Source: Ruminococcus sp.
GTDB lineage: Bacteria; Bacillota; Clostridia; Oscillospirales; Acutalibacteraceae
DNA: 64,000 nucleotides
Reading direction: 5' to 3'
NCBI GenBank assembly: GCA_017458845.1
Contig: JAFSZY010000041.1
Coordinates: 24,524 to 88,523, forward strand
Position numbers and translations under genes: made by a program. Below, piece by piece: positions 1-64,000 of the stretch (within the stretch, counting starts at the first letter, position 1; every line of letters starts with the position of its first letter). The notes under the pieces were generated by a model. It was not told the DNA's origin. It was given only the letters and a program-made list of their open reading frames with translations, and did not search any database.

Positions 1-2197
1 CGCCTAAATCCGATTTTCTGCCCGCCGCGGCAAGAGTCTTTTCCTCGTCAATTACAACCCAGTCGGAATTAGCGGTAGTAAAACTGGAACCGTTTTGGTG
101 AATTCTTAAAATCTGGTGATAACCCGCTTTGAGGTTTGTTACTATAGTGCTGCAATAACCGTCTTTGATATCTCCGCGCGTCGAACTGGTTGTGCTCGTT
201 CCCAAAAACGCGTTATCGCTCGAAAAACCTAATAATGTTCCTGTTCCGCTGAAAGTAAGCTGCGCGTTTGACTGAGTAATCTTTGATTGAAGCGCGTCAA
301 CCGTGTCGTTAATATCCCAGTTATCCTCGGTCAAGGTTGTGGGAGTTTTGATTCCTGCCTGAATAGCGAGCTTGGTAAGTCCTATCATTACCGCGCCGTC
401 TGTATACACAGTATGACCGTTTGTGGTCATTTCCTTATCTCTCCAGCGCTCGTCGTCGCGCGCCCATCTGCGCCAGTCCTCGATGTTCTGACCCGTAAAG
501 GTGACAGTCACGTCGGACGCGGGCATTGTAAAGCTGTAGGTCGTAGTGTCGCTGTTATGTGTAACGGGAATCTCATTATTATCCGAATCGCGCGCTACAA
601 TCTTAAGCTCATATACGAACGAGCCGTCGGTCTTAGGCGAAATATCCATTGTGACGGTTGAACCTGTGGTTGCCGCCGAGGGAATGGTAGTATAGTTAAA
701 GCTTGCCGAGTTCGCGCCGTAGGTGTAGTTGATGTCGTATGTTCTCGGAGAAGGCGTGTAGGTTATCGCAGCGGTTGTGGAGGTTGACGTACTTGTTGTA
801 AAAGTACAGGTAGTTGAGTTGTGAGAGCTGAAAGTATAACCGCCCGAAACTGTCCATGTGTCAGCCGCTGTGTAACCCGCGCTTGGGGCAGCGGTAACTG
901 TTACGACAGCCGCGTCGGGAACATACGCGCCCGATGTAAAGCTTGTGGTGTTTCCGCCCTTGGTGTATGACGCGGTGAAAGCAGCGTTGCCGCTGAATGT
1001 TACCTGAACACCCGTGGTCTTAAAGCCCGCCACGCGGTTCATTGTGTCGTAATACTCAGATAGTTTTATGTCGGCGTTCTTGGAAGCGTCGGGAGTAGAA
1101 CGCATAATGTATATCTCTCCTGTAGAGAGGGTTTTCTCGGTATCGACCGCAACCCAGCCGACAGAGCTGTTAACTCTTATGACAAGATAATAGCCTTCAT
1201 TAAGATAATTTGTTATAGAAGTCACATTTGCCGCCAGAGAAGTGCTCATTGTAGCGGTGGTATTAGAGGTTGAACCCATCAGCGCGTTGTTGACACTGTT
1301 GAATCCAAACGCTGTCTTAATATCATCCCAGTCGTTGACCACGCCGCCCGAGGCGTAGCTAGAGATAGCGGAAACCGCGCGGTTTACGGAATTGCCCTCG
1401 CCTGTGGTTTCGTCCGACCAGAGTCCCGCCTGAACAGCGAGCTTTGTGGAAGCAAGCACGAGGTCTCCCCCGCCCACTTTACTCTTATTCATTGTGCTTG
1501 AGCCGTTGAGAACGGTGTCCGCCCAGTTGGTGTTGTTGAGCTCCCACTTGCGGTAATCTGAGTTGATTGACGAGTTTTGCGCCGCCTCGCCCTGATAGCC
1601 GATTACACGGACATAGCTTGAGTAACGCTTTGCGAGCGCTATATTGGTATTATTTGATGTATTGCTCAAACAGTCCATAATATAGACAGTGGAACCGCTC
1701 GCGAGCGTGAGCTTTTCGTCAACAGCTACATAGTTTGTGCCGCCTGTCGAGGTTGTAACCTGAATAACCAGGTGCCAGCCCTGATTGATGTAGTTGATAA
1801 GCGTTGAATAGTTGCTTGATGATGTATATGTACCTGTATTCTGTTTTACAGCATAGCTTGAAAACAGGTTAAGCGAAGCCTTTGTAGGCGCGCTCCATAC
1901 TATAGCCGAACCCGAATAACCCGAGTTGGATGTGAGTAATGTCGCCATATCTCCTATGTCAAAGTCGTGAGGGTCTCTCAGCCCCGCCTGAATCGCCAGC
2001 TTTGTAACAGCAGTTGTCGGCGCGCCGCCGTTATTAAGCGTGCTTATGCCACTCCAGCGGCTGTCGTGGTGCGACCACGCGCGGTAGTCGTCGGAATTGC
2101 CCGTGGCGGAAGCGTTAACCGTTAAGGATGAAACCGCCATAGTCATAAATATTGTTAATACTAAAAGTATGCTTAAGCTTTTTCTGATATATTTCAT
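1..2197 (-). CDS. Secreted multidomain protein (3' end outside window): signal peptide, two C39-like (papain-fold) domains, InlB/Flg_new-like beta repeats, third C39-like domain; all three lack the catalytic Cys and His
   Basis: Absent from the ORF track, presumably because there is no stop in the window. Hand translation from ATG 2197 (RBS GGAGG) gives MKYIRKSLSILLVLTIFMTMAVSSLTVNASA, then DDYRAWSHHDSRW..GAPTTAVTKLAIQAG..NYVAVDEKLTL..YIMD; DYRKWELNNTNW..GDLVLASTKLAVQAG..GWVAVDTEKTL..YIM; FTMPASDVTV; EDWRRWARDDERW..GAVMIGLTKLAIQAG..DWVVIDEEKTL. Frame checked at several points down to base 2. Confidence 0.8.
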   Translation of the reverse strand, partial: MKYIRKSLSILLVLTIFMTMAVSSLTVNASATGNSDDYRAWSHHDSRWSGISTLNNGGAPTTAVTKLAIQAGLRDPHDFDIGDMATLLTSNSGYSGSAIVWSAPTKASLNLFSSYAVKQNTGTYTSSSNYSTLINYINQGWHLVIQVTTSTGGTNYVAVDEKLTLASGSTVYIMDCLSNTSNNTNIALAKRYSSYVRVIGYQGEAAQNSSINSDYRKWELNNTNWADTVLNGSSTMNKSKVGGGDLVLASTKLAVQAGLWSDETTGEGNSVNRAVSAISSYASGGVVNDWDDIKTAFGFNSVNNALMGSTSNTTATMSTSLAANVTSITNYLNEGYYLVIRVNSSVGWVAVDTEKTLSTGEIYIMRSTPDASKNADIKLSEYYDTMNRVAGFKTTGVQVTFSGNAAFTASYTKGGNTTSFTSGAYVPDAAVVTVTAAPSAGYTAADTWTVSGGYTFSSHNSTTCTFTTSTSTSTTAAITYTPSPRTYDINYTYGANSASFNYTTIPSAATTGSTVTMDISPKTDGSFVYELKIVARDSDNNEIPVTHNSDTTTYSFTMPASDVTVTFTGQNIEDWRRWARDDERWRDKEMTTNGHTVYTDGAVMIGLTKLAIQAGIKTPTTLTEDNWDINDTVDALQSKITQSNAQLTFSGTGTLLGFSSDNAFLGTSTTSSTRGDIKDGYCSTIVTNLKAGYHQILRIHQNGSSFTTANSDWVVIDEEKTLAAAGRKSDLG

Positions 2198-2234
2198 AAT
2201 CGTTCCTCCGAATTAACTATTTTTGAGCGCAAGA

Positions 2235-2438
2235 CTAATCAAACAAATCCGAACCATCGCCAAGATCGTAAAAATCGTTGTTAACGTCGGGATCTGTCTC
2301 GTCTTCAAATAAATCGTCACCGTCGCCCAAATCGTTGTGGTCGGTGTTGACATCGTCTATGCTCGGAGAAAGCACCTCTTCCAACAGCCATACCTTTAAT
2401 AATTCAAATTCAGGTGGTAAATAAATCTTTCTTTTCAT
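2235..2438 (-). CDS. Small acidic peptide (67 aa) with N-terminal YxPPEF motif and a duplicated DLGDGxDLF(E/D) motif
   Basis: AGGAG RBS upstream of the ATG; TTGACA-18-TATTAT about 50-70 bp upstream; ends 37 bp before the C39-like repeat gene on the same strand. Confidence 0.7.
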   Translation of the reverse strand: MKRKIYLPPEFELLKVWLLEEVLSPSIDDVNTDHNDLGDGDDLFEDETDPDVNNDFYDLGDGSDLFD

Positions 2439-2583
2439 AAATCCGACTCCTGTTTATACTTCCAAAAATACTAATATATTTTATAATACAGCAAAAGATA
2501 CAGTTTTGTCAATTAATTTTTTTTTTTTGTATATTTTGACGATTATCTTTCTTCGGTTTTTTCACAAATAAAAAATCCGATAA

Positions 2584-2611
2584 AGAAAAAGGCTTCCCGA
2601 AAGAAGCCTTT
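2584..2611 (-). terminator. Rho-independent terminator after the 2626-3513 gene
   Basis: AAAGGCTTC-tttcgg-GAAGCCTTT followed by a T run on the minus strand. Confidence 0.75.
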
Positions 2612-2625
2612 AGTTCTCAATTATA

Positions 2626-3513
2626 TTAGTTGTTGCTGTTGAGCTCAAGCTCGATATTGAAAAACGCGCCCGATATCTGGGCGGGCAAAGCCCTGTCGCT
2701 CGGAACAACTATCTCCGTACCGTCCTCAAAAACAAAGGTCATCGACTTTTCCTCTATACTATTTAAGCCGCTTTCGGGAAGCATATGCCAAATCAGCATA
2801 GCGTTAGTCTCGATTATTCCTCTGAACTTGTCCATCAGCTCCGAGGAGAGCTCTTTCTCGTCCTTGAAAACATCGGGGATATCAAACTTGCGCTCTCTTT
2901 TATACTCGCAAATATCGCCGTTTTGTGTTAATGAGATATGGGTATATCCGCCGTCGCTGTGCTTGGAATCAAAGCGGATTGTCTTTATCGCTTTGGCGTT
3001 GGGAAGCTCGACCGGCTCCTTCTTCAAAGCCTCGCTAAAGAAATCATACAGCCAATTGGCGAAGTCTATAGAAATAACAGGACTGCGGTTTGTGGAAAAG
3101 TCAATCCTCTCGCCGCTTGAATAGTCCACTCGCACCTCGCCGCCGAAGTTCTCGGGCAGTCCGTAAGTAAACGAATGAGAGCCGTTGGACTTTGCGAGGT
3201 CATATTCTCTTACGGCGTTAACGAGCTCGGGAAAGATATCTTCCTTTATAAAGCTCCACTTGTACTCTCTTTTTTCACAGCGGTCATGCGCGAAGAGCAA
3301 TACAAAAACTCCGTCCTCACACTTTGCCGCGTAAACCGAGATAAATCTGAACCACGCGGTCGCCGCGGGCGCGCCGCCCGGCATAACGCCCATAGGAGCC
3401 ATAGCTGTCTCGACCTTGAACAAAGTCATATTCTCGGACACAATCTTCTTGGGAGCGTTTTCGTCATAGCTCTGTGAAGTGCCGCCGCACATTGGCGGAT
3501 TGTTGTTAAACAT
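2626..3513 (-). CDS. Hypothetical protein, possibly two tandem copies of one uncharacterised domain
   Basis: 295-aa ORF with GGGGAG RBS; overlaps the stop of the upstream gene; followed by a terminator. Confidence 0.75.
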   Translation of the reverse strand: MFNNNPPMCGGTSQSYDENAPKKIVSENMTLFKVETAMAPMGVMPGGAPAATAWFRFISVYAAKCEDGVFVLLFAHDRCEKREYKWSFIKEDIFPELVNAVREYDLAKSNGSHSFTYGLPENFGGEVRVDYSSGERIDFSTNRSPVISIDFANWLYDFFSEALKKEPVELPNAKAIKTIRFDSKHSDGGYTHISLTQNGDICEYKRERKFDIPDVFKDEKELSSELMDKFRGIIETNAMLIWHMLPESGLNSIEEKSMTFVFEDGTEIVVPSDRALPAQISGAFFNIELELNSNN

Positions 3514-3916
3514 TGTTTTCTCCCCTATCGTATATCAGACTGTGTATCCCTTCCCTGAACTCGGAGTAGTGTTTTGGGAAATTGTTGGAGCCGCCGGCGT
3601 GGATTCTTTTGCCGTTTATCTCGGCTTCAAAATTTATCATCCAGCCGTCTCTTACTCCGCGGGGATTGGCTCCACTGAAGCCGTCCCACTTTATAACATT
3701 GCATTTATTGAGCAAATCGAGAACAACATCCGAGGAACACTCGGCGCTCTTCTGAAGCTCGCGCCTGTCGCCTTCAGGACGGGCGTACATAATGAGGTAG
3801 CGCGCCGCCTGACAGCTTTCGCCGCCGCAAACAACCTCGTACTCCTCGGTACAGCGCATACCCATTATTCTCAAAGTGAGCTTTGTGAAAGTTTCAGCCT
3901 TTTCTTTTTTGAACAT
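3506..3916 (-). CDS. Hypothetical protein
   Basis: 136-aa ORF tightly packed between the sufB-like gene and 2626-3513. Confidence 0.7.
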   Translation of the reverse strand: MFKKEKAETFTKLTLRIMGMRCTEEYEVVCGGESCQAARYLIMYARPEGDRRELQKSAECSSDVVLDLLNKCNVIKWDGFSGANPRGVRDGWMINFEAEINGKRIHAGGSNNFPKHYSEFREGIHSLIYDRGENNV

Positions 3917-3930
3917 AGTAAATCTCTCTG

Positions 3931-4854
3931 TTATCTTAAGAATCCGTTGATAATCTGCTCTTCCGCCTCGGCTTCAGTAAGTCCGAGCGTCATCAGCTTG
4001 ATGAGCTGTTCGCCCGCGATTTTGCCGATAGCCGCCTCGTGCACGAGGGACGCGTCTACGTCATTGGCTTCAAGCGCGGGAACAGCTAAGATTTTGCCGT
4101 TGTCCATAATGATTGAGTCGCATTCGGTATGGCCCTTGCACTCGGCGTTGCCGACGATTTTCAAATCCAGCTTTTGATACGAGTTATCTCTCGCAACACC
4201 GCGGGAAACAATATCGGCGTTTGCGCCTTTGCCGTTGAGGCTTACCGTGTACACACTGAACGCCTGCTGCTGTTTATGCGTCATAAGGCGTTCCCTGACT
4301 ACCATACTCGCTCCCTTTTTGAGCTCGGCGACAGTTGTTCGGGTGGTGTCGTCCACGCCTTTAATCTGCACCATCTCCATCTCGACGGTGCTGTTCTCCT
4401 CGGCGTACACCTCGGTAACAGGGTTGAGGATTCTCTTGCCCGCGCCGTCGCCAGAGCCGTAGTGCTTCTCGACATATTTAACCTTGGCGTTCTTGCCCAC
4501 ATAAAAGCGGTGAATGCCGTCGTGCTGTGAGTCGTGAGCGCCGCAGTTGTCAATTCCACAGCCCGCGACAATCAGTACTTCCGCGTTATCGCCGATGAAG
4601 AAGTCGTTGTAGACTTCCTCCTTGAGTCCGCTTTTCGTCATAACGACAGGAATGTGGACGGTCTCGTCCCTGACGTTAGGCTTGATGAAAATATCGAGCC
4701 CGCTGATGCTTTCCTTGGGTGTGATTTCCACATTCTCGGTGGACTGACGACCTATAGACTGGCTGTCGGAGCGGATGTTATAAGCACCCTGCGGGATTTC
4801 GGTGATGTCGGCTATTTCTTTAAGCAGATACTTCTGTACATTATTCAAATCCAT
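3931..4854 (-). CDS. sufB: SufB/SufD-family Fe-S scaffold protein (SmsB-like)
   Basis: Beta-helix core with the C-terminal GHTECDSIIMD..HEAAIGKIAGEQLIKLMTLGLTEAEAEEQIINGFL signature; 1 bp from the stop of the SufC-like gene. Confidence 0.9.
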   Translation of the reverse strand: MDLNNVQKYLLKEIADITEIPQGAYNIRSDSQSIGRQSTENVEITPKESISGLDIFIKPNVRDETVHIPVVMTKSGLKEEVYNDFFIGDNAEVLIVAGCGIDNCGAHDSQHDGIHRFYVGKNAKVKYVEKHYGSGDGAGKRILNPVTEVYAEENSTVEMEMVQIKGVDDTTRTTVAELKKGASMVVRERLMTHKQQQAFSVYTVSLNGKGANADIVSRGVARDNSYQKLDLKIVGNAECKGHTECDSIIMDNGKILAVPALEANDVDASLVHEAAIGKIAGEQLIKLMTLGLTEAEAEEQIINGFLR

Positions 4855-4855
4855 A

Positions 4856-5587
4856 TTAACTGTTCACCCCTCTGCATTCCTTTACCGCCGAGGATGTACC
4901 CATAAGCGCGGGAAGCACCTCATCCTTGGTTCCTCTGGTTTCCACCACTCCGTTTTTGAGCACGATGATTTCGTCGGCAATGTTGAGGATACGCTCCTGG
5001 TGGGAGATGATGAGGATAGACCTGTTCTTAATCTCCCTGCGCTGCCTCTCAAACACCTCGATGAGATTGGAAAAACTCCACAAATCTATTCCCGCCTCGG
5101 GCTCATCAAACACTGTGAGCAGAGAACCCCTGGCGAGCACTGTCGCGATTTCGATACGCTTGAGCTCACCGCCCGAAAGGCTGGAGTTGACCTCACGGTT
5201 GACATACTCAGCCGCGCAGAGTCCGACCTTGGAAAGGTAGGAACAAACCTCGGTTATTGACAGCTCCTTACCCGACGCGATTCTGATTAAATCGAGCACC
5301 TGAATCCCCTTGAATCTTACAGGCTGCTGAAAAGCAAAGCCTATGCCGAGCTTGGCGCGGTCGGTAATGCTCATATCGGTGATGTCGGTGTCGTTGAAAA
5401 ATATCTTTCCCGATGTGGGCTTTTCGATACCCGCAATAAGCTTAGCTAGAGTAGACTTTCCGCCGCCGTTGGGGCCTGTTATAACAAACAGTTTTCCGTC
5501 GGGGACTTCAATTGAAATGTCCCTTATAATTTCTTTATTCTGACCTTCGGACTGAACGTCAAACGAAAGGTTTTTAATCTTTAGCAT
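4856..5587 (-). CDS. sufC: SufC-like ABC ATPase (SmsC-like)
   Basis: Walker A GPNGGGKST, LSGGELKRIEIA, FDEPEAGIDLWSF; start set at ATG 5587 with GGAGG RBS. Confidence 0.9.
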   Translation of the reverse strand: MLKIKNLSFDVQSEGQNKEIIRDISIEVPDGKLFVITGPNGGGKSTLAKLIAGIEKPTSGKIFFNDTDITDMSITDRAKLGIGFAFQQPVRFKGIQVLDLIRIASGKELSITEVCSYLSKVGLCAAEYVNREVNSSLSGGELKRIEIATVLARGSLLTVFDEPEAGIDLWSFSNLIEVFERQRREIKNRSILIISHQERILNIADEIIVLKNGVVETRGTKDEVLPALMGTSSAVKECRGVNS

Positions 5588-5725
5588 ACAGATTCCTCCA
5601 TCCATATCTATTATACCATCCCCGTCAACCCCTAAACAAGAAAGCGCGCGCAACTAGCGCGTCCGCTTTCGTATAGCCATCGCTCGTGCGCGCGCAGCGT
5701 GCTACTGAGCGGGCAACATAAATCT

Positions 5726-5820
5726 TTTTTGCTCTATAGAGTAAGGATAAATGTTTTTTACAAGAGTTTGTTTAATTGCATATTTATACGAATTTTGAGT
5801 AATTTCCTATAGAGCAAAAA
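5726..5820. repeat. 14-bp perfect inverted repeat (TTTTTGCTCTATAG ... CTATAGAGCAAAAA) flanking 67 bp of AT-rich DNA
   Basis: Arms read directly at 5726-5739 and 5807-5820. Confidence 0.8.
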
Positions 5821-5843
5821 CAGGGCGGCCGTGAGGTCGCCCT
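5815..5843 (-). terminator. Rho-independent terminator after 5861-7051
   Basis: AGGGCGACC-tcac-GGCCGCCCT then GTTTTT on the minus strand. Confidence 0.75.
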
Positions 5844-5860
5844 TAATTTTGCGCTGCAAA

Positions 5861-7051
5861 TTATTCAACTTTAATCTTCACCGTTACGGTTTTGGATTTT
5901 GACTTGTACGCTGTGTTGCCCTTGGCGCTTACCTTTACCTTGAGCTTATAGGTCTTGCCCTTTTTGAGGCCTTTTTTGACGGTGATTTTACCTGTCTTTT
6001 TGTTGACGGTAATCTTCTTGCTGCCTTTAACCTTCTTGAACGCCAATTTTCCCTTTGCGTTTTTGATTGAATAGGCTTTGGCTTTTTTGAACACAGTCTT
6101 TTTAGACTCGGCTTTAACCTTTAAAGTTTTGCCCTTAACGGTCACGGGGTTAGACCTTTTGACAACAGTAAATTTCATCTCTGTGTACTTGCCGTTGTTG
6201 GTTACTCTGACGTATGCTGTGCCTGATTTAACACCTTTGACCTTACCGTTTTTGTCCACTGTGGCAACCTTGGAGTTGCTTGATGTAAATGTGGTTTCGC
6301 CAACAGGATTTTTAACCTCAGGCGTAACTTTTGTGCTTTCGCCGACAAAGAGTTTGGTCTTGCCCGCTTTGGCGGATACTTCTGTCTGGGCTTCCTCGCC
6401 TACCTCGATTGTCTTGGGATAATTGCTTTCTTCCTCAACTGTGAATGTCGCCTTATTGGAGAACACGCTCGGGCCGTCAGGGAATAATTCCTTTACAACA
6501 TCATCAGGGAAACTGTTCGTATTCACTACTGTCTCGTTCTGGATAGTAATTTGGTCGCCGACCTTGAGTCCATTGACCTCGGTCAAACCTGTCGCCTGGC
6601 TCTGCTCAACAGTCTGTGTCTCATCGTTTTCCAAAAGCGGTACGTTGTACTTTATAAGTCCCTGACCACCGCCTGTATCGTAGGGGGTCCAGCTCCAGTT
6701 CCACATATTGCTGTCGAGCTGAACATCGGGCTTAACCGGGCCAATCAAAGTCATACCGAGGCTTCTGATACTCTCGGATGTTCTGCCGTCCTTGAGTAAC
6801 GCGCTAAGATGACCTTCGAGGAAATGTACCGCTTCGCTGTCACTGAGATTCTCGGCAGCGAAGATTTCTACGGTAACAGGAAGATATTTCTTACCTGTAT
6901 TTGCATCCGTAAGCGGCTTTCCTATTGTGATTTTTTTAATCTGAGCCTTGAAATTATCAGGGCTGAATGCCGAAGCCTGAATCGCGCACAGCGAAATCAT
7001 ACTGAGGCATAGACAAAGAATCAAGCCAATTGAAATAACTCTTTTTTTCAT
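5861..7051 (-). CDS. Secreted protein: unknown N-terminal domain, Big_2 Ig-like domain, Lys-rich C-terminal module
   Basis: Signal peptide MKKRVISIGLILCLCLSMISLCAIQASA; FTSSNSKVATVDKNGKVKGVKSG (Big_2); C-terminus ..KVKVSAKGNTAYKSKSKTVTVKIKVE. Confidence 0.85.
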   Translation of the reverse strand: MKKRVISIGLILCLCLSMISLCAIQASAFSPDNFKAQIKKITIGKPLTDANTGKKYLPVTVEIFAAENLSDSEAVHFLEGHLSALLKDGRTSESIRSLGMTLIGPVKPDVQLDSNMWNWSWTPYDTGGGQGLIKYNVPLLENDETQTVEQSQATGLTEVNGLKVGDQITIQNETVVNTNSFPDDVVKELFPDGPSVFSNKATFTVEEESNYPKTIEVGEEAQTEVSAKAGKTKLFVGESTKVTPEVKNPVGETTFTSSNSKVATVDKNGKVKGVKSGTAYVRVTNNGKYTEMKFTVVKRSNPVTVKGKTLKVKAESKKTVFKKAKAYSIKNAKGKLAFKKVKGSKKITVNKKTGKITVKKGLKKGKTYKLKVKVSAKGNTAYKSKSKTVTVKIKVE

Positions 7052-7080
7052 AATTCTTCCTCCTGTTTTAAAAAATTACT

Positions 7081-7947
7081 TTAAAAATATATTCCCGGGC
7101 AAAGTACGAACACGTCAAATAACAGCAGAGCCGCTGCACCAATCCACAAAATTATTTTCTTGTCCGCACAGGGCGAGAAATAGTAAATGCTCTTTTTCAT
7201 AGGCTTAACCATAATCGCCGTGAACATATATCCCCAGAAAAATGTAATCATACCGAATACGTTAGTTATAGCTCCGAAGATTAAGGAATTCACCGCGCCT
7301 ATCTCGGCGGCAAGCGGAGAAACCAGCCCCAGAAGCGTGTAAACTACCGAAAACAATATGAACGGAAAGAGGTACAGCGCCGAAGCGACCGTATTCCTCT
7401 CCTTCTTGTCGTTGTTATTTTTTATGAAGTGATACGCCTGCCTGTAAGCTATATAAAACGTCAAAAGAATGCCCGCGCTGCCTACAACCAGCATACCAAT
7501 TCGCAGAGCTATACTGCCGTCAAAACGGTCCAGCACCTTGCACCAGTCACCCATACCGTTATTCGGCGAGTAGGCTATACCGTCGCGCAGAAAATAACCG
7601 AAGCCCATACTTAGGTGCATAATCGTAAGCATAAGCATAAACGCTCTGCTCAGCGGACCAAACCTGATTTTGCTGAGAATCAGCAGCAGTATGAAACCTA
7701 CCGCGACATTCATCAAAGCCGCGCTGCCCTCGTACATCAGCTTCCAGAAAAAGGAATTCATATCAACGCTTACGGTACCCGCTGTGCTGTTAATGCCAAA
7801 GCCCAAAAACTCGGGCTTCATTCCCGCAGCCACCTGAGTGAGCATATGCGTCGCCTCGTGTACGGGGCTCGTAAGGTTGGCGGCGATAATCATTAATGCG
7901 AGACAGTTTATTATCATAAACGCTCTGCTTTTTGTTTTATTATTCAT
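7081..7947 (-). CDS. Polytopic membrane protein, probable M50-type (site-2-protease-like) zinc metallopeptidase
   Basis: HEATH (HExxH) inside a hydrophobic segment, later NNGMGDW; about 7 hydrophobic stretches. Confidence 0.6.
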   Translation of the reverse strand: MNNKTKSRAFMIINCLALMIIAANLTSPVHEATHMLTQVAAGMKPEFLGFGINSTAGTVSVDMNSFFWKLMYEGSAALMNVAVGFILLLILSKIRFGPLSRAFMLMLTIMHLSMGFGYFLRDGIAYSPNNGMGDWCKVLDRFDGSIALRIGMLVVGSAGILLTFYIAYRQAYHFIKNNNDKKERNTVASALYLFPFILFSVVYTLLGLVSPLAAEIGAVNSLIFGAITNVFGMITFFWGYMFTAIMVKPMKKSIYYFSPCADKKIILWIGAAALLLFDVFVLCPGIYF

Positions 7948-7973
7948 TTTACGTCCTCAAGTACAAGCGTTGT

Positions 7974-8426
7974 TTACTTTCTCTTATAAATTGTATCACT
8001 GCCTGTGGAATCTTTGACGTTCAAGGTGTCGCCGCTCAGTTCGTATTCGAGCTCCATCGGCGCCGTATTGCCGTCGTATAAGATGCTCAGCGTTGAACCG
8101 TCGGCCTCGTAAGTGAAGTTCATCTTTTGACCCGCAACATCATATACACCTGTTTTATCGTCGTTGAATGTGTAGGTGAAGCCGCCGCTCTCATACTCCC
8201 AGGAACCTACCAGCTTATTATCGGCTGAAGCTTCGGCTTTAGATGAGTCTGATTTACTGCTTGCAGTAGATTCCGCTTTTGTTTCGCTTGATTCAGCCTT
8301 TTCGGACACAGTTTCGGAAACGGAAGCGGTTTCCTTTTTCTCGGTTGTTTCACCGCATGACGTCAGCGACAGCACCAATACGGACGCGCAAATCAGCGCG
8401 ATTATAATACATATTGATTTTTTCAT
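7974..8426 (-). CDS. Lipoprotein with a DUF5640-like beta domain
   Basis: Lipobox LTSC after a hydrophobic stretch; S/E/K-rich linker; LVGSWEYESGGFTYTFNDDKTG. Confidence 0.75.
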   Translation of the reverse strand: MKKSICIIIALICASVLVLSLTSCGETTEKKETASVSETVSEKAESSETKAESTASSKSDSSKAEASADNKLVGSWEYESGGFTYTFNDDKTGVYDVAGQKMNFTYEADGSTLSILYDGNTAPMELEYELSGDTLNVKDSTGSDTIYKRK

Positions 8427-8506
8427 TAATTAACCTCCAAAAATGGCACTATTAACAAAAACCCCTTTGTCACTCTGGGTGTAAAGCGGGCCTTTGTAAT
8501 ATTATA

Positions 8507-8683
8507 TTATTTCTTGTTGTTTTTTTCCTGCGCTCCAATGATAACTCCAAGAATACCCATCAGACAACCGCCGACAAATACTGAAATCCAGCTGATATTC
8601 CAAGCGTTGCCCAGCATACCCCAAATAACCATTACCATTACGGAAACAATCGCGATAATCGGATATAAAATCTTTAAATTCAT
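8507..8683 (-). CDS. Small two-TM membrane protein (58 aa), paralog of 8708-8896
   Basis: Below the ORF-track length cutoff. Hand translation MNLKILYPIIAIVSVMVMVIWGMLGNAWNISWISVFVGGCLMGILGVIIGAQEKNNKK*; AAAGGAG RBS. Confidence 0.85.
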   Translation of the reverse strand: MNLKILYPIIAIVSVMVMVIWGMLGNAWNISWISVFVGGCLMGILGVIIGAQEKNNKK

Positions 8684-8707
8684 AACTACTCTCCTTTAAA
8701 TCTACTG

Positions 8708-8896
8708 TTATTTCTTATCGTTTTCTTTTTTGTCTTTATTGAGACCCGCGTTGATGATTGAGAGAATCGCCATAAGAACGCCGCTTACGCAAACCGCAAT
8801 CCAGCTGATGTTCCAAGCGTTGCCGAGAACTCCCCACAGCACCATTACAAGCGCTCCGATAAACGGCAAAATACCAATTATTGTCTTGAGATTCAT
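8708..8896 (-). CDS. Small two-TM membrane protein (62 aa)
   Basis: MNLK..VMVLWGVLGNAWNISWI..; GAAGGAG RBS; first gene after the direct-repeat promoter. Confidence 0.85.
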   Translation of the reverse strand: MNLKTIIGILPFIGALVMVLWGVLGNAWNISWIAVCVSGVLMAILSIINAGLNKDKKENDKK

Positions 8897-8946
8897 AATT
8901 GTACTCCTTCCCGGTGAAAAAGTGTTGCAAAAAAATCACCAAAATT

Positions 8947-9016
8947 ATTTATAATAATTTTGACGTTTCCTGTCAACTAAAAATGTTTATTCGGTCGATT
9001 TTCGTGTTTATTCGGT
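8947..9016 (-). promoter_or_regulatory. Sigma70-type promoter (TTGACA-17-TATAAA) preceded by a 12-bp direct repeat with 21-bp period (ACCGAATAAACA x2): probable LytTR operator
   Basis: Repeats at 8984-8995 and 9005-9016; the -35 box lies 7 bp downstream of the proximal copy. A 21-bp period is the established geometry of LytTR-family binding sites. Confidence 0.75.
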
Positions 9017-9029
9017 AGGAAATAAGGGC

Positions 9030-9057
9030 AAAAAGGACTGCCAATACTGGCAGTCCC
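9030..9057 (-). terminator. Terminator after DUF3021
   Basis: GGACTGCCA-gtat-TGGCAGTCC-TTTTT. Confidence 0.8.
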
Positions 9058-9065
9058 GTTTGAAT

Positions 9066-9548
9066 CTATTTGTCTTTATCTTTCAGCTTTTGCAGTTCCT
9101 CGTTGAATTTTTTGATATCCGACTTGTACCTGATATAGTTAATAAGCCAGATGGAAGTGTATACCACAATGAACACCCCGAGCATAATCAGGATTTCAAC
9201 AATGTCGGTAATCGCGAACCAATGAAGCAGGAAACCTGTTGTGTAGTAGAGCACAAGCGTTATGACACAATGCACGGCTGTGGATTTTAACACGCTCCAC
9301 TTTTCGACGTCGTAGGCTACCGTAGCGCCTATAACAAGTCCGCCGTATATTCCCGACACAACCGCCTGAATAACCAGCGCGAGTGAAGCGTTGCCCACTT
9401 GCTTTACAAATGACGGAGCGCAGAACGCTATCTCTCCGCCGTTCTCGTAATGCGAAGCCAGAATCATAGTGATGACGGTGCACAGTATTGCTCCGAGCAT
9501 GAAACCGACCGCGAATAACAGCAGGAATTTTTGTTTATTGCTCATCAT
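9066..9548 (-). CDS. DUF3021-family membrane protein (LytTR regulatory system inhibitor-like)
   Basis: Four TM segments; YDVEKWSVLKSTAVH; basic C-terminal tail; ATG overlaps the LytTR stop. Confidence 0.85.
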   Translation of the reverse strand: MMSNKQKFLLLFAVGFMLGAILCTVITMILASHYENGGEIAFCAPSFVKQVGNASLALVIQAVVSGIYGGLVIGATVAYDVEKWSVLKSTAVHCVITLVLYYTTGFLLHWFAITDIVEILIMLGVFIVVYTSIWLINYIRYKSDIKKFNEELQKLKDKDK

Positions 9549-10018
9549 TCACCCTCCTTGCTTTTCAGAAAATTCTTGATAGAGTTGATGTATCTTCTTG
9601 AAGCGTAGGTCTTGACACCGTTGTCAAACTCTATTCCGATTGTGCCCGATACGCTGACGTCGAACCTCTTTACCTTGTATATGTTGATAATCTCGGACTG
9701 AGAAATCCGTACAAAGCGGCTGCTGTACAGCTCCTCCTCAATCCTGGTGAGAGTTTGTTTAACTATATAGTAGCGGTCCTCGGTGTCCAGTACAATCTGG
9801 CGCCCCTCGGTTCGAATGCGCATAATATCGTTCTGCGGGATTAGCTCCAGCTTGCCGTCCGAATAGGCGGGGATGACCGTCAGGTCTGTTTTTGACGCGT
9901 CCCTGACAGCTTCGACTATCCTGTCTACACGTTCGGATTTTTCCTTGGCGCGAATGGTAATCTCGGGCTCTTCGCAGTTGTCGTCAATGATTAAATTGAC
10001 CTTGATATTGTCAGACAT
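9545..10018 (-). CDS. Stand-alone LytTR-family transcriptional regulator (no receiver domain)
   Basis: FVRISQSEIINIYKVKRF..GIEFDNGVKTYASRRY LytTR motif; N-terminus IKVNLIIDDNCEEPEITIRA; start set at ATG 10018; TTTACA-17-TAGAAT promoter upstream. Confidence 0.9.
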   Translation of the reverse strand: MSDNIKVNLIIDDNCEEPEITIRAKEKSERVDRIVEAVRDASKTDLTVIPAYSDGKLELIPQNDIMRIRTEGRQIVLDTEDRYYIVKQTLTRIEEELYSSRFVRISQSEIINIYKVKRFDVSVSGTIGIEFDNGVKTYASRRYINSIKNFLKSKEGE

Positions 10019-10083
10019 CACGCACCACATCCTTTCATCATTTGCCCTAATTCTATCACAGTAAAAGAAGTTTGTAAACACAG

Positions 10084-10112
10084 AAACAGGGCAGCGGAAT
10101 TTCCGCTGCCCT
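10084..10112 (-). terminator. Terminator after the starch-binding protein gene
   Basis: AGGGCAGCGGAA-a-TTCCGCTGCCCT then GTTTC. Confidence 0.75.
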
Positions 10113-10144
10113 TCACTGAGTGCTGAATACTGAATACTAAATAC

Positions 10145-13100
10145 TTACTTCACTTTTATCTTTACCGTCACGGTCTTAGTGCCCGGCTTATAGGTTGTAT
10201 TGCCCTTGGCGGTAACTTTAACTTTGATAGAATAAGTACCTTTATTCGTGCCTTTCTTTACTGTAATTTTGCCTGTCTTGGCGTTCACTGTAAAGAATTT
10301 CTTGCCCGAAGTTTTCTTGTAGCTTATAGTTCCCTGAGCTTTGCTGACTGTTATCGCCTTAACAGTTACAGCCTTTTTCTTGACTGTATTGTACTTAACG
10401 GTCTTAGCTGAGGCTTTAACTTTCATCGGGTTGGTTTTCTTGACAATATTAATCTTCACGGTCGCGGACTTGCCGTTGTTGGTTGCCGTGATGATAACCG
10501 AGCCAGCCTTTAAGCCTTTTACAACGCCGGACGAGGAAACTGTCGCAACCTTTGTGTTGCTGGACTTGAACGTAGTACTGCCTACACCGTAATCAACGGT
10601 CGCCTTGACAGTTGTGGTGCTTCCAACATAAATTGTGGACTTGGTCGCCTTAAGCTTGATTGTGGTCTCGGGAGCCTGCGTTTCGGTGGGCTCTGTCGTC
10701 TGTGTTTCGGATGTCGGGTTCGTACTCTGAGTTTCCGCACTTGCCTGAGTAGGCTCGGTGGGCTGAGTTCCCTGTGTTCCGGACGTATTTGTTTCAGTGG
10801 GTTCGGTAGTCTGTGTATTCTGAGTAGGCTGTGTGGGTTGTGTGCCTGTAGCCTGTGTCTCGGTGGACTGTGTAGGCTGAGTATACGTCTCGGGTTCTGT
10901 AGGTTCGGTAACAGCGGGAGCCTCTTCTCCGATAGTTATACTCGTTCCACCCGCAGCGTATTTGCCGTTTTCATCAAGCACCATTACTCCGAGGCTGTAT
11001 GTCATCTTATCTGTCGGAGTAAATGTGTATGTATTTGAAGAAGATTCCTGAACCATCTGATGGTTTACGGTGAATCTGTATGTGAGGTTATTGCTCTTGA
11101 AGTTGTAGGGTTCAGCCTTGAGAGTTATGGGTGTTCCCACGCCCTGTGTACCCGCCTTGTCAGCGCCGAAATTCACTTCACAGGGAGCTTCGTTTATAAC
11201 CGAGTCGCTCAGAAGCGCGCCCACTCTTGCGAGAGGAACGGTAATTTCATCGATATCCTCTTTCTCGTGTGAGGTTGAGGGGTCGTAGCTGTATTCAACA
11301 TTGGCGTTGTCCTGCATTGAAGCGTCGTAGGGCAGGCAGTCCATTCCCGATGTGCCGTATGTGAGAATCTGCATAGCGCCGATGCCGTTTGTTTCGATAT
11401 AGTTCTTGTCGATTCCGAGAGTGCTCAGAGGAACGGCTACCTCATAGATAAATCCGTGGTTGTTCTGATAGCCGAGGTCAAAGAAGTCAACCCAGTTTGA
11501 GTTGGGACTTAAGCTGTCGCCGAGTGAGTGCGAGCCCTTTGCTCCGCCTACGCCGAACAATGTGTCTGAAAGCGTACCGTAATTGTGGGCAATCTTGAAT
11601 CCGTTCTGGTTGTCCTGCTTTTCAAACGAGGTTACGCCTATCGGGATTCTTGTGTCGTAGTTGAACATATAGTTGTCGGTGGCTTCGTCATAGTGGTCAG
11701 CCTTGAAGATTGACGCGCCGCCGTTAGAGTTGTTGGTGTCAAAGGCTATTAAGGTGTCAACGTTTGTCTTGAAGCCTACGCCGCCATCCTTGGCAACTCC
11801 GCCGTCACATCCCCACGCATAGGGGTTTGTATAGGGATTGCCGCTCTTGTCAGTACCCCAAGCCGTGCCGTCAGCGTGGATTGAAGGGTCAACGCTCAAC
11901 GCAAGATACATAGGGATTGAGTTCCTCCACGGACGCGCCTCCTGGGAAGCCGCGAAATTGTCGCTCGGGGAGACGATATATGTGGTATTTGCCATTTCCC
12001 ACATAAAGTAGAGGTTTGTGTCGTCCCATGCGGCGTAGAGGGCATAATCGTCCCATGGCTGTTCGTGCATTGAGGATGGCATATATACGCGCGGGTCGTC
12101 GTTGGCAACGCCCTGAGCGATAATCATCGAGCTGTCCCAGTCAGAAGGGTTGCCGTCAACCGTGATTGTCTTGCTCTTGCCCAGCTGCATATTGGGATTA
12201 GTGCCGTAATAGCCGCCGACAGCGTCGCTTGTGTGCCCGTCCGAGGGTGAATAGTAAGTGGTCTTGGTCGGTGTAAATGTCTTTTTATAGGTAAAGTCTG
12301 TCGAGGTCTTAACGCCCTTATCATTCTCTGCCGTAAGGGTAAGCTTTACGGTTGAGTTGCCGATTTTGCCCTGACCGACCGAAACGGTTGTGGTTCCCGT
12401 GTACTCAAAAACAGAGCCGTCGTCTATTTGATATGTGCCCTTCACTGCGTTTTTAAGTCCGATTTTAACATTCATTGTGTCGGTTGAGAAGGCTGTTCCG
12501 CTCGCTGTGTAAGCGAAACCCGCGGGCTTGGAGTCGGGAGTTCCGTAGTCTACCCACTCGTTGTCCGCAGTGAGAAGCTTGCATTCGCCCGCTTTGAGCG
12601 GGAGTCCGCTGTTTTCGGGGTACTGCTCTTTGCCCTCGTCCTTTTCCTTGCCGTTGTTGAAGATTACGTTCTCGTTTTTGAACGCGGATGAGAACGCGTA
12701 ATAGTAAAGTCCGCTTTCGTCCGCCTGCATCTTCTCGCCCGGCCATTTGGCGTTTTCCTTGGTGCCGTAGGCGTAGATATACACGTCGTCCCAGTTGTAT
12801 TTTGAATTGTCAAAATACGCAAGCGATGAAGCCGATGGAGTAGAAACCTTGGTGTAGGTGTAGCTCTCGCTGACAGATTCATTATCAGCAGAAGCTGACA
12901 AGTCGAGCTTGATAACGTCGCCCGTCTGAGCGTCCGCGCCGAGAGTGAGTTTGGTTCCATCGGTATACTGAACGGAAGTCCCGCCGTTGATTTTGTAGGT
13001 TCCGTAAGCCGCTTCAGCCACGCTGAGGGTGACCTCAATGCTGCCTACAAAGTCACAGTTCTTGGGTGACGCGCTGACCGCCAGACCGATTGAGGGCTGT

Positions 13101-13516
13101 TCAAAATCAACCCATTCGGCGTCGTTGCAGTAGTTGCCCCAATCATTGTTGTGTCCTGTGGAGAGCACACGGCACATCTTGCCGCTTGAAGGCAAACTAA
13201 CGTTGACGGTCTGGTGTTTTGTGGAAACATCACCATCGTTGAACAGAAACTCATTGAAGCTCGCCTTAGCAGTGTACTTGTAGATGTTCCCGCCGATATT
13301 CTCCATCTTATAGTCATAAAGTCCCGAGGGTTTAGGTGAACCCTCCCAGTAATAAATACAGATATTGTCGCTCCAGCTGTCGGGTTTCTCGAAGTAGATA
13401 ACATCGCCAGAGCTGACAGCGTTCGCGGATACCGCCACTGCAGAAAACAGCGACAGTATGAGGATAGCCGAAAGCATTAAACTAATCGACTTTTTGAACG
13501 ATTTTGTTAATTTCAT
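10145..13516 (-). CDS. Non-catalytic starch-binding surface protein: CBM26-like x2, Fn3/CHB_HEX_C-like x2, CBM74-like, PKD-like, T/Q/E-rich linker, Big_2, Lys-rich C-terminal module
   Basis: IYFEKPDSWSDNICIYYW and YFDNSKYNWDDVYIYAYG..WPGEKM (CBM26-type); ITVDGNPSDWDSSMIIAQGVANDDPR..YALYAAWDDTNLY..DPSTSHEKEDIDEITVPLARVG (CBM74-type); no GH13 motifs seen. TTGACT-17-TATAAT promoter at 13550-13578. Confidence 0.75.
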   Translation of the reverse strand: MKLTKSFKKSISLMLSAILILSLFSAVAVSANAVSSGDVIYFEKPDSWSDNICIYYWEGSPKPSGLYDYKMENIGGNIYKYTAKASFNEFLFNDGDVSTKHQTVNVSLPSSGKMCRVLSTGHNNDWGNYCNDAEWVDFEQPSIGLAVSASPKNCDFVGSIEVTLSVAEAAYGTYKINGGTSVQYTDGTKLTLGADAQTGDVIKLDLSASADNESVSESYTYTKVSTPSASSLAYFDNSKYNWDDVYIYAYGTKENAKWPGEKMQADESGLYYYAFSSAFKNENVIFNNGKEKDEGKEQYPENSGLPLKAGECKLLTADNEWVDYGTPDSKPAGFAYTASGTAFSTDTMNVKIGLKNAVKGTYQIDDGSVFEYTGTTTVSVGQGKIGNSTVKLTLTAENDKGVKTSTDFTYKKTFTPTKTTYYSPSDGHTSDAVGGYYGTNPNMQLGKSKTITVDGNPSDWDSSMIIAQGVANDDPRVYMPSSMHEQPWDDYALYAAWDDTNLYFMWEMANTTYIVSPSDNFAASQEARPWRNSIPMYLALSVDPSIHADGTAWGTDKSGNPYTNPYAWGCDGGVAKDGGVGFKTNVDTLIAFDTNNSNGGASIFKADHYDEATDNYMFNYDTRIPIGVTSFEKQDNQNGFKIAHNYGTLSDTLFGVGGAKGSHSLGDSLSPNSNWVDFFDLGYQNNHGFIYEVAVPLSTLGIDKNYIETNGIGAMQILTYGTSGMDCLPYDASMQDNANVEYSYDPSTSHEKEDIDEITVPLARVGALLSDSVINEAPCEVNFGADKAGTQGVGTPITLKAEPYNFKSNNLTYRFTVNHQMVQESSSNTYTFTPTDKMTYSLGVMVLDENGKYAAGGTSITIGEEAPAVTEPTEPETYTQPTQSTETQATGTQPTQPTQNTQTTEPTETNTSGTQGTQPTEPTQASAETQSTNPTSETQTTEPTETQAPETTIKLKATKSTIYVGSTTTVKATVDYGVGSTTFKSSNTKVATVSSSGVVKGLKAGSVIITATNNGKSATVKINIVKKTNPMKVKASAKTVKYNTVKKKAVTVKAITVSKAQGTISYKKTSGKKFFTVNAKTGKITVKKGTNKGTYSIKVKVTAKGNTTYKPGTKTVTVKIKVK

Positions 13517-13711
13517 TTAAGCCACCTGACTTTCTTCTAAATTAATTATATTATATAACCAAAAACAATCAAAGTCAATCAATATATTTCAACTTTTACG
13601 CTCTATTATCCTGAGCGGACAGCCGCAGAAGATTTTCAAACTGTCATTCTGAGGAGCGTAGAGATGAAGAATCCCCCTGTTTTTTTATCACGGCATATAG
13701 AGGAAGTTAAC

Positions 13712-13769
13712 GGGCGGGCACAGAGACCCGCCCCTACGCGTTCACAGCGGGCACAGAGACCCTCCCCTA
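13712..13769 (-). repeat. Tandem GTAG-type REP palindromes
   Basis: The minus strand reads GTAG-GGGCGGG-TCTCTGTG-CCCGCCC (13712-13737), with a second, imperfect copy at 13747-13769. Confidence 0.75.
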
Positions 13770-13846
13770 CGCGTTAACTGACAAAAAGGGCGATTGAATT
13801 TTTTCGGTCACCCATAATTGTTGGTACATATTCAGCCTCCCTTTGC
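13763..13846 (+). repeat. Left copy of an ~84-bp direct repeat (partner 23325-23407)
   Basis: CCCCTACGCGTTAACTGACAAAAAGGGCGA..TTTTTCGGTC.CCC..AATTGTT.GTACATATTCA.CCTCCCTTTGC; about 9 differences from the right copy by hand count. Confidence 0.9.
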
Positions 13847-14017
13847 GGCAACACGCCTGTTATCATCAAGTACCTGTTCCGGCAGCTTACGGCACAAAAT
13901 AAAAACGCTTCGTATATCTGCGTCAACCTCGGCGAAAGCTTCTGCCCTGACGAAATCATCGACCAATCAATTTGCGTTAACGCCGACATCGGCAAGGTCA
14001 TAAACGATTTTAAGTAA
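13847..14017 (+). pseudogene. 3' remnant (56 codons) of a Sir2-family (SirTM-type) gene
   Basis: GNTPVIIKYLFRQLTAQNKNASYICVNLGESFCPDEIIDQSICVNADIGKVINDFK* matches the C-terminus of Firmicute SirTM-type sirtuins as recalled. It begins exactly where the direct repeat ends and has no start codon. Confidence 0.75.
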
Positions 14018-14109
14018 CAAAAGCTCCGGGCGTAAAACTCGGAGCTTTTCATAGACATTTTTGATATAATTTGGTATTATACAATTATCAACTATCTATG
14101 GAGGTCATT

Positions 14110-14748
14110 ATGAATCAGATTGAACGCAGGGATAATGGCTTGGCATACGTTTGCGAAGACGAAGCTTTCGCGCAGCAGGCGGAGTGCCGCAAGATTTTAC
14201 AGCAGCTTAACTTTATGGACCGTTCCGATTTTGACGGAATAAAAGAAGTTGTCAAAAAGCTGTTCGGCAAGTCGGACGAACCTTTTATCAACCCGCCGTT
14301 TTACTGCGATTACGGCTTTAATATCGAAGTCGGTAAAGAGTTTTTCGCTAACTATAACTGCACGATTATTGACGTTGCGAAGGTAAAAATCGGTGACAAC
14401 TGTATGCTCGCGCCGAATGTTGCGATTTACACAGCCGGACATCCTCTCCATCCCGACACACGTCGCTCGTATTACGAATACGGCAAGCCCGTAACAATCG
14501 GTGATAATGTTTGGATTGGCGGCAACGCGGTAGTTTTGCCCGGCGTTACAATAGGCTCGAACAGCGTGATTGGCGCGGGAAGCGTTGTTACCCGAGATGT
14601 TCCACCGTGGAGTATCGCGGCAGGCAACCCGTGCAGGGTTATCAGAACTATCACAGAAGCCGACAGAAAAAAACTATTTAAAAATGAAGAAATTGACTCT
14701 GAAGCGTGGGATGATATTGTCATCAACGGCTTCGGCGGGGAAGTGTAA
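14110..14748 (+). CDS. maa: Sugar (maltose/galactoside) O-acetyltransferase
   Basis: INPPFYCDYGFNIEVG, hexapeptide repeats, YTAGHPLHP..EYGKPVTIGDNVWIGG; GGAGG RBS; TAGACA-17-TATTAT promoter at 14052-14080. Confidence 0.92.
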   Translation: MNQIERRDNGLAYVCEDEAFAQQAECRKILQQLNFMDRSDFDGIKEVVKKLFGKSDEPFINPPFYCDYGFNIEVGKEFFANYNCTIIDVAKVKIGDNCMLAPNVAIYTAGHPLHPDTRRSYYEYGKPVTIGDNVWIGGNAVVLPGVTIGSNSVIGAGSVVTRDVPPWSIAAGNPCRVIRTITEADRKKLFKNEEIDSEAWDDIVINGFGGEV

Positions 14749-14754
14749 CAAAAG

Positions 14755-15237
14755 ATGTTAATACACAAATATGATAAAAAAGATATAAGTCAAATGATTG
14801 ATTTATGGAACGAGGTCGTCGAGGACGGTATTGCCTTTCCTCAGGAAGAGCTTTTGAATGAAGAAACAGGCGCGAAGTTTTTTGCTTCACAGAGTTATTG
14901 CGGCGTTGCAATTGATGACAGCGGAAAGGTTGTCGGATTATATATCCTGCACCCCAACAACGTCGGTCGGTGCGGGCATATCTGTAACGCAAGCTATGCT
15001 GTAAGCTCCAAGTGCAGAGGGCGGCATATCGGCGAAAAGCTCGTACTGGACTGTATAGTGCAAGCAAAAGAAATCGGTTTTAAGATTTTGCAATTCAACG
15101 CCGTTGTCGAGAGCAATATTCACGCCCGCCATCTATACGAGAGAATCGGCTTCACTCAGCTCGGTGTTATCCCGAACGGTTTTCGGATGAAGGACGGATA
15201 CTATGAAAATATCTGCCCGTATTTTATACAATTATAG
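14755..15237 (+). CDS. GNAT-family N-acetyltransferase
   Basis: CRGRHIGEKL acetyl-CoA loop; QFNAVVESNIHARHLYERIGF. Confidence 0.9.
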   Translation: MLIHKYDKKDISQMIDLWNEVVEDGIAFPQEELLNEETGAKFFASQSYCGVAIDDSGKVVGLYILHPNNVGRCGHICNASYAVSSKCRGRHIGEKLVLDCIVQAKEIGFKILQFNAVVESNIHARHLYERIGFTQLGVIPNGFRMKDGYYENICPYFIQL

Positions 15238-15348
15238 GTGAAAGAAAAACTATGACAAAGCATTAATGGTCTTGGCTTCCGAAGGATATACAATAATATA
15301 AGTTTCCGGTTGAGAGTACAGACTGATTATTGATAAGGATGTGAGATC

Positions 15349-16224
15349 ATGCACGACATCTGGAATCCGTGGCACGGCTGCAAAAAGTGCAGCGAGGGCT
15401 GCGAGAACTGTTATATGTACTTTCTTGACGCTCAGCGCGGCAAGAACGACGCGGACATCTACCGCACAAAAGCGGGTTTTAATTATCCACTGTCAAAGGA
15501 CAGAAGCGGACATTACAAGGTCAAAAGCGGCGAACAACTACGCGTGTGTATGACCTCAGACTTTTTCCTTGAGGAAGCGGACGAATGGCGTGTTGAAGCT
15601 TGGAATATCATCCGAAGCCGCCCCGACGTAGTTTTCTTTCTGCTGACAAAACGTCCTCAGAGAGTACGGGATTGCCTGCCCGATGATTGGGGCGACGGCT
15701 GGGAAAACGTCTTTTTCAACGTCAGCTGTGAGAATCAGAAGCGAGCCGACGAGCGTATCCCTATTCTGCTTTCCCTGCCGTTCAAGCACAAGGGAATTAT
15801 GTGTGCTCCGTTTATCGGCTCAGTGAGCATCCGTGAGTACCTCGCGACAGGACAACTCGAACAGGTGATATGCGACGGAGAAAACTACGCCGGAGCCCGC
15901 CCTTGTCATTATGAGTGGGTAAAGCAGCTGAGCGACGAGTGCCGGGAATTTAACGTCACCTTTGTTTTCTGCGGCACGGGAAGACGCTTCGTCAAGGACG
16001 GCAGAGAGTATCGGATCGAAGGAAACGCCTTACAAAGCGAACAGGCGCATAAATCGGAGCTTAGCTTTAAGGGCAAGCCAATCAATTTCAAGTTGACCCG
16101 ACAGCTCGGTTTCAAAATCGCCGACAAGGATTATTACAAGCCCTACTTCGGCGGGAAATGCCAAACCTGTGGAATGAAACCAATCTGCAACGGCTGCACC
16201 CGCTGCGGCAAATGCGAACAATAA
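15349..16224 (+). CDS. DUF5131 / phage Gp37-Gp68-family radical-SAM-like protein with a C-terminal Cys cluster
   Basis: WNPWHGCKKCSEGCENCYMY; LLTKRPQR; C-terminal CQTCGMKPICNGCTRCGKC. Confidence 0.85.
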   Translation: MHDIWNPWHGCKKCSEGCENCYMYFLDAQRGKNDADIYRTKAGFNYPLSKDRSGHYKVKSGEQLRVCMTSDFFLEEADEWRVEAWNIIRSRPDVVFFLLTKRPQRVRDCLPDDWGDGWENVFFNVSCENQKRADERIPILLSLPFKHKGIMCAPFIGSVSIREYLATGQLEQVICDGENYAGARPCHYEWVKQLSDECREFNVTFVFCGTGRRFVKDGREYRIEGNALQSEQAHKSELSFKGKPINFKLTRQLGFKIADKDYYKPYFGGKCQTCGMKPICNGCTRCGKCEQ

Positions 16225-16266
16225 ACCGACCTCTGTTTGGACTAAGAAATCCAAACGTAGGTTATC

Positions 16267-16317
16267 TTGACACTAATCCGAAATCGGACTATAATGACAT
16301 TGTCCGATTTCGGATTA
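16267..16317 (+). promoter_or_regulatory. Consensus promoter TTGACA-17-TATAAT with two palindromic operator copies (TCCGAnnTCGGA), probable MarR sites
   Basis: -35 at 16267-16272, -10 at 16290-16295; arms 16274-16289 and 16302-16317 form a perfect 16-bp inverted repeat. Confidence 0.85.
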
Positions 16318-16338
16318 ATTCTATTTAGGATGAGTGTT

Positions 16339-16785
16339 ATGAATAAAAAAGAAAAAGATTATTTAATCGCGCTGGGAACACAGGAAAAGCAGTTCGACGC
16401 GCTGTATAGAAAAGCGGCGTTAACATACGGCTTATCCGACTGCTCCATGTGGGTGCTCTACTTTCTGTCGCTCCACGGCGATATGACACAGCAGGAGATG
16501 ACCGGGTTGATGATGTTTCCAAAGCAAACAATCAACTCCGCTATCGGCAGTTTGCAAAAGAAAGGTTATGTCGCTTTTTCATCTGCAAAGGAAAGCTACG
16601 GCAGAAAGCGCGTCAGTCTGACTGCTGAGGGAAAAGCCCTTGTCGAAAAGACCGTTGTCAAAATGATGAACGCGGAGGAAAAGGCGCTGAAAGCGTTCGG
16701 ATATGAGAAAACAGAGCAGTTTATCGCATTGTATAAGGAATTCTATGACGCATTAACCAACAGCTTTGACGAGGTGTTGAAATGA
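16339..16785 (+). CDS. MarR-family transcriptional regulator
   Basis: TQQEMTGLMMFPKQTINSAIGSLQKKGYV..RKRVSLTAEG. Confidence 0.9.
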   Translation: MNKKEKDYLIALGTQEKQFDALYRKAALTYGLSDCSMWVLYFLSLHGDMTQQEMTGLMMFPKQTINSAIGSLQKKGYVAFSSAKESYGRKRVSLTAEGKALVEKTVVKMMNAEEKALKAFGYEKTEQFIALYKEFYDALTNSFDEVLK

Positions 16786-19037
16786 AAGACGATATCAGAA
16801 TCATAGACGCTTACGAAAACAATTTGAAGCATATTAACGTTACAATTCCGAAAGGTAAGCTCGTGGTGTTTGCGGGCGTATCAGGCTCAGGCAAAAGCTC
16901 GCTCGCTTTTGAAACGATCGCCGCCGAGAGCAGCCGCGAGTGGCAGAGCTCCTATCCACTGTTCCTGCGCAACAAAATGCCTCACTATGACAGACCGAGG
17001 GTTGGCGAAATCCAAAACCTCACGCCGTCTATCGTAGTAAATCAGAAGCCCCTCGGCAACAGCACTCGCTCCACCGTCGGTACGGCGATAGACGCGGCTC
17101 CGCTGATTCGTTTGTTGTTCTCGCGTGTGGGAAAACCAAGTGCGGGCGGCTCGATGGCGTACTCGTTCAATCATCCTCTCGGTATGTGCCCCGACTGCAC
17201 CGGCTTGGGAGAACGGCTGGAGCTGATCGAGGACAGGATGTTCAATACCTACATCTCGCTCAGTGAAGGGGCATTACAGTTCAGTCAATTCTCGGCGGGA
17301 TGGCAGAAGCACTTATATCAGAATAATCCTCTGCTGAATCCCGATAAAAAACTATCAGATTTCACAGATGAGGAATGGGATATCCTCAAATACGGCTCAA
17401 AGGAGCCTGTCAAAATCGGTATACGTTCCAATAACACGGGTCGTGTGGATATGGTGGAATATGAGGGAGTTATACCGCGCTTTGAGCGGCTTTATCTCAG
17501 ACGGGATATCGGCAAGTTGAAAAAGAGCTTGCAGGACGAGATATACTCCCTCGTTGATAAATGTAACTGCAAAAGCTGCGGCGGTACGGGACTGAATCCC
17601 ACCGCGCTGAAATCAAGAATCAACGGCTATAATATCGTAGACTTCAACTCAATGACCGCCGCCGAGCTGCTGCCGATTTTGGAAAGCATCGCCGATCCTG
17701 TAGGCAAATCTATCGCAAGACAGCTCAGTTCCTACCTTGAGCGTATGATCGCCGTCGGTATAGGCTACCTCGCCTTTTCACGTAGAACGGATACGCTTTC
17801 GGGCGGTGAGGCACAGCGCATCAAGATGGTGCGCAACTTGGGCAGCAGCCTGAATAATATCACCTACATTTTTGACGAGCCGACCGCCGGTCTTCATCCT
17901 GCCGACGCGGAGAAGATTGGTAAGCTCCTTGTCGATTTGCGGGATAAGGGCAACAATGTTCTCGTGGTAGAGCACAGCCGGCAAATGATTGAACTCGCCG
18001 ACCATATCATTGAAATGGGCGAAGGAGCCGGAACGAAGGGCGGCAAAATCATCTTTGAGGGTACAATCGAAGAATTGAAAGAAGCAAATACGCCGACCGC
18101 CGCGTTTTTGAAAGAGGCTGTTATTCTCAATCAGAATCCGAAAAAATGGACAGAGTGTTTCGCTATTCGTGATGCGCATTGTCACAACCTGAAAAACATC
18201 GATACCGATATTCCGAAAGGCGCTCTGACTGCCATTACCGGCGTTGCGGGCTCGGGCAAAAGCTCACTTGCGTGTCACGAATTTGTCCACGCCTATCCCA
18301 ACGCGATCGTTATCGACCAGAAGCCTATCGGCACCTCAATTCGCTCCACACCCGCGACCTATACGGGCGTGATGGATGATATCCGCAAGTTGTTCGCAAA
18401 AGAAAACAAACTCAGCGTGAGTTGGTTCAGCTTCAATTCAAAGGGCGGCTGTCCCGTATGCAAGGGCACCGGCAAAATCACCTATGATATGGCGTTCGCC
18501 GAGCCTATAACCGTCAAATGCGAGGAGTGCGGCGGCAGACGCTACAACGAAAAGGCGCTGTCCTTCACCTACAAGGGTAAAAATATTGAGGAAATTATGG
18601 CGCTGACGATTGCGCAGGCGCTCGACTTCTTTGATGACGAGAAGATCCGCAATCCGCTGAAAACACTCTATGACGTCGGGCTGGGTTATCTAACGCTCGG
18701 TCAGCTGACAAGCACGCTCTCGGGCGGCGAGATTCAGCGCATCAAGCTGGCGAGCGAGCTGCATAAAGAGGGAAAAACTTACGTCCTCGATGAGCCGAGC
18801 ACAGGTCTGCATCATAAGGATGTCGGACTGCTGTTGAAGTTGCTCAGAAAGCTCGTCAGCCAAAACAACACCGTCATCATCGTCGAGCATCGCCCCGAGC
18901 TGATTGCTCAATGCGATTGGATAATTGATATGGGACCTGAAGGCGGCTTGAGGGGCGGCAGAGTCATCGCGCAGGGCACGCCCGCCGAGGTTGCCGAAAA
19001 AACCAACAGCATAACAGGACGGTATCTCAGAAACTGA
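16782..19037 (+). CDS. UvrA-like ABC protein, short class II / DrrC-like type
   Basis: Two ABC cassettes (GVSGSGKSSL, LSGGEAQRI; GVAGSGKSSL, LSGGEIQRI) and zinc fingers CPDCTGLG, CKSCGG, CPVCKG, CEECGG; 751 aa, shorter than canonical UvrA; translationally coupled to MarR. Confidence 0.85.
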   Translation: MKDDIRIIDAYENNLKHINVTIPKGKLVVFAGVSGSGKSSLAFETIAAESSREWQSSYPLFLRNKMPHYDRPRVGEIQNLTPSIVVNQKPLGNSTRSTVGTAIDAAPLIRLLFSRVGKPSAGGSMAYSFNHPLGMCPDCTGLGERLELIEDRMFNTYISLSEGALQFSQFSAGWQKHLYQNNPLLNPDKKLSDFTDEEWDILKYGSKEPVKIGIRSNNTGRVDMVEYEGVIPRFERLYLRRDIGKLKKSLQDEIYSLVDKCNCKSCGGTGLNPTALKSRINGYNIVDFNSMTAAELLPILESIADPVGKSIARQLSSYLERMIAVGIGYLAFSRRTDTLSGGEAQRIKMVRNLGSSLNNITYIFDEPTAGLHPADAEKIGKLLVDLRDKGNNVLVVEHSRQMIELADHIIEMGEGAGTKGGKIIFEGTIEELKEANTPTAAFLKEAVILNQNPKKWTECFAIRDAHCHNLKNIDTDIPKGALTAITGVAGSGKSSLACHEFVHAYPNAIVIDQKPIGTSIRSTPATYTGVMDDIRKLFAKENKLSVSWFSFNSKGGCPVCKGTGKITYDMAFAEPITVKCEECGGRRYNEKALSFTYKGKNIEEIMALTIAQALDFFDDEKIRNPLKTLYDVGLGYLTLGQLTSTLSGGEIQRIKLASELHKEGKTYVLDEPSTGLHHKDVGLLLKLLRKLVSQNNTVIIVEHRPELIAQCDWIIDMGPEGGLRGGRVIAQGTPAEVAEKTNSITGRYLRN

Positions 19038-19159
19038 TAACAAAAGGGTTAAAAAATATCCTCCTTTTGGAAATCCAAGCGAAAGGTTTTGTAGACATTT
19101 TTATGATTATCTGATAAAATAGATGTCAGAATAAATCAGAAAATTGCGGAGATATTTGT

Positions 19160-20032
19160 ATGGGAACTACTCTTAAAAAAGGTTTAGTTTTAGAAGGCGG
19201 CGCTATGCGCGGTATGTTCACGTGCGGCGTAATGGATGTTCTTATGGAAAATGGCATAGATTTTGACGGTGCCGCGGGTATTTCGGCTGGCGCTGCTTTT
19301 GGCTGCAATTATAAATCAAAGCAAATCGGCAGACCAATCCGCTATAATAAAAATTTCTGTAAGGATCCACGATATTGCAGCATTCGTTCTCTGATAAAGA
19401 CAGGTGATTTGTACGGTGCGGATTTTTGTTATCGGGAGATTCCCGACACTCTTGACCCGTTTGACAGAGAAACTTTCCGAAACAATCCTATGGAGTTTTA
19501 TGTAGGCGCAACAGATGTGAGTACAGGCAAATGTATTTATCATAAATGTACCGACGGCGGAGAAACAGATACAAAATGGATGCAGGCTTCCGCTTCAATG
19601 CCAATGGTTTCAAAGCCTGTCAAAATTGACGGATACACGCTGCTTGACGGCGGAATAACAGACTCTGTTCCATACGCTTATATGGAACAGCTCGGCTATA
19701 ATCGTAATGTAATTGTATTAACGCAGCCGAAAGACTATAGAAAAACTAAAAGCAGGGCGCTCCCGATAATTAAACTTATGCTTCATAAATACCCTGCTGT
19801 GGCGAATGCAATGGCTGTACGACACAAAATGTATAACCAACAAATGGAAGAGATAAAGGAAAGAGAACAAAAAGGTATTTCCTTTGTGATAAGACCGCCT
19901 AAAGCACTTGAAATCAGCCGAACAGAAAATAATACCGATGAGCTGGAAAGAGTTTATCAGATGGGTCGCAAAGAAGCGCAAAACGCGCTTCCTAAGTTAA
20001 AAGAATTTTTGGAGACGCCTGACAAAATCTGA
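19160..20032 (+). CDS. Patatin-family phospholipase/esterase
   Basis: LEGGAMRG, GISAG nucleophile, LDGG; TAGACA-17-TAAAAT promoter at 19092-19120. Confidence 0.92.
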   Translation: MGTTLKKGLVLEGGAMRGMFTCGVMDVLMENGIDFDGAAGISAGAAFGCNYKSKQIGRPIRYNKNFCKDPRYCSIRSLIKTGDLYGADFCYREIPDTLDPFDRETFRNNPMEFYVGATDVSTGKCIYHKCTDGGETDTKWMQASASMPMVSKPVKIDGYTLLDGGITDSVPYAYMEQLGYNRNVIVLTQPKDYRKTKSRALPIIKLMLHKYPAVANAMAVRHKMYNQQMEEIKEREQKGISFVIRPPKALEISRTENNTDELERVYQMGRKEAQNALPKLKEFLETPDKI

Positions 20033-20134
20033 TTTTTCTTATGATGTCAATCGCTCTCAAAATAAAAAATACGTCTTGACCGAAAAAGAAGAATGGCAGC
20101 AGACACATTTTATCAGATAAAGAAGAAAGATATT

Positions 20135-21292
20135 ATGATTCGGGAAATATTACATCCAAAAGAAAAGAAAGTTGAATACGTCGAGCTAATCTACGACCTG
20201 ATTTTCGTTTATATAATCGGGCGCAACAATCAGCTTCTCCATTCATTTGAAAACGGCTTTGTGTCATTGCCGGCGTTTCTCGCGTATGTGATGACGACGC
20301 TCGCTATCATCCAGATATGGAATTTCAGCACCTACTATATTAACGTTTATGGTCGGCACAGCGTTCGGGAACACATATTTATGTTCGTAAATATGTTTCT
20401 GCTGTACTTTATCGGCGAGGGGACAAGAACAGACTGGCAGGGCTATCATACACAGTATCATATCGCGTGGGCGCTGATTCTCGTTAATATCGGCGTGCAA
20501 TATTTGATTGAAATGCGTAATCATAAGGGTAATGCTGAAAACCGAAAGCATATGATTCAGATGGCGGTCATACTGTTTGTTGAAGCCGCTTTGGTCTTGT
20601 CGGATATTTATTTTTATCAAACCTTCGGACACACATGGATGTCGCTGGCTGCAATCCTGTTCGGCGTAGGAGCGGTTTTTGTCTTTGGTCAGAAAAACAG
20701 CGCAGATGTAATTGATTTTCCGCATCTGTCCGAACGCGCGATGCTGTATGTTGTTTTTACCTTCGGTGAAATGATAATCGCTATTTCATCCTATTTTGAG
20801 GGAGGCTTCTCTATCACAGGCGTCTATTACGCGCTGATGGCTTTTATGATTGTGGTCGGACTGTTTTTGAGCTACGGAATGTTTTACGACCATATTATCG
20901 ACCGTGAAAAGCGCACGAACGGACTCGCGTATATGCTTCTGCATATCTTCCTCATTTTTGCGATGAACAATATCACAAACGGTCTGGAGTTTATGCGGGT
21001 GGAGGAAGTCAGTCTGATACCAAAGCTTCTGTTTCTGATTGTATCGATGATTTTGTTCTTCGGCTGCTTGTTCGCGCTTGGCAGCCGCCACGCAAAGGCG
21101 AAGTGCAGGAGATACAATCTCATATATCTGAAAACAGGAGCGGCAAGCGCGGTGTTTATCACACTGATGCTTTTGCTGCGCGAGAATATGATGATCAATA
21201 TTTTTATCACGGTCGCGTTTGTGTTCGGCTTGTTTTGGATGATATACCGATATGGAAAGCAAATCGACAAAGTGGAAACAGAAAAGAAATAA
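20135..21292 (+). CDS. ltrA: Low temperature requirement protein A (LtrA)-family membrane protein
   Basis: KKVEYVELIYDLIFV; HLSERAMLYVVFTFGEMII; start uncertain (20093 or 20135). Confidence 0.8.
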   Translation: MIREILHPKEKKVEYVELIYDLIFVYIIGRNNQLLHSFENGFVSLPAFLAYVMTTLAIIQIWNFSTYYINVYGRHSVREHIFMFVNMFLLYFIGEGTRTDWQGYHTQYHIAWALILVNIGVQYLIEMRNHKGNAENRKHMIQMAVILFVEAALVLSDIYFYQTFGHTWMSLAAILFGVGAVFVFGQKNSADVIDFPHLSERAMLYVVFTFGEMIIAISSYFEGGFSITGVYYALMAFMIVVGLFLSYGMFYDHIIDREKRTNGLAYMLLHIFLIFAMNNITNGLEFMRVEEVSLIPKLLFLIVSMILFFGCLFALGSRHAKAKCRRYNLIYLKTGAASAVFITLMLLLRENMMINIFITVAFVFGLFWMIYRYGKQIDKVETEKK

Positions 21293-21401
21293 ACGAATCA
21301 ACCTCCGTTTGGATTTTTTAAATTTTCAAACAGAGGTTTTTATAGACAAAGAATAGGCTTTCTGTTATGATAAGAGCAAGAAAAAACAAGGCGGTAATAA
21401 T

Positions 21402-21878
21402 ATGTTCAGAGAAATGCGGCGCTTCAAACAGCAGCTCAGCGAGGAACACTGTATTCAAATTTTGAAGGACCAGCCAAGGGGCGTGCTTTCGATGCTTGGG
21501 GTGAACGGCTATCCCTACGGCATACCGATGAATCACTGGTACAGCGAAAAAGATAACAAGCTGTATTTTCACTGCGCGAAGGTCGGACATAAGATTGACG
21601 CTATTTCCGCTTGCGATAAGGTCAGCTATTGTATTATGGATAAAGGATATCGCAGGGACGGCGAGTGGGCGCTGAACATCAACAGCGTTGTTGTGTTCGG
21701 ACGCATCCGCATTGTAATGGATAAAGATAAGAAAAAACAGATTTGCACCAGCCTGTGCAGGAAGTTTACCGATGACGAAGCGTATATCCAAGAAGAAATC
21801 GATAGCTCATTTTCGCGAGTGTGCTGTTTGGAGCTCACCATCGAGCATATGACAGGCAAGCTGGTAAACGAATCATAA
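21402..21878 (+). CDS. Pyridoxamine 5'-phosphate oxidase-like flavin-binding protein (Nim-like)
   Basis: MFREMRR.., GVLSMLGVNGYPYGIP, LYFHCAKVGHKID; TAGACA-17-TATGAT promoter at 21343-21371. Confidence 0.85.
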   Translation: MFREMRRFKQQLSEEHCIQILKDQPRGVLSMLGVNGYPYGIPMNHWYSEKDNKLYFHCAKVGHKIDAISACDKVSYCIMDKGYRRDGEWALNINSVVVFGRIRIVMDKDKKKQICTSLCRKFTDDEAYIQEEIDSSFSRVCCLELTIEHMTGKLVNES

Positions 21879-21892
21879 AAGGAGAGAATACT

Positions 21893-22369
21893 ATGAGTAA
21901 AACATTGGTAGCATATTTTTCTGCAAGCGGTACTACCGCAAGACTTGCGAAGAATTTGTCAAAAGCGGCAGGAGCGGATTTGTACGAAATACGCCCCGCC
22001 GTGGAGTACACAAGGGCGGATTTGAACTGGATGGATAAGCAGTCGAGAAGCTCGGTCGAAATGCGCGACAAAAGCTCGCGTCCCGCGCTTGCCGACACAG
22101 CCGCGGATATAGCGGCATACGGTACGATTTTCATCGGCTTCCCGATTTGGTGGTACATCGCGCCGACAATCATCAACACATTCTTGGAAGCCTATGATTT
22201 CAGCGGCAAGAAGATTGTACTGTTCGCCACCTCAGGCGGTTCGGGCTTTGGCAAAGCTGTCGATAGCTTACAGCCGTCAGCTCCCGATGCCGAAATCATA
22301 GCAGGCGAAATCCTCAACGGCAATCCGAACGAAAAGAAGCTGAAAGCGTTTGCTGAAAAATATTTTTAA
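21893..22369 (+). CDS. Flavodoxin
   Basis: LVAYFSASGTT; IGFPIWWYIAP; FATSGGSG; AAAGGAG RBS. Confidence 0.92.
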   Translation: MSKTLVAYFSASGTTARLAKNLSKAAGADLYEIRPAVEYTRADLNWMDKQSRSSVEMRDKSSRPALADTAADIAAYGTIFIGFPIWWYIAPTIINTFLEAYDFSGKKIVLFATSGGSGFGKAVDSLQPSAPDAEIIAGEILNGNPNEKKLKAFAEKYF

Positions 22370-22379
22370 GGAGGCAGCT

Positions 22380-23243
22380 ATGATTTTCAACGAAACATTT
22401 ACACTGAACAACGGAGTAAAAATCCCGAAGCTCGCGCTCGGCACATGGTTTATCGACGATGACAAGGCTGCCGAAGCGGTGCGTCAGGCGATAAAAATCG
22501 GCTATCGCCACATTGATACCGCTCAGGCTTACGGCAATGAGCGCGGCGTAGGCGAAGGCGTCCGTTCCTGCGGTGTGCCGAGAGAGGAGCTTTTCATCGT
22601 TTCCAAGGTCGCAGCGGAGCATAAGGACTATGACAGCGCGATGAAATCTATTGACGAGACGCTAGCTAAAATGGGGCTTGATTATCTTGATATGATGATT
22701 ATTCATTCCCCTCAGCCGTGGATGGAGGTCAATCAGTCCGACGACAGATACTATCAGGGCAACAAGGTAGCCTGGAGAGCTTTAGAGGACGCTCTTGAAG
22801 CGGGCAAGCTGAGAGCAATCGGCGTTTCTAACTTTTTGGAACAGGATATCGAGAACATTCTTGAGGACTGCCGCGTTAAACCGATGGTCAACCAGATTCT
22901 CGCGCATATCTCCAACACGCCCTTCGACTTGATTGACTACTGCAATAGCAAGGGAATCATAGTCGAGGCGTATTCTCCCGTTGCTTACGGCGCCGCGCTC
23001 GGAAATCCCGCTATCAAAGAGATTGCCGATAAATACGGTGTGTCCGTTCCGCAGCTTTGCATAAAATATGACTTGCAGCTCGATTTGGTTGTACTGCCCA
23101 AGACCGCGAATCCCGACCATATGAGAGCAAACGCTGACCTCGGTTTTACTATCTCGGACGAGGATATGGAAACACTGAAAGCGATTCAGCCGCTCGATTA
23201 CGGCGAAGCGAGCTATTTCCCCGTATACGGCGGCAAGCTATGA
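22380..23243 (+). CDS. Aldo/keto reductase
   Basis: GYRHIDTAQAYGNE, RAIGVSNF, LPKTANPDHMRAN. Confidence 0.93.
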   Translation: MIFNETFTLNNGVKIPKLALGTWFIDDDKAAEAVRQAIKIGYRHIDTAQAYGNERGVGEGVRSCGVPREELFIVSKVAAEHKDYDSAMKSIDETLAKMGLDYLDMMIIHSPQPWMEVNQSDDRYYQGNKVAWRALEDALEAGKLRAIGVSNFLEQDIENILEDCRVKPMVNQILAHISNTPFDLIDYCNSKGIIVEAYSPVAYGAALGNPAIKEIADKYGVSVPQLCIKYDLQLDLVVLPKTANPDHMRANADLGFTISDEDMETLKAIQPLDYGEASYFPVYGGKL

Positions 23244-23275
23244 GCATCACGCTGAATCTGTACTATACCGGCAAG
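23240..23275 (+). pseudogene. 5' remnant (about 12 codons) of a putative quinol monooxygenase (ABM-family) gene
   Basis: ATG overlaps the AKR stop (ATGA). MSITLNLYYTGK matches the N-terminus of Firmicute ABM proteins as recalled; similarity stops where repeat DNA begins. Confidence 0.6.
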
Positions 23276-23305
23276 GGTGATTCCTCGACAAGCTCAGACA
23301 ATAAT

Positions 23306-23495
23306 GGGGATACCGAGACGGTATCCCCTACGCGTTAACTGACAAAAAGGGCGACCGAAATTTTTCGGTCGCCCTAAATTGTTTGTACATATTCAACCTC
23401 CCTTTGCTAAAGGGATGTGGCGCGCGCTTGCGCGTGACGGTGGGATTGATTTTTAATCCCCCTGCTTCGCTTCCCCCTTAAACTAAGGGGGACTT
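23306..23495. repeat. REP plus palindromic repeat cluster containing the right copy (23325-23407) of the ~84-bp direct repeat
   Basis: The minus strand reads GTAG-GGGATACCG-TCT-CGGTATCCC. Further hairpins: GGGCGACCGAAA/TTTCGGTCGCCC, CCCTTT-GCT-AAAGGG and CCCCCTTA/TAAGGGGG. Confidence 0.85.
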
Positions 23496-23496
23496 T

Positions 23497-26400
23497 TTAT
23501 TTAACTTTTACCTTAACGGTCACCGTCTTAGATTTTGCCTTATAAGCTGTGTTGCCCTTAGCGGTAACTTTGATTTTAATCTTATATGTTTTGCCTTTCT
23601 TTAGTCCTTTCTTGACTGTCAGCTTACCCGTCTTTTTATTGATACTTATTTTGGAATTGCCTGAAACCTTCTTGTAGGTAACGGTACCCTTTGCATTTTT
23701 AACCTTGAGGACTTTGGACTTTGAGAAGGTTGTTTTCTTCGCAGCCTTTGCTGTGACGGTCTTGCCCTTTACGGTAAGCGTGTTGACGCGCTTGACAACC
23801 TTAATCTTGACGGACGCGGACTTACCGTTGTTGGTCGCCGTGATTATTACGGAGCCCGCCTTCTTGCCGACAACCTTGCCTGAGGATGTAACTGTGGCAA
23901 CCTTTGTGTTGCTTGACTTGAATGTTGTGCTGCCGACGCCGTTTGTCACCGAAGCGTAAACCTTAGTGGAAGCGTTTACATAGATTGTAGACTTTGTTGC
24001 CGCTGCGGCAATAGATGTCTGGTACTGCTGCTCGGTAGCCTGTGTTTCACCGGTTGATTGGGTATCTGTTTCAGGCTCGGTAGTCTGATTATCCGTAGTT
24101 GCCTGAGTGGCTTCGGTTGCCTCTGTATTCTCACCGGATTCAGTTGCCTGAGTTGCATCCGTCGTCTGAGTAGACTCAGTTGACTCAGTTGTTTCAGTGT
24201 TTCCTGTGGTTGCTTCAGTTGCCTCAGTTGCCTCAGTTGTCTGAGTTGCCTGAGTAGCTTCGGTGGTCTCGGTTGTTTCGGTTTTCTTTGTGATTACCGT
24301 TACGGAAACCTCGCCTTTAATCTTAGTCAGGCGATAAGTGTTTGCGAGAGTCGAGCTGAGATCCTTCAGATTCTTATAGTTAGTGTCCGGTGTCGCTGTA
24401 ACGCTTTCCACCTCATAACCGTCAGCGGGAACTACGGTAAAATTGACCTGACCGTCGCCCGAGCTGTCGGGTTCGCCCGTATCGCTGTTTCTCGAAACCG
24501 CCGAAATTACGTTTGTCGCGGAAGCCACGGAATAATCCTGTGTATTATATGTGTTAATTGTCGCGTTGCCGTCTGTGATGAAGCTTACAGTGTAGCCCTC
24601 GTCGGCAGTTGTCGCGGAAGTCGCTTCTGTGCTATCAGTTGTCTGAGCGGCTTCTGTTGTGGCTTCTGTCGCGCTTGTTGTCGCTTCTTCCTCAACATAC
24701 TCTGTAACCGTAGTGAGCGCGGGTATGGTCTTGTACTCAACCCGGCTTGAATCGGAGCAAGTGTACTTGAGCAAGCCTGTGCTTGATGTTGTCGCGGCGC
24801 TCACAACAGTACCGCTGTTCCAGCTGTGGGCCCAAGGGTTGCCCTTGGAGGTTGTAACGCTTGAAGCTGTGGAATATGAGGTGTTGGATGAGGTTGTGTT
24901 AGCGTCAGAGTAGAGAATATAGTTTACGTTTCTGAGGAGCTTTTCACTGCGAACCACACTGCCGCTTTGAGTTACGTTAATAACTGTGCCGGCTGAACGG
25001 CTTGTTGTTGAAACGTAATATTTCTGAGTGCCGGTCTGGGAGCTTGGGTTCTCGTTCATCGAATTTGTTCCCGCGGCGAAAACCGTGCCGCCTGTGATTG
25101 TAATCGTGCCGTCGCAGTCAAGGGGCGAGTTGTCGCCGCCTGTGGCTTGCGAAAGGACTGTCACATCGCCGCCTGAGATTTTGAGGTCGCCGTTTGAGTC
25201 GAGACCGTCGCCTGTACAGTTCACATAAACGTTGCCGCCATAGATGTTGATTGAGTAGTCGGATGAGCCCGAGCTCTGCTGGCCGCCCTGCTGACCGGGC
25301 TGATTTCCGCCCTGACCGGGACCGCCCTGGTTTCCGCCCTGACTGCCCTGACCGGGTCTGAACTGGTCGTTGCCGCCCTGTCCAGGGTCGGTGCCGTTGG
25401 AGCTGCCGCCTGCGGCGTTGATGCCATCGTCGGAAGCGTTGACATAAAACTTACCTGAGTAAATATTGACTACGGCTCCTTCTAAGCCCTCGTAGCTTGA
25501 ATTGACTGTAATCTCGGGGTCGCGGTCATAGCCGTTCTCTGTGCCGAGTGTGAGAGTAGCGTCGGCGTGGACGCCGTCGTCGCCTGTGTAGATATCAAAC
25601 GTACCGCCTGTGATTGTAATATAGCCGTTGGAGTGAACCGCGTCGTCGGCTGTGTTGAGGCTAAAGGTACCGCCCGAAATTGTCATAGTGTTTGTGGGGT
25701 TGTTCTCGTCAGTGACATTGTTGCTCGAAACCTTCAAGCCCTTACAGCTCATTGTATCCTTGTTAAAGGTTAAACTGCCGTATCCGTTTTCTGTTTTTAC
25801 GGTATAATCACCGTTTGTAATGGTGAGGTTCTCAGCCGCGACAATACCGTCGCCCTGAGCGTTGATATTAAAAGTACCGCCGTTGATTGTAACAGTACCC
25901 GCGGAGTCTGTGTCCCCCTCGTCGGGCTGGGACTTGATTCCGTCGTTTCCGGCTGTCACGTTGAATGTGCCCGCGTTGATTACGACGCTGCCGTCAAAGG
26001 CTATGCCATTGTTGGCGGCTGTGGCGTTTATAATTCCGCCGTCAACGATTAACGAAGATGTTGTGCCGCCCTTGATTGCGTTCTTGGGTGTGCCGACAGC
26101 GTTGAGCGTGCCGTCGCCGAAAATCGTGAGCGTTGAGCCTGCCTTGACCTTAATCGCCGCTCCCTCAAAGTCCGAGTTGGTCTCGTCGAGAGTTTCGTTA
26201 TCGGTGATTGTGCTTGTGCCCTCGAGCTTTAGAAGCACCGAACTCGACTTTTTCACAACTATCGGAGCTGTGCTTGCCGAGGTTAAATCGAGGTCATCGA
26301 GTATCAGCGTAACTCCGCTGAGACTGCCCTTAACGACAATCGCGCCCTCGGAGCAGCTGCCTGTCACACGATAGGTGCCCGCCTCGTTGATTGTGAGCGT

Positions 26401-26565
26401 TGCGCCGCTTATGGTATAGCCAGAGCCCGAAACGGTCTCGGTTATACCGCTGTCCGTGAATGTAAGCGTTGCCTGCTCAGCCGAGTACGCCGATGCCGTA
26501 AAAGGTATCATCGACAAAATCATAAGAGCCGCGAGTATTACGCTCAGAAGTCTGGTAGTTTTCAT
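23497..26565 (-). CDS. Cthe_2159 (DUF4353)-family beta-helix carbohydrate-binding surface protein with T/E-rich linkers, Big_2 and Lys-rich C-terminal module
   Basis: GSCSEGAIVV, repeated GDGI/DDAVHSNG/DDGVHAD/DDGINAAGG/GDGLDSNG/NSPLDCDG Ca-binding turns, G/Q-rich insert; start ATG 26565 with GGAGG RBS. Confidence 0.88.
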   Translation of the reverse strand: MKTTRLLSVILAALMILSMIPFTASAYSAEQATLTFTDSGITETVSGSGYTISGATLTINEAGTYRVTGSCSEGAIVVKGSLSGVTLILDDLDLTSASTAPIVVKKSSSVLLKLEGTSTITDNETLDETNSDFEGAAIKVKAGSTLTIFGDGTLNAVGTPKNAIKGGTTSSLIVDGGIINATAANNGIAFDGSVVINAGTFNVTAGNDGIKSQPDEGDTDSAGTVTINGGTFNINAQGDGIVAAENLTITNGDYTVKTENGYGSLTFNKDTMSCKGLKVSSNNVTDENNPTNTMTISGGTFSLNTADDAVHSNGYITITGGTFDIYTGDDGVHADATLTLGTENGYDRDPEITVNSSYEGLEGAVVNIYSGKFYVNASDDGINAAGGSSNGTDPGQGGNDQFRPGQGSQGGNQGGPGQGGNQPGQQGGQQSSGSSDYSINIYGGNVYVNCTGDGLDSNGDLKISGGDVTVLSQATGGDNSPLDCDGTITITGGTVFAAGTNSMNENPSSQTGTQKYYVSTTSRSAGTVINVTQSGSVVRSEKLLRNVNYILYSDANTTSSNTSYSTASSVTTSKGNPWAHSWNSGTVVSAATTSSTGLLKYTCSDSSRVEYKTIPALTTVTEYVEEEATTSATEATTEAAQTTDSTEATSATTADEGYTVSFITDGNATINTYNTQDYSVASATNVISAVSRNSDTGEPDSSGDGQVNFTVVPADGYEVESVTATPDTNYKNLKDLSSTLANTYRLTKIKGEVSVTVITKKTETTETTEATQATQTTEATEATEATTGNTETTESTESTQTTDATQATESGENTEATEATQATTDNQTTEPETDTQSTGETQATEQQYQTSIAAAATKSTIYVNASTKVYASVTNGVGSTTFKSSNTKVATVTSSGKVVGKKAGSVIITATNNGKSASVKIKVVKRVNTLTVKGKTVTAKAAKKTTFSKSKVLKVKNAKGTVTYKKVSGNSKISINKKTGKLTVKKGLKKGKTYKIKIKVTAKGNTAYKAKSKTVTVKVKVK

Positions 26566-26740
26566 AGTGTTGTCCTCCAATCATTATGTTCAGGGAATTG
26601 CCTTTCCCTTAGTTTACATATTAAGCTTAAATAGTATATGTGATATGTTTTTGAACACAATCTGTTTTATTTTGAAAAGTTTTGCGAAATAATCATCTCT
26701 GTGTATAAATAATACAAAAGAAATCTTGAAGTTTTATTGC

Positions 26741-26793
26741 AAAAATCATAACCACCCGTCAAACGGGTGGTTATGATTTTTGCAATCAAATCC
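26741..26793. repeat. Long perfect hairpin (23-bp arms) whose core AACCACCCGTCAAACGGGTGGTT resembles IS200/IS605-type terminal palindromes
   Basis: ATTGCAAAAATCATAACCACCCG-tcaaa-CGGGTGGTTATGATTTTTGCAAT is seen directly; no transposase nearby. Confidence 0.6.
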
Positions 26794-27030
26794 AAGCTAT
26801 GATATCTATGAACTGATGAAGATAGGTAACCTGTCCCAAATTGAGTAATCCTCGCTGTCGTTCCTAGCTTGCCGAGGAGTCTCCTTCCTCTTATATCCGC
26901 GTAAGGGCGGGTGTCTCTTCCTAAAGCGGAGACGGACTTTGTTTATCCACGTCATACACTGTATTTCCAACTGAAATGTATTTCTCCACGGACATTTTCT
27001 CGTGATTGCAATAAAGGCGCGACATATTAT

Positions 27031-27065
27031 AACACAGAGCCGACTATTGAGTCAGCTCTGTGTTT
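27031..27065 (-). terminator. Terminator of the kinase/FHA operon
   Basis: ACACAGAGCTGACT-caat-AGTCGGCTCTGTGT with a G-U pair on the minus strand. Confidence 0.75.
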
Positions 27066-27099
27066 GTAAGCTTAAAATATTCACCTAATACAGCGTCGT

Positions 27100-28374
27100 C
27101 TATGCGAACAGAGTTGCTTTTCTCCACGCGCCGTAGTATGTTTTGCCGCCTATTTTCTTATAAGCTCTGATGCGAATGTAATAATAATAACCTGAAACCG
27201 TCTTAATCTTAGCGCTACTGGCATAACTTGCCAATTTTGCGGATGAAGTATACTTTGAGGCAAAATTCTTTTTAGTGGAAACCTGTAAATTATAACCCGT
27301 ACAGTTAGCTTGCTTCTTGAACGAGATATTCAGGTATCCTTTTTTTACGGTTTTCTTAGTTATAGCAACCTGACCCGGCTTGACCAGTATGGTTACTTTC
27401 TTGGTTTTCGCCTTATACTTAGTGGTTTCCTTAGCTTTGATTGTTATTACTGCCTTACCGCAACCCTTAACAGTAACCTTGCCCGATGAAGAAACCGCAG
27501 CGACCTTCTTGTCGCTTGATTTGTATGTCATTTTGGTTTTTGCCTTAGCTCCGAGAGAGAACGGGGACGCGCCGTATTTTTTTGTAAAAGAGCTTTTACC
27601 CTTAATAGTCTGGTTACTCTGAACTGTTACGGTTACCTTAACACTGCCAATAATCGTTTCATCTCCCGTAATATTCTCATAAAGCTTAAAGTTAAGAGTT
27701 GTCTTTCCTCTTTTAACTCCCGTAAGGGTAAACACCGCGGTATCTTCTGCCCATTTTTTAAAATCAATTTTCACTAAACTGTTATTATTCCATGATACGC
27801 CAAAATACTTAGGATAGGTTCCGTCGGGATAAATCTTCAAGGTAGCAGTGTTTGTACCAGATAAATTTAATTTAAAATTCTTTTTGCTGGCAACAGTCTT
27901 AGTATTGCAAACCAAAACCCCTACTGTTGTGCTTGCAATGGTTGTTTCGTTCGGATCGTCAGAGTCGTAAATACTGAATTCAATTTCAACCGCATCAACA
28001 GCTTTGCCTGTTAAAGACAATACAGCGCTGTCACCTTCCCATCTCACAAAAGTGACATTTAGCGCGCTTTTATTGTTGTTTGACCAAGCAATAGTATAGT
28101 TATTGGGATAATAACCCCCGGGCGTAACTTTAATCTGAGCTGTTCTGGTACCGTTAAGATTCAGCACAACAATGCTCTTATCCACTGTAAGCTTGCTGTC
28201 TGCGCCGGTTGGTTCCTTCGCAATTGAGGAACTACTCTTTTTTGCAACCTCGACTTTACCGCTTTCTCCCGCCGATGAGGAAGATTTAAATGCCTCTTGC
28301 GCGGACACGCTGAAAGTTGAGAGCGTTATCAACAGCGCCAGTAAAACACTTGTAAGTATTTTTAGCTTTTTCAT
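27100..28374 (-). CDS. Secreted protein with two Ig-like repeats, Big_2 and a basic Fn3-like C-terminal domain
   Basis: Signal peptide; internal repeat (TAQIKVTPGGYYP.. / TATLKIYPDGTYP..); YKSSDKKVAAVSSSGKVTVK; YYYIRIRAYKKIGGKTYYGAW; AT-rich. Confidence 0.82.
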   Translation of the reverse strand: MKKLKILTSVLLALLITLSTFSVSAQEAFKSSSSAGESGKVEVAKKSSSSIAKEPTGADSKLTVDKSIVVLNLNGTRTAQIKVTPGGYYPNNYTIAWSNNNKSALNVTFVRWEGDSAVLSLTGKAVDAVEIEFSIYDSDDPNETTIASTTVGVLVCNTKTVASKKNFKLNLSGTNTATLKIYPDGTYPKYFGVSWNNNSLVKIDFKKWAEDTAVFTLTGVKRGKTTLNFKLYENITGDETIIGSVKVTVTVQSNQTIKGKSSFTKKYGASPFSLGAKAKTKMTYKSSDKKVAAVSSSGKVTVKGCGKAVITIKAKETTKYKAKTKKVTILVKPGQVAITKKTVKKGYLNISFKKQANCTGYNLQVSTKKNFASKYTSSAKLASYASSAKIKTVSGYYYYIRIRAYKKIGGKTYYGAWRKATLFA

Positions 28375-28427
28375 ATAATTGCCTCCTAAAATATATTTAT
28401 AAATAGTCATTCGACCGTTTATACTGC

Positions 28428-29273
28428 TTAGTATTCGATGGTAGGTTTAACGGGTTCGGGATTCTGCGACGGTGTCGCGCTTGACGAGCTGTTGCTCGGA
28501 ACGTAGTTATAGGTCGAATCGTTAACCTCAGGGGTATAATCCGCCTGTGAAGATGAAGATTGCGGCTGTGGCTTTTTGCCCTTGCTTACAACGAGAGTGA
28601 TGGTCGAATTGATTTTGACGCTTTCTCCCGCCTTGTTCTGACGTATAATCTTGTCCTTTGATACAGATGAACTGTACGCCCTCTTGACCTTATACTTAAG
28701 CTTTGCGTCAGAGAGCTTTTTCTTGGCGGCGGAAAGCGTTTGTCCCTTTACATCGGGGACTTGCACCATCCGGACTCCCTTGCTGATAACAACGGAAACC
28801 TTTTCGCCTTTTTCAGCCTTATCTCCTGCTTTTTTGTCCTGCCGGATGACGCAGCCCTTATCGACAGAATTGTTGTATTCTTCACTGCCGACAACAAGCT
28901 CCAATCCAAGATATTTCAGAGCCTCCTCGGCGTCAGCCCGGGTTTTACCAATCAAGTCGGGATACGTAATCTGCTTGCCGCTGCTCACTATCAGCGCCAT
29001 TGTTTCGGATGATGATATCTCCGAGCCCGCGTCAAAGCTCTGATCGACCACAAGTCCCGCCTCAACAGTATCGGAAAAGGTTGTCTCCACGGAATAATTT
29101 ACACCCGCGCTTTTAAGCGATTGCTCCGCTTCCTCTCTGGTCGCGCCTATGCACGAGGGAACCTTAACGGTTTTCTCTCCGCAAGACGCCATAACCCCTG
29201 TGAACAAAAGCGCCGCCATAATAAGCGGAAGTATTTTCCTGAATAATACGGGATACATGCTCTTTGTTTTCAT
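28428..29273 (-). CDS. Lipoprotein with three PASTA domains and an S/P-rich tail
   Basis: Lipobox MASC; KVPSCIGATREEA, YPDLIGKTRADA, QVPDVKGQTLSAA repeats. Confidence 0.88.
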   Translation of the reverse strand: MKTKSMYPVLFRKILPLIMAALLFTGVMASCGEKTVKVPSCIGATREEAEQSLKSAGVNYSVETTFSDTVEAGLVVDQSFDAGSEISSSETMALIVSSGKQITYPDLIGKTRADAEEALKYLGLELVVGSEEYNNSVDKGCVIRQDKKAGDKAEKGEKVSVVISKGVRMVQVPDVKGQTLSAAKKKLSDAKLKYKVKRAYSSSVSKDKIIRQNKAGESVKINSTITLVVSKGKKPQPQSSSSQADYTPEVNDSTYNYVPSNSSSSATPSQNPEPVKPTIEY

Positions 29274-29283
29274 AAACACCTCT

Positions 29284-30753
29284 TTAAAATCTTAATACAA
29301 AAGCAGAATTACCTGCCCTGATTTCATCGCCGCTTCTGAGCCGATTCCGTGAATAAATCTTCATCTCACCAATCGCGGTGTTCGAGCGTCCGCCCACGTC
29401 CTCTATATAAACTACACCTTCGCTTATAAACACGCGGGTATTTACGGACGACAGAGCCGCGTCGTCAAAGACAATGTCGCACGAACGCCTTCTTCCTATA
29501 AATAATTCATCCTTAAGGTATATGGTGTCGCCGCTGTTAAGGCAATTGCCGTTAATGACCTCAAGCTTTATTTCTATGGCGTCCCGGCTCTTTTTCGCGC
29601 CTCGTTTTCCTGTAAGCGCAAACACTGTCACCGCCGCGATTATCACAACCGCCGCGGCTGCCGCTAATATAATCCATAACGTAAAACCATTATTCCGAGC
29701 TGCGAGCTTGGTTTTATTTGACTCGCTGTTAACAGTTGAAGATGCAGGCTGAGTTGCTTTGCTTGCATGAGAAGCCGACGTTTCTGTTTTTGATTTTGTC
29801 GTTGACTTTGTTCCTGATTTTACTTTTGAGCACGCGTCAATATTGGCTATGCCTGAAACCGCAACAGCTTTATCGGCATTGTCCGCGTTGAAGGACGCGT
29901 CAAACCGCTTTGTTTCAGCGTCGATATCAATCGGGAAGCTGAGCATATATAGGTTTTGGACAAACTTCGCCAATTGCTTTCCCGCGGCGGCGCTTTCATA
30001 AACATCCGCCGCCGTAACATTGATTCCCGTACCCGATGACAGCGCTTCTATGGTAGGCTCGTGCCATGTGCCAAAGCCTACAGTATGAACCGCGACCTCG
30101 GGCGTAGCTTTGATTAGCTTCTTAACTTTTTTAGCAGAGTTTTCTATTTTTTCATATGGATTATCGTTGTTATCAAGATATGGAATACCGTCTGTAATTA
30201 CAATAAGATTAGCAAGCTCCTCGTGACCTTTGATACTATGCGAAAGATACTTTACGGCGTTTGCTACGTTGCCCGAAATATCCGTCATTTCGCGGTCATA
30301 TTTTATTTTGTTGATAGCCGACATAACCCTCGAGGGCTTTTTCAGCTTTTTCGCTATAATCTTAAGCTTGCTTCCGAAAACCGCGACAGTAACGCGCTTT
30401 GACTTGGATTTTTCCTCGTCAAGCAGAGTCTGGACGAAGGCTTTGATTCTGTCCTGATACTCCAGCATCGAGGAAGAAGCGTCAACCAGAAGCATATAGT
30501 CAATGGTCGCCGCGCTGTTGCCGGGAGTCCTGAATAACTCGTCCTTGACAACCTTTTTGCCGACAGTGACGGAAGCCTTGCCGCCAAACGACTTTTTCAC
30601 GTTTTGGGGATTGACATAAGCCGAAATAATACCATCGTGATAATACGCGGAAACTACCGAAAAGACGGAATTTTGATAAGCGGCTTGCGCGGAAACACCC
30701 GCCGAAATAACTATGGCAAATATAATGAAAAACGCCGCTATTCTTTTTGGCAT
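29284..30753 (-). CDS. Membrane protein: signal peptide, vWA domain, S/T/K linker, TM helix, cytoplasmic (degenerate) FHA domain
   Basis: MIDAS LLVDASSSM and LIVITDG; TM LWIILAAAAAVVIIAAVTVFAL; FHA IGRRRSCD..LSSVN (no His)..LRSGDEIRAG. Confidence 0.85.
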   Translation of the reverse strand: MPKRIAAFFIIFAIVISAGVSAQAAYQNSVFSVVSAYYHDGIISAYVNPQNVKKSFGGKASVTVGKKVVKDELFRTPGNSAATIDYMLLVDASSSMLEYQDRIKAFVQTLLDEEKSKSKRVTVAVFGSKLKIIAKKLKKPSRVMSAINKIKYDREMTDISGNVANAVKYLSHSIKGHEELANLIVITDGIPYLDNNDNPYEKIENSAKKVKKLIKATPEVAVHTVGFGTWHEPTIEALSSGTGINVTAADVYESAAAGKQLAKFVQNLYMLSFPIDIDAETKRFDASFNADNADKAVAVSGIANIDACSKVKSGTKSTTKSKTETSASHASKATQPASSTVNSESNKTKLAARNNGFTLWIILAAAAAVVIIAAVTVFALTGKRGAKKSRDAIEIKLEVINGNCLNSGDTIYLKDELFIGRRRSCDIVFDDAALSSVNTRVFISEGVVYIEDVGGRSNTAIGEMKIYSRNRLRSGDEIRAGNSAFVLRF

Positions 30754-30771
30754 ATAAAGCCCCCTTTAGAA

Positions 30772-31485
30772 TTAAACAAAAACGGTAATCAACGAGAGAT
30801 TGTCACAGTCCTCGGGCTGTCTCTCCATAACGCGCATAAGCATAAGCTCTCCCCACTGACGGGCGGAGTCTGATTTTAAAAAGTCAACAAGAATCTCTTC
30901 TTGGCGGATATATTCCCACATTCCGTCCGAGCAGAGCAAGAACCCGTCGCCGTTTTTTATCCCGCTGCTGTCCAGCGCAGGAGTATTGCGCTCGCTGCCG
31001 ATAGCGCGCAAAAGTCGTGATTGATCCTCATCGAGAGCAATTTCGTCGTAGAAAATCTCACCCGCTTTGTACTTCTTATACGCGACGGAATGATCCTCGG
31101 TTATTCTTTTTATTTCACTGTTGCCTATATAGTACAACCTTGAATCTCCGATATGAGCCCAATACGCCTTATCGCCGTTTATTATCAGCGTAATAACTGT
31201 TGTGCGCATAGCGGCGTCTGTCTCCTCCTGAAGCGCGGTTACTTCGTCCTGCGCTTTTTTGAGAGTTTCCTCCAGCCAGTCAGAGATTTCCGTGTCGGGT
31301 TTTGGAGGAAAAGCATCGCAAAGAACCTTGACAACGCGATTTGAGGCAAGCTCGCCGTGCTGATGACCTCCGAGGCCATCAGCAACTACGAACAATGCTT
31401 GGTTTTCTGATTCTTTTATCTGCGCGCAATCTTCATTGTAAGGACGTCCGCCTGTATATGAAAATACGAAGCTGTCAGATTTCAT
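30772..31485 (-). CDS. PP2C-family Ser/Thr phosphatase
   Basis: GGRPYNED, VVADGLGGH, HIGDSRLY, LLCSDGMW, DNLSLI. Confidence 0.93.
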   Translation of the reverse strand: MKSDSFVFSYTGGRPYNEDCAQIKESENQALFVVADGLGGHQHGELASNRVVKVLCDAFPPKPDTEISDWLEETLKKAQDEVTALQEETDAAMRTTVITLIINGDKAYWAHIGDSRLYYIGNSEIKRITEDHSVAYKKYKAGEIFYDEIALDEDQSRLLRAIGSERNTPALDSSGIKNGDGFLLCSDGMWEYIRQEEILVDFLKSDSARQWGELMLMRVMERQPEDCDNLSLITVFV

Positions 31486-31488
31486 ATA

Positions 31489-32925
31489 TTACTCCACTTC
31501 AAGAACAATCATATTGGCCTGTTCACCGAGGAAGAAACGGTCGCCCGCTCTCAGCTTATGCGAAATACCGGATGTCAGCTTTGTGCCGTTTTGAAGTACT
31601 GTTCCGTATGACGAGCCTAAATCAGTTACTGTAAACTCATTTGAATTCGGGTCATATGAAACAGAACAATGTCTTCCACTTACGCCCGGTGTACCTTCTT
31701 TATAAACAATAGCACAATCCGCCTTGCTTCTACCTATAATAATCTGGTTGTTAGGCTGAAGTTTAACTCTCATACCTCTGTGCTGCATAGCCAGCGAACG
31801 AACATATCCGCTCTTGGGCTTTGGAGCGTCCTGATGAAGGGTATTGGCGGGAGCTGCCGGCTTGGACTTTTTCTTAATAACAAGAATAATAATAACAACT
31901 GCCGCAGCGATTACAACTGCCGCCGCAACGCCGATAACAATGAATACCCATATGCTGTTGGATTCAGATTTCGGAGTGGGTGTTGGTTGTGGAGAAGTAG
32001 GCTTAGGCGAGGTTTCTCCCATAAACGCTACATTGTTATTCTTCAACATATCGATTGCTTCCGAAATATTAACACAATACTTGTTTGTTTCCTCGGGTAC
32101 AAGAACGCCCTGACTATTAAACTTATATCTTTCTACTATCCGAGACGCAATACCTATAACGTTACCGTTTTCGTCCACTCCGGGACCGCCAGAATGTCCA
32201 GACTGAATATCACAGGTGGTTTCGATATGGTTTGTTCCTGAGCCGCTCTCCACAAAGAGCTTTCCGATAATTCCGTCCTTTACGCTTGCCGCGGATATAT
32301 CACTTATTTTGGTGGGCGAAACGATACTGTTTGAGCTAATACCCGGGTATCCGAGAACATACATCTTATCGCCGACCATTTCGTCCTTGGGAGTGTGAAG
32401 CGGAATGGGTTTACGCTTATTTGTGGGTTCAGCAAGCTTAAGAATCGCGACATCTTTTTTTGCGTCTGAATCTACAACATAAAGCTCCTCGTAATCGTTG
32501 CTGTCGAATATACCGTAAATCTTAGCTCTGCCTTCATAGTACGCGTTTTTATCGACATCAAAAATTGTGGTTATTTCGCCCGCGCCGCATTCTGTATACA
32601 AATCAACAACGTGCTGGCAGGTTAATAAGTACTGTGGATTGGTAGTTTCATTTTCCGCCACAAAGAAGCCCGTACCCGAGCCTGCGGTATAGAGCATATT
32701 CCCCAATTCCTTGGGATTATCTAAGATAATATCAATACGGTCTTTGATTTTTTCCTGAGGAACACAGTTATAATGCTGTGTGCCGCCGTCAACATCCTCA
32801 AATATTACATAAACCATAATAAGGCTGTCTCTAGCCTCGTTTTGTGAGCTGGCAGCCATAGCGGGAACCGCTAAGGAAGCAAGCACAAAAATTGCTACAA
32901 TAATAGAAATAATCCTTTTTGCCAT
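31489..32925 (-). CDS. Membrane protein: signal peptide, trypsin-like serine protease, P-rich linker, TM helix, cytoplasmic FHA domain
   Basis: GSGTGFFV, LTCQHVV (His), DVAILKL (Asp), GHSGGP (Ser); TM IWVFIVIGVAAAVVIAAAVVIIILVI; FHA IGRSK..VSGRHC..DLGSSYGT. Confidence 0.9.
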   Translation of the reverse strand: MAKRIISIIVAIFVLASLAVPAMAASSQNEARDSLIMVYVIFEDVDGGTQHYNCVPQEKIKDRIDIILDNPKELGNMLYTAGSGTGFFVAENETTNPQYLLTCQHVVDLYTECGAGEITTIFDVDKNAYYEGRAKIYGIFDSNDYEELYVVDSDAKKDVAILKLAEPTNKRKPIPLHTPKDEMVGDKMYVLGYPGISSNSIVSPTKISDISAASVKDGIIGKLFVESGSGTNHIETTCDIQSGHSGGPGVDENGNVIGIASRIVERYKFNSQGVLVPEETNKYCVNISEAIDMLKNNNVAFMGETSPKPTSPQPTPTPKSESNSIWVFIVIGVAAAVVIAAAVVIIILVIKKKSKPAAPANTLHQDAPKPKSGYVRSLAMQHRGMRVKLQPNNQIIIGRSKADCAIVYKEGTPGVSGRHCSVSYDPNSNEFTVTDLGSSYGTVLQNGTKLTSGISHKLRAGDRFFLGEQANMIVLEVE

Positions 32926-32940
32926 TGTTTTTTCTCCTTA

Positions 32941-33774
32941 TCAATATTCGCACTTTACAACAAGCGCGGTGTAATTATCCTGATATCTTTTGTTTGTAAT
33001 TAAAATATTCTGTTCCAATTGCTCGCACATCTGCGCGGGAGCGGTATTATTGTTCAAACAGTCAAATATGCACTGCTCACTTAGAACTCCGCCGACTCCG
33101 TCGGAACATAGCAAGAACACATCTCCGTCCAAAACCGGAAGCGGACGTCTGGAAATGTCAAAATCCTCGAGCTCATCCATACCCAAAAACCTTGTCAGAG
33201 CGTGCTTTTCGGGGTCGCTTTCAGCGTCGGTTTTGTCAAGACTGCCCCTGCTGACAGCGTTTAGATACTCGTCGTACATAACATTGTGCTTTCGGTTAAG
33301 ATGTATAAGATGACCGTTGCGCTTCAACATAAGGTAGCTGTCACCTACCGAAGCAAAATAAAGCTTTTCCTTATAAAACAAGCAGGCGATAAGCGTGCTC
33401 CCTCCGTCTCCGCCGAGAAGCCCGTATATTCTCTCGCTTGCCGAAAAAACGCTTTGTTCAAGCTGTTCGGCTAAATCCAGCGAATAATCAAAGGCTTCAA
33501 AGTCGTTTCGCAGGCTCGCGACAGCGGTGTCGCTGGCAAGCTTGCCGCCTTTCATTCCGCCCATTCCGTCGGTTACTATAGCCAAAAGACCCTTGTTCTT
33601 GATTTTTGTGACGTCCAGAACATTGGCGAAGCCAAAGGAATCCTCCTGGTTACTGCGTTTGCCGATGCCCTGAAGATTAGCCGCTTGATAGCTCAGGCAA
33701 TCCGCCTTAAACGCCTTCACGGGTGTAACCGTCCGGGGTTCAGCCTGATGTTTTCTCCTTGAAAACAACCACAT
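32941..33774 (-). CDS. PP2C-family Ser/Thr phosphatase (second copy)
   Basis: GKRSNQEDS, IVTDGMGG, SVGDSYL, LLCSDGV, DNYTAL. Confidence 0.93.
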   Translation of the reverse strand: MWLFSRRKHQAEPRTVTPVKAFKADCLSYQAANLQGIGKRSNQEDSFGFANVLDVTKIKNKGLLAIVTDGMGGMKGGKLASDTAVASLRNDFEAFDYSLDLAEQLEQSVFSASERIYGLLGGDGGSTLIACLFYKEKLYFASVGDSYLMLKRNGHLIHLNRKHNVMYDEYLNAVSRGSLDKTDAESDPEKHALTRFLGMDELEDFDISRRPLPVLDGDVFLLCSDGVGGVLSEQCIFDCLNNNTAPAQMCEQLEQNILITNKRYQDNYTALVVKCEY

Positions 33775-33775
33775 A

Positions 33776-34444
33776 TTAACTCTCAGCTATTACGCCGTCC
33801 TCCCATGTAAAGCGGCTTGAGCACAAGGGAACAAAAACAGCCTTGCTCTTACCAAGCTCAACCGTATCATACGCGTTAAGCTTGACAGGAATATATACAG
33901 GTTCTTCGTTAACATAAATGTTGTTTGTGCTGTCGGCGGGAATGAGCTGGAAGTTGTTGTGCTTCGGGTCATACGCGAGTCTGGCGTGGTTTTCCTTGGA
34001 TATAGTTTTATCCTTTTTGATGCAAACATCCATCTTCTCGCTTCTGCCGATAGTGTTAATCTTTGCCCAAAGCTTGTAATCCTTTCCTTTCTCGGGGCCG
34101 TCAATGCAAACCAGCCAGCCGACTACGGGGTCAAGATTATAGTCCTCCTTGAACACACCTACTGTTTTGTTTTCCTCATCGGAACGCTTGCGATAGCTTT
34201 CGGGAGCAACGGTTTTTTCGGGCTCATTGGAATTAACCGCGTAATTCACCGCCTCAGTATTGCCCATCGCGCCCATATAAGGCTCCTGCGGCAAACCCTG
34301 ACCCGGAATAACGGTTTTTCCGATATCACCGTCGGCACCGTTATAATTAAAATCAATAATGTTTCTTCCACCGTTGCAGTACGGACAAGTCGCGTACTGG
34401 TCGGTATCATAAACATGCCCCTTTCCACATTCTGTAATAGCCAT
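33776..34444 (-). CDS. Soluble FHA-domain protein with N-terminal Zn-ribbon and disordered linker
   Basis: CGKGH..CPYC; VVGWLVCIDGPEKGKDY; IGRSE..ISKENH..STNN; start ATG 34444 with AAGGAGG RBS. Confidence 0.9.
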   Translation of the reverse strand: MAITECGKGHVYDTDQYATCPYCNGGRNIIDFNYNGADGDIGKTVIPGQGLPQEPYMGAMGNTEAVNYAVNSNEPEKTVAPESYRKRSDEENKTVGVFKEDYNLDPVVGWLVCIDGPEKGKDYKLWAKINTIGRSEKMDVCIKKDKTISKENHARLAYDPKHNNFQLIPADSTNNIYVNEEPVYIPVKLNAYDTVELGKSKAVFVPLCSSRFTWEDGVIAES

Positions 34445-34495
34445 ATTTTCCTCCTTGTAATATGAATATTTTAGCACTGCGGTAGTGCTTATTTA

Positions 34496-36373
34496 TTAAT
34501 ATGTTGTGATTACCAAAGTACTGTCAAAGCTGTTTTCGGAATAAGAACAGTCCTCGGATATCTCGATGTTTTTCAGAGAATCGCACGCTAAAAACGCGTA
34601 GTACTCTATGCTGGTTACAGTATCGGGGATGGTGACACTGGCCAGATTTTTGCTGCCGTAAAACGCCCATTTGTCGATTGCCGTCACTCCCTCGCCGATG
34701 CTTATAGATGTGATATCCGACTCATAAAACGCCTTAGTGCCGATTTCGGTAACAGTCATACCATCGATGCTTTCAGGTACGACAACATCCTTTTCTTCGC
34801 CCGTGTAGCCCGTTATTGTTATTCCGTTATTATCGTTAACAGAATAGCTGAAGCTGTTATAGCTCGTGTTTTCTCCCTCTTGATTGCCCGACACTACAAC
34901 AGCCACAGTAACACCCGCAGTCACTATAATAACAGCCGCGAGCGCTATTGCCGCAATCATCAACACCTTGGGGTTAATACGTTTTTTTGCCGTAGTGTTA
35001 GCGTCGGACTTTTGAAGCTCGTTTTTTCTTTGTTCCTTCTCGAGTTTCTTTCGTTCAGCTTCAAGCTGTTTTTTCTTTTCTTTTTCTTCCTTAGCGAGCC
35101 TTAAGCGTTCCTGCTCTTCCTTTTGTTTCTTCTCTCGCTCAATACGCTTTGCTTCCTGTTGTTTTTTCTTCTCCTGTTCTTTTCTTTCACGTTCCCTGCG
35201 TTCCTCTTCTTTGCGCTCTTGCTCTTTTCTTTCGCGTTCCTGTCTTTCATTTTCGGAGCGCTCCCGCTCGGCGCGCTCCTGCTCTAAGCGTTCTTTTTCA
35301 AGCCTTTCCTGTTCCTCTTCTTGCTGTGACTGTCTCAATTGCTCCTGCCTGTTTTGAGCCTGAACCGCAGAATTATAGTAACCGGCTCGAGGAGTATACT
35401 CGCTGATGGTCGGCATCACATTTGCCGATGTAAACGCGTTTTTAAACTCCAGCATATTTTGAAATCTGTCAGCAGGATATACGGATAACGCTTTAACCAG
35501 CGCGTCCTCGTCAGTTTTTGAAATACTGATTCCCAGATTACCGGGATAAATCAAGTCATCCTCGTCCATTCTTTCTACGGAATCAGGCGGTATCTTCCCC
35601 GTAATCGAACGGTAAAAGGTAGCCGACAGGGAATAAATATCCGTGTAGGGTCCCTGTCTGCCCCTGCGGGTATACTGCTCCTTGGGAGCGTATCCGTGCT
35701 TTAGAACCACATCGAGGCTTCGGCTTTTGTCGCCCAGGCTGTATCTTGCCGCGCCGAAATCAAGGAGCTTGATACTGCCATCCTCGGTGATATAGATATT
35801 ATCGGGACTTATATCTCTGTGTATTATTCCCTTTGAGTGGACATCCGACATAGCGTCCATTATGGGAAACAGAATATTCTTTGCCGCCGCGACGCTTATT
35901 TTGCCGCCGTTGTTCTTCAGATAGGTTTGCAGACTAATACCCTTGATGTACTCCATAACAAAATACGCGGTATTATTCTCTTCAAAATAGCTGTATACCC
36001 TGACAATGTTGGGGTTACCTATAAACTCCGCAAGCGTTTTTGCTTCGTTGAGAAAACATTCTTTTCCGTAATTAAAGCTGTCGGCTCTGTCGTCGGAATA
36101 TGTAGAAACGGTTCTCGACTCTATTCTGGTTGCCAGCGTTTCAGGGAAATACTCCTTTACAGCGCAGATCTCTTTGGTCTGATAGTTTTGGGCAACATAG
36201 GTTATTCCGAATCCGCCTTGTCCCAGCACCCGTCCTACAATGTATCTGCCCGCGAGTATAGTCCCCTTCGGCAGAGCGACGGGGTATTTACCCTTATCCT
36301 GAGACACATTATATCCGCAGCCGGGACATACGCTGCCCGAGTGCTCGTTAAAACAGTTGTAGCAAATATTCAT
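34496..36373 (-). CDS. Hanks-type Ser/Thr kinase: Zn-ribbon, kinase, E/R/K/Q-rich helix, TM, extracellular LRR_5 (BspA-type) domain
   Basis: CYNC..CPGC; LGQGGFGITY, AVKEY, HRDISPDN, DFG, YAPKEQ; TM VLMIAAIALAAVIIVTAGVTVAVVV; VVVPESIDGMTVTEIGTKAF..VTIPDTVTSIEYYAF. Confidence 0.93.
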   Translation of the reverse strand: MNICYNCFNEHSGSVCPGCGYNVSQDKGKYPVALPKGTILAGRYIVGRVLGQGGFGITYVAQNYQTKEICAVKEYFPETLATRIESRTVSTYSDDRADSFNYGKECFLNEAKTLAEFIGNPNIVRVYSYFEENNTAYFVMEYIKGISLQTYLKNNGGKISVAAAKNILFPIMDAMSDVHSKGIIHRDISPDNIYITEDGSIKLLDFGAARYSLGDKSRSLDVVLKHGYAPKEQYTRRGRQGPYTDIYSLSATFYRSITGKIPPDSVERMDEDDLIYPGNLGISISKTDEDALVKALSVYPADRFQNMLEFKNAFTSANVMPTISEYTPRAGYYNSAVQAQNRQEQLRQSQQEEEQERLEKERLEQERAERERSENERQERERKEQERKEEERRERERKEQEKKKQQEAKRIEREKKQKEEQERLRLAKEEKEKKKQLEAERKKLEKEQRKNELQKSDANTTAKKRINPKVLMIAAIALAAVIIVTAGVTVAVVVSGNQEGENTSYNSFSYSVNDNNGITITGYTGEEKDVVVPESIDGMTVTEIGTKAFYESDITSISIGEGVTAIDKWAFYGSKNLASVTIPDTVTSIEYYAFLACDSLKNIEISEDCSYSENSFDSTLVITTY

Positions 36374-36608
36374 TCCGCAATCTCCACTTCAAGATAATCC
36401 TATTATTGTCAGCTTCCGCGCCGTTATTTTTAGCACAAAAATTCATCGTTAATTACCGGGTTGTAATTAAGCATAATTTATTTATATTATAATAAATATT
36501 TCACAAGATTTCAATATGTTTTTATATTTTTTTAACATAAATAGTATTAATAAGTATTGGATAATATTGCCTCAAAGTTTTATGCTTTTATCATTAGAGG
36601 TGATATAT

Positions 36609-36938
36609 GTGAACGAGCTTACTCAACTTGTCGCGAAAAGAATAAGAACGCTCAGAAAAGAAAAAGGATACACTCAGGAAAGTCTTGCGTTTGAGGCTAA
36701 TATGCACCCGGCTCAAATCGGACACATAGAGCGGGGAATACAAAGTCCGACAATAGATACAATCGAGAAAATCATCAACGCGCTCAACATCAGCATACAG
36801 GATTTCTTTGATTTTGATGATATAAAAATAAGCGGCGAAAATACACTGAATCTGTTTTTAAACACATTATCCAAAGATGAAATCAATGATATCTCAACAA
36901 TTTTAATAATTCTGAAAAAATGGAAAACAAAGGAATAA
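36609..36938 (+). CDS. XRE-family HTH transcriptional regulator, divergent from the kinase operon
   Basis: RIRTLRKEKGYTQESLAFEANMHPAQIGHIERG; GTG start with AGAGGTG RBS. Confidence 0.88.
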   Translation: MNELTQLVAKRIRTLRKEKGYTQESLAFEANMHPAQIGHIERGIQSPTIDTIEKIINALNISIQDFFDFDDIKISGENTLNLFLNTLSKDEINDISTILIILKKWKTKE

Positions 36939-37089
36939 GAACTTAAACGGCGGTTCTAAACCAAGAGATTTTGAACCGGATTTTTGCGCAAAAAATACGG
37001 GAGGCTGTAAACCTCCCGCGGTCTGCGTATATATAACATAGAGCGGCAAATAGCAGAAAAGCTCTAAAAAAGGAGGGGTTGTCACGCGC

Positions 37090-37713
37090 TTAGCGCGACA
37101 GCTCCTCCTTTTGCTTTTTGATAACTTTCATTCTGGAGAATTCCTCTCTGTCCTTTTCGTCGAGAGCATCAGTGATGAATTTAACCGTCTCCTCAAATTT
37201 GGGTATCATAATATTTTTCAGAGCGTTGGCGCGCTTCTGAGTTTTCTTAATGGAATCAGCAAGACGATAAACACTGTTCTCAATCTCGGCGAGGTCGGCT
37301 GTGAGCACCTTAACCTCGGTGAACTTCTCGAAAGCGTTGTCCAGCGCGGTGGTGGTAGAGTTGAGTCCGAAATAGAGCCGGCTCCTGTCGGGCGCGTCCA
37401 TCTTAACAATCGGGATTTCAACGCCCATTACCGAGCGGTAATCGAGCGACAGCGACTCCTCCACGGGAATACTCTTACTGATTTCGGAGCAATAGCCGTG
37501 GATTATGTTAGCCGTCTGAAGCGCCTGATAAGCCTCGGCGTAGGTACCGTCGATTTTGCTCTGAATCGCGTTAGCTTTATCTATGAGCATCATCATCTCT
37601 CGGATGAGAATATTGCGCTTTTTGTCCATAAGCTCATATCCCATCTTTGCGAGAGCTAATGATTTTTTTGTATTCATCAAATTGCCCTTGGTGGGCACAG
37701 CCTGAACAGCCAT
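37090..37713 (-). CDS. atpD: V/A-type ATP synthase subunit D
   Basis: PTKGNLM..GYELMDKKRNIL; KTQKRANALKNIMIP. Confidence 0.95.
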   Translation of the reverse strand: MAVQAVPTKGNLMNTKKSLALAKMGYELMDKKRNILIREMMMLIDKANAIQSKIDGTYAEAYQALQTANIIHGYCSEISKSIPVEESLSLDYRSVMGVEIPIVKMDAPDRSRLYFGLNSTTTALDNAFEKFTEVKVLTADLAEIENSVYRLADSIKKTQKRANALKNIMIPKFEETVKFITDALDEKDREEFSRMKVIKKQKEELSR

Positions 37714-37750
37714 AAATACAAACCTCCAGCCTCTTTAACAGAGGTGTAAT

Positions 37751-39124
37751 TTAGCCTTTGTAGTACTTGTCGAGCAGTTCGTCGTCAACACGGTCGAGCT
37801 CTGTTCTCGGCAGGGTTGAAAGCAGCTCCCACCCCAAGTCAAGACTCTCGGTAATGTCGCGGTCCTCGTTAAAGCCCTGGTTTACAAAGCGTGTCTCAAA
37901 CAGTTTGCCGAACTGCATATATTTCTTGTCTATCGGTGAAAGCTCCTCCTCACCGATTACGGACGCGAGCGAACGCGCGTCAATAACCTTGGCGTACGAG
38001 GCGAAGAGCTGGTTAGCGAGAGCCTGGTGGTCGGCTCGTGTAAAGCCTTCGCCGATACCGTCCTTCATCAGTCGTGAAAGCGACGGAAGCACCGCAACAG
38101 GCGGATAGTAACCCTGTCCCTGCAAGGCTCGATCCAAGGTAATCTGTCCCTCGGTGATATAGCCTGTAAGGTCGGGAATCGGGTGGGTGATATCGTCGTT
38201 GGGCATTGTGAGAATCGGAATCTGAGTCACAGAGCCTTCGTGTCCCTTAATCATACCGGCTCTCTCATAGAGTGAGGCGAGGTCGGAATAAAGGTAACCG
38301 GGGTAGCCCTTACGTCCCGGGATTTCTCCCTTTGAGGACGAGAACTCACGCAGAGCCTCGGCGTATGAAGTCATATCTGTCATAATGACGAGCACGTGCA
38401 TATCGAGGTCAAACGCGAGATACTCGGCGATTGTCAGCGCGCATCTGGGAGTCAGAGTACGCTCGATAATCGGGTCGCTCGACAGGTTAAGAAGCATTAC
38501 AACGTGAGAAAGAACACCGCTCTCCTCAAAGCTCTTTCTGAAGTATTCGGCAACGTCCTTTTGGACGCCCATCGCCGCGAAAACTACACAGAAGTTGTCT
38601 TCCGTAGCGCCGCTGATTCTCGCCTGACGTACAATCTGTACGGCGAGGTCGTTGTGCTTCATACCTGAGCCCGAGAAAATCGGAAGCTTCTGTCCTCTGA
38701 TAAGAGTCATAAGGGTATCGATTGTGGAGATACCCGTGTTTATATAGTTGGTCGGGTACACGCGGGATACGGGGTTGATGGGTGTACCGTTGATGTTGCG
38801 GCGCTTTTCGGGGAAAATATCTCCGAGTCCGTCGGCGGGACGTCCCGCGCCGTCGAGCACACGTCCGACAATCTCAGGCGAGAGCGCCTGCTCCATCGGG
38901 TGTCCCGAAAGTCTTACCTTGGCGTTTACCAGGCTGATGTTTCTTGTACCCTCAAACACCTGTACGACGATTCTTTCGCCCTCAATCTGCACAACTCTGC
39001 CCTGGCGGATTGTGCCGTCCTCAAGACGGATATCAACTATTTCCTCGTTGGAAACGCCTTTGACTCCGTCTATGACTATGAGCGAGCCGTTAATTTCCTT
39101 AACGCCTACGTAATCAATTAACAC
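37751..39124 (-). CDS. atpB: V/A-type ATP synthase subunit B
   Basis: [12 protein letters not shown]; [22 protein letters not shown]; [15 protein letters not shown]. Confidence 0.97.
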
Positions 39125-39136
39125 AGCGTTCCCTCC

Positions 39137-40903
39137 TTACGTCAATGAACGTTCTAATAACGCATCAATCTTTTCGTCGATTTCCTTTTTATAGTCATCG
39201 AACATCTCGAGTTTACTGTTCGGAATATCGTACTTTATCTTTGTGAGCTTATCGAAAACTCCGAGAGCGAGCAGCTTAGAAATCGGAATTTCCTTGGCGA
39301 TAACCTCTTTAGACCTGTCATAGAGATACAGGATAACCTGCATCATTTTGAGCTGTTTCTCGAGCGGAACATAGGTATCCTCGGCATGGAAAGCGTTCTG
39401 CTGGAGGAAGCCTACTCTGATAACTTTGGCGGTTTCGATAACCAGCTTCTGGTCGTCGGGAAGCACGTCGGAGCCGATGAGCTTGACGATTTCCATAAGA
39501 GCGCTCTCCTCCTGCAAAAGAGCGGAAATTCTGTTTCTGCACTCGGTGAACTCGGGACCCAGGTGCTCGTTGAACCACGGGTCAAGGTCGTTGAAATACT
39601 CGCTGTATGAATCTATCCAGTTGATTGCGGGATAGTGTCTGGCGTAAGCCAGCGCCTTATCAAGCGCCCAGAACACGCGGGTGAAACGCTTGGTGTTCTG
39701 AGTTACGGGCTCGGAGAAGTCAGCGCCCTGAGGCGATACCGCGCCGATAATTGAAACCGAGCCGTTGTCGTGGGAAAGCGTCTGAACTCGTCCCGCTCTC
39801 TCATAGAACTCGGCGAGTCTTGACGGCAGATACGCGGGGAAGCCTTCCTCGGCGGGCATTTCCTCGAGACGTCCCGAGATTTCTCTGAGCGCCTCAGCCC
39901 AACGCGAGGTGGAATCCGCCATAATAGCTACGTCATAACCCATATCACGGTAATACTCGGCAAGAGTAATACCCGTATAAATTGAAGCCTCTCTGGCCGC
40001 AACGGGCATATTTGAGGTGTTAGCGATAAGTACCGTACGGTCGGTCATAGGTCTGCCCGACTTAGGGTCAACCAGTCCCGAGAATTCCTCAAGAACCTGA
40101 GACATCTCGTTGCCGCGCTCTCCGCAGCCTACATACACGATGATATCCGCGTCGCTCCACTTGGCGAGCTGGTGCTGGTTCATAGTTTTACCTGTACCGA
40201 AGCCGCCCGGGATAGCCGCAGTACCGCCCTTAGCAAGCGGGAACATTGTGTCCATAATACGCTGACCAGTAATGAGCGGAACGGTTGTTGGCAATCGCTT
40301 TTCAATAGGACGCGAGAAACGGATAGGCCACTTCTGGCATAGTGTCAGGTCGTGGATTTTGCCGTACTCGTCCTTAAGCTTTGCGACAGCATCAAAAAGC
40401 TTGTACTGTCCGTCGGGCATAACCTCGGTGATTTCGCCCGAAAGCTTGGGCGGTATCATAAGCCTGTGCTCGATAATATCGGTCTCGGGAATAGTGGCGT
40501 ATATTTCGCCGCTGTTCAGCTTGTCGCCAACCTTAATCTTCATCGTAACGTCCCAGAGCTTATCGGGGTCGAGCGACTCAACCTTGGAACCTCGGCTGAT
40601 GAACGCGCCCGCCTCTTTCTCGATAGCCTTAAGAGGACGTTCGATTCCGTCAAACATATTGTCAAGTATGCCCGGTCCGAGAAGAACATTCATCGGGCTG
40701 CCTGTGCCCGTAATAGGGTCGCCCGGGCGCAGTCCGGTTGTCTCCTCGTAAACCTGAACCGTTGTAAAATCGTCGGTAATGCCGATGATTTCACCTACAA
40801 GGTTCTCCTCACCGACATGTACCATTTCCATCATTTTAAATTCGGTGGGACCTTTTACCGTAATTACAGGTCCGTTAATACCGAAAATCACATTTTTATT
40901 CAT
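39137..40903 (-). CDS. atpA: V/A-type ATP synthase subunit A
   Basis: PGGFGTGKT; GCGERGNEM; [20 protein letters not shown]. Confidence 0.97.
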
Positions 40904-40921
40904 AGTGTGTCATCTCACTTA

Positions 40922-41515
40922 TCAGCTGATTTTCAAATCTATATTGTCAACAAACCACTGTCTTTTATTCTCGAGCTTGCTGTCCAGAGTGTCATCGGCT
41001 ACAATGCGCAAAGCCTTGCAATATCCCCTGAGTCCGCCCAGGCGGATTTTTACGTCGCTCTGCACTTCAACGCTGCCCGAGAACGCGGACTTGATGTCGT
41101 CCGCGTATTTGAGGTCGTCCTCTTTAACATAGACGACACAGCTGTTATCTTTAAAAGAATCCGCAATCTCTTTAGCGAAAGCCAAAAGCTTATCCTTGTA
41201 CTCTGAGGAAGCCGAAAACTCCCTGAGCTTGTCGGCGGAACGCTTGAACACCTCGTCAACCATCTCGTCGCGGGTTCTGAAAATCTCGCCCTGAGCGTCC
41301 AGAGTCTTTACAGCGTACTTCGCTGTAATCTCGGTTTTTTCGGCGGAAAGGTTCTTTTTGATGTACTTCTCCGCGTCCCGCTCGCCTTTTGCCTTCGCGT
41401 CTTTGACAGCTTTGGCGCGCTTCTGCTCCATCTCCGCGATTACCTTCGCTCTTTCTTCCTCGTTATACTTCTTTATGGCGTCTAAAAAATTGCCTGACTT
41501 ATAATCTGCACTCAT
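40922..41515 (-). CDS. atpE: V/A-type ATP synthase subunit E
   Basis: N-terminal coiled coil; LGGLRGY..VADDTLDSKLE; operon position. Confidence 0.88.
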   Translation of the reverse strand: MSADYKSGNFLDAIKKYNEEERAKVIAEMEQKRAKAVKDAKAKGERDAEKYIKKNLSAEKTEITAKYAVKTLDAQGEIFRTRDEMVDEVFKRSADKLREFSASSEYKDKLLAFAKEIADSFKDNSCVVYVKEDDLKYADDIKSAFSGSVEVQSDVKIRLGGLRGYCKALRIVADDTLDSKLENKRQWFVDNIDLKIS

Positions 41516-41526
41516 ACTTACATCTC

Positions 41527-41835
41527 CTACAGCTTAACGCCGATAGCTTCCTGAACATACTTTGTAATACTGTCAGCCGTTCTTCCGTTTCCGTGGCGGT
41601 CGGGAATTTCGACTATCAAAGGACGCTGGCGGTTAAGCTTTAAGTCATAAACAAGGTCGGGGCATTTTGACACCAGAGTCTCCGTCATAAGAATAACCGC
41701 GATTTCGGGGTTGTTCATAGCCTTGAGGAGTTCTTCTCTGATGTGTTTCTCGGAGTGTACAACGACACCCTCTATACCCGCGATCCTCATACCCATCTGG
41801 GTATCAACATTATCACTGATCAGATAATACTTCAT
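41527..41835 (-). CDS. atpF: V/A-type ATP synthase subunit F
   Basis: ISDNVDTQMGMRIAGIEG; PLIVEIPDRHG. Confidence 0.92.
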   Translation of the reverse strand: MKYYLISDNVDTQMGMRIAGIEGVVVHSEKHIREELLKAMNNPEIAVILMTETLVSKCPDLVYDLKLNRQRPLIVEIPDRHGNGRTADSITKYVQEAIGVKL

Positions 41836-41837
41836 AA

Positions 41838-42260
41838 TTAGCCGTTGAGAATAAGGATTGATATAAGCATTCCGTAAAGCGCGATACCTTCGCCGAGAGC
41901 AACGAAGATGATAGCCTTACCGAAGTTTTTGGGGTCCTCAGCCGCCGCGCCGATAGCCGCGGGAGCGCCGTGTCCAACCGCGATACCGCCACCGATACAG
42001 GCGATACCTGTTGAAAGAGCCGCGCCGAGGTACTGCATACCTTTTGCTGAAGCGTCAGCCATAGGAGCGGGGTCTCCGCTTGCGGCGCCTGCTGCGAGCG
42101 GGAATATAAGACATAACGATAATACCGCTCCGAAAGAAGCGAGCTGAAGAAGCAGGGAACGCTTGGCGTTGCCCTTTTTATTGAAATTATTAGTAGCGAT
42201 AACTACGGATAAAACTAACAGTGCAACAGGCACAATCATAAATATAGCGTTTAATAACAT
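41838..42260 (-). CDS. atpK: V/A-type ATP synthase subunit K (c), single ion-binding hairpin with an N-terminal hydrophobic extension
   Basis: GAALSTGIACIGGGIAVG..AIIFVALGEGIALYG with the conserved Glu. Confidence 0.92.
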   Translation of the reverse strand: MLLNAIFMIVPVALLVLSVVIATNNFNKKGNAKRSLLLQLASFGAVLSLCLIFPLAAGAASGDPAPMADASAKGMQYLGAALSTGIACIGGGIAVGHGAPAAIGAAAEDPKNFGKAIIFVALGEGIALYGMLISILILNG

Positions 42261-42317
42261 TTTGAATTACCTCCAATTATTTATCAATACCCCTTTAAGG
42301 GTGCATATGGATTTTGA

Positions 42318-44261
42318 TTAATTCTTTACCAGGCTGAGCTTAACAGGCTCATACGGTCTGCCCTCGCCCGAATAGAACCTTGAGAACATCTCGTAATACT
42401 CAAGTCTGAGCACCTGAATGGAAACGAGCAGCGCTTCCAGAGCGCACACCAGAAGATTTCCGAATACCAGAATCGGGTAGTACGCGAAGCCGCCGGCGGT
42501 TTCCGCGAGCGTAAACACAACCTGCATCATACCCGCGTGGACAAGCACGAACGCCGCCACTCTGAGGAAACTCATTGTGTTGGACACATAGCTGAGCAGT
42601 ACCTCGATTGACTCAAAGAAGTTCTCAAGAATGAACGAGCCCCAGTTTTCGGGAGCCCAGTCCTCTTCCCTGTTGACCAGTTTCGAGAGCGGCTCTCGCA
42701 GGAATATCAGAATAAACATTATGGCGATTGTCAGGATATACGGCAGGCTTAAGAGGTTCACACCAAACACCATCAAGCCCACAAGTCCCGCGCAAATCAT
42801 TCCGTAGAACAGAAGCCCGCACAGTCCGCTAGTATCGAAAATAGCTTTTCCTATGTTCCCTTGTCTGATTGACGTGTAGATATTCAGGCACATCGCCAGA
42901 CACAACAGCGTCATTCCAATCCCAACCGCGAGGTATAGAATTGTGTTGGTAAAATGCGGCGACATTACTTCAATCGGCTTTTCTCTCATATGGAGTATAC
43001 CTTTGTAGAACCAGTCCATACCGTTCTCAAAGCCGAACACGCTTCCATACAAGGCTCCGAAAATCATACCCGAGAATCCGCAGGGCATCAGAATTTTGCC
43101 GATTGCCATCTTCTGCGAGAACCACATAAACGCTCCCGCGAGGATTACGCAGAGTCCGTGTCCTACGTCGCCGAACATTATTCCGAACAACAAAAAATAT
43201 GTAACAGCGATAAACGCCGTCGGGTCAATTTCTTTGTATTTCGGTACACCGTACATTTCCGTAAAGAACTGGAAAGGACGTGTAAAGAAAGTATTCTTAA
43301 GCTTGACGGGAGGATTGAGGTGCAGTTCATCCTTGGCGTTGCTCACGCTCACCTCGACGCTCTCGATTTTCTCAAGTTTTCTGCGGATTCCGTTCGCCTT
43401 TTTCTCTGATACCCAGCCTGTCAGACAGAAGCTCTCGCCTCTCTCCATAGCGTGGGTTCTGATGGTAAGGTCAAGATTATATTCCGACGCTTTTGTATAG
43501 TAGCCCAGAATCTCCTTTTCCTTTTCTGCCGAATAGTCCGCAATAGTCTGATTGATTTGATCGAGCTTGGATTTAAGCTTTTCAACATCCGCGTTTAAGC
43601 GCTTATAGCGCTTTTCGGGAGCTTCGTCCATATCTCCGAACGTACTTTTTTCAAAGTACAGACGCGAGAAAAGTCTTTCGGCTTGTTCGTACATTGTGTT
43701 GGGCACAAAGTACACAGCCCATACATACGAACGCTCCTCCATACAGGGGATAAACTCAATGCAGTCCATCTTAAAATTCTCTGTACCGAGCTTTTTGAGA
43801 TTTTCCTTGGGCATTCGTCCGAACACAGCCTTGACGTAATTCATACTGAGGAGTTCCTCGATGTTTGTGTTAATCGACACGAAGTGGCTTGTTTCCTCCC
43901 TCGCGCGTTTACACTCGTTGTAATCCTCCAAAAGCTCCAGACGCTGTTCTTCCCATTTCCGGACCTGTTCCAGAACCTTTTTGGAATATATTTCAAGGTC
44001 GTCGAGAGTAGGCGAAAAGTTCTTTTCCGTATGAATACATCTGGGTTTAATGGACAGAATCTTCATAATATCGAAGAACCTCAGCACAATTTCGCTGAAC
44101 GCGTTTTGCGCCGCGACTCTGTTGAAGCCCACCATATCCTTGTAAAAGTTACTGACCTCGTCAGGCTGAAAAGCCTTTGACTGCCCCAGCATAAGGCACA
44201 CGTCGTCCAAAGCTTTTTTATGTCCTATAATACTGAAAGCCTTAATGTTTTCAACACTCAA
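42318..44261 (-). CDS. atpI: V/A-type ATP synthase subunit I (a)
   Basis: LFGIMFGDVGHG; SNTMSFLRVAAF; LRLEYYEMFSRFY. Confidence 0.95.
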   Translation of the reverse strand: MSVENIKAFSIIGHKKALDDVCLMLGQSKAFQPDEVSNFYKDMVGFNRVAAQNAFSEIVLRFFDIMKILSIKPRCIHTEKNFSPTLDDLEIYSKKVLEQVRKWEEQRLELLEDYNECKRAREETSHFVSINTNIEELLSMNYVKAVFGRMPKENLKKLGTENFKMDCIEFIPCMEERSYVWAVYFVPNTMYEQAERLFSRLYFEKSTFGDMDEAPEKRYKRLNADVEKLKSKLDQINQTIADYSAEKEKEILGYYTKASEYNLDLTIRTHAMERGESFCLTGWVSEKKANGIRRKLEKIESVEVSVSNAKDELHLNPPVKLKNTFFTRPFQFFTEMYGVPKYKEIDPTAFIAVTYFLLFGIMFGDVGHGLCVILAGAFMWFSQKMAIGKILMPCGFSGMIFGALYGSVFGFENGMDWFYKGILHMREKPIEVMSPHFTNTILYLAVGIGMTLLCLAMCLNIYTSIRQGNIGKAIFDTSGLCGLLFYGMICAGLVGLMVFGVNLLSLPYILTIAIMFILIFLREPLSKLVNREEDWAPENWGSFILENFFESIEVLLSYVSNTMSFLRVAAFVLVHAGMMQVVFTLAETAGGFAYYPILVFGNLLVCALEALLVSIQVLRLEYYEMFSRFYSGEGRPYEPVKLSLVKN

Positions 44262-44312
44262 TTCAAATCACCTCCTTATTAATTCCAAACTAAAACTTAA
44301 TATATTATTAAA

Positions 44313-45332
44313 CTAATACACAAGAAGCGCTTCGATAACCTCCTTATCGACTCTGTATCGCGCTCCCTCTGTAATACAAACAAGGTTGTGCAGCTCAATA
44401 TCACACAGCACGATAAATGAAATCATAACCGTTGAGGAGCTGTCAGAGTAGTACATATTATGCTTTGCCTTTTTGTATTTTACTTTTATCTCAAGCTCAT
44501 CGACGTAATCATAGTCGACCTTATCAATGAGCTTACCTGTCTTTGTTTCCGCCATAATGTCATAAACCTCTTTTGGGGTTTCGGCGTTGCACATAGCGTC
44601 GATAACCTCGGGTTTTAAACTTCCGAACGGTATGATATGGCTTCTGATCACCTTATTGTCCGCTTTATAATGCTGCTTGATTCGAATTATGTTCAGGAAG
44701 TTCCTGAAGTCGATAATTGAGTCAAGAAATGCTTTGAGTGAGCTCCTCTCCTCCTCGCTCGTTTTTTCAATCATCTTGTAAAGCTCAACATAAAGCTGAG
44801 TGTACAGGTCGCTTTCGATTTCGGTTATCGGAATCTGCTTATTATCCTTTATGTCGTATTTCTTGAGAATCTTCTCGTAAGGTGTATTTTTAGCGGCTTC
44901 CACAAACTGTTCGAAAGTCTTAGTCTCTGCCAAAGCGTTCAAATCAATCGATGTCCTCTTGGCGATATGGGCGGGAACCGTGAAATTATACTCGCGTTTA
45001 TCCTGAGAATTGAGCACTGTCAGAATTTTGATTATCTCGTCAATTTCGGTCTTGTGAGCCACGTACTTCGAGACATAGTCGCCGACGCTGAGTTCATATC
45101 GGCATATTGTGTCAATCTCATTGATATAATACTGCCTTAAAAGGCTCTCAAAAAGTCCGCGCCTCATTCCGCGCTCGTTAGCCTCGCCAAACGCGTCAAT
45201 ATACCTGGTATTCGATTTTAAATATGCCATTACGTCGGGTACGCTCTCGCAGTTGAGAAGAGCCTTGTAGTCCTTCTCTTTCAGGCGTTTCCCGTATTTG
45301 GCCTTAGCCCGCGTATACGCCGCATAACTCAT
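44313..45332 (-). CDS. atpC: V/A-type ATP synthase subunit C (d)
   Basis: TRAKAKYGKRL; ELHNLVCITEGARY; operon position. Confidence 0.88.
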   Translation of the reverse strand: MSYAAYTRAKAKYGKRLKEKDYKALLNCESVPDVMAYLKSNTRYIDAFGEANERGMRRGLFESLLRQYYINEIDTICRYELSVGDYVSKYVAHKTEIDEIIKILTVLNSQDKREYNFTVPAHIAKRTSIDLNALAETKTFEQFVEAAKNTPYEKILKKYDIKDNKQIPITEIESDLYTQLYVELYKMIEKTSEEERSSLKAFLDSIIDFRNFLNIIRIKQHYKADNKVIRSHIIPFGSLKPEVIDAMCNAETPKEVYDIMAETKTGKLIDKVDYDYVDELEIKVKYKKAKHNMYYSDSSSTVMISFIVLCDIELHNLVCITEGARYRVDKEVIEALLVY

Positions 45333-45449
45333 TTTTTAATTTCTCCTCGTCTGACTCGTTCGTTCCTATCAAACAGACATATCCCCCTTACCTCACAGCC
45401 TCTGTGAAGTTTTGGATATGGAGGATATTGATACATCCATTCACTAAAT

Positions 45450-45507
45450 ACTGAATACTTAACTGACCACTGATCACTAACCACTGATCACTAACCACTG
45501 ATCACTG
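45450..45507 (-). repeat. Degenerate heptamer tandem repeats (CAGTGAT/CAGTGGT/TAGTGAT..) spanning the stop of subunit G
   Basis: + strand cactaaatactgaatacttaactgaccactgatcactaaccactgatcactaaccactgatcactg. Confidence 0.7.
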
Positions 45508-45802
45508 CTTCGACTATCTGTTCGACCCACTTATCGGCATTCTCATCGAACTTCTGCTTCAGCGCCTGAACCTGCTCCTTGCGGTGCTCCTCGCTATTTT
45601 CAAACTTAGCGGCTCCATCGGCTTCGATTTTCTTTTTCTCTGTTTCGACCTCAGCCTTGGCGTCGGACATATATTTTTCGTAAATCTTCTCGGTTTCTTC
45701 CTTAATCTGAACCTCGAGCTTTTCTTTTTCCTTATTTGTTTCCTCGCTGAATTTTTTCGCCTGCTCGTCGATATCAACCAGTTTTTTAATTACATCCTGC
45801 AT
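45491..45802 (-). CDS. V/A-type ATP synthase subunit G/H
   Basis: 103-aa charged coiled coil at the head of the operon. Confidence 0.8.
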   Translation of the reverse strand: MQDVIKKLVDIDEQAKKFSEETNKEKEKLEVQIKEETEKIYEKYMSDAKAEVETEKKKIEADGAAKFENSEEHRKEQVQALKQKFDENADKWVEQIVEAVISG

Positions 45803-45822
45803 AACCTAAAGTCTCCTCAAAG

Positions 45823-47988
45823 TTAAATTACAATATCGCTTTCCTCAACGCGGTTGTTAAAGAATTCAATAACCTTAATGCACGGTTTTCTGAGCACTAA
45901 GCCCACAAAAAGAGCTCCCAGTGCAAACAGCATCAAATAACCGATATTCATCCAGAAGCTGCCCCAGTTCATTCCCGCGACAGTCTCTCTCATAGCGTTT
46001 ATACCGTACTTAAACGGCAGGAAAGTTGACATAGCCTTGAACAGTCCCGGGAGAACCTCAATCGGGAATGTACCGCCCGAGCCCGCTACCTGGAGCACGA
46101 GGATAATTACCGCCAGCGCTTTACCAAGAACACTGAACGTGATTGTGAGCGAGTAGATAATGAGAGTATATACAAAGCTCGATATCATACTTGCCACAAC
46201 GAACATCAATGGATTATCGCACTGGATTTTCAGGAAGAACAAATCTCCCAGAGAGATTACAAGCGCCTGAATCTGTCCCATAACAAAGAACATAAGATAG
46301 CGTCCGAAGAACAGCTGGTACTCCCTGGGCTTGGTCAGAGTTTTAAGCTGACGCTTGCTGAAGCCTACGCTGACAACCGCCACAAGCACAACTCCGCCGA
46401 CCCACAAGCCGAGCGAAGTATAGAACGGCGTCATAGACGAACCGTAGTTTTTAACATGGAACAATCTGTGTTCCTCGGTTGTAACGGGGCTCGATACAAA
46501 CTTACCGAGCTCAGCGGGGTTCTCGATAATCGGAGAAAGGAAGTTTTCGATTTTCTTGCTGTCTCTGATATCTTTAATCTTTGAGATTAATGTGTCAATC
46601 TTCTTGTTTGCGTTGTTTAGAAGGTCTCCGAGGTTTTTGAACGTAGACTTAAGAGTGTCTACCGTATCAACGCCCGAATCGAGCACCTTATCAATAGAAT
46701 CCGTACCCGAACTTAATGTCGTGATAAAATCGGAAATATCGTCAAGTGACTTGTAAACATCATTGGTGGCGTTATCGATTTTCTTTTTAACGTCTATAAA
46801 GCCTGTTTTTGCCTTGCTTATTTCCGACTTAGCCTCTCCGATTAGAGACTTCAGCTCGTTCTGCACATCCTTGGGCAGCTTGCCTGTTTTGCGGATTGTA
46901 TCAGCGGCGCTGTTAATCTTATCTATAATCGCGTTCTGTTTCTTATTTGCGGCGTTGAGACGGTTAATCAAATCGTCGCATTTGATGTTGGGGAATACCG
47001 ACTTGATTTCATTAAGAACCGAGAGCACGGTATTGTTAGCGTTGATTATCTTGTTGTTAATCTGCGTTAACCTTTCCAGCTTATCCGCCGCCGCGGATGA
47101 ATCGCTCTTCAGAGTGTCAAAAACATCGCTCAGCTCATCGTCCAAGTCCTTGGCGTAGCCGGAGCCCTGATTGATTATTTCGCTGATAGAGGCGGTAATC
47201 TGGGGCGAAGTTGCGCCGAAGCCCTTGATGGAATCCTTTATATTAGAGCCCATAGCTCCCGCCTTGGCAAGCGCGTTTTTTATTCCGGGGCCCAAATCCT
47301 TGTTAGCGTTTAAAAGCTTCTTTATGGAATCCAGAGTGGAAACAAACAAATCGTTTGTTTTATTAAACTCATTTAAATCCGTCTTGGCGTTTTTAAGAGT
47401 TTTTATAATCTTGTCGGCGACCTCAACCTTAGACTCTGAAACCTCTTTGTCCGTAAGGTTCAGGGCGGATGCGATTACCTCGGTAATCTTATCGACATAA
47501 GCCTCGTTTACCGAGTTTTCCATAGACCTGACGCCCGCGTCGGTAATCTTGGGGGCTATGGCGTTGCTCTTCTCGTTGACATAATACTGGAGCTTTGCCT
47601 GCTTAAATTTGCCCGTAGTAACGGAGAAAAGGTTTCTGCTGAAATTCTTAGGCACTACAACAGCGGCGTAATACTTTCCGTTTTTGACGCCGTCAACCGC
47701 CTGCTTTTCACTTACGAAATCCCAACCCATCTGGTTGTTTTTCTTAAGGTTGTCGATGATTGTGTCGCCCGCGTTTACCGTAAGAGATTTATACTCATAT
47801 CCCTTGTCGAGTGAACAAACGGCAAAGGGCAAATCTCCCGTACTGGAGTAGGGGTCCCAGTTGGACGCGATGTTAAACCACGAATAAAGCGCGGGAAGAA
47901 TACATATTCCTATTATTACTACAAAAACGATGATGTTTTTCGCGACATCTTTTACGTCATATTTGAAAATCGAAAAAATATTCTTCAT
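45823..47988 (-). CDS. YhgE/Pip-family membrane protein
   Basis: LPALYSWFNIASNWDPY; YYVNEKSNAIAPKITD; coiled-coil middle; NYGSSMTPFYTSLGLWVG; GGTFPIEVLP. Confidence 0.92.
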   Translation of the reverse strand: MKNIFSIFKYDVKDVAKNIIVFVVIIGICILPALYSWFNIASNWDPYSSTGDLPFAVCSLDKGYEYKSLTVNAGDTIIDNLKKNNQMGWDFVSEKQAVDGVKNGKYYAAVVVPKNFSRNLFSVTTGKFKQAKLQYYVNEKSNAIAPKITDAGVRSMENSVNEAYVDKITEVIASALNLTDKEVSESKVEVADKIIKTLKNAKTDLNEFNKTNDLFVSTLDSIKKLLNANKDLGPGIKNALAKAGAMGSNIKDSIKGFGATSPQITASISEIINQGSGYAKDLDDELSDVFDTLKSDSSAAADKLERLTQINNKIINANNTVLSVLNEIKSVFPNIKCDDLINRLNAANKKQNAIIDKINSAADTIRKTGKLPKDVQNELKSLIGEAKSEISKAKTGFIDVKKKIDNATNDVYKSLDDISDFITTLSSGTDSIDKVLDSGVDTVDTLKSTFKNLGDLLNNANKKIDTLISKIKDIRDSKKIENFLSPIIENPAELGKFVSSPVTTEEHRLFHVKNYGSSMTPFYTSLGLWVGGVVLVAVVSVGFSKRQLKTLTKPREYQLFFGRYLMFFVMGQIQALVISLGDLFFLKIQCDNPLMFVVASMISSFVYTLIIYSLTITFSVLGKALAVIILVLQVAGSGGTFPIEVLPGLFKAMSTFLPFKYGINAMRETVAGMNWGSFWMNIGYLMLFALGALFVGLVLRKPCIKVIEFFNNRVEESDIVI

Positions 47989-48293
47989 TCCTCTTCCTCA
48001 CTTTCGGGCTTTTGGCTGTATTCGTCCTCAATGCCGAGATAATCGGCAAATGTATGGTATCTGTAGTCGGCGTGTATCATAATTGCCGCGCAGGCAAAAT
48101 CAGTTATTACCCACAAAATAAGAAAAGCGATTTTACTTTCTACGCTAAACATCAGGGTTAGAAAAACTATCCCTGATATCAATATATACAGAAAACCGAA
48201 GCGTTTGTATTTTATCCTTTTACGCTTGGCTTCCTCATATTCCGTTTTGATTTTTTCGTAGGTCAGGTGTTCTTGGTTTTTAATATCAAGCAT
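47985..48293 (-). CDS. Small two-TM protein coupled to YhgE/Pip; resembles the C-terminal tail of a YhgE/Pip partner
   Basis: FLTLMFSVESKIAFLILWVI; its stop overlaps the YhgE start. Confidence 0.7.
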   Translation of the reverse strand: MLDIKNQEHLTYEKIKTEYEEAKRKRIKYKRFGFLYILISGIVFLTLMFSVESKIAFLILWVITDFACAAIMIHADYRYHTFADYLGIEDEYSQKPESEEEE

Positions 48294-48420
48294 AACTTTC
48301 ACCCCATTTATTACAACTCCATATTATATCACAAAAATTCAGAAATGCAATAGACAAACAACCCTTTCTAACCAAATCATTTATAGAGTTTTATAGAGTC
48401 GTTCGGTTTCCTTAGAGCGA

Positions 48421-48446
48421 AAAAGGCAGCCTTTCGACTGCCTTTT
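48421..48446 (-). terminator. Terminator after trpB2
   Basis: AAAAGGCAG..CTGCCTTTT. Confidence 0.75.
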
Positions 48447-48456
48447 AATGATTATA

Positions 48457-49839
48457 TTATTCCTGACCGGGAACCTTGGGAAGCTTAGCGACGCTCTGAG
48501 CGATATCCTCGTCTGTGGGGATATAGTCGGACATTTCGCCGTTGTTGAACTTCTCGTAAGCAACAAGGTCAAAGTAACCTGTGCCTGTAAGACCGAAGAG
48601 GATTGTCTTTTCCTCGCCTGTCTCCTTGCACTTGAGAGCCTCGTCGATAGCGACGCGGATAGCGTGTGAGCTTTCGGGAGCGGGGAGGATACCCTCAACT
48701 CTCGCAAACTGCTCGGCAGCCTCGAATACGGAGGTCTGCTCAACAGAACGAGCTTCCATAAGACCGTCATCATAAAGCTGTGATAGCGTGGAGCTCATAC
48801 CGTGGAATCTCAGACCACCCGCGTGGTTAGCTGAGGGGATGAAGCTGGAGCCGAGTGTGTACATCTTGGCGAGAGGACAAATCATACCTGTATCGCAGAA
48901 GTCATACGCGAATGTTCCGCGTGTGAAGCTCGGGCAGGAAGCGGGCTCTACAGCGATGATTCTGTAATCGTTTTCGCCTCTGAGCTTTTCGCCCATAAAC
49001 GGCGCGATAAGTCCGCCGAGGTTTGAACCGCCGCCCGCGCAGCCGATGATGATGTCGGGTTTAACGTTGTACTTATCGAGAGCAGCCTTAGCCTCTAAAC
49101 CGATAACGCTCTGGTGGAGAAGCACCTGGTTGAGAACCGAACCGAGCACATAACGGTAACCCGGGTTCTTAACGGCAACTTCAACAGCCTCGGAGATAGC
49201 GCAGCCGAGAGAGCCTGTTGTGTCGGGGAACTCGGCGAGAATCTTCTTGCCGACTTCTGTTGTCATTGAGGGCGAAGGTGTAACGTCCGCGCCGTAGGTA
49301 CGCATAACCTCACGGCGGAAAGGCTTCTGCTCATAGCTGACTTTAACCATATATACCTTGCAGTCGAGTCCGAGGTAAGCGCAAGCCATCGAGAGAGCTG
49401 TACCCCACTGACCTGCTCCTGTCTCTGTAGTAACGCCCTTGAGACCCTGGTTCTTAGCGTAATAAGCCTGAGCGATAGCGGAATTGAGCTTATGGCTTCC
49501 GCTTGTGTTGTTGCCCTCAAACTTGTAGTAAATCTTTGCGGGTGTGCCGAGAGCTTTCTCAAGGCAATATGCTCTTACCAGCGGAGCGGGACGGTACATC
49601 TTGTAGAAATCCTGGATTTCCTGGGGGATGTCGATATACTGTGTATCGTTGTCGAGCTCCTGTTTAACGAGTTCTTCACAGAATATTCCGCTCATTTCCT
49701 CAGCTGTGAGGGGCTTGCCTGTGCCGGGGTTGAGAAGCGGAGCGGGCTTGTTCTTCATATCAGCCCTGAGGTTATACCATTTTGAAGGAATCTCGTTTTC
49801 GCTTAAATAAATTTTGTAAGGTATTTTGTTTTCTGACAT
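48457..49839 (-). CDS. trpB2: TrpB-like PLP enzyme (TrpB2, stand-alone tryptophan synthase beta)
   Basis: EGNNTSGSHKLNSAIAQAYY (PLP Lys); TETGAGQWG; GCAGGGSN; HAGGLRFHG; PAPESSHA; no trpA in the window. Confidence 0.95.
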   Translation of the reverse strand: MSENKIPYKIYLSENEIPSKWYNLRADMKNKPAPLLNPGTGKPLTAEEMSGIFCEELVKQELDNDTQYIDIPQEIQDFYKMYRPAPLVRAYCLEKALGTPAKIYYKFEGNNTSGSHKLNSAIAQAYYAKNQGLKGVTTETGAGQWGTALSMACAYLGLDCKVYMVKVSYEQKPFRREVMRTYGADVTPSPSMTTEVGKKILAEFPDTTGSLGCAISEAVEVAVKNPGYRYVLGSVLNQVLLHQSVIGLEAKAALDKYNVKPDIIIGCAGGGSNLGGLIAPFMGEKLRGENDYRIIAVEPASCPSFTRGTFAYDFCDTGMICPLAKMYTLGSSFIPSANHAGGLRFHGMSSTLSQLYDDGLMEARSVEQTSVFEAAEQFARVEGILPAPESSHAIRVAIDEALKCKETGEEKTILFGLTGTGYFDLVAYEKFNNGEMSDYIPTDEDIAQSVAKLPKVPGQE

Positions 49840-49920
49840 TGTAATTACTCCTTTATATAAAATATTGTTCTATTAATTAATTCAGTCTGTCCATACACAG
49901 TAAAGTGAGGAACGGACTAC

Positions 49921-50127
49921 TCGGCGCCCCCTTGGGGGCGCCGGCAGCGCTTGCGCTGACTGAGGGGGTTACGTATGTATTAAATGACGTTCTGTTAAAG
50001 AACCGCTATCGCTCTGTAATCCCCTCTGCCTCGCTTTGCTCGGCACCCTTTCCTTAGCAGGAACGGCAACCCTTTTGTCACTTCGTGACATTTCCCCTAA
50101 TAGGGGAATATCCCAAGGGAGGGCTTA
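49921..50127. repeat. Palindromic intergenic repeat cluster; core 50070-50120 is shared with 56600-56650
   Basis: CCCTTTTGTCACT.CGTGACATTTCCCCTAA.AGGGGAAT.TCCCAAGGGA, 48/51 identical; further hairpins such as CGGCGCCCCC-TT-GGGGGCGCCG. Confidence 0.85.
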
Positions 50128-50132
50128 TTATT

Positions 50133-50159
50133 TCACCATCGTTTAGTTAATACTATCAT
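50133..50159 (-). CDS. Mini-ORF MIVLTKRW* (leader peptide or relic of a deleted gene)
   Basis: GGAGG RBS 5 nt upstream of the ATG; lies directly after the T-box terminator. Confidence 0.4.
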   Translation of the reverse strand: MIVLTKRW

Positions 50160-50171
50160 TCTTTCCTCCGA

Positions 50172-50445
50172 AAAATAAAAAATCCTGTCCCAGCATTTGC
50201 CGGGACAGGAATAATCCTGCGGTGCCACCTGGCTTGACGTGTTTAACGTCCACTCAACGCGTACTATCATACGCTGACCTTTGATTACGGAAAGTCTGTT
50301 CCGTCTCGCATACTCTGGGAATAACCCGCATTTCCGCTCGCCCTCGGGAGTCCATTCAACTCTGTGTTCTCTGCCGCGTTTCCACCGTCAGCGGCTCTCT
50401 GTAAGAGAAGTAGCAGAACCTACTCACTCTCCCTCATCGGTTTAA
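50172..50445 (-). ncRNA. T-box riboswitch, Trp specifier
   Basis: AGAGAGCC..GGTGGAAACGC stem I elements; specifier GAA-TGG-ACT (TGG at 50352-50354); T-box AGGTGGCACCGC; terminator CCTGTCCCGGC..GCTGGGACAGG-ATTTTTT; promoter TTGACA-17-TAAAAT at 50450-50478. Confidence 0.93.
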
Positions 50446-50604
50446 AAGCATTTTATTACAATCCTTCCCAAATGTCAATACCTTTTTAGAAATTTTTTAT
50501 TATGTTAACAGGCTAAAGCACACATCGCCAAAATTCTTATTGAAAAAAATACACATTTATGATATTCTAATTATGTATATCCCAAGTTTTGAAAAGGTGA
50601 TTAT

Positions 50605-53600
50605 ATGACAAAATTTTTCGTCAAAAAACCATACTTTATGATAGTCACAATCATCATAGTTCTGGTTGTAGGTTTCGTGAGCGTCACCTCGATGAAAACG
50701 GACCTTATGCCCAAGTTCGAGCTTCCGTACATAGCGGTCATCACCACCGAAGCGGGAGCCTCTCCCGACAAGGTCGAAAAGGACGTCGCCGAGGTTATGG
50801 AAAACGCGCTGGGCACACTCAACGGTGTCGAGAAGGTAACCTCCACATCCTCTAATAACTACGCGGCAGTTATTCTGAATTTTGCTGACGACACCGATAT
50901 GGACTCCGCCCTCGTCAGGGTTTCCAAGGCGGTAAATGTTATGGAACTGCCCGAGGAATGCGGCACGCCCAACATACTCGAAATCAGTATGGATATGGTC
51001 GCGACCATGTACGCTAACATCAACTATAAAGGCAAGGATATCAAGGAGCTCTCAGACTTCAGCGAAAACGTCGTCAAGCCCTACCTTGAAAGGCAGGACG
51101 GCGTGGCGAGCGTAACAGCGAATGGCCTTATAAACGACAGCATTGAGATTAAGCTCAGCGAAAAGAAGATAGACAAAATCAACGCCAGAATCCTTTCCAA
51201 AACTAACGACAAACTTGCCGAGGCAAGCGGAAAGATTGAGGACTCCAAGAGCAAGCTCTCCGAAAGCAAAAGAGAAATAGAGTCAGGCAAAAGCAAGCTG
51301 GGCGATACTCAGAGTAAAACGACCGACAAGCTCAGCAAGGCTGCCACACAGCTATCCAAAGCTCAGGCGACAAAGGCGGCGTATGAATCAACACTGCTCA
51401 GCCTCAACGCGAGCAAAAGCGCGCTCGAAGCCGAGCTTAAGGCTTACAAGGACGCAAAGCTCGAGGACGCTTACACAGGGCTCGATAAGGCGCTGGCGGC
51501 GCTGAACCAGAACCTCTCACCCATAGCCCAAATGCAGGATATTACAATTCCCGCGTCCGTTGAGGAAGCTGTCAAAAACCCCGAAGAATACGAAAAATTC
51601 CTCAAGTGGATGAACGACGCGGGCTACGGCGACCAGGTCAAGAAATTGAGCCTCGACACCCTCAAACAGGTATACAACGCCGTCAAGGTGCGTATTCCTC
51701 AGATTGAAACGGAGCTTGCTAACCTGAACACAAAGATAAAAGTTCAGGAAACCATCGTCGAGCAGCTCAACAAAAAAGCAAGCAATCTCGACGAAAATCA
51801 AAGCGACATAAATTCGGCGGAACTCAACGCCGCGGTAGAGTTCGGCGCGGGCAAAGCACAGCTCAACTCAGCCGAAACACAGATAGAAAACGCTCAAAAG
51901 GAACTCGACGAAGCTCAAAAGAAACTCGAAAACTCTTTTAAGGCGGCAAGAGATAACTCCAACATTGACGCGCTGCTCACACTTGATACCCTCTCACAGC
52001 TTATATCGGCGCAGAATTTCTCGATGCCCGCGGGCTATGTTGAGGACAAGGACGAGAACCAGTGGCTCGTTGAAATTGACGAGAACTTCAAAAGCGCGAA
52101 GCAGCTGAAGAACTTAGTGCTGACAAAGGTTGACGGCATTGGTAAAATCAAGCTCAGCGACGTTGCAAATGTAGTCACCGTAGACAATGTCGGCGAAGCT
52201 TACTGCAAGGTCAATGGCGAGGACGCCGTAATGCTCTCCGTCTACAAGGCAAACACCGCCAATACAAGCGAGGTTTCTGACGGAATCAACAAAGCTTTCG
52301 ACGAACTGGAATCCAAGTACAAGGGGCTCAGCTTTACCCAGATGATGAATCAGGGCGACTACATCACAAGAATTCTCAACAGCGTTCTCAGCAGTATTCT
52401 GCTGGGCGCGATACTCGCTATAGTGGTACTGGCGCTCTTCCTAAAGTCTGTCAAGCCCACGCTTGTTGTGGCGTTCAGCATACCGTTCTCGGTACTTTTC
52501 GCGCTGATAATAATGTACTTTACAGGCATAAACCTCAACGTAATGTCCCTTGCGGGCTTGTGTATAAGTATAGGTATGCTTGTGGACAACTCCGTCGTTG
52601 TAATGGAAAACATATTCAGAATGAGGCAAAAGGGCATTCCCGCCCCGAGAGCCGCGGTTCAGGGAACAAAACAGGTGGCGGCTCCGATTATCGCCTCCAC
52701 CGCGACCACAATATGCGTATTCCTGCCTATGGTCTACACCACGGGAATTGTGGCACAGCTGATGATACCGTTCGCGTTTACGATTTCCTACGCGCTCATA
52801 GCCTCTTTGATTGTAGCGCTGACTGTCGTGCCGACAATAGGCTCGCTCATCCTCAAAAAGAACAAGGAGAGAAAGCAAAACTGGTACGACAAATTAAAGA
52901 ACCTCTACGGCAAGGCTATCGCCTTCTGCCTGAGGTTCAAGTTCATTCCACTAGTTGTGTCGGTAGTTCTTTTGGCGCTTATGATTATACAGACCTTCGG
53001 CACGGGTATGACGACTCTCGACTCCACCGAGAGCAACCAGATTTCCGTAACTCTCACGCTTGAGGAAGGAATCAAAAAGGATAAAGCTTTCAAGACGGCC
53101 GACAAGGTTCTGGAGCGTATAATGAAAATCAAAGGCGTGAGCAAGGTAAGCGGTCTCGACGGCAACACGGGGCTTATCTCGACCTTCGCGGGCTCGGGCT
53201 TTTCAACAAATAACTACTCGACGTTTACGTTTGACGTGCTCACCGACGACGGCGTAACCACCACCGACGAATACAGAAGAATCCGCAATGAAATTGAAAA
53301 GCAGAAGAAATACATCGACTGCAAGGAGCTCTCGGCTTCATCCTCGGCTATGAGCAGTATGTCCTCCCTGACGGGCGGCGGCGTAAGCGTCAACATTTAC
53401 GGCGACGACAAGGAACAGCTCATCAAAATCAGCGAGGACGTCATCAAAATGATGAACAGCGTCAAAGGAATTGAGAACGCAACGAACGGAATTACCGAAT
53501 CGGACAAAACCCTCAAGCTCCACATCGACCGCAACAAGGCGGCTGAATACGGGCTGACGGTGGCTCAGATTTTCCAGCAGGTAGCCGCTAAAGCCGCAAC

Positions 53601-54534
53601 GGAAAAGACCGCCGCAACCCTAAACATAAACGACAAGGACGTGGACGTGGAGATAGTCGATAAGACCGACAAAGTTACCTACGAAAACATCCTCAAAACC
53701 AAAATCACCGCAACCAAGAAGGACGCTGAGGGCAACGACGTCACCAAGACCTACAAGCTCTCAAAGTTCGCTTATGTCACCGACGGCTACACAATGAGCA
53801 ACATCACCCGCGAGAACCAGCGTATGTACCTGCAGGTTGAGTCGGAAATCGGCGAGGGCGAGAACACCACTCTGCTCAGCCGTAAGGTCCAGGAAAAGCT
53901 CGACAATTACAAAGCCCCCGCGGGCTATGATATTGAGATTGCGGGCTCGGCAATACAGACCGAGGAAATGGTCAACCAGATGCTCAGAGCTATATTGCTA
54001 GGATTCATTCTCATCTACCTGATTATGGTGGCGCAGTTCCAGAGCTTCCTCTCGCCTTTCATCATCATCTTCACGGTACCTCTCGCCTTTACGGGCGGTA
54101 TGATAGGACTGAGCCTGTTCGGAATGACAATCTCGGGAATGTCGCTGATGGGCTTTATGATACTGATGGGAACTGTCGTAAACAACGGCATTGTGTTCGT
54201 GGACTTCGCGAACAAGCTGAGAATTCAGGGGCTCGACAAACGCCGCGCGTTAATCGAAACAGGTAAAACAAGGATGAGACCTATCCTTATGACAGCTCTG
54301 ACCACAATCCTCTCGATGAGCGTGATGGTATTCTCTCAGGACGCGGGCAACGCTATGCAGCGAAGTATGGCGGTTGTGGTTAGCGTGGGACTTCTGTACT
54401 CAACGCTTATGACGCTGTTCGTGGTGCCTGTAATGTACGACATATTCTACCGCAAACAGCCTAAGGTAATCGACGTGGGCGACGACCTTGACGATGAAGC
54501 TGACGAAACGGAAGAAATACTAAGTAATATGTAA
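50605..54534 (+). CDS. AcrB/AcrD/AcrF (RND)-family transporter with a large coiled-coil insertion
   Basis: GMLVDNSVVVMENI; GTVVNNGIVFVD; TRMRPILMTALTTIL; about 250-aa helical insert; no membrane-fusion gene adjacent. Confidence 0.92.
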   Translation: MTKFFVKKPYFMIVTIIIVLVVGFVSVTSMKTDLMPKFELPYIAVITTEAGASPDKVEKDVAEVMENALGTLNGVEKVTSTSSNNYAAVILNFADDTDMDSALVRVSKAVNVMELPEECGTPNILEISMDMVATMYANINYKGKDIKELSDFSENVVKPYLERQDGVASVTANGLINDSIEIKLSEKKIDKINARILSKTNDKLAEASGKIEDSKSKLSESKREIESGKSKLGDTQSKTTDKLSKAATQLSKAQATKAAYESTLLSLNASKSALEAELKAYKDAKLEDAYTGLDKALAALNQNLSPIAQMQDITIPASVEEAVKNPEEYEKFLKWMNDAGYGDQVKKLSLDTLKQVYNAVKVRIPQIETELANLNTKIKVQETIVEQLNKKASNLDENQSDINSAELNAAVEFGAGKAQLNSAETQIENAQKELDEAQKKLENSFKAARDNSNIDALLTLDTLSQLISAQNFSMPAGYVEDKDENQWLVEIDENFKSAKQLKNLVLTKVDGIGKIKLSDVANVVTVDNVGEAYCKVNGEDAVMLSVYKANTANTSEVSDGINKAFDELESKYKGLSFTQMMNQGDYITRILNSVLSSILLGAILAIVVLALFLKSVKPTLVVAFSIPFSVLFALIIMYFTGINLNVMSLAGLCISIGMLVDNSVVVMENIFRMRQKGIPAPRAAVQGTKQVAAPIIASTATTICVFLPMVYTTGIVAQLMIPFAFTISYALIASLIVALTVVPTIGSLILKKNKERKQNWYDKLKNLYGKAIAFCLRFKFIPLVVSVVLLALMIIQTFGTGMTTLDSTESNQISVTLTLEEGIKKDKAFKTADKVLERIMKIKGVSKVSGLDGNTGLISTFAGSGFSTNNYSTFTFDVLTDDGVTTTDEYRRIRNEIEKQKKYIDCKELSASSSAMSSMSSLTGGGVSVNIYGDDKEQLIKISEDVIKMMNSVKGIENATNGITESDKTLKLHIDRNKAAEYGLTVAQIFQQVAAKAATEKTAATLNINDKDVDVEIVDKTDKVTYENILKTKITATKKDAEGNDVTKTYKLSKFAYVTDGYTMSNITRENQRMYLQVESEIGEGENTTLLSRKVQEKLDNYKAPAGYDIEIAGSAIQTEEMVNQMLRAILLGFILIYLIMVAQFQSFLSPFIIIFTVPLAFTGGMIGLSLFGMTISGMSLMGFMILMGTVVNNGIVFVDFANKLRIQGLDKRRALIETGKTRMRPILMTALTTILSMSVMVFSQDAGNAMQRSMAVVVSVGLLYSTLMTLFVVPVMYDIFYRKQPKVIDVGDDLDDEADETEEILSNM

Positions 54535-54571
54535 TAAGTAATAGATAATAGGTTAGTTGTTAACAAACAAA

Positions 54572-54607
54572 ATCGGCAAAACATCTCCCAAAAGATGTTT
54601 TGCCGAT
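54572..54607. terminator. Bidirectional terminator between convergent genes
   Basis: ATCGGCAAAACATCT-cccaaa-AGATGTTTTGCCGAT. Confidence 0.8.
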
Positions 54608-54651
54608 ACTTTTTCTGAAATATTACTTATTACCTGTTATTTATTACTTAA

Positions 54652-55449
54652 CTATTGTACTTTGTATTTATCCAGAGTGTATTTGTGCAGAACTGAGGCT
54701 ATCTCGCCCAGCCTCTTCAAGCCATCGTCGGGCATACGGTCGGTTGACACTCTTACTGTTTCGTTCTTATCGTTGAGGTATTTTACAACCGTAGCGCCTC
54801 CGTCAATAGCGGTGTCGCCGTACTTCTTGTTCCAAGTGTCGAACTTATTGCGCCTTATAACCTCTTTGCACTCACCCAGCGCCTTTATGGGAACAATATA
54901 GTCCGTGCGGGTTTCGCCCGAGTCCTCGTCCTTGTCAAACACGCTGAGCATTACATCGTCGTCAGAGTGGTAATACAGAACCATCTCATGGCTGTTGTCG
55001 CCGCCTACTGTGCCCGCTACAGCGGTATAGTAATCAACTAACATAGTCGCCTCATAGGGCGCGTCGGGGTTATCACTCGGGTCCTCTATCATAGAGTTCT
55101 TAGACGCGACCTTGACCGATACGTCGCGCTCGGGCATCGTGAATTTTATAACATAGCCTTTGCCATCCTCATAGAGCGCGTTGTATTGTTCTCCATCGAC
55201 ATAGAACATGTAGTTGGTGTCTGTCGCGATATAAGGAAAATACAGCTCGACCTTTTCGCCCGCTCTGTAGTTGTCTTTAGCATTCGAAAAAGAGGACTTC
55301 TGACCGTTATAATCGACCTTGTACTTTTTAGCGAAAAAGCAACCCGAAAACACAAGCATACCCCCTGTAACCGCCGCGATAAGCAAGACGGCTGTGACAA
55401 TTTTATGTACGGGCGATGTATGTTTAGCCGCGGTACAAATAATTTTCAC
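54652..55449 (-). CDS. Probable lipoprotein with an InlB-like beta repeat and an unknown C-terminal domain
   Basis: Hydrophobic stretch ending FSGC; YRAGEKVEL..KFTMPERDVSVKV. Confidence 0.7.
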   Translation of the reverse strand: MKIICTAAKHTSPVHKIVTAVLLIAAVTGGMLVFSGCFFAKKYKVDYNGQKSSFSNAKDNYRAGEKVELYFPYIATDTNYMFYVDGEQYNALYEDGKGYVIKFTMPERDVSVKVASKNSMIEDPSDNPDAPYEATMLVDYYTAVAGTVGGDNSHEMVLYYHSDDDVMLSVFDKDEDSGETRTDYIVPIKALGECKEVIRRNKFDTWNKKYGDTAIDGGATVVKYLNDKNETVRVSTDRMPDDGLKRLGEIASVLHKYTLDKYKVQ

Positions 55450-55452
55450 TTC

Positions 55453-56277
55453 TTAGCCCTGAGCCTTACCGCCGCAGAACTCACAGCAGCCGTTGAGGTC
55501 GGGAGTTGTTGTAGCGCCGCAGCACTGACATACAACCGGAATACGGGGAGTGTTAGCCGCTGCGACCTGCTCGCGGGCCTGCTTGCGCGCTGAGGTGAGA
55601 GCCGCCTTGATTTCGTTGCACATTTTCTCGTACTCGCAGTAATCCACGCTCTGGTGCGGGTCGGGCTTGTTGCCGAAGCTGTTGTTATTACTGCCCAGAC
55701 TGAAGCCGCCTATGTTGATGTTGAAGCTCTGACCTGAGGAATAGGTGTTATAGTTGAGGTGAACTGTTGAATCGTTGAGACGGAATCTGATTGTGTCAAA
55801 ATATGGATTGTTGACGCGGATAATCATATTGAAGTCATAGCTGTAGTTGTATCTGGGCGGGTTATAGCTTACGCTTCTGCCCTCGCTGTCCTGACGTGTG
55901 ATTTCGTCCTCGTCCTCGTCGATATCAATTTCAACGCCTGTAACATCAGAGAATTTGATTACGTCGGGGTTCTCGCTCTTATAGTCGCGTGTGGCGGCTA
56001 CCATAAACTTGCCGTTGTCCTCGTCGAGCATAACCTTGTATCTCTGACCGATTACGGAAGTAGCTCTGAAGCTGTCAACCTCAGCCTGGTTCTTCTCGCG
56101 ATACTCGAGCTGAGCCTTGATTTCGTCAACTGTACTCTTGCGTCTGTCGCTGAACCACGGTGAAAGCTTTTTGGCGCAGGTCTTGCACATATTGCCGTCC
56201 TCCAGCTTACGGTTGCCGAGGAGCTTGATTTCTCCGCCGCATATTGAACAGATTTTCTTTTTACCAAATAATCCCAT
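55453..56277 (-). CDS. DUF4428-family protein with N- and C-terminal Zn-ribbons
   Basis: MGLFGKKKICSICGGEIKLLGNRKLEDGNMCKTC; CQCCGA..CCEFCG. Confidence 0.85.
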   Translation of the reverse strand: MGLFGKKKICSICGGEIKLLGNRKLEDGNMCKTCAKKLSPWFSDRRKSTVDEIKAQLEYREKNQAEVDSFRATSVIGQRYKVMLDEDNGKFMVAATRDYKSENPDVIKFSDVTGVEIDIDEDEDEITRQDSEGRSVSYNPPRYNYSYDFNMIIRVNNPYFDTIRFRLNDSTVHLNYNTYSSGQSFNINIGGFSLGSNNNSFGNKPDPHQSVDYCEYEKMCNEIKAALTSARKQAREQVAAANTPRIPVVCQCCGATTTPDLNGCCEFCGGKAQG

Positions 56278-56444
56278 AATAATCCTCCTTAAGCTATTAT
56301 AAAGTATTACATACTGTTGTGCTTATTTTAATATAAAAACAGCACATCAATATTCTTTAATAGAACAATTTTGATAAATTCAACAAAAGAGAAGCGGCCG
56401 CCCTGAAAATCGGGAGACCGCCTCTGTTACTACCCTCAAATATG

Positions 56445-56657
56445 GGAGGATTGGTGGGGTTGTGTGTCGAATAATCCCAAGCCCTCCCTTGGGGGAGGGT
56501 GGGCTTTTTGCCGTCTTGTCCGGCAAAAAGGTCGGGAGAGGAAACTCCTCCGCTGGAGGAGATGTCGCGAATGCGATATCTCCCTTAGTAAGGGAGTCTC
56601 CCTTTTGTCACTGCGTGACATTTCCCCTAAGAGGGGAATTTCCCAAGGGAAGCCTAA
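56445..56657. repeat. Second copy of the palindromic repeat cluster (core shared with 50070-50120)
   Basis: Multiple hairpins (CCCTCCCTT/GGGGGAGGG, TTTTTGCCG/CGGCAAAAA, CTCCTCC/GGAGGAG, CTCCCTT/AAGGGAG) directly after the stop of 56658-57713. Confidence 0.85.
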
Positions 56658-57713
56658 TTATTTAACCTTAACCTTTAGCTTTAATACCACGCCGTTGACC
56701 TTGACCTTCAAAGTTGTTGTACCCTTTTTGAGTCCTTTGACAACAAGTGTAGTCGCGGTGTTCTTTGACGTAATCTTTGCAATCTTGGTATTGGTGTACA
56801 CGTTCTTAACAGTAGGAGCCTTGCCCGTGATTTTGACCGTTGCGGTCTTGCATTTCTTGACTGTAACAGCGCTCTTGGAGAGCTTGGGCGAGGATGTTAC
56901 CGTAACTTTACACGTAAGTGTTTTTCCCGAATAGGTTTTCGCCGTGATTGTGGCTGTACCCTTTTTGAGAGCCGTTACAACACCCTTGGAGGTTACTGTC
57001 GCGACGCTCTTGCTTGACGTTGTCCAGCTCTTCGCTGCGCCGTTGGTTATTTTGAGAGTAAATGTTTTGCCCGCGGCGAGACTAAGCGAGCTCTTATTGA
57101 TTGAGGGCGCGCCGAAAGAGAAGATAAAGTTGTACTTCCTGTTCGACTTGGGGAGCACCAACATATAATCACCAATAATGTTGCAGGTCGCAATTCGCCT
57201 AAAGAAAGGTTTTTCCACCGCAAATAAATATTCTACGTCGCTGTTGCCGTCCTTGTCGAGGTCAAAGCCTGTTGAAGTTGACTCAATAAAACCGTTTATA
57301 ATAGCGTGATTGATCGCGCTTGTAACTTCCGGTCTGGCTTCCACGGGAATATACGCTTTGTTCGAGCCTCTAAAATCCACAGTTAGATACTGCTGCGGCT
57401 CAAGAACAAAGTAAATATTTGCGACCGAGTTCGGCATAATAAAATAGCTCTGGTCAACATAATACTGGTCATTGACAGACATACCCGCGATATACGACCC
57501 CTCGGGCACTTCCGCGTCATAAAAAACATAAACCTCTTCGCCTGCGTCCGCGTAGGTGATAGTGTCGCCGTAGTAGTTCTCGGCGTGGCCGTTTTTTACG
57601 TCAATGCGGTAACGTCCCTGAGAGTCCTGGTCGGGTAAAGCCGAAACCGTACAGATTGAAAACACAGACAAAATCATAAGTACAGCGATTAATAAACTAA
57701 CTGTTCTTTTCAT
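56658..57713 (-). CDS. Secreted protein with an InlB-like repeat and basic Big_2-type C-terminal domains
   Basis: Signal peptide; DLDKDGNSDVE; WTTSSKSVATVTSKGVVTALKKG; ends KVNGVVLKLKVKVK. Confidence 0.82.
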   Translation of the reverse strand: MKRTVSLLIAVLMILSVFSICTVSALPDQDSQGRYRIDVKNGHAENYYGDTITYADAGEEVYVFYDAEVPEGSYIAGMSVNDQYYVDQSYFIMPNSVANIYFVLEPQQYLTVDFRGSNKAYIPVEARPEVTSAINHAIINGFIESTSTGFDLDKDGNSDVEYLFAVEKPFFRRIATCNIIGDYMLVLPKSNRKYNFIFSFGAPSINKSSLSLAAGKTFTLKITNGAAKSWTTSSKSVATVTSKGVVTALKKGTATITAKTYSGKTLTCKVTVTSSPKLSKSAVTVKKCKTATVKITGKAPTVKNVYTNTKIAKITSKNTATTLVVKGLKKGTTTLKVKVNGVVLKLKVKVK

Positions 57714-57793
57714 AATAATTCTCCTGATGTTTGAAATTTATAAACACGGGCGCATTGTCCCCTTTCGGGATGCAGTGTGCGTAAATTATATTC

Positions 57794-59722
57794 TTATTTA
57801 ACGACAATCTTAACCTTTACAGTCTTGGAAGCCGCCTTGTAGTTTTTGTTGCCCTTGGCGGTAACCTTAACCTTAACGGTATAGGTACCCTTCTTCAGAC
57901 CTTTCTTTAAGGTGAGCTTGCCTGTCTTTGAGTTGATTTTAATCTTTTTATTACCCGAAGCTTTTTTGTAGGTCACTTTGCCTATAGACTTCTTTACGGT
58001 AATCGCCTTGACAGTAACGTTCTTTTTCTTCACCGCAGCGAGCTTCACAGTCTTTGCCGAAGCTTTAACTTTCATTGGGTTTTTAGCCTTAATGATTAAA
58101 AACTCCGCGTATTCTACTCCCTGATACTTGCCCTGTAAAACTACTTCTACAATGTACAAACCGACATTTACTGCTTTGGGATAGTTTAACATGTAATCTG
58201 CACCATTAACGAGCTTATTGCCCTTGCTGTCCGTTACGGTAACGGATGGCTTTATCTCCTTACCCGTGTAGGTGTATTTAGCCTTCGATGTTGACACTGT
58301 ATACCAATCGGGCTCGGCAGACTCAAAGGTAATGCCGTTTTCGTTGGCATATGTTTCGGCAACCGACCCCTCATAACCGTATATTGTAAATCCGTCATAA
58401 ATCAAATACTGACCATCCTTATAATAATATCCCAGAGCCTTACTGCGGATTTCGGTCACACTTTCGGGTATTGTAATATATTCAAGAGCGCCGCAGCCCA
58501 AAAAGGCGTATCCACCGATTTGATTAACGCCGTCACGCAAAATTACTTCTTCAAGCTTATCACAGCAATAGAACACACTGTCGCCCATCTCTGTAACAGT
58601 GGAGGGGATAGTCACGCTTGTGAGCGATTCGCAGTACTGGAACGCGTCAACGCCTATTATTTCAACTCCCTCGGGAATATGAACGCTCATTAGATTTGAG
58701 CAGTCACCGAAAGCCATCTCGTCAATTTCAATAACAGTGCTCGGAATAACGACGCTTGTAATCTCGTCTTTATCATAAAAAGCATTATAATCAATTTTAT
58801 TGACTTTATATCCGTCAATTTCCGCGGGGATTTCTATGTCACCGCCAAATCCGCTGTAGCCTGTAATCGATGCGGTACCGTTGTTAACAGTATATAAGAA
58901 CTCTGGATACTCGGACAGTGTAAAGCTTTTCATTACAACAAGATTTTTCTTGGCATCGTCTGTTACGTATAATGTATTCACATTAGCGCTCACACCGTTA
59001 ACATAAGCGGTCATAGCACAGCTTTCGTCACTGTCAACTTTAAACTGATAGCCATCGTTTGCGGTAATGGAAACATAAACAGTGTATTCCTTTCCGGCCT
59101 GATATGTGGCGTATTGATTCATCCAGCTATTGTCGTATCTCCATTCAACACTTTTTATAGTGTAGCCTTCGTCAGATGTATTAGCGCTGAAAACAGCTTT
59201 CTCGCCGATCTTCGGCTCAACCACGCCGGTGATGTTCGCTTCTTCTATAACTTTATCAAGCTGATGAGGATTATCACCGCCTGAACCGTCCGCTTTGAAT
59301 TCGTGGAAAATCTGAACATACCCTGCGGGAGAGTAAGAGAAAACCTTATAGACATTAGCGGCTTTTCCGTTTACGGTAGCTGTAATCATCGGGGTGTTTC
59401 CGTTTGCCTTGAAGCTGTAGCCGCTGTTTGGTTTAATAAAGATACTCACATTGTAGTCCTTGCCGGCTTCAAAAATGTCGTCGGCAGTGAGCTCCTTACT
59501 GTCGGTAACGTTGTACCAGCCTACTCCTCCACCGATATAATATTCAGGTTCACACACCGCGTCCATCACGGGGTGCTCGCCGGCCTTTGGAGCTGTTACA
59601 GTGAGCGCAACGGATTCAATTTCGGTTTCCGCGCCCGCCGAGAGCGGCAGAGACGCAAATACCGACAGAACTATAAATAAAGATAATATAATACTTGTAA
59701 AACGAATAGATTTTTCACTCAC
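57794..59722 (-). CDS. Secreted BspA-type LRR_5 protein with two N-terminal Ig-like repeats and the Lys-rich C-terminal module
   Basis: GTG start with GGAGG RBS; IEIPAEIDGYKVNKIDYNAF, VIPSTVIEIDEMAF repeats; ends KVTAKGNKNYKAASKTVKVKIVVK. Confidence 0.87.
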   Translation of the reverse strand: MSEKSIRFTSIILSLFIVLSVFASLPLSAGAETEIESVALTVTAPKAGEHPVMDAVCEPEYYIGGGVGWYNVTDSKELTADDIFEAGKDYNVSIFIKPNSGYSFKANGNTPMITATVNGKAANVYKVFSYSPAGYVQIFHEFKADGSGGDNPHQLDKVIEEANITGVVEPKIGEKAVFSANTSDEGYTIKSVEWRYDNSWMNQYATYQAGKEYTVYVSITANDGYQFKVDSDESCAMTAYVNGVSANVNTLYVTDDAKKNLVVMKSFTLSEYPEFLYTVNNGTASITGYSGFGGDIEIPAEIDGYKVNKIDYNAFYDKDEITSVVIPSTVIEIDEMAFGDCSNLMSVHIPEGVEIIGVDAFQYCESLTSVTIPSTVTEMGDSVFYCCDKLEEVILRDGVNQIGGYAFLGCGALEYITIPESVTEIRSKALGYYYKDGQYLIYDGFTIYGYEGSVAETYANENGITFESAEPDWYTVSTSKAKYTYTGKEIKPSVTVTDSKGNKLVNGADYMLNYPKAVNVGLYIVEVVLQGKYQGVEYAEFLIIKAKNPMKVKASAKTVKLAAVKKKNVTVKAITVKKSIGKVTYKKASGNKKIKINSKTGKLTLKKGLKKGTYTVKVKVTAKGNKNYKAASKTVKVKIVVK

Positions 59723-59826
59723 AATAGTATCCTCCTCTGTAAAAATCTCACACATATATTTTATCATATTTCTGCTTGTAAAACTACCCAAAAAATTCTC
59801 CTGTCCTTTGTATAGTTTGCACAGAG

Positions 59827-59860
59827 AAACGGCATACGAAAGCCCATTCGTATGCCGTTT
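59827..59860 (-). terminator. Terminator after 59883-60218
   Basis: AAACGGCATACGAA..TTCGTATGCCGTTT. Confidence 0.75.
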
Positions 59861-59882
59861 TTTGATAATTTTTTAACACAGT

Positions 59883-60218
59883 TTATTGCTGTAATATTTT
59901 AATATTCTCAGGCGGAACCATAAGCACTCTCGCGCCGTATTCGTTCGCCACTTTCAGCACACCTGTAATCTCAATCTGAGCGTCCTCGTGAGGGTAGTCG
60001 TCCGGGTATCTGCCGCCCTCGACCTCCCAGGAAACACCGAGTCGAAAACCGCCGCCGTCCGAAATCATCACGGCGCAGTTGGAAATGCGGGTAGAGTTTT
60101 TACCTTTAACCCGAATAATCTTGTCGTCATACTCGCCGCCCCAAAACTTCTCCAGAAAGCCTTTCATTGTTTCAAAATCCTCGATTATGAGGAAAATATC
60201 GCTGTAATTAACATTCAT
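59883..60218 (-). CDS. Hypothetical protein
   Basis: 111-aa ORF with AAGGTG RBS and a downstream terminator. Confidence 0.7.
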   Translation of the reverse strand: MNVNYSDIFLIIEDFETMKGFLEKFWGGEYDDKIIRVKGKNSTRISNCAVMISDGGGFRLGVSWEVEGGRYPDDYPHEDAQIEITGVLKVANEYGARVLMVPPENIKILQQ

Positions 60219-60302
60219 TCATTTACACCTTTTCCTTATTAATAATTAAAATTATACATTTTATATTGCGATATTTCAATGCAAAAGGTGATTTTTGAGC
60301 AA

Positions 60303-60409
60303 ATTTAATCATCCGATTGTTTAATTGATAAAATTTAATCAAAAATATTTACAATTTTTGAATATTTTTGATTAAATTGTGTTGACATTGATTAAATTAG
60401 TGCTATAAT
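60303..60409 (+). promoter_or_regulatory. fru promoter (TTGACA-16-TATAAT) with repeated TGATTAAA/TTTAATCA boxes, probable FruR operators
   Basis: -35 at 60382-60387, -10 at 60404-60409; TGATTAAA at 60369 and 60389, TTTAATCA at about 60304 and 60334. Confidence 0.75.
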
Positions 60410-60430
60410 ATAGTCAAGGAGTGATTAACT

Positions 60431-61180
60431 TTGCTCAGCCAGGAAAGATATAACCTGATTCAAAACATTATAAATGAACGCAACACCGTAACAGTGGCGG
60501 AGCTTGCCGAGGAGCTGGAAACTTCGGAATCCACAATCAGGCGCGACCTTACCGCTCTCGACGAGCTTGGTAAGATTAAGAAATTTTTCGGCGGCGCCAC
60601 AAAGGTAAAACACAACGAAGGCTTTTTCGAGGAAGGCGTCAGCGCCAAGGAAAACCTGATGAGCGCCGAGAAAACCGAGATCGCGAAATACAGCGCCACT
60701 CTCATCAATGACAACGACTTTGTATTCATCGACGCGGGAACGACGACATCTCGGCTGATTGATTTCATCGAAAACTACAAGGCGACCTACATAACCAACG
60801 GTATCACCCACGCGCGCAAGCTTATTCACAAGGGACTCAACGCCTATATCGTCGGCGGAAAGATAAAGTCACTGACAGAGGCTATCGTCGGCGCCGAGGG
60901 TATAGCTAACCTGAGAAATATGAACTTTTCTAAGGCGTTTATGGGAACCAACGGAATTGACGTCGAGGCGGGCTTCACCACCCCCGACATTGAGGAAGCT
61001 ATGATTAAGGAGGCGGCTCTCCAACACAGCTACACGGCATTTGTCTTGGCTGACAGAACCAAGTTCAGAAAGGTCTTCCCCGTGACTTTTTCCCCCATTG
61101 ACAAGTGCTGCATTATAACAGACATTCTGCCCGACAAGAGTCTTTATTCCGAAACGATTATCAAGGAGGTCAACAAATGA
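60431..61180 (+). CDS. fruR: DeoR-family fructose repressor
   Basis: SESTIRRDLTALD; FIDAGTTT; TTG start with AAGGAG RBS. Confidence 0.93.
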   Translation: MLSQERYNLIQNIINERNTVTVAELAEELETSESTIRRDLTALDELGKIKKFFGGATKVKHNEGFFEEGVSAKENLMSAEKTEIAKYSATLINDNDFVFIDAGTTTSRLIDFIENYKATYITNGITHARKLIHKGLNAYIVGGKIKSLTEAIVGAEGIANLRNMNFSKAFMGTNGIDVEAGFTTPDIEEAMIKEAALQHSYTAFVLADRTKFRKVFPVTFSPIDKCCIITDILPDKSLYSETIIKEVNK

Positions 61181-62079
61181 TTTACACAATAACACTCAAC
61201 CCCTCAATCGACTATATTGTAAGAATGAGCGACCTGAAACTCGGCATAACCAACCGCTCGGACAGCGAGGAATATTACTTCGGCGGCAAAGGGATAAACG
61301 TGTCCTGCGTGCTCGCCGAGCTTGATATCGACAGCACCGCGCTGGGGTTCACGGCGGGATTTACGGGCGAGGCGATTGAAAACGGCATAAAGAACGACCG
61401 CATCACCACCGACTTTATCAGGCTCGACAGCGGTCTCTCAAGAATTAATATCAAGATTAAATCGGGCGAGGAAACCGAAATCAACGGTCAGGGTCCAGAC
61501 ATAAGTAAGGAAAAGCTGGAAGCGCTGATGAACAAGCTCGACCACATTCAGGACGGCGACACGCTTATTCTCGCGGGCAGTATCCCCAAGACTATGCCCG
61601 ACGACACTTACGAGAGAATGCTCGAAAAGCTTAAAGACAAAGAAGTCAGAATCGTAGTTGACGCGACCAAGAAGCTCCTCGTCAACTCGCTGAAATACAA
61701 CCCGTTCCTTATTAAGCCCAACCGTCAGGAGCTCTCGGAAATCTTTGAGGTTGAGGTCAAGACGGAAGAGGACACAGTAAAATACGCCAAGGAGCTCCAG
61801 AAGCTCGGCGCCAGAAACGTGCTCATATCACTCGGCGGCGAGGGCGCTATGCTCATCGACGAAAACGGTGAAAAGCACAAGGCGGGCGTGTTAAAACAAA
61901 AGGTAATCAACACGGTAGGCTCGGGCGATTCCATGGTAGCGGGATTCGTAGCGGGCTATGAGAAAGAAAAAAGCTACCCCTACGCACTTAAACTAGGCAG
62001 TGTCTGCGGTAACGCCACGGCGTTCCTGCCGGGACTTGCCACAAAAGCAAAGATAGATGAACTGCTTAAACAATTTTAA
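61177..62079 (+). CDS. fruK: 1-phosphofructokinase
   Basis: MIYTITLNPSID; GGKGINVS; IKPNRQEL; NTVGSGDSMVAG. Confidence 0.95.
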   Translation: MIYTITLNPSIDYIVRMSDLKLGITNRSDSEEYYFGGKGINVSCVLAELDIDSTALGFTAGFTGEAIENGIKNDRITTDFIRLDSGLSRINIKIKSGEETEINGQGPDISKEKLEALMNKLDHIQDGDTLILAGSIPKTMPDDTYERMLEKLKDKEVRIVVDATKKLLVNSLKYNPFLIKPNRQELSEIFEVEVKTEEDTVKYAKELQKLGARNVLISLGGEGAMLIDENGEKHKAGVLKQKVINTVGSGDSMVAGFVAGYEKEKSYPYALKLGSVCGNATAFLPGLATKAKIDELLKQF

Positions 62080-62092
62080 AGGAGGTTAACCT

Positions 62093-64000
62093 ATGCGTAT
62101 CACTGATTTGCTTAAAAAACAAGGCATATCACTCGGCGTTGCCGCGAGCGACAAGAGTGACGCGATTGACAAGCTGGTTTCACTGCACGAAAAATGCGGA
62201 AACCTAAGCGACGCAAAAGCGTACAAGGAAGGTATTCTCAAACGTGAAGAGATGGGAACTACCGCAATAGGAATGGAGGTAGCTATCCCGCACGCCAAGA
62301 GCGAAGCGGTAAAAGCTCCCGCCCTTACGGCGATTACCGTTCCCGACGGAGTTGACTATGACTCCCCCGACGGCGCTCCCTGCAAGCTTATCTTTATGAT
62401 AGCGGCTACACTTGACGGAGACGTTCACCTTGAGGTGCTCGCAAGGCTTATGCAGATGCTTATGCACGAGGACTTCACCGCTAAATTAAAGGCAGCCAAA
62501 ACAGAGGAAGAATTCCTCAAGGCTATAGACGACCAGGAAGCTAAACAGTTCCCCGAGGAAGCCGCCGCTCCCGCCGAGGACAAAAAGGACGGTTATCGTA
62601 TCCTCGCGGTTACAGCCTGTCCCACAGGTATCGCTCACACCTATATGGCTGCTGAGGCTCTGGCTAAGGCGGGCGACGAAATGGGCGTAACAATCAAAGT
62701 TGAAACAAACGGCTCAGGCGGCGCGAAAAACGTTCTCACAGCCCAAGAAATCGCTAACTGCGACGGTATCATCATTGCGGCTGACAAGAGCGTTGAAACT
62801 GCCCGCTTCGATGGCAAACCCGTAATATCAACAAAGGTTGCCGACGGTATCCACAAACCCGAGGCGCTTATTAACAAAGTATTAAACGGCGAAGCTCCCA
62901 TATTCCATTCAGATAAAAAGGCTGAGGCTGACACAGGCTCAGACGACGAAAGCTTCGGAAGAAAGCTTTATAAGCACCTGATGAACGGCGTATCGCATAT
63001 GCTTCCGTTTGTTGTAGCAGGCGGCATCTTCATCGCTATCGCGTTCCTGATTGACGCGGCTTGCGGCGCTCCCCAGGACGGCAACTTCGGTTCAGCTACT
63101 CCCGTAGCGGCTTGGTTCAAGAGCATCGGCGGCGTGGCGTTCGGATTTATGCTTCCGATTCTCGCGGGATTTATCGCGATGTCAATTGCTGACCGTCCCG
63201 GCTTGCTCGTAGGTTTCGTTGGCGGCTCGCTCGCTTCCTTAGGCTCTACATTCGCTGCTCCCGGCGGCGATGATACATCTATCTCCGGCTTCTTAGGCGC
63301 TCTGCTCGCGGGCTTTATCGCAGGCTGGCTCCTCAAAATGCTCGAGAAAGCATGCGACCATCTTCCCCACGCTCTCGAAGGAATCAAACCCGTGCTTATC
63401 TATCCGCTCGCGGGCTTAGGTATAGTAGGCGTTATGATGTGCGCTGTAAACCCGATTATGGGTATTATCAACACTGGTATGACAAACGGCGTTACAGCTA
63501 TGGCTGCTAACCCTGCTCTGATTGTTCCTCTCTGCGCTCTGCTCGCGGGTATGATGGCAATCGATATGGGCGGTCCCTTCAACAAAGCTGCTTACGTTAC
63601 AGCCGCAGGCTTACTTGCTAACTCACCCAACAACGCTACATATATGATTATGGCTGCTGTTATGATTGGCGGTATGGTACCCCCGATTGCAATCGCTCTT
63701 TCCACAACATTCTTTAAGAGCAGATGGACTCCCGAGGAAAGAAAGAACGGTCCCGTCAACTACATTATGGGTCTCTCGTTCATCACTGAGGGCGCTATCC
63801 CCTACGCCGCGGGTCATCCGCTCCAGGTTATCCCGAGCTGTATCGTAGGCTCCGCTTGCGCGGGCGCTCTTTCCGCTTTGTTCGGATGTACTCTTATGGC
63901 TCCTCACGGCGGTATTTTCGTACTCCCGACAATCGGCAACCCGCTGATGTACTTCCTCGCTTTGGCAGTAGGCGCAGTATTAGGTATGTTAATGCTGGCT
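62093..64000 (+). CDS. fruA: PTS fructose-specific EIIABC (3' end outside window)
   Basis: IIA: REEMGTTAIG..VAIPHAK; IIB: AVTACPTGIAHTYMAAE; IIC: KHLMNGVSHMLPFVVAGG..DMGGPFNKAAY..FITEGAIP. Confidence 0.95.
   Translation, partial: MRITDLLKKQGISLGVAASDKSDAIDKLVSLHEKCGNLSDAKAYKEGILKREEMGTTAIGMEVAIPHAKSEAVKAPALTAITVPDGVDYDSPDGAPCKLIFMIAATLDGDVHLEVLARLMQMLMHEDFTAKLKAAKTEEEFLKAIDDQEAKQFPEEAAAPAEDKKDGYRILAVTACPTGIAHTYMAAEALAKAGDEMGVTIKVETNGSGGAKNVLTAQEIANCDGIIIAADKSVETARFDGKPVISTKVADGIHKPEALINKVLNGEAPIFHSDKKAEADTGSDDESFGRKLYKHLMNGVSHMLPFVVAGGIFIAIAFLIDAACGAPQDGNFGSATPVAAWFKSIGGVAFGFMLPILAGFIAMSIADRPGLLVGFVGGSLASLGSTFAAPGGDDTSISGFLGALLAGFIAGWLLKMLEKACDHLPHALEGIKPVLIYPLAGLGIVGVMMCAVNPIMGIINTGMTNGVTAMAANPALIVPLCALLAGMMAIDMGGPFNKAAYVTAAGLLANSPNNATYMIMAAVMIGGMVPPIAIALSTTFFKSRWTPEERKNGPVNYIMGLSFITEGAIPYAAGHPLQVIPSCIVGSACAGALSALFGCTLMAPHGGIFVLPTIGNPLMYFLALAVGAVLGMLMLA

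Follow-up and report, generated by a model that had tools for sequence, protein, structure and literature searches.

In this study, we found that one gene in the window (the whole 64,000-nucleotide stretch of Ruminococcus DNA analyzed here) encodes a protein that is predicted to be bitopic, with a serine protease lying just outside the membrane after signal-peptide cleavage and an FHA domain in the cytoplasm. Judging from gene order and sequence, it is encoded by the fourth gene of a conserved operon, whose core appears to run in the order receptor Ser/Thr kinase(s), Zn-ribbon-FHA adaptor, PP2C phosphatase, protease-TM-FHA, PP2C phosphatase and VWA-TM-FHA.

Architecture and family of the protease-TM-FHA protein

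The gene and its parts were delineated as follows:

31489–32925, minus strand: whole protease-TM-FHA gene, 478 aa plus stop (ORF list, Pfam, full-length homologs at 100% coverage)
32854–32925, minus strand: signal peptide, aa 1–24 (MAKR n-region, hydrophobic core, AMA/AS; Kyte-Doolittle up to 2.7)
32026–32847, minus strand: PDZ-less HtrA/DegS-like serine protease domain, predicted extracytoplasmic, aa 27–300 (Pfam, Foldseek, PDB sequence matches)
32611–32613, 32452–32454 and 32191–32193, minus strand: triad codons for His105, Asp158 and Ser245, respectively
31954–32019, minus strand: Pro/Ser/Thr-rich flexible stalk, aa 303–324 (sequence; pLDDT <50 at 306–324)
31876–31953, minus strand: TM helix, aa 325–350, 26 aa (Kyte-Doolittle up to 3.3; AF2 helix 325–350)
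31801–31875, minus strand: stop-transfer KKKSK (aa 351–355) and disordered cytosolic linker (aa 356–375; low pLDDT at 352–366)
31492–31800, minus strand: FHA domain, predicted cytoplasmic, aa 376–478 (Pfam; pLDDT 96–98; PDB FHA matches)

The ORF starts with ATG and is preceded by AAGGAG 8 nt upstream. Pfam reported Trypsin_2 (7.4e-23, aa 84–259) and FHA (9.3e-14, aa 395–467), and the AF2 model had a mean pLDDT of 89.3, with the protease and FHA domains each above 95 and disorder confined to the stalk, whose Pro-rich stretch is TSPKPTSPQPTPTPK (aa 305–319), and the cytosolic linker. The initial annotation had described an extracellular trypsin-like protease fused through a TM helix to a cytoplasmic FHA domain, and every motif it named was found in the ORF: the signal peptide, the triad motifs TCQH (102–105, His105), DVAIL (158–162, Asp158) and GHSGGP (243–248, Ser245), the Pro-rich stalk, the 26-aa TM helix, KKKSK, and the GR (398–399) and SGRH (416–419) of the FHA domain. 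The proposed outside/inside arrangement also held among relatives, in which a central TM helix was predicted in 113 of 114, a hydrophobic N-terminus in 111 of 114, and more K/R residues after the TM helix than before it in 110 of 114 (median 4 versus 0). The tether lengths were conserved as well (median 66 aa from the catalytic Ser to the TM helix and 55 aa from the TM helix to the FHA domain).

The fusion is not a one-off. At least 113 database clusters shared the Pfam architecture of the query, and a profile search retrieved 2,717 representatives at 50% identity with E<=1e-30, the top 150 of which were full-length. The protein is encoded by 316 GTDB species genomes, with Oscillibacter valericigenes, Pseudoflavonifractor capillosus, Ruminococcus sp. 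zg-924 and Lachnospiraceae bacterium YSB2008 among the culturable carriers. The best GTDB-representative match was 42% identical, and the best database protein (from a Ruminococcus sp. MAG) 55%. For the comparisons below, 85 related loci were fetched, 82 of them non-redundant, and protein-family counts were taken from 114 members; almost all of the 80 loci that were kept were titled as Clostridia. The window DNA itself also occurs in gut metagenomes, including goat gut. At present, the family is labeled only as 'trypsin-like peptidase domain-containing protein'.

Protease domain and active site

The protease domain showed a chymotrypsin-type S1 fold (Pfam Trypsin_2, clan PA), with the catalytic residues in the order His-Asp-Ser and a fold match to DegS/HtrA. 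The top Foldseek matches were DegS, HtrA1, DegP and Deg1 (E ~3e-12, probability 1.0), sequence matches in the PDB included Deg1, MarP (3k6y, 3k6z) and DegS, and the triad H105/D158/S245 was kept in 113 of the 114 relatives. HtrA-type proteases are regulated by PDZ domains on the same side of the membrane, and HtrA/S1C proteases form trimers or higher assemblies through the protease domain. No PDZ domain was matched by Pfam at E<=0.01 in the protease-TM-FHA protein, in which the stalk and TM helix directly follow the protease. Scores against the NCBIfam DegP, DegS and HtrA models were also low (20–38 bits versus cutoffs above 400; for DegS, 27 versus 423).

The active-site hallmarks of HtrA are TNxHV and IQTDAxINxGNSGGP. 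The family consensus displays them as TNxHV and IQxDxxIxxGNSGGP, whereas the query reads TCQHV and IETTCDIQSGHSGGP, with the substitutions N103C, Q235E, D237T and N244H, which are common to its nearest relatives. The initial annotation had suggested that the His before the catalytic Ser could alter specificity. As a meaningful specificity feature of the family this idea failed, since GNSGGP is the norm (107/114) and His244 is limited to the small clade of the query (4/114). In that clade, His244 is accompanied by Q235E, D237T and D212A/T/S in the HtrA 'IQTD..I..GNSGG' motif. These changes look like a clade-specific remodeling of the active-site or activation region and not like a change of the S1 pocket, and they could mean an altered or reduced activity of the query protein.

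FHA domain

FHA domains are pThr-specific. The query FHA domain, a beta-rich model matching the PDB FHA domains of CHFR, Rv0020c, ArnA and OdhI/GarA, carries G398 and R399, S416, H419 and C420, and D435..S438 S439 Y440 G441 T442. The pThr-contact residues Gly, Arg, Ser and His were found in all 85 loci, as was the Cys. Of the canonical loops, Gly-Arg and Ser-x-x-His are kept, whereas the Asn of the Asn-Gly loop is replaced by Tyr440, which aligns to the Asn of 1uht and 4jon. Tyr occupies this position in 104 of 114 relatives and 83 of 85 loci, and the solved CHFR FHA domain also has a residue other than Asn there. Because the canonical Asn is replaced by Tyr, peptide recognition by the protease FHA domain may be atypical. 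Homolog searches with the FHA domain alone yielded nothing but short fragments and stand-alone FHA proteins and were uninformative about architecture. Other FHA architectures in the related loci were PrsW-like 4-TM-FHA, 2-TM-FHA and STK-FHA.

A conserved kinase/phosphatase/FHA operon

Besides the protease gene (gene 4), the following features were recognized around it:

36997–37019: terminator-like hairpin closing the preceding V-ATPase operon (consensus scan only)
36486–36514, minus strand: closest match to a sigma-70-like promoter (11/12), ~110 bp ahead of the start of the kinase gene (consensus scan only)
34496–36373, minus strand: gene 1, receptor Hanks Ser/Thr kinase (Pfam; GxGxxG, AVK, HRD and DFG present)
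33776–34444, minus strand: gene 2, small Zn-ribbon and FHA adaptor (Pfam FHA 1.4e-10)
32941–33774, minus strand: gene 3, PP2C phosphatase with N-terminal extension (Pfam; catalytic motifs conserved)
30772–31485, minus strand: gene 5, second PP2C phosphatase, Stp1/IreP-like (Pfam; NCBIfam 162 bits versus cutoff 230)
29284–30753, minus strand: gene 6, VWA-TM-FHA (Pfam VWA_2 and FHA)
28428–29279, minus strand: gene 7, lipoprotein with three PASTA domains and no kinase domain, lineage-specific (Pfam PASTA 1.2e-43; lipobox-like MASC)
27100–28410, minus strand: gene 8, secreted protein of 436 aa with repeats, lineage-specific (weak Big_2 match; 17-bp gap to the PASTA gene)

The genes between 29284 and 36373 lie on one strand and are 1–18 bp apart, or 51 bp before the adaptor if its probable start, the ATG at 34444 (MAITECG), is used; the ORF list begins it at GTG 34477. 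Gene 7 begins 4 bp past the VWA gene. A search for RNA-seq runs containing the operon found none. The kinase consists of an N-terminal Zn-ribbon, the kinase domain, a segment of ~120 aa rich in E, R and K, a TM helix and an extracellular BspA-type LRR_5 domain. The gene 6 product has a signal peptide, an extracellular VWA domain (MIDAS DASSS), an S/T/K-rich stalk, a TM helix and a cytoplasmic FHA-like domain.

The overall arrangement was kept in ~90% of the 82 non-redundant loci. A PP2C gene was found directly upstream of the protease gene in 74 of 76 loci and directly downstream in 73 of 79, so that ~95% of loci have the protease gene between two PP2C genes. The Zn-ribbon-FHA gene was present in 66 of 69 loci, a kinase gene lay upstream in 41 of 48, and the VWA-TM-FHA gene was located two genes downstream in 50 of 70. 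Around this fixed core, the number of kinases (1–5) and their ectodomains (LRR, PASTA, other) varied among loci. The kinase HRD/DFG motifs, the metal motifs of both PP2Cs and the VWA MIDAS (DxSxS in 54/56) were all kept. Thus, kinase, PP2C and FHA genes with intact motifs, and hence predicted activity, are encoded together, as in a Hanks-kinase/PP2C/FHA module. The FHA domain of the VWA protein is degenerate across the family (Arg 21/58, Ser 25/58, His 22/58); therefore, not all FHA modules of the cassette need phosphorylation.

The initial annotation had suggested that the protease is controlled across the membrane by pThr binding. This genomic context, which comprises two flanking PP2C genes, a receptor Hanks kinase and two further FHA proteins, strongly supports a connection with Thr phosphorylation. 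A reading as a defense system was dropped, since PADLOC gave generic domain matches only (RT-Protease_XI and LmuA protease parts; PD-T4-6 kinase) and matched no system.

Candidate phosphothreonine sites

Three Thr motifs, GKTVIPG, EKTVAPESY and NKTVGVF, were identified in the adaptor linker. In the adaptor alignment, with residues numbered from MAITECG, T78, P81 and T94 were invariant and T44 was kept in at least 90%, whereas the linker was otherwise variable; the FHA domain of the adaptor is canonical (G133/R134/S149/H153/N174). The T[VAM]xP motif occurred in 62 of 75 adaptor proteins versus 16.8 expected by shuffling. It was not enriched in the kinase juxtamembrane linkers (5/94 versus 11.7 in shuffles) or in the protease linker (2/82 versus 3 in shuffles). 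Since neither of these two linkers has a conserved Thr motif, we can only infer the docking partner of the protease FHA domain. The PP2C encoded upstream carries a T-V-x-P in its N-terminal tail (RTVTP in the window protein). This motif was only weakly enriched (6/59 versus 1.4 shuffled), was confined to Ruminococcus-like loci, and was not relied on. The kinase activation loop, DFGAARYSLGDKSRSLDVVLKHG[YF]APKE, was Thr-free in 69 of 70 cassette kinases. Because the activation loops of the kinases themselves lack Thr, the adaptor-linker sites appear to be the likeliest kinase targets.

Model of function and alternatives

The best model, toward which the balance of probability inclines slightly, is that pThr made by the kinase, probably on the adaptor, docks the protease FHA domain, so that the protease is clustered with the kinase and the VWA protein until the PP2Cs reset the system. 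The receptor kinase(s) would phosphorylate conserved Thr motifs, most likely the three [K/A]-T-[V/A]-x-P / GKTVG sites of the adaptor linker, and the FHA domain of the protease would bind the resulting pThr sites. The protease and the VWA protein would then be recruited to and clustered at the kinase complex, where a multi-site scaffold could favor the oligomerization that HtrA proteases need, and the clustered protease would cut membrane-proximal extracellular substrates. Finally, the two PP2Cs would remove the marks and take the complex apart. The phosphorylation target, the docking of the FHA domain, the effect of docking on the activity or location of the protease, and the substrates are what we infer within this model. 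A wider joint reading, which we advance tentatively and consider rather doubtful as a whole, is that the cassette is an 'inside-out' surface-remodeling device of gut Clostridia, in which interchangeable kinases mark a Zn-ribbon-FHA scaffold with pThr, clustering through the FHA domain turns the protease on, and the protease acts with, or on, the MIDAS-containing vWA ectodomain.

Binding of pThr by the FHA domain might instead act through the single helix on the extracellular protease and alter its conformation or activity, as in a receptor run backwards. Conservation of both domains, a short tether of conserved length and the presence of kinase and PP2C genes in the operon would all fit such transmembrane allostery, and the sequence data do not separate it from recruitment or clustering. 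However, the stalk (306–324) and cytosolic linker (352–366) are predicted to be disordered and therefore should be poor conduits for conformational coupling, and a single TM helix offers no obvious allosteric route; single-pass helices usually signal by oligomerization, and not by piston movement or allostery. Because the membrane is crossed by a single-pass helix, recruitment or clustering is more plausible, and we think allostery unlikely. Signaling could also run from the outside in, with the ectodomain acting as a sensor or site-1 protease, as in DegS or the S1C ectodomain of RsgI9, that signals to the kinase module, and with the FHA domain, which would bind or mask pThr sites or else recruit the kinase or PP2C, reporting to the cytoplasm. 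The closest folds are indeed those of the stress sensor DegS and its relatives, a weak match to the RsgI9 S1C ectodomain (7sjy) was found, and FHA proteins are commonly adaptors that modulate kinases or phosphatases (D. radiodurans DRA0333 preprint; ArnA/ArnB). On the other hand, the kinases have variable sensor ectodomains of their own (LRR, PASTA) and vary in number, whereas the protease/VWA core is constant, which looks like many inputs and one output. Moreover, no PDZ or other peptide-sensing domain was detected by Pfam in the protease protein, and we judge sensing in this direction to be quite unlikely.

Two further explanations would give phosphorylation no part in controlling the protease. 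The FHA domain might be purely structural, as in T3SS YscD and the FHA-like domains of T7SS EssC, and keep the protease together with the VWA protein in one membrane complex, while the kinase and PP2Cs act elsewhere. Pfam reported Yop-YscD_cpl-type similarity in many family members, the VWA-protein FHA domain lacks Arg/Ser/His in most species, and the protease FHA domain has Tyr in place of Asn. Yet the invariant Gly-Arg, Ser and His of the latter constitute a pThr-binder signature, and the bracketing of the protease gene by PP2C genes also argues against such a scaffold, which we regard as improbable. The remaining alternative, an ordinary HtrA for envelope quality control whose FHA tail and neighbors are incidental, draws on the HtrA-like protease domain. 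Absence of PDZ, scores far under the NCBIfam DegP, DegS and HtrA cutoffs, and conservation of the fusion and of gene order across hundreds of species all speak against it, and it appears very improbable indeed. Thus, recruitment and clustering of the protease through phosphorylation is the reading that we prefer.

Comparison with known systems

Among proteases, E. coli DegS matched the protease domain best in structure, and the family consensus shows an active-site region of the HtrA 'IQTD..I..GNSGG' type. Both proteins are tethered to the cytoplasmic membrane on its outer side, and a role in a signaling pathway rather than in bulk degradation, predicted for the query, would be shared. However, DegS is anchored at its N-terminus and carries a regulatory PDZ domain on the protease side, whereas the query has a C-terminal anchor, a cytoplasmic FHA domain and no PDZ domain. 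MarP (Rv3671c) of M. tuberculosis is likewise a PDZ-less Trypsin_2-type protease held in the membrane and facing outwards, but its anchor consists of N-terminal TM helices, and it has neither an FHA domain nor a phospho-signaling partner. The query scored 33.7 bits against the MarP family NF033740 (cutoff 250), and its anchor is C-terminal to the protease. RsgI9, an anti-sigma-I factor of C. thermocellum, is also a single-pass Clostridia protein with an S1C-type ectodomain and a cytoplasmic signaling domain; that domain is an anti-sigma domain and not FHA, the orientation is reversed (N-in), and the similarity is marginal (7sjy, E 0.0099).

The query segment of aa 326–452 aligned to the model of FhaB/FipA (Rv0019c), which shares the module of TM helix plus FHA domain, but the query scored 31.3 bits against NF049868 (cutoff 125) and has a 300-aa ectodomain where FhaB has none. 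The actinobacterial fhaA-fhaB-pstP-rodA-pbpA-pknA-pknB cluster likewise combines FHA proteins, a PP2C and receptor Hanks kinases, and PASTA kinases occur in some related Clostridia loci. The Clostridia cassette differs in that it lacks RodA/PBP genes and includes a second PP2C, a protease and a VWA ectodomain.

Phospho-dependent modules with vWA proteins have been reported elsewhere. In Sulfolobus, ArnA (Zn-finger-FHA) and ArnB (vWA) form such a module with the ArnC/D kinases and a phosphatase (PMC6509490), and DRA0331–0334 of D. radiodurans constitute a vWA-STK-FHA-PP2C module (bioRxiv 10.64898/2026.01.23.701218). As in the cassette, a Zn-ribbon/finger-FHA protein, vWA, Hanks kinase and phosphatase are combined in one module, but their vWA and FHA proteins are cytoplasmic and no protease is present, whereas the vWA domain and protease of the cassette are predicted to be extracellular and membrane-tethered. 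The Thr-phosphorylation pathway of T6SS comprises the PpkA kinase with a periplasmic vWA domain, the PP2C PppA, Fha1/TagH and pThr-TssL, and an envelope-spanning complex is assembled when the FHA domain docks on a phosphorylated Thr of a membrane component (PMC3953482). It resembles the cassette in its receptor kinase, PP2C and FHA, and the query shows weak similarity to the TagH FHA domain. Unlike this pathway, the cassette has no T6SS genes, belongs to a Gram-positive organism, and has FHA fused directly to outward-facing effectors.

Significance

In literature searches, neither a protease-TM-FHA protein nor the Clostridia cassette was the subject of any paper retrieved; only the related themes of ArnA/B, T6SS phosphorylation and DRA0331–0334 came up. 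The cassette is apparently unstudied, and it relates to known STK/PP2C/FHA modules. To our knowledge, the outputs of bacterial Hanks-kinase/PP2C/FHA pathways are almost only cytoplasmic (cell-division proteins, metabolic regulators and T6SS assembly). Here, an FHA reader is joined directly to outward-facing effectors, namely a protease with an intact triad and, in a nearby gene, a vWA domain. Hundreds of abundant gut Clostridia (Ruminococcus, Oscillospiraceae, Lachnospiraceae) carry the conserved operon, whose parts are well defined: three conserved adaptor Thr sites, an FHA subtype marked by HC...S-[ST]-Y-G-T, and a kinase subfamily with a Thr-free activation loop. If the clustering model is true, it would provide a route for cytoplasmic Thr phosphorylation to control cell-surface proteolysis, and annotation would be gained for ~2,700 sequence clusters. 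If the 'inside-out' reading is also true, phosphorylation-controlled extracellular proteolysis or adhesion would be a signaling output not described so far, and a functional analog of integrin inside-out signaling and regulated shedding in animals.

Architecture and spread of the protease-TM-FHA protein

The gene at 31489..32925 (-) encodes a 478-aa protein, starts with ATG and is preceded by a Shine-Dalgarno sequence (AAGGAG) 8 nt upstream. All motifs named in the initial annotation were found at the expected positions:

Sequence features of the protease-TM-FHA protein
aa 1-24, hydrophobic N-terminus, ending AMA/AS
aa 102-105, TCQH
aa 158-162, DVAIL
aa 243-248, GHSGGP
aa 305-319, Pro-rich TSPKPTSPQPTPTPK
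aa 325-350, hydrophobic helix of 26 residues
aa 351-355, KKKSK
aa 398-399 and 416-419, FHA motifs GR and SGRH

The architecture proposed there (protease, TM helix, FHA) is borne out by these motifs, by Pfam matches to Trypsin_2 (7.4e-23, residues 84-259) and FHA (9.3e-14, residues 395-467), and by an AlphaFold2 model based on 80 homologs (mean pLDDT 89.3, >95 in both globular domains). The model predicts helices at 2-23 and 325-350; disorder is limited to residues 306-324 in the stalk and 352-366 in the cytosolic linker. The top structural matches of the protease domain were DegS, HtrA1, DegP, Deg1/2/5 and MucD (Foldseek E ~3e-12, probability 1.0); by sequence, the nearest solved relatives were chloroplast Deg1/5/8, M. 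tuberculosis MarP (Rv3671c) and DegS/HtrA, and the S1C ectodomain of RsgI9 was a marginal match.

The domain-architecture search suggested in the initial annotation found Trypsin_2 and FHA together in 112 of 113 clusters; the exception, P0111, had FHA only and was missing both His and Ser of the triad. At 55% identity, the best database relative came from a Ruminococcus sp. MAG, and the sole name on the relatives was 'trypsin-like peptidase domain-containing protein'. When 1.84 billion representatives were searched with a profile, 2,717 clusters matched at E<=1e-30, and the best 150 were without exception full length; 316 genomes encoded a relative when one genome per GTDB species was scanned. 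Among the 80 loci kept, almost all had titles naming Clostridia (Ruminococcus, Oscillospiraceae, Lachnospiraceae, Acutalibacteraceae, Gemmiger, Oscillibacter and Flavonifractor); two kept contigs were binned otherwise, one as a Muribaculum sp. MAG and one as a Bacilli MAG, and a handful of titles gave no information. The window DNA occurs in gut metagenomes, including that of goat.

The triad was found in 113 of 114 family sequences, as was the central TM helix, and 111 had a hydrophobic N-terminus. In 110, the TM helix was followed by more Lys/Arg residues than preceded it (median 4 vs 0). Because of this charge bias, and because an FHA domain requires ATP-dependent phosphorylation, the predicted topology with the protease outside and the FHA inside, as first proposed, is well supported by sequence.

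A conserved kinase/PP2C/FHA operon

The gene belongs to a set of eight same-strand genes with gaps of 1-18 bp, or 51 bp ahead of gene 2 (hereafter the adaptor) if this starts at the ATG at 34444:

Genes of the operon
34496-36373, -, gene 1, Hanks kinase: Zn-ribbon, kinase, E/R/K-rich helix, TM, extracellular LRR_5
33776-34444, -, gene 2, small Zn-ribbon-FHA protein
32941-33774, -, gene 3, PP2C
31489-32925, -, gene 4, protease-TM-FHA
30772-31485, -, gene 5, PP2C
29284-30753, -, gene 6, signal peptide-VWA-TM-FHA
28428-29279, -, gene 7, kinase-less 3xPASTA lipoprotein
27100-28410, -, gene 8, secreted 436-aa repeat protein

The best promoter-like site (11/12) lies ~110 bp ahead of the kinase gene. 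Directly upstream is a complete-looking V/A-type ATPase operon (37090-45332, -; subunits I, C/AC39, E, A, B, D), which ends in a terminator-like hairpin (36997-37019). The three PASTA domains of gene 7 match the extracellular half only of PknB/Stk1-type kinases; related Ruminococcus loci have a full PASTA kinase upstream of the cassette instead of this lipoprotein. In the gene 1 kinase, the ~120 residues that link the kinase domain to the TM helix (aa ~338-455) are almost only E/R/K/Q (ERLEKERLEQERAERERSENERQERERKEQ...), with weak TolA and RNase E low-complexity matches; by composition, this segment looks like a single-alpha-helix spacer.

HMMs built from the window proteins were run on 85 related loci (82 non-redundant). 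Almost everywhere the order was kinase(s), small FHA, PP2C, protease-TM-FHA, PP2C and VWA-TM-FHA. A PP2C gene was directly upstream of the protease gene in 74/76 loci and directly downstream in 73/79, the small FHA gene lay two genes upstream in 66/69, and a kinase was found upstream in 41/48; VWA-TM-FHA followed the downstream PP2C in 50/70 loci, and any membrane FHA protein in 57/70. Since the kinases vary in number (1-5) and ectodomain (LRR, PASTA or none recognised) while the five-gene core is constant, the arrangement suggests a single output module that is fed by many inputs. The catalytic motifs of both PP2Cs and of the kinases (HRD/DFG) are conserved, as is the VWA MIDAS DxSxS. This conserved operon upholds the link to phosphorylation drawn in the initial annotation.

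FHA domains and candidate phosphothreonine sites

In the protease-linked FHA, Gly398, Arg399, Ser416 and His419 were kept in 85/85 loci, as was Cys420 directly after the His. Tyr440, aligned by HMMER to the canonical Asn of solved FHA domains, was present in 83/85 (signature D-L-G-S-[ST]-Y-G-T). Asn is also absent from CHFR, the best solved match; thus, Tyr440 is no bar to pThr binding, and it may tune peptide recognition. In related loci, the same 'HC...SSYGT' subtype is also fused to 2-TM proteins, a PrsW-like 4-TM protease and a kinase. Within the same operons, the FHA of the VWA protein (29284-30753, -, aa 395-489) is degenerate in most species, with Arg kept in 21/58, Ser in 25/58 and His in 22/58, whereas the protease FHA is strictly canonical at these residues.

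A divergent cassette on two Hadza gut contigs (L004/L005, 10001-19775) has Asn, not Tyr, in the protease FHA and adjoins a phage-type integrase; its protease-TM-FHA gene is followed by PrsW-protease-FHA, 2-TM-FHA, large PP2C, STK-FHA fusion, PP2C and VWA-TM-FHA.

In the cassette kinases (window kinase aa 205-232; loci L001-L085), the activation segment, DFGAARYSLGDKSRSLDVVLKHG[YF]APKEQY, is nearly identical, with Ser present and Thr absent in 69/70. FHA domains are pThr-specific, so the activation loop is unlikely as a docking site. With APK/APx in place of APE, these kinases look, from their sequences, like a distinct Hanks-kinase subfamily.

In the adaptor, a conserved Zn ribbon (ECGxGHLYDxxxYxxCPYCNG) precedes a variable linker, in whose alignment Thr78 and Thr94 never vary and Thr44 is conserved in at least 90%. 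The Thr motifs (GKT[VA]xP, [KA]TVAPxxY and GKTVG[VIL]) are repeated 0 to 8 times per adaptor. T[VAM]xP occurred in 62/75 adaptors against 16.8 expected from shuffling, and the same comparison gave no enrichment in kinase or protease linkers. The adaptor FHA is canonical (G133, R134, S149, H153, N174) and resembles OdhI/GarA and FhaB at scores below cut-off; from these two features, a GarA/OdhI-like self-binding switch would be possible by analogy. The N-terminal tail of the gene 3 PP2C (32941-33774, -, aa 1-25) contains RTVTP, like the T-V-x-P motifs of the adaptor; PP2C tails with VTVLP, KTVSP or VTVSP were limited to a few Ruminococcus-like loci (6/59 vs 1.4 expected).

Residue preceding the catalytic Ser

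The HtrA hallmark, TNxHV and IQxDxxIxxGNSGGP(L), is the norm in the family. It had been suggested that His before the catalytic Ser could alter specificity; residue 244 was Asn in 107/114 sequences and His in only four (the present protein, its two closest relatives and one other), and in this alignment His244 is a clade trait, not a family property. The suggested role in specificity thus finds no support. At positions conserved in >=85% of the family, the co-occurring changes of the clade were D212A/T/S, Q235E, D237T and N244H, all within the protease domain; N103C/A was shared with one close relative (P0001), and Asn103 was retained in the other (P0002). In the Deg1 alignment, E235, T237 and H244 stand for Q, D and N of 'IQTDAAINPGNSGG'. 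DegS Gln191, the equivalent of the changed Gln, is part of the allosteric activation cluster, and the residue preceding the catalytic Ser flanks the oxyanion hole. With these two points as a lead, the changes look like a clade-specific remodelling of the activation or oxyanion region, and less like altered S1 specificity.

Other features of the window

A Lys-rich beta module (~110-200 aa, 35-58% identity; ...GKITVKKGLKKGKTYKIKVKVTAKGNTAYK..KTVTVKIKVK) recurs at the C-terminus of five secreted proteins; it registers in Pfam only as weak Cadherin/Big_2 and, from its sequence, is possibly a cell-surface anchoring module. The carriers are a CBM26 starch-binding protein, a Cthe_2159 protein, an LRR_5 protein and two Big_2 proteins:

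Proteins with the shared C-terminus
10145-13516, -
23497-26580, -
5861-7051, -
57794-59791, -
56658-57713, -

A 1,309-aa AcrB/RND-family transporter (50605-54534, +; ACR_tran 1.7e-185) has ~450 residues N-terminal to the best-matching stretch, in a genome that appears to be Gram-positive Clostridia.

Possible mechanism

We propose that the receptor kinase(s) would phosphorylate the adaptor Thr motifs, on which the FHA of the protease would dock, as would those of the same subtype in accessory membrane proteins. Docking would assemble or cluster the short-stalked protease beside the kinase and the VWA ectodomain, and both PP2Cs would reset the system. HtrA proteases need trimerisation, which a three-site adaptor scaffold could favour. 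Because the stalk is short, one may speculate about membrane-proximal substrates, such as the VWA protein, within its long S/T/K-rich stalk, or the ectodomain of the kinase.

True trans-membrane allostery, in which pThr binding by the FHA would itself switch the protease, has to be set beside the disordered segments flanking the TM helix, and appears unlikely. Outside-in sensing of the DegS or RsgI9 kind would draw on the resemblance of the protease domains, in a protein where the Pfam scan detected no PDZ; this reading seems somewhat less probable still. In a phosphorylation-independent scaffold, the FHA would serve for assembly only, in operons with intact kinase and phosphatase motifs; this is very improbable.

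Relationship to known systems

By analogy with membrane-tethered regulatory HtrA proteins (DegS, MarP), the protease-TM-FHA protein may work in a similar way; however, it falls outside the HtrA, DegS and MarP families, as it has no PDZ and scored 20-38 bits against NCBIfam cut-offs of 250-470. Its TM-FHA half resembles mycobacterial FhaB/FipA (31 bits vs a cut-off of 125). The cassette belongs to the known type 'Hanks kinase + PP2C + FHA (+ vWA)', which includes the actinobacterial fhaA-fhaB-pstP-pknA-pknB cluster, the T6SS PpkA(vWA)/PppA/Fha pathway (PMC3953482), Sulfolobus ArnA (Zn-finger-FHA)/ArnB (vWA) (PMC6509490) and the D. radiodurans DRA0331-0334 operon (bioRxiv 10.64898/2026.01.23.701218). 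It differs from known systems in having FHA readers fused to extracellular effectors, in having two PP2Cs, and in being specific to gut Clostridia (two kept contigs being binned otherwise). PADLOC gave no defence-system match, and literature searches found no description of the protease-TM-FHA architecture or the Clostridia cassette, an earlier description elsewhere being possible. Although its parts are individually familiar, the cassette is a well-defined signalling unit that is widespread and, apparently, unstudied.
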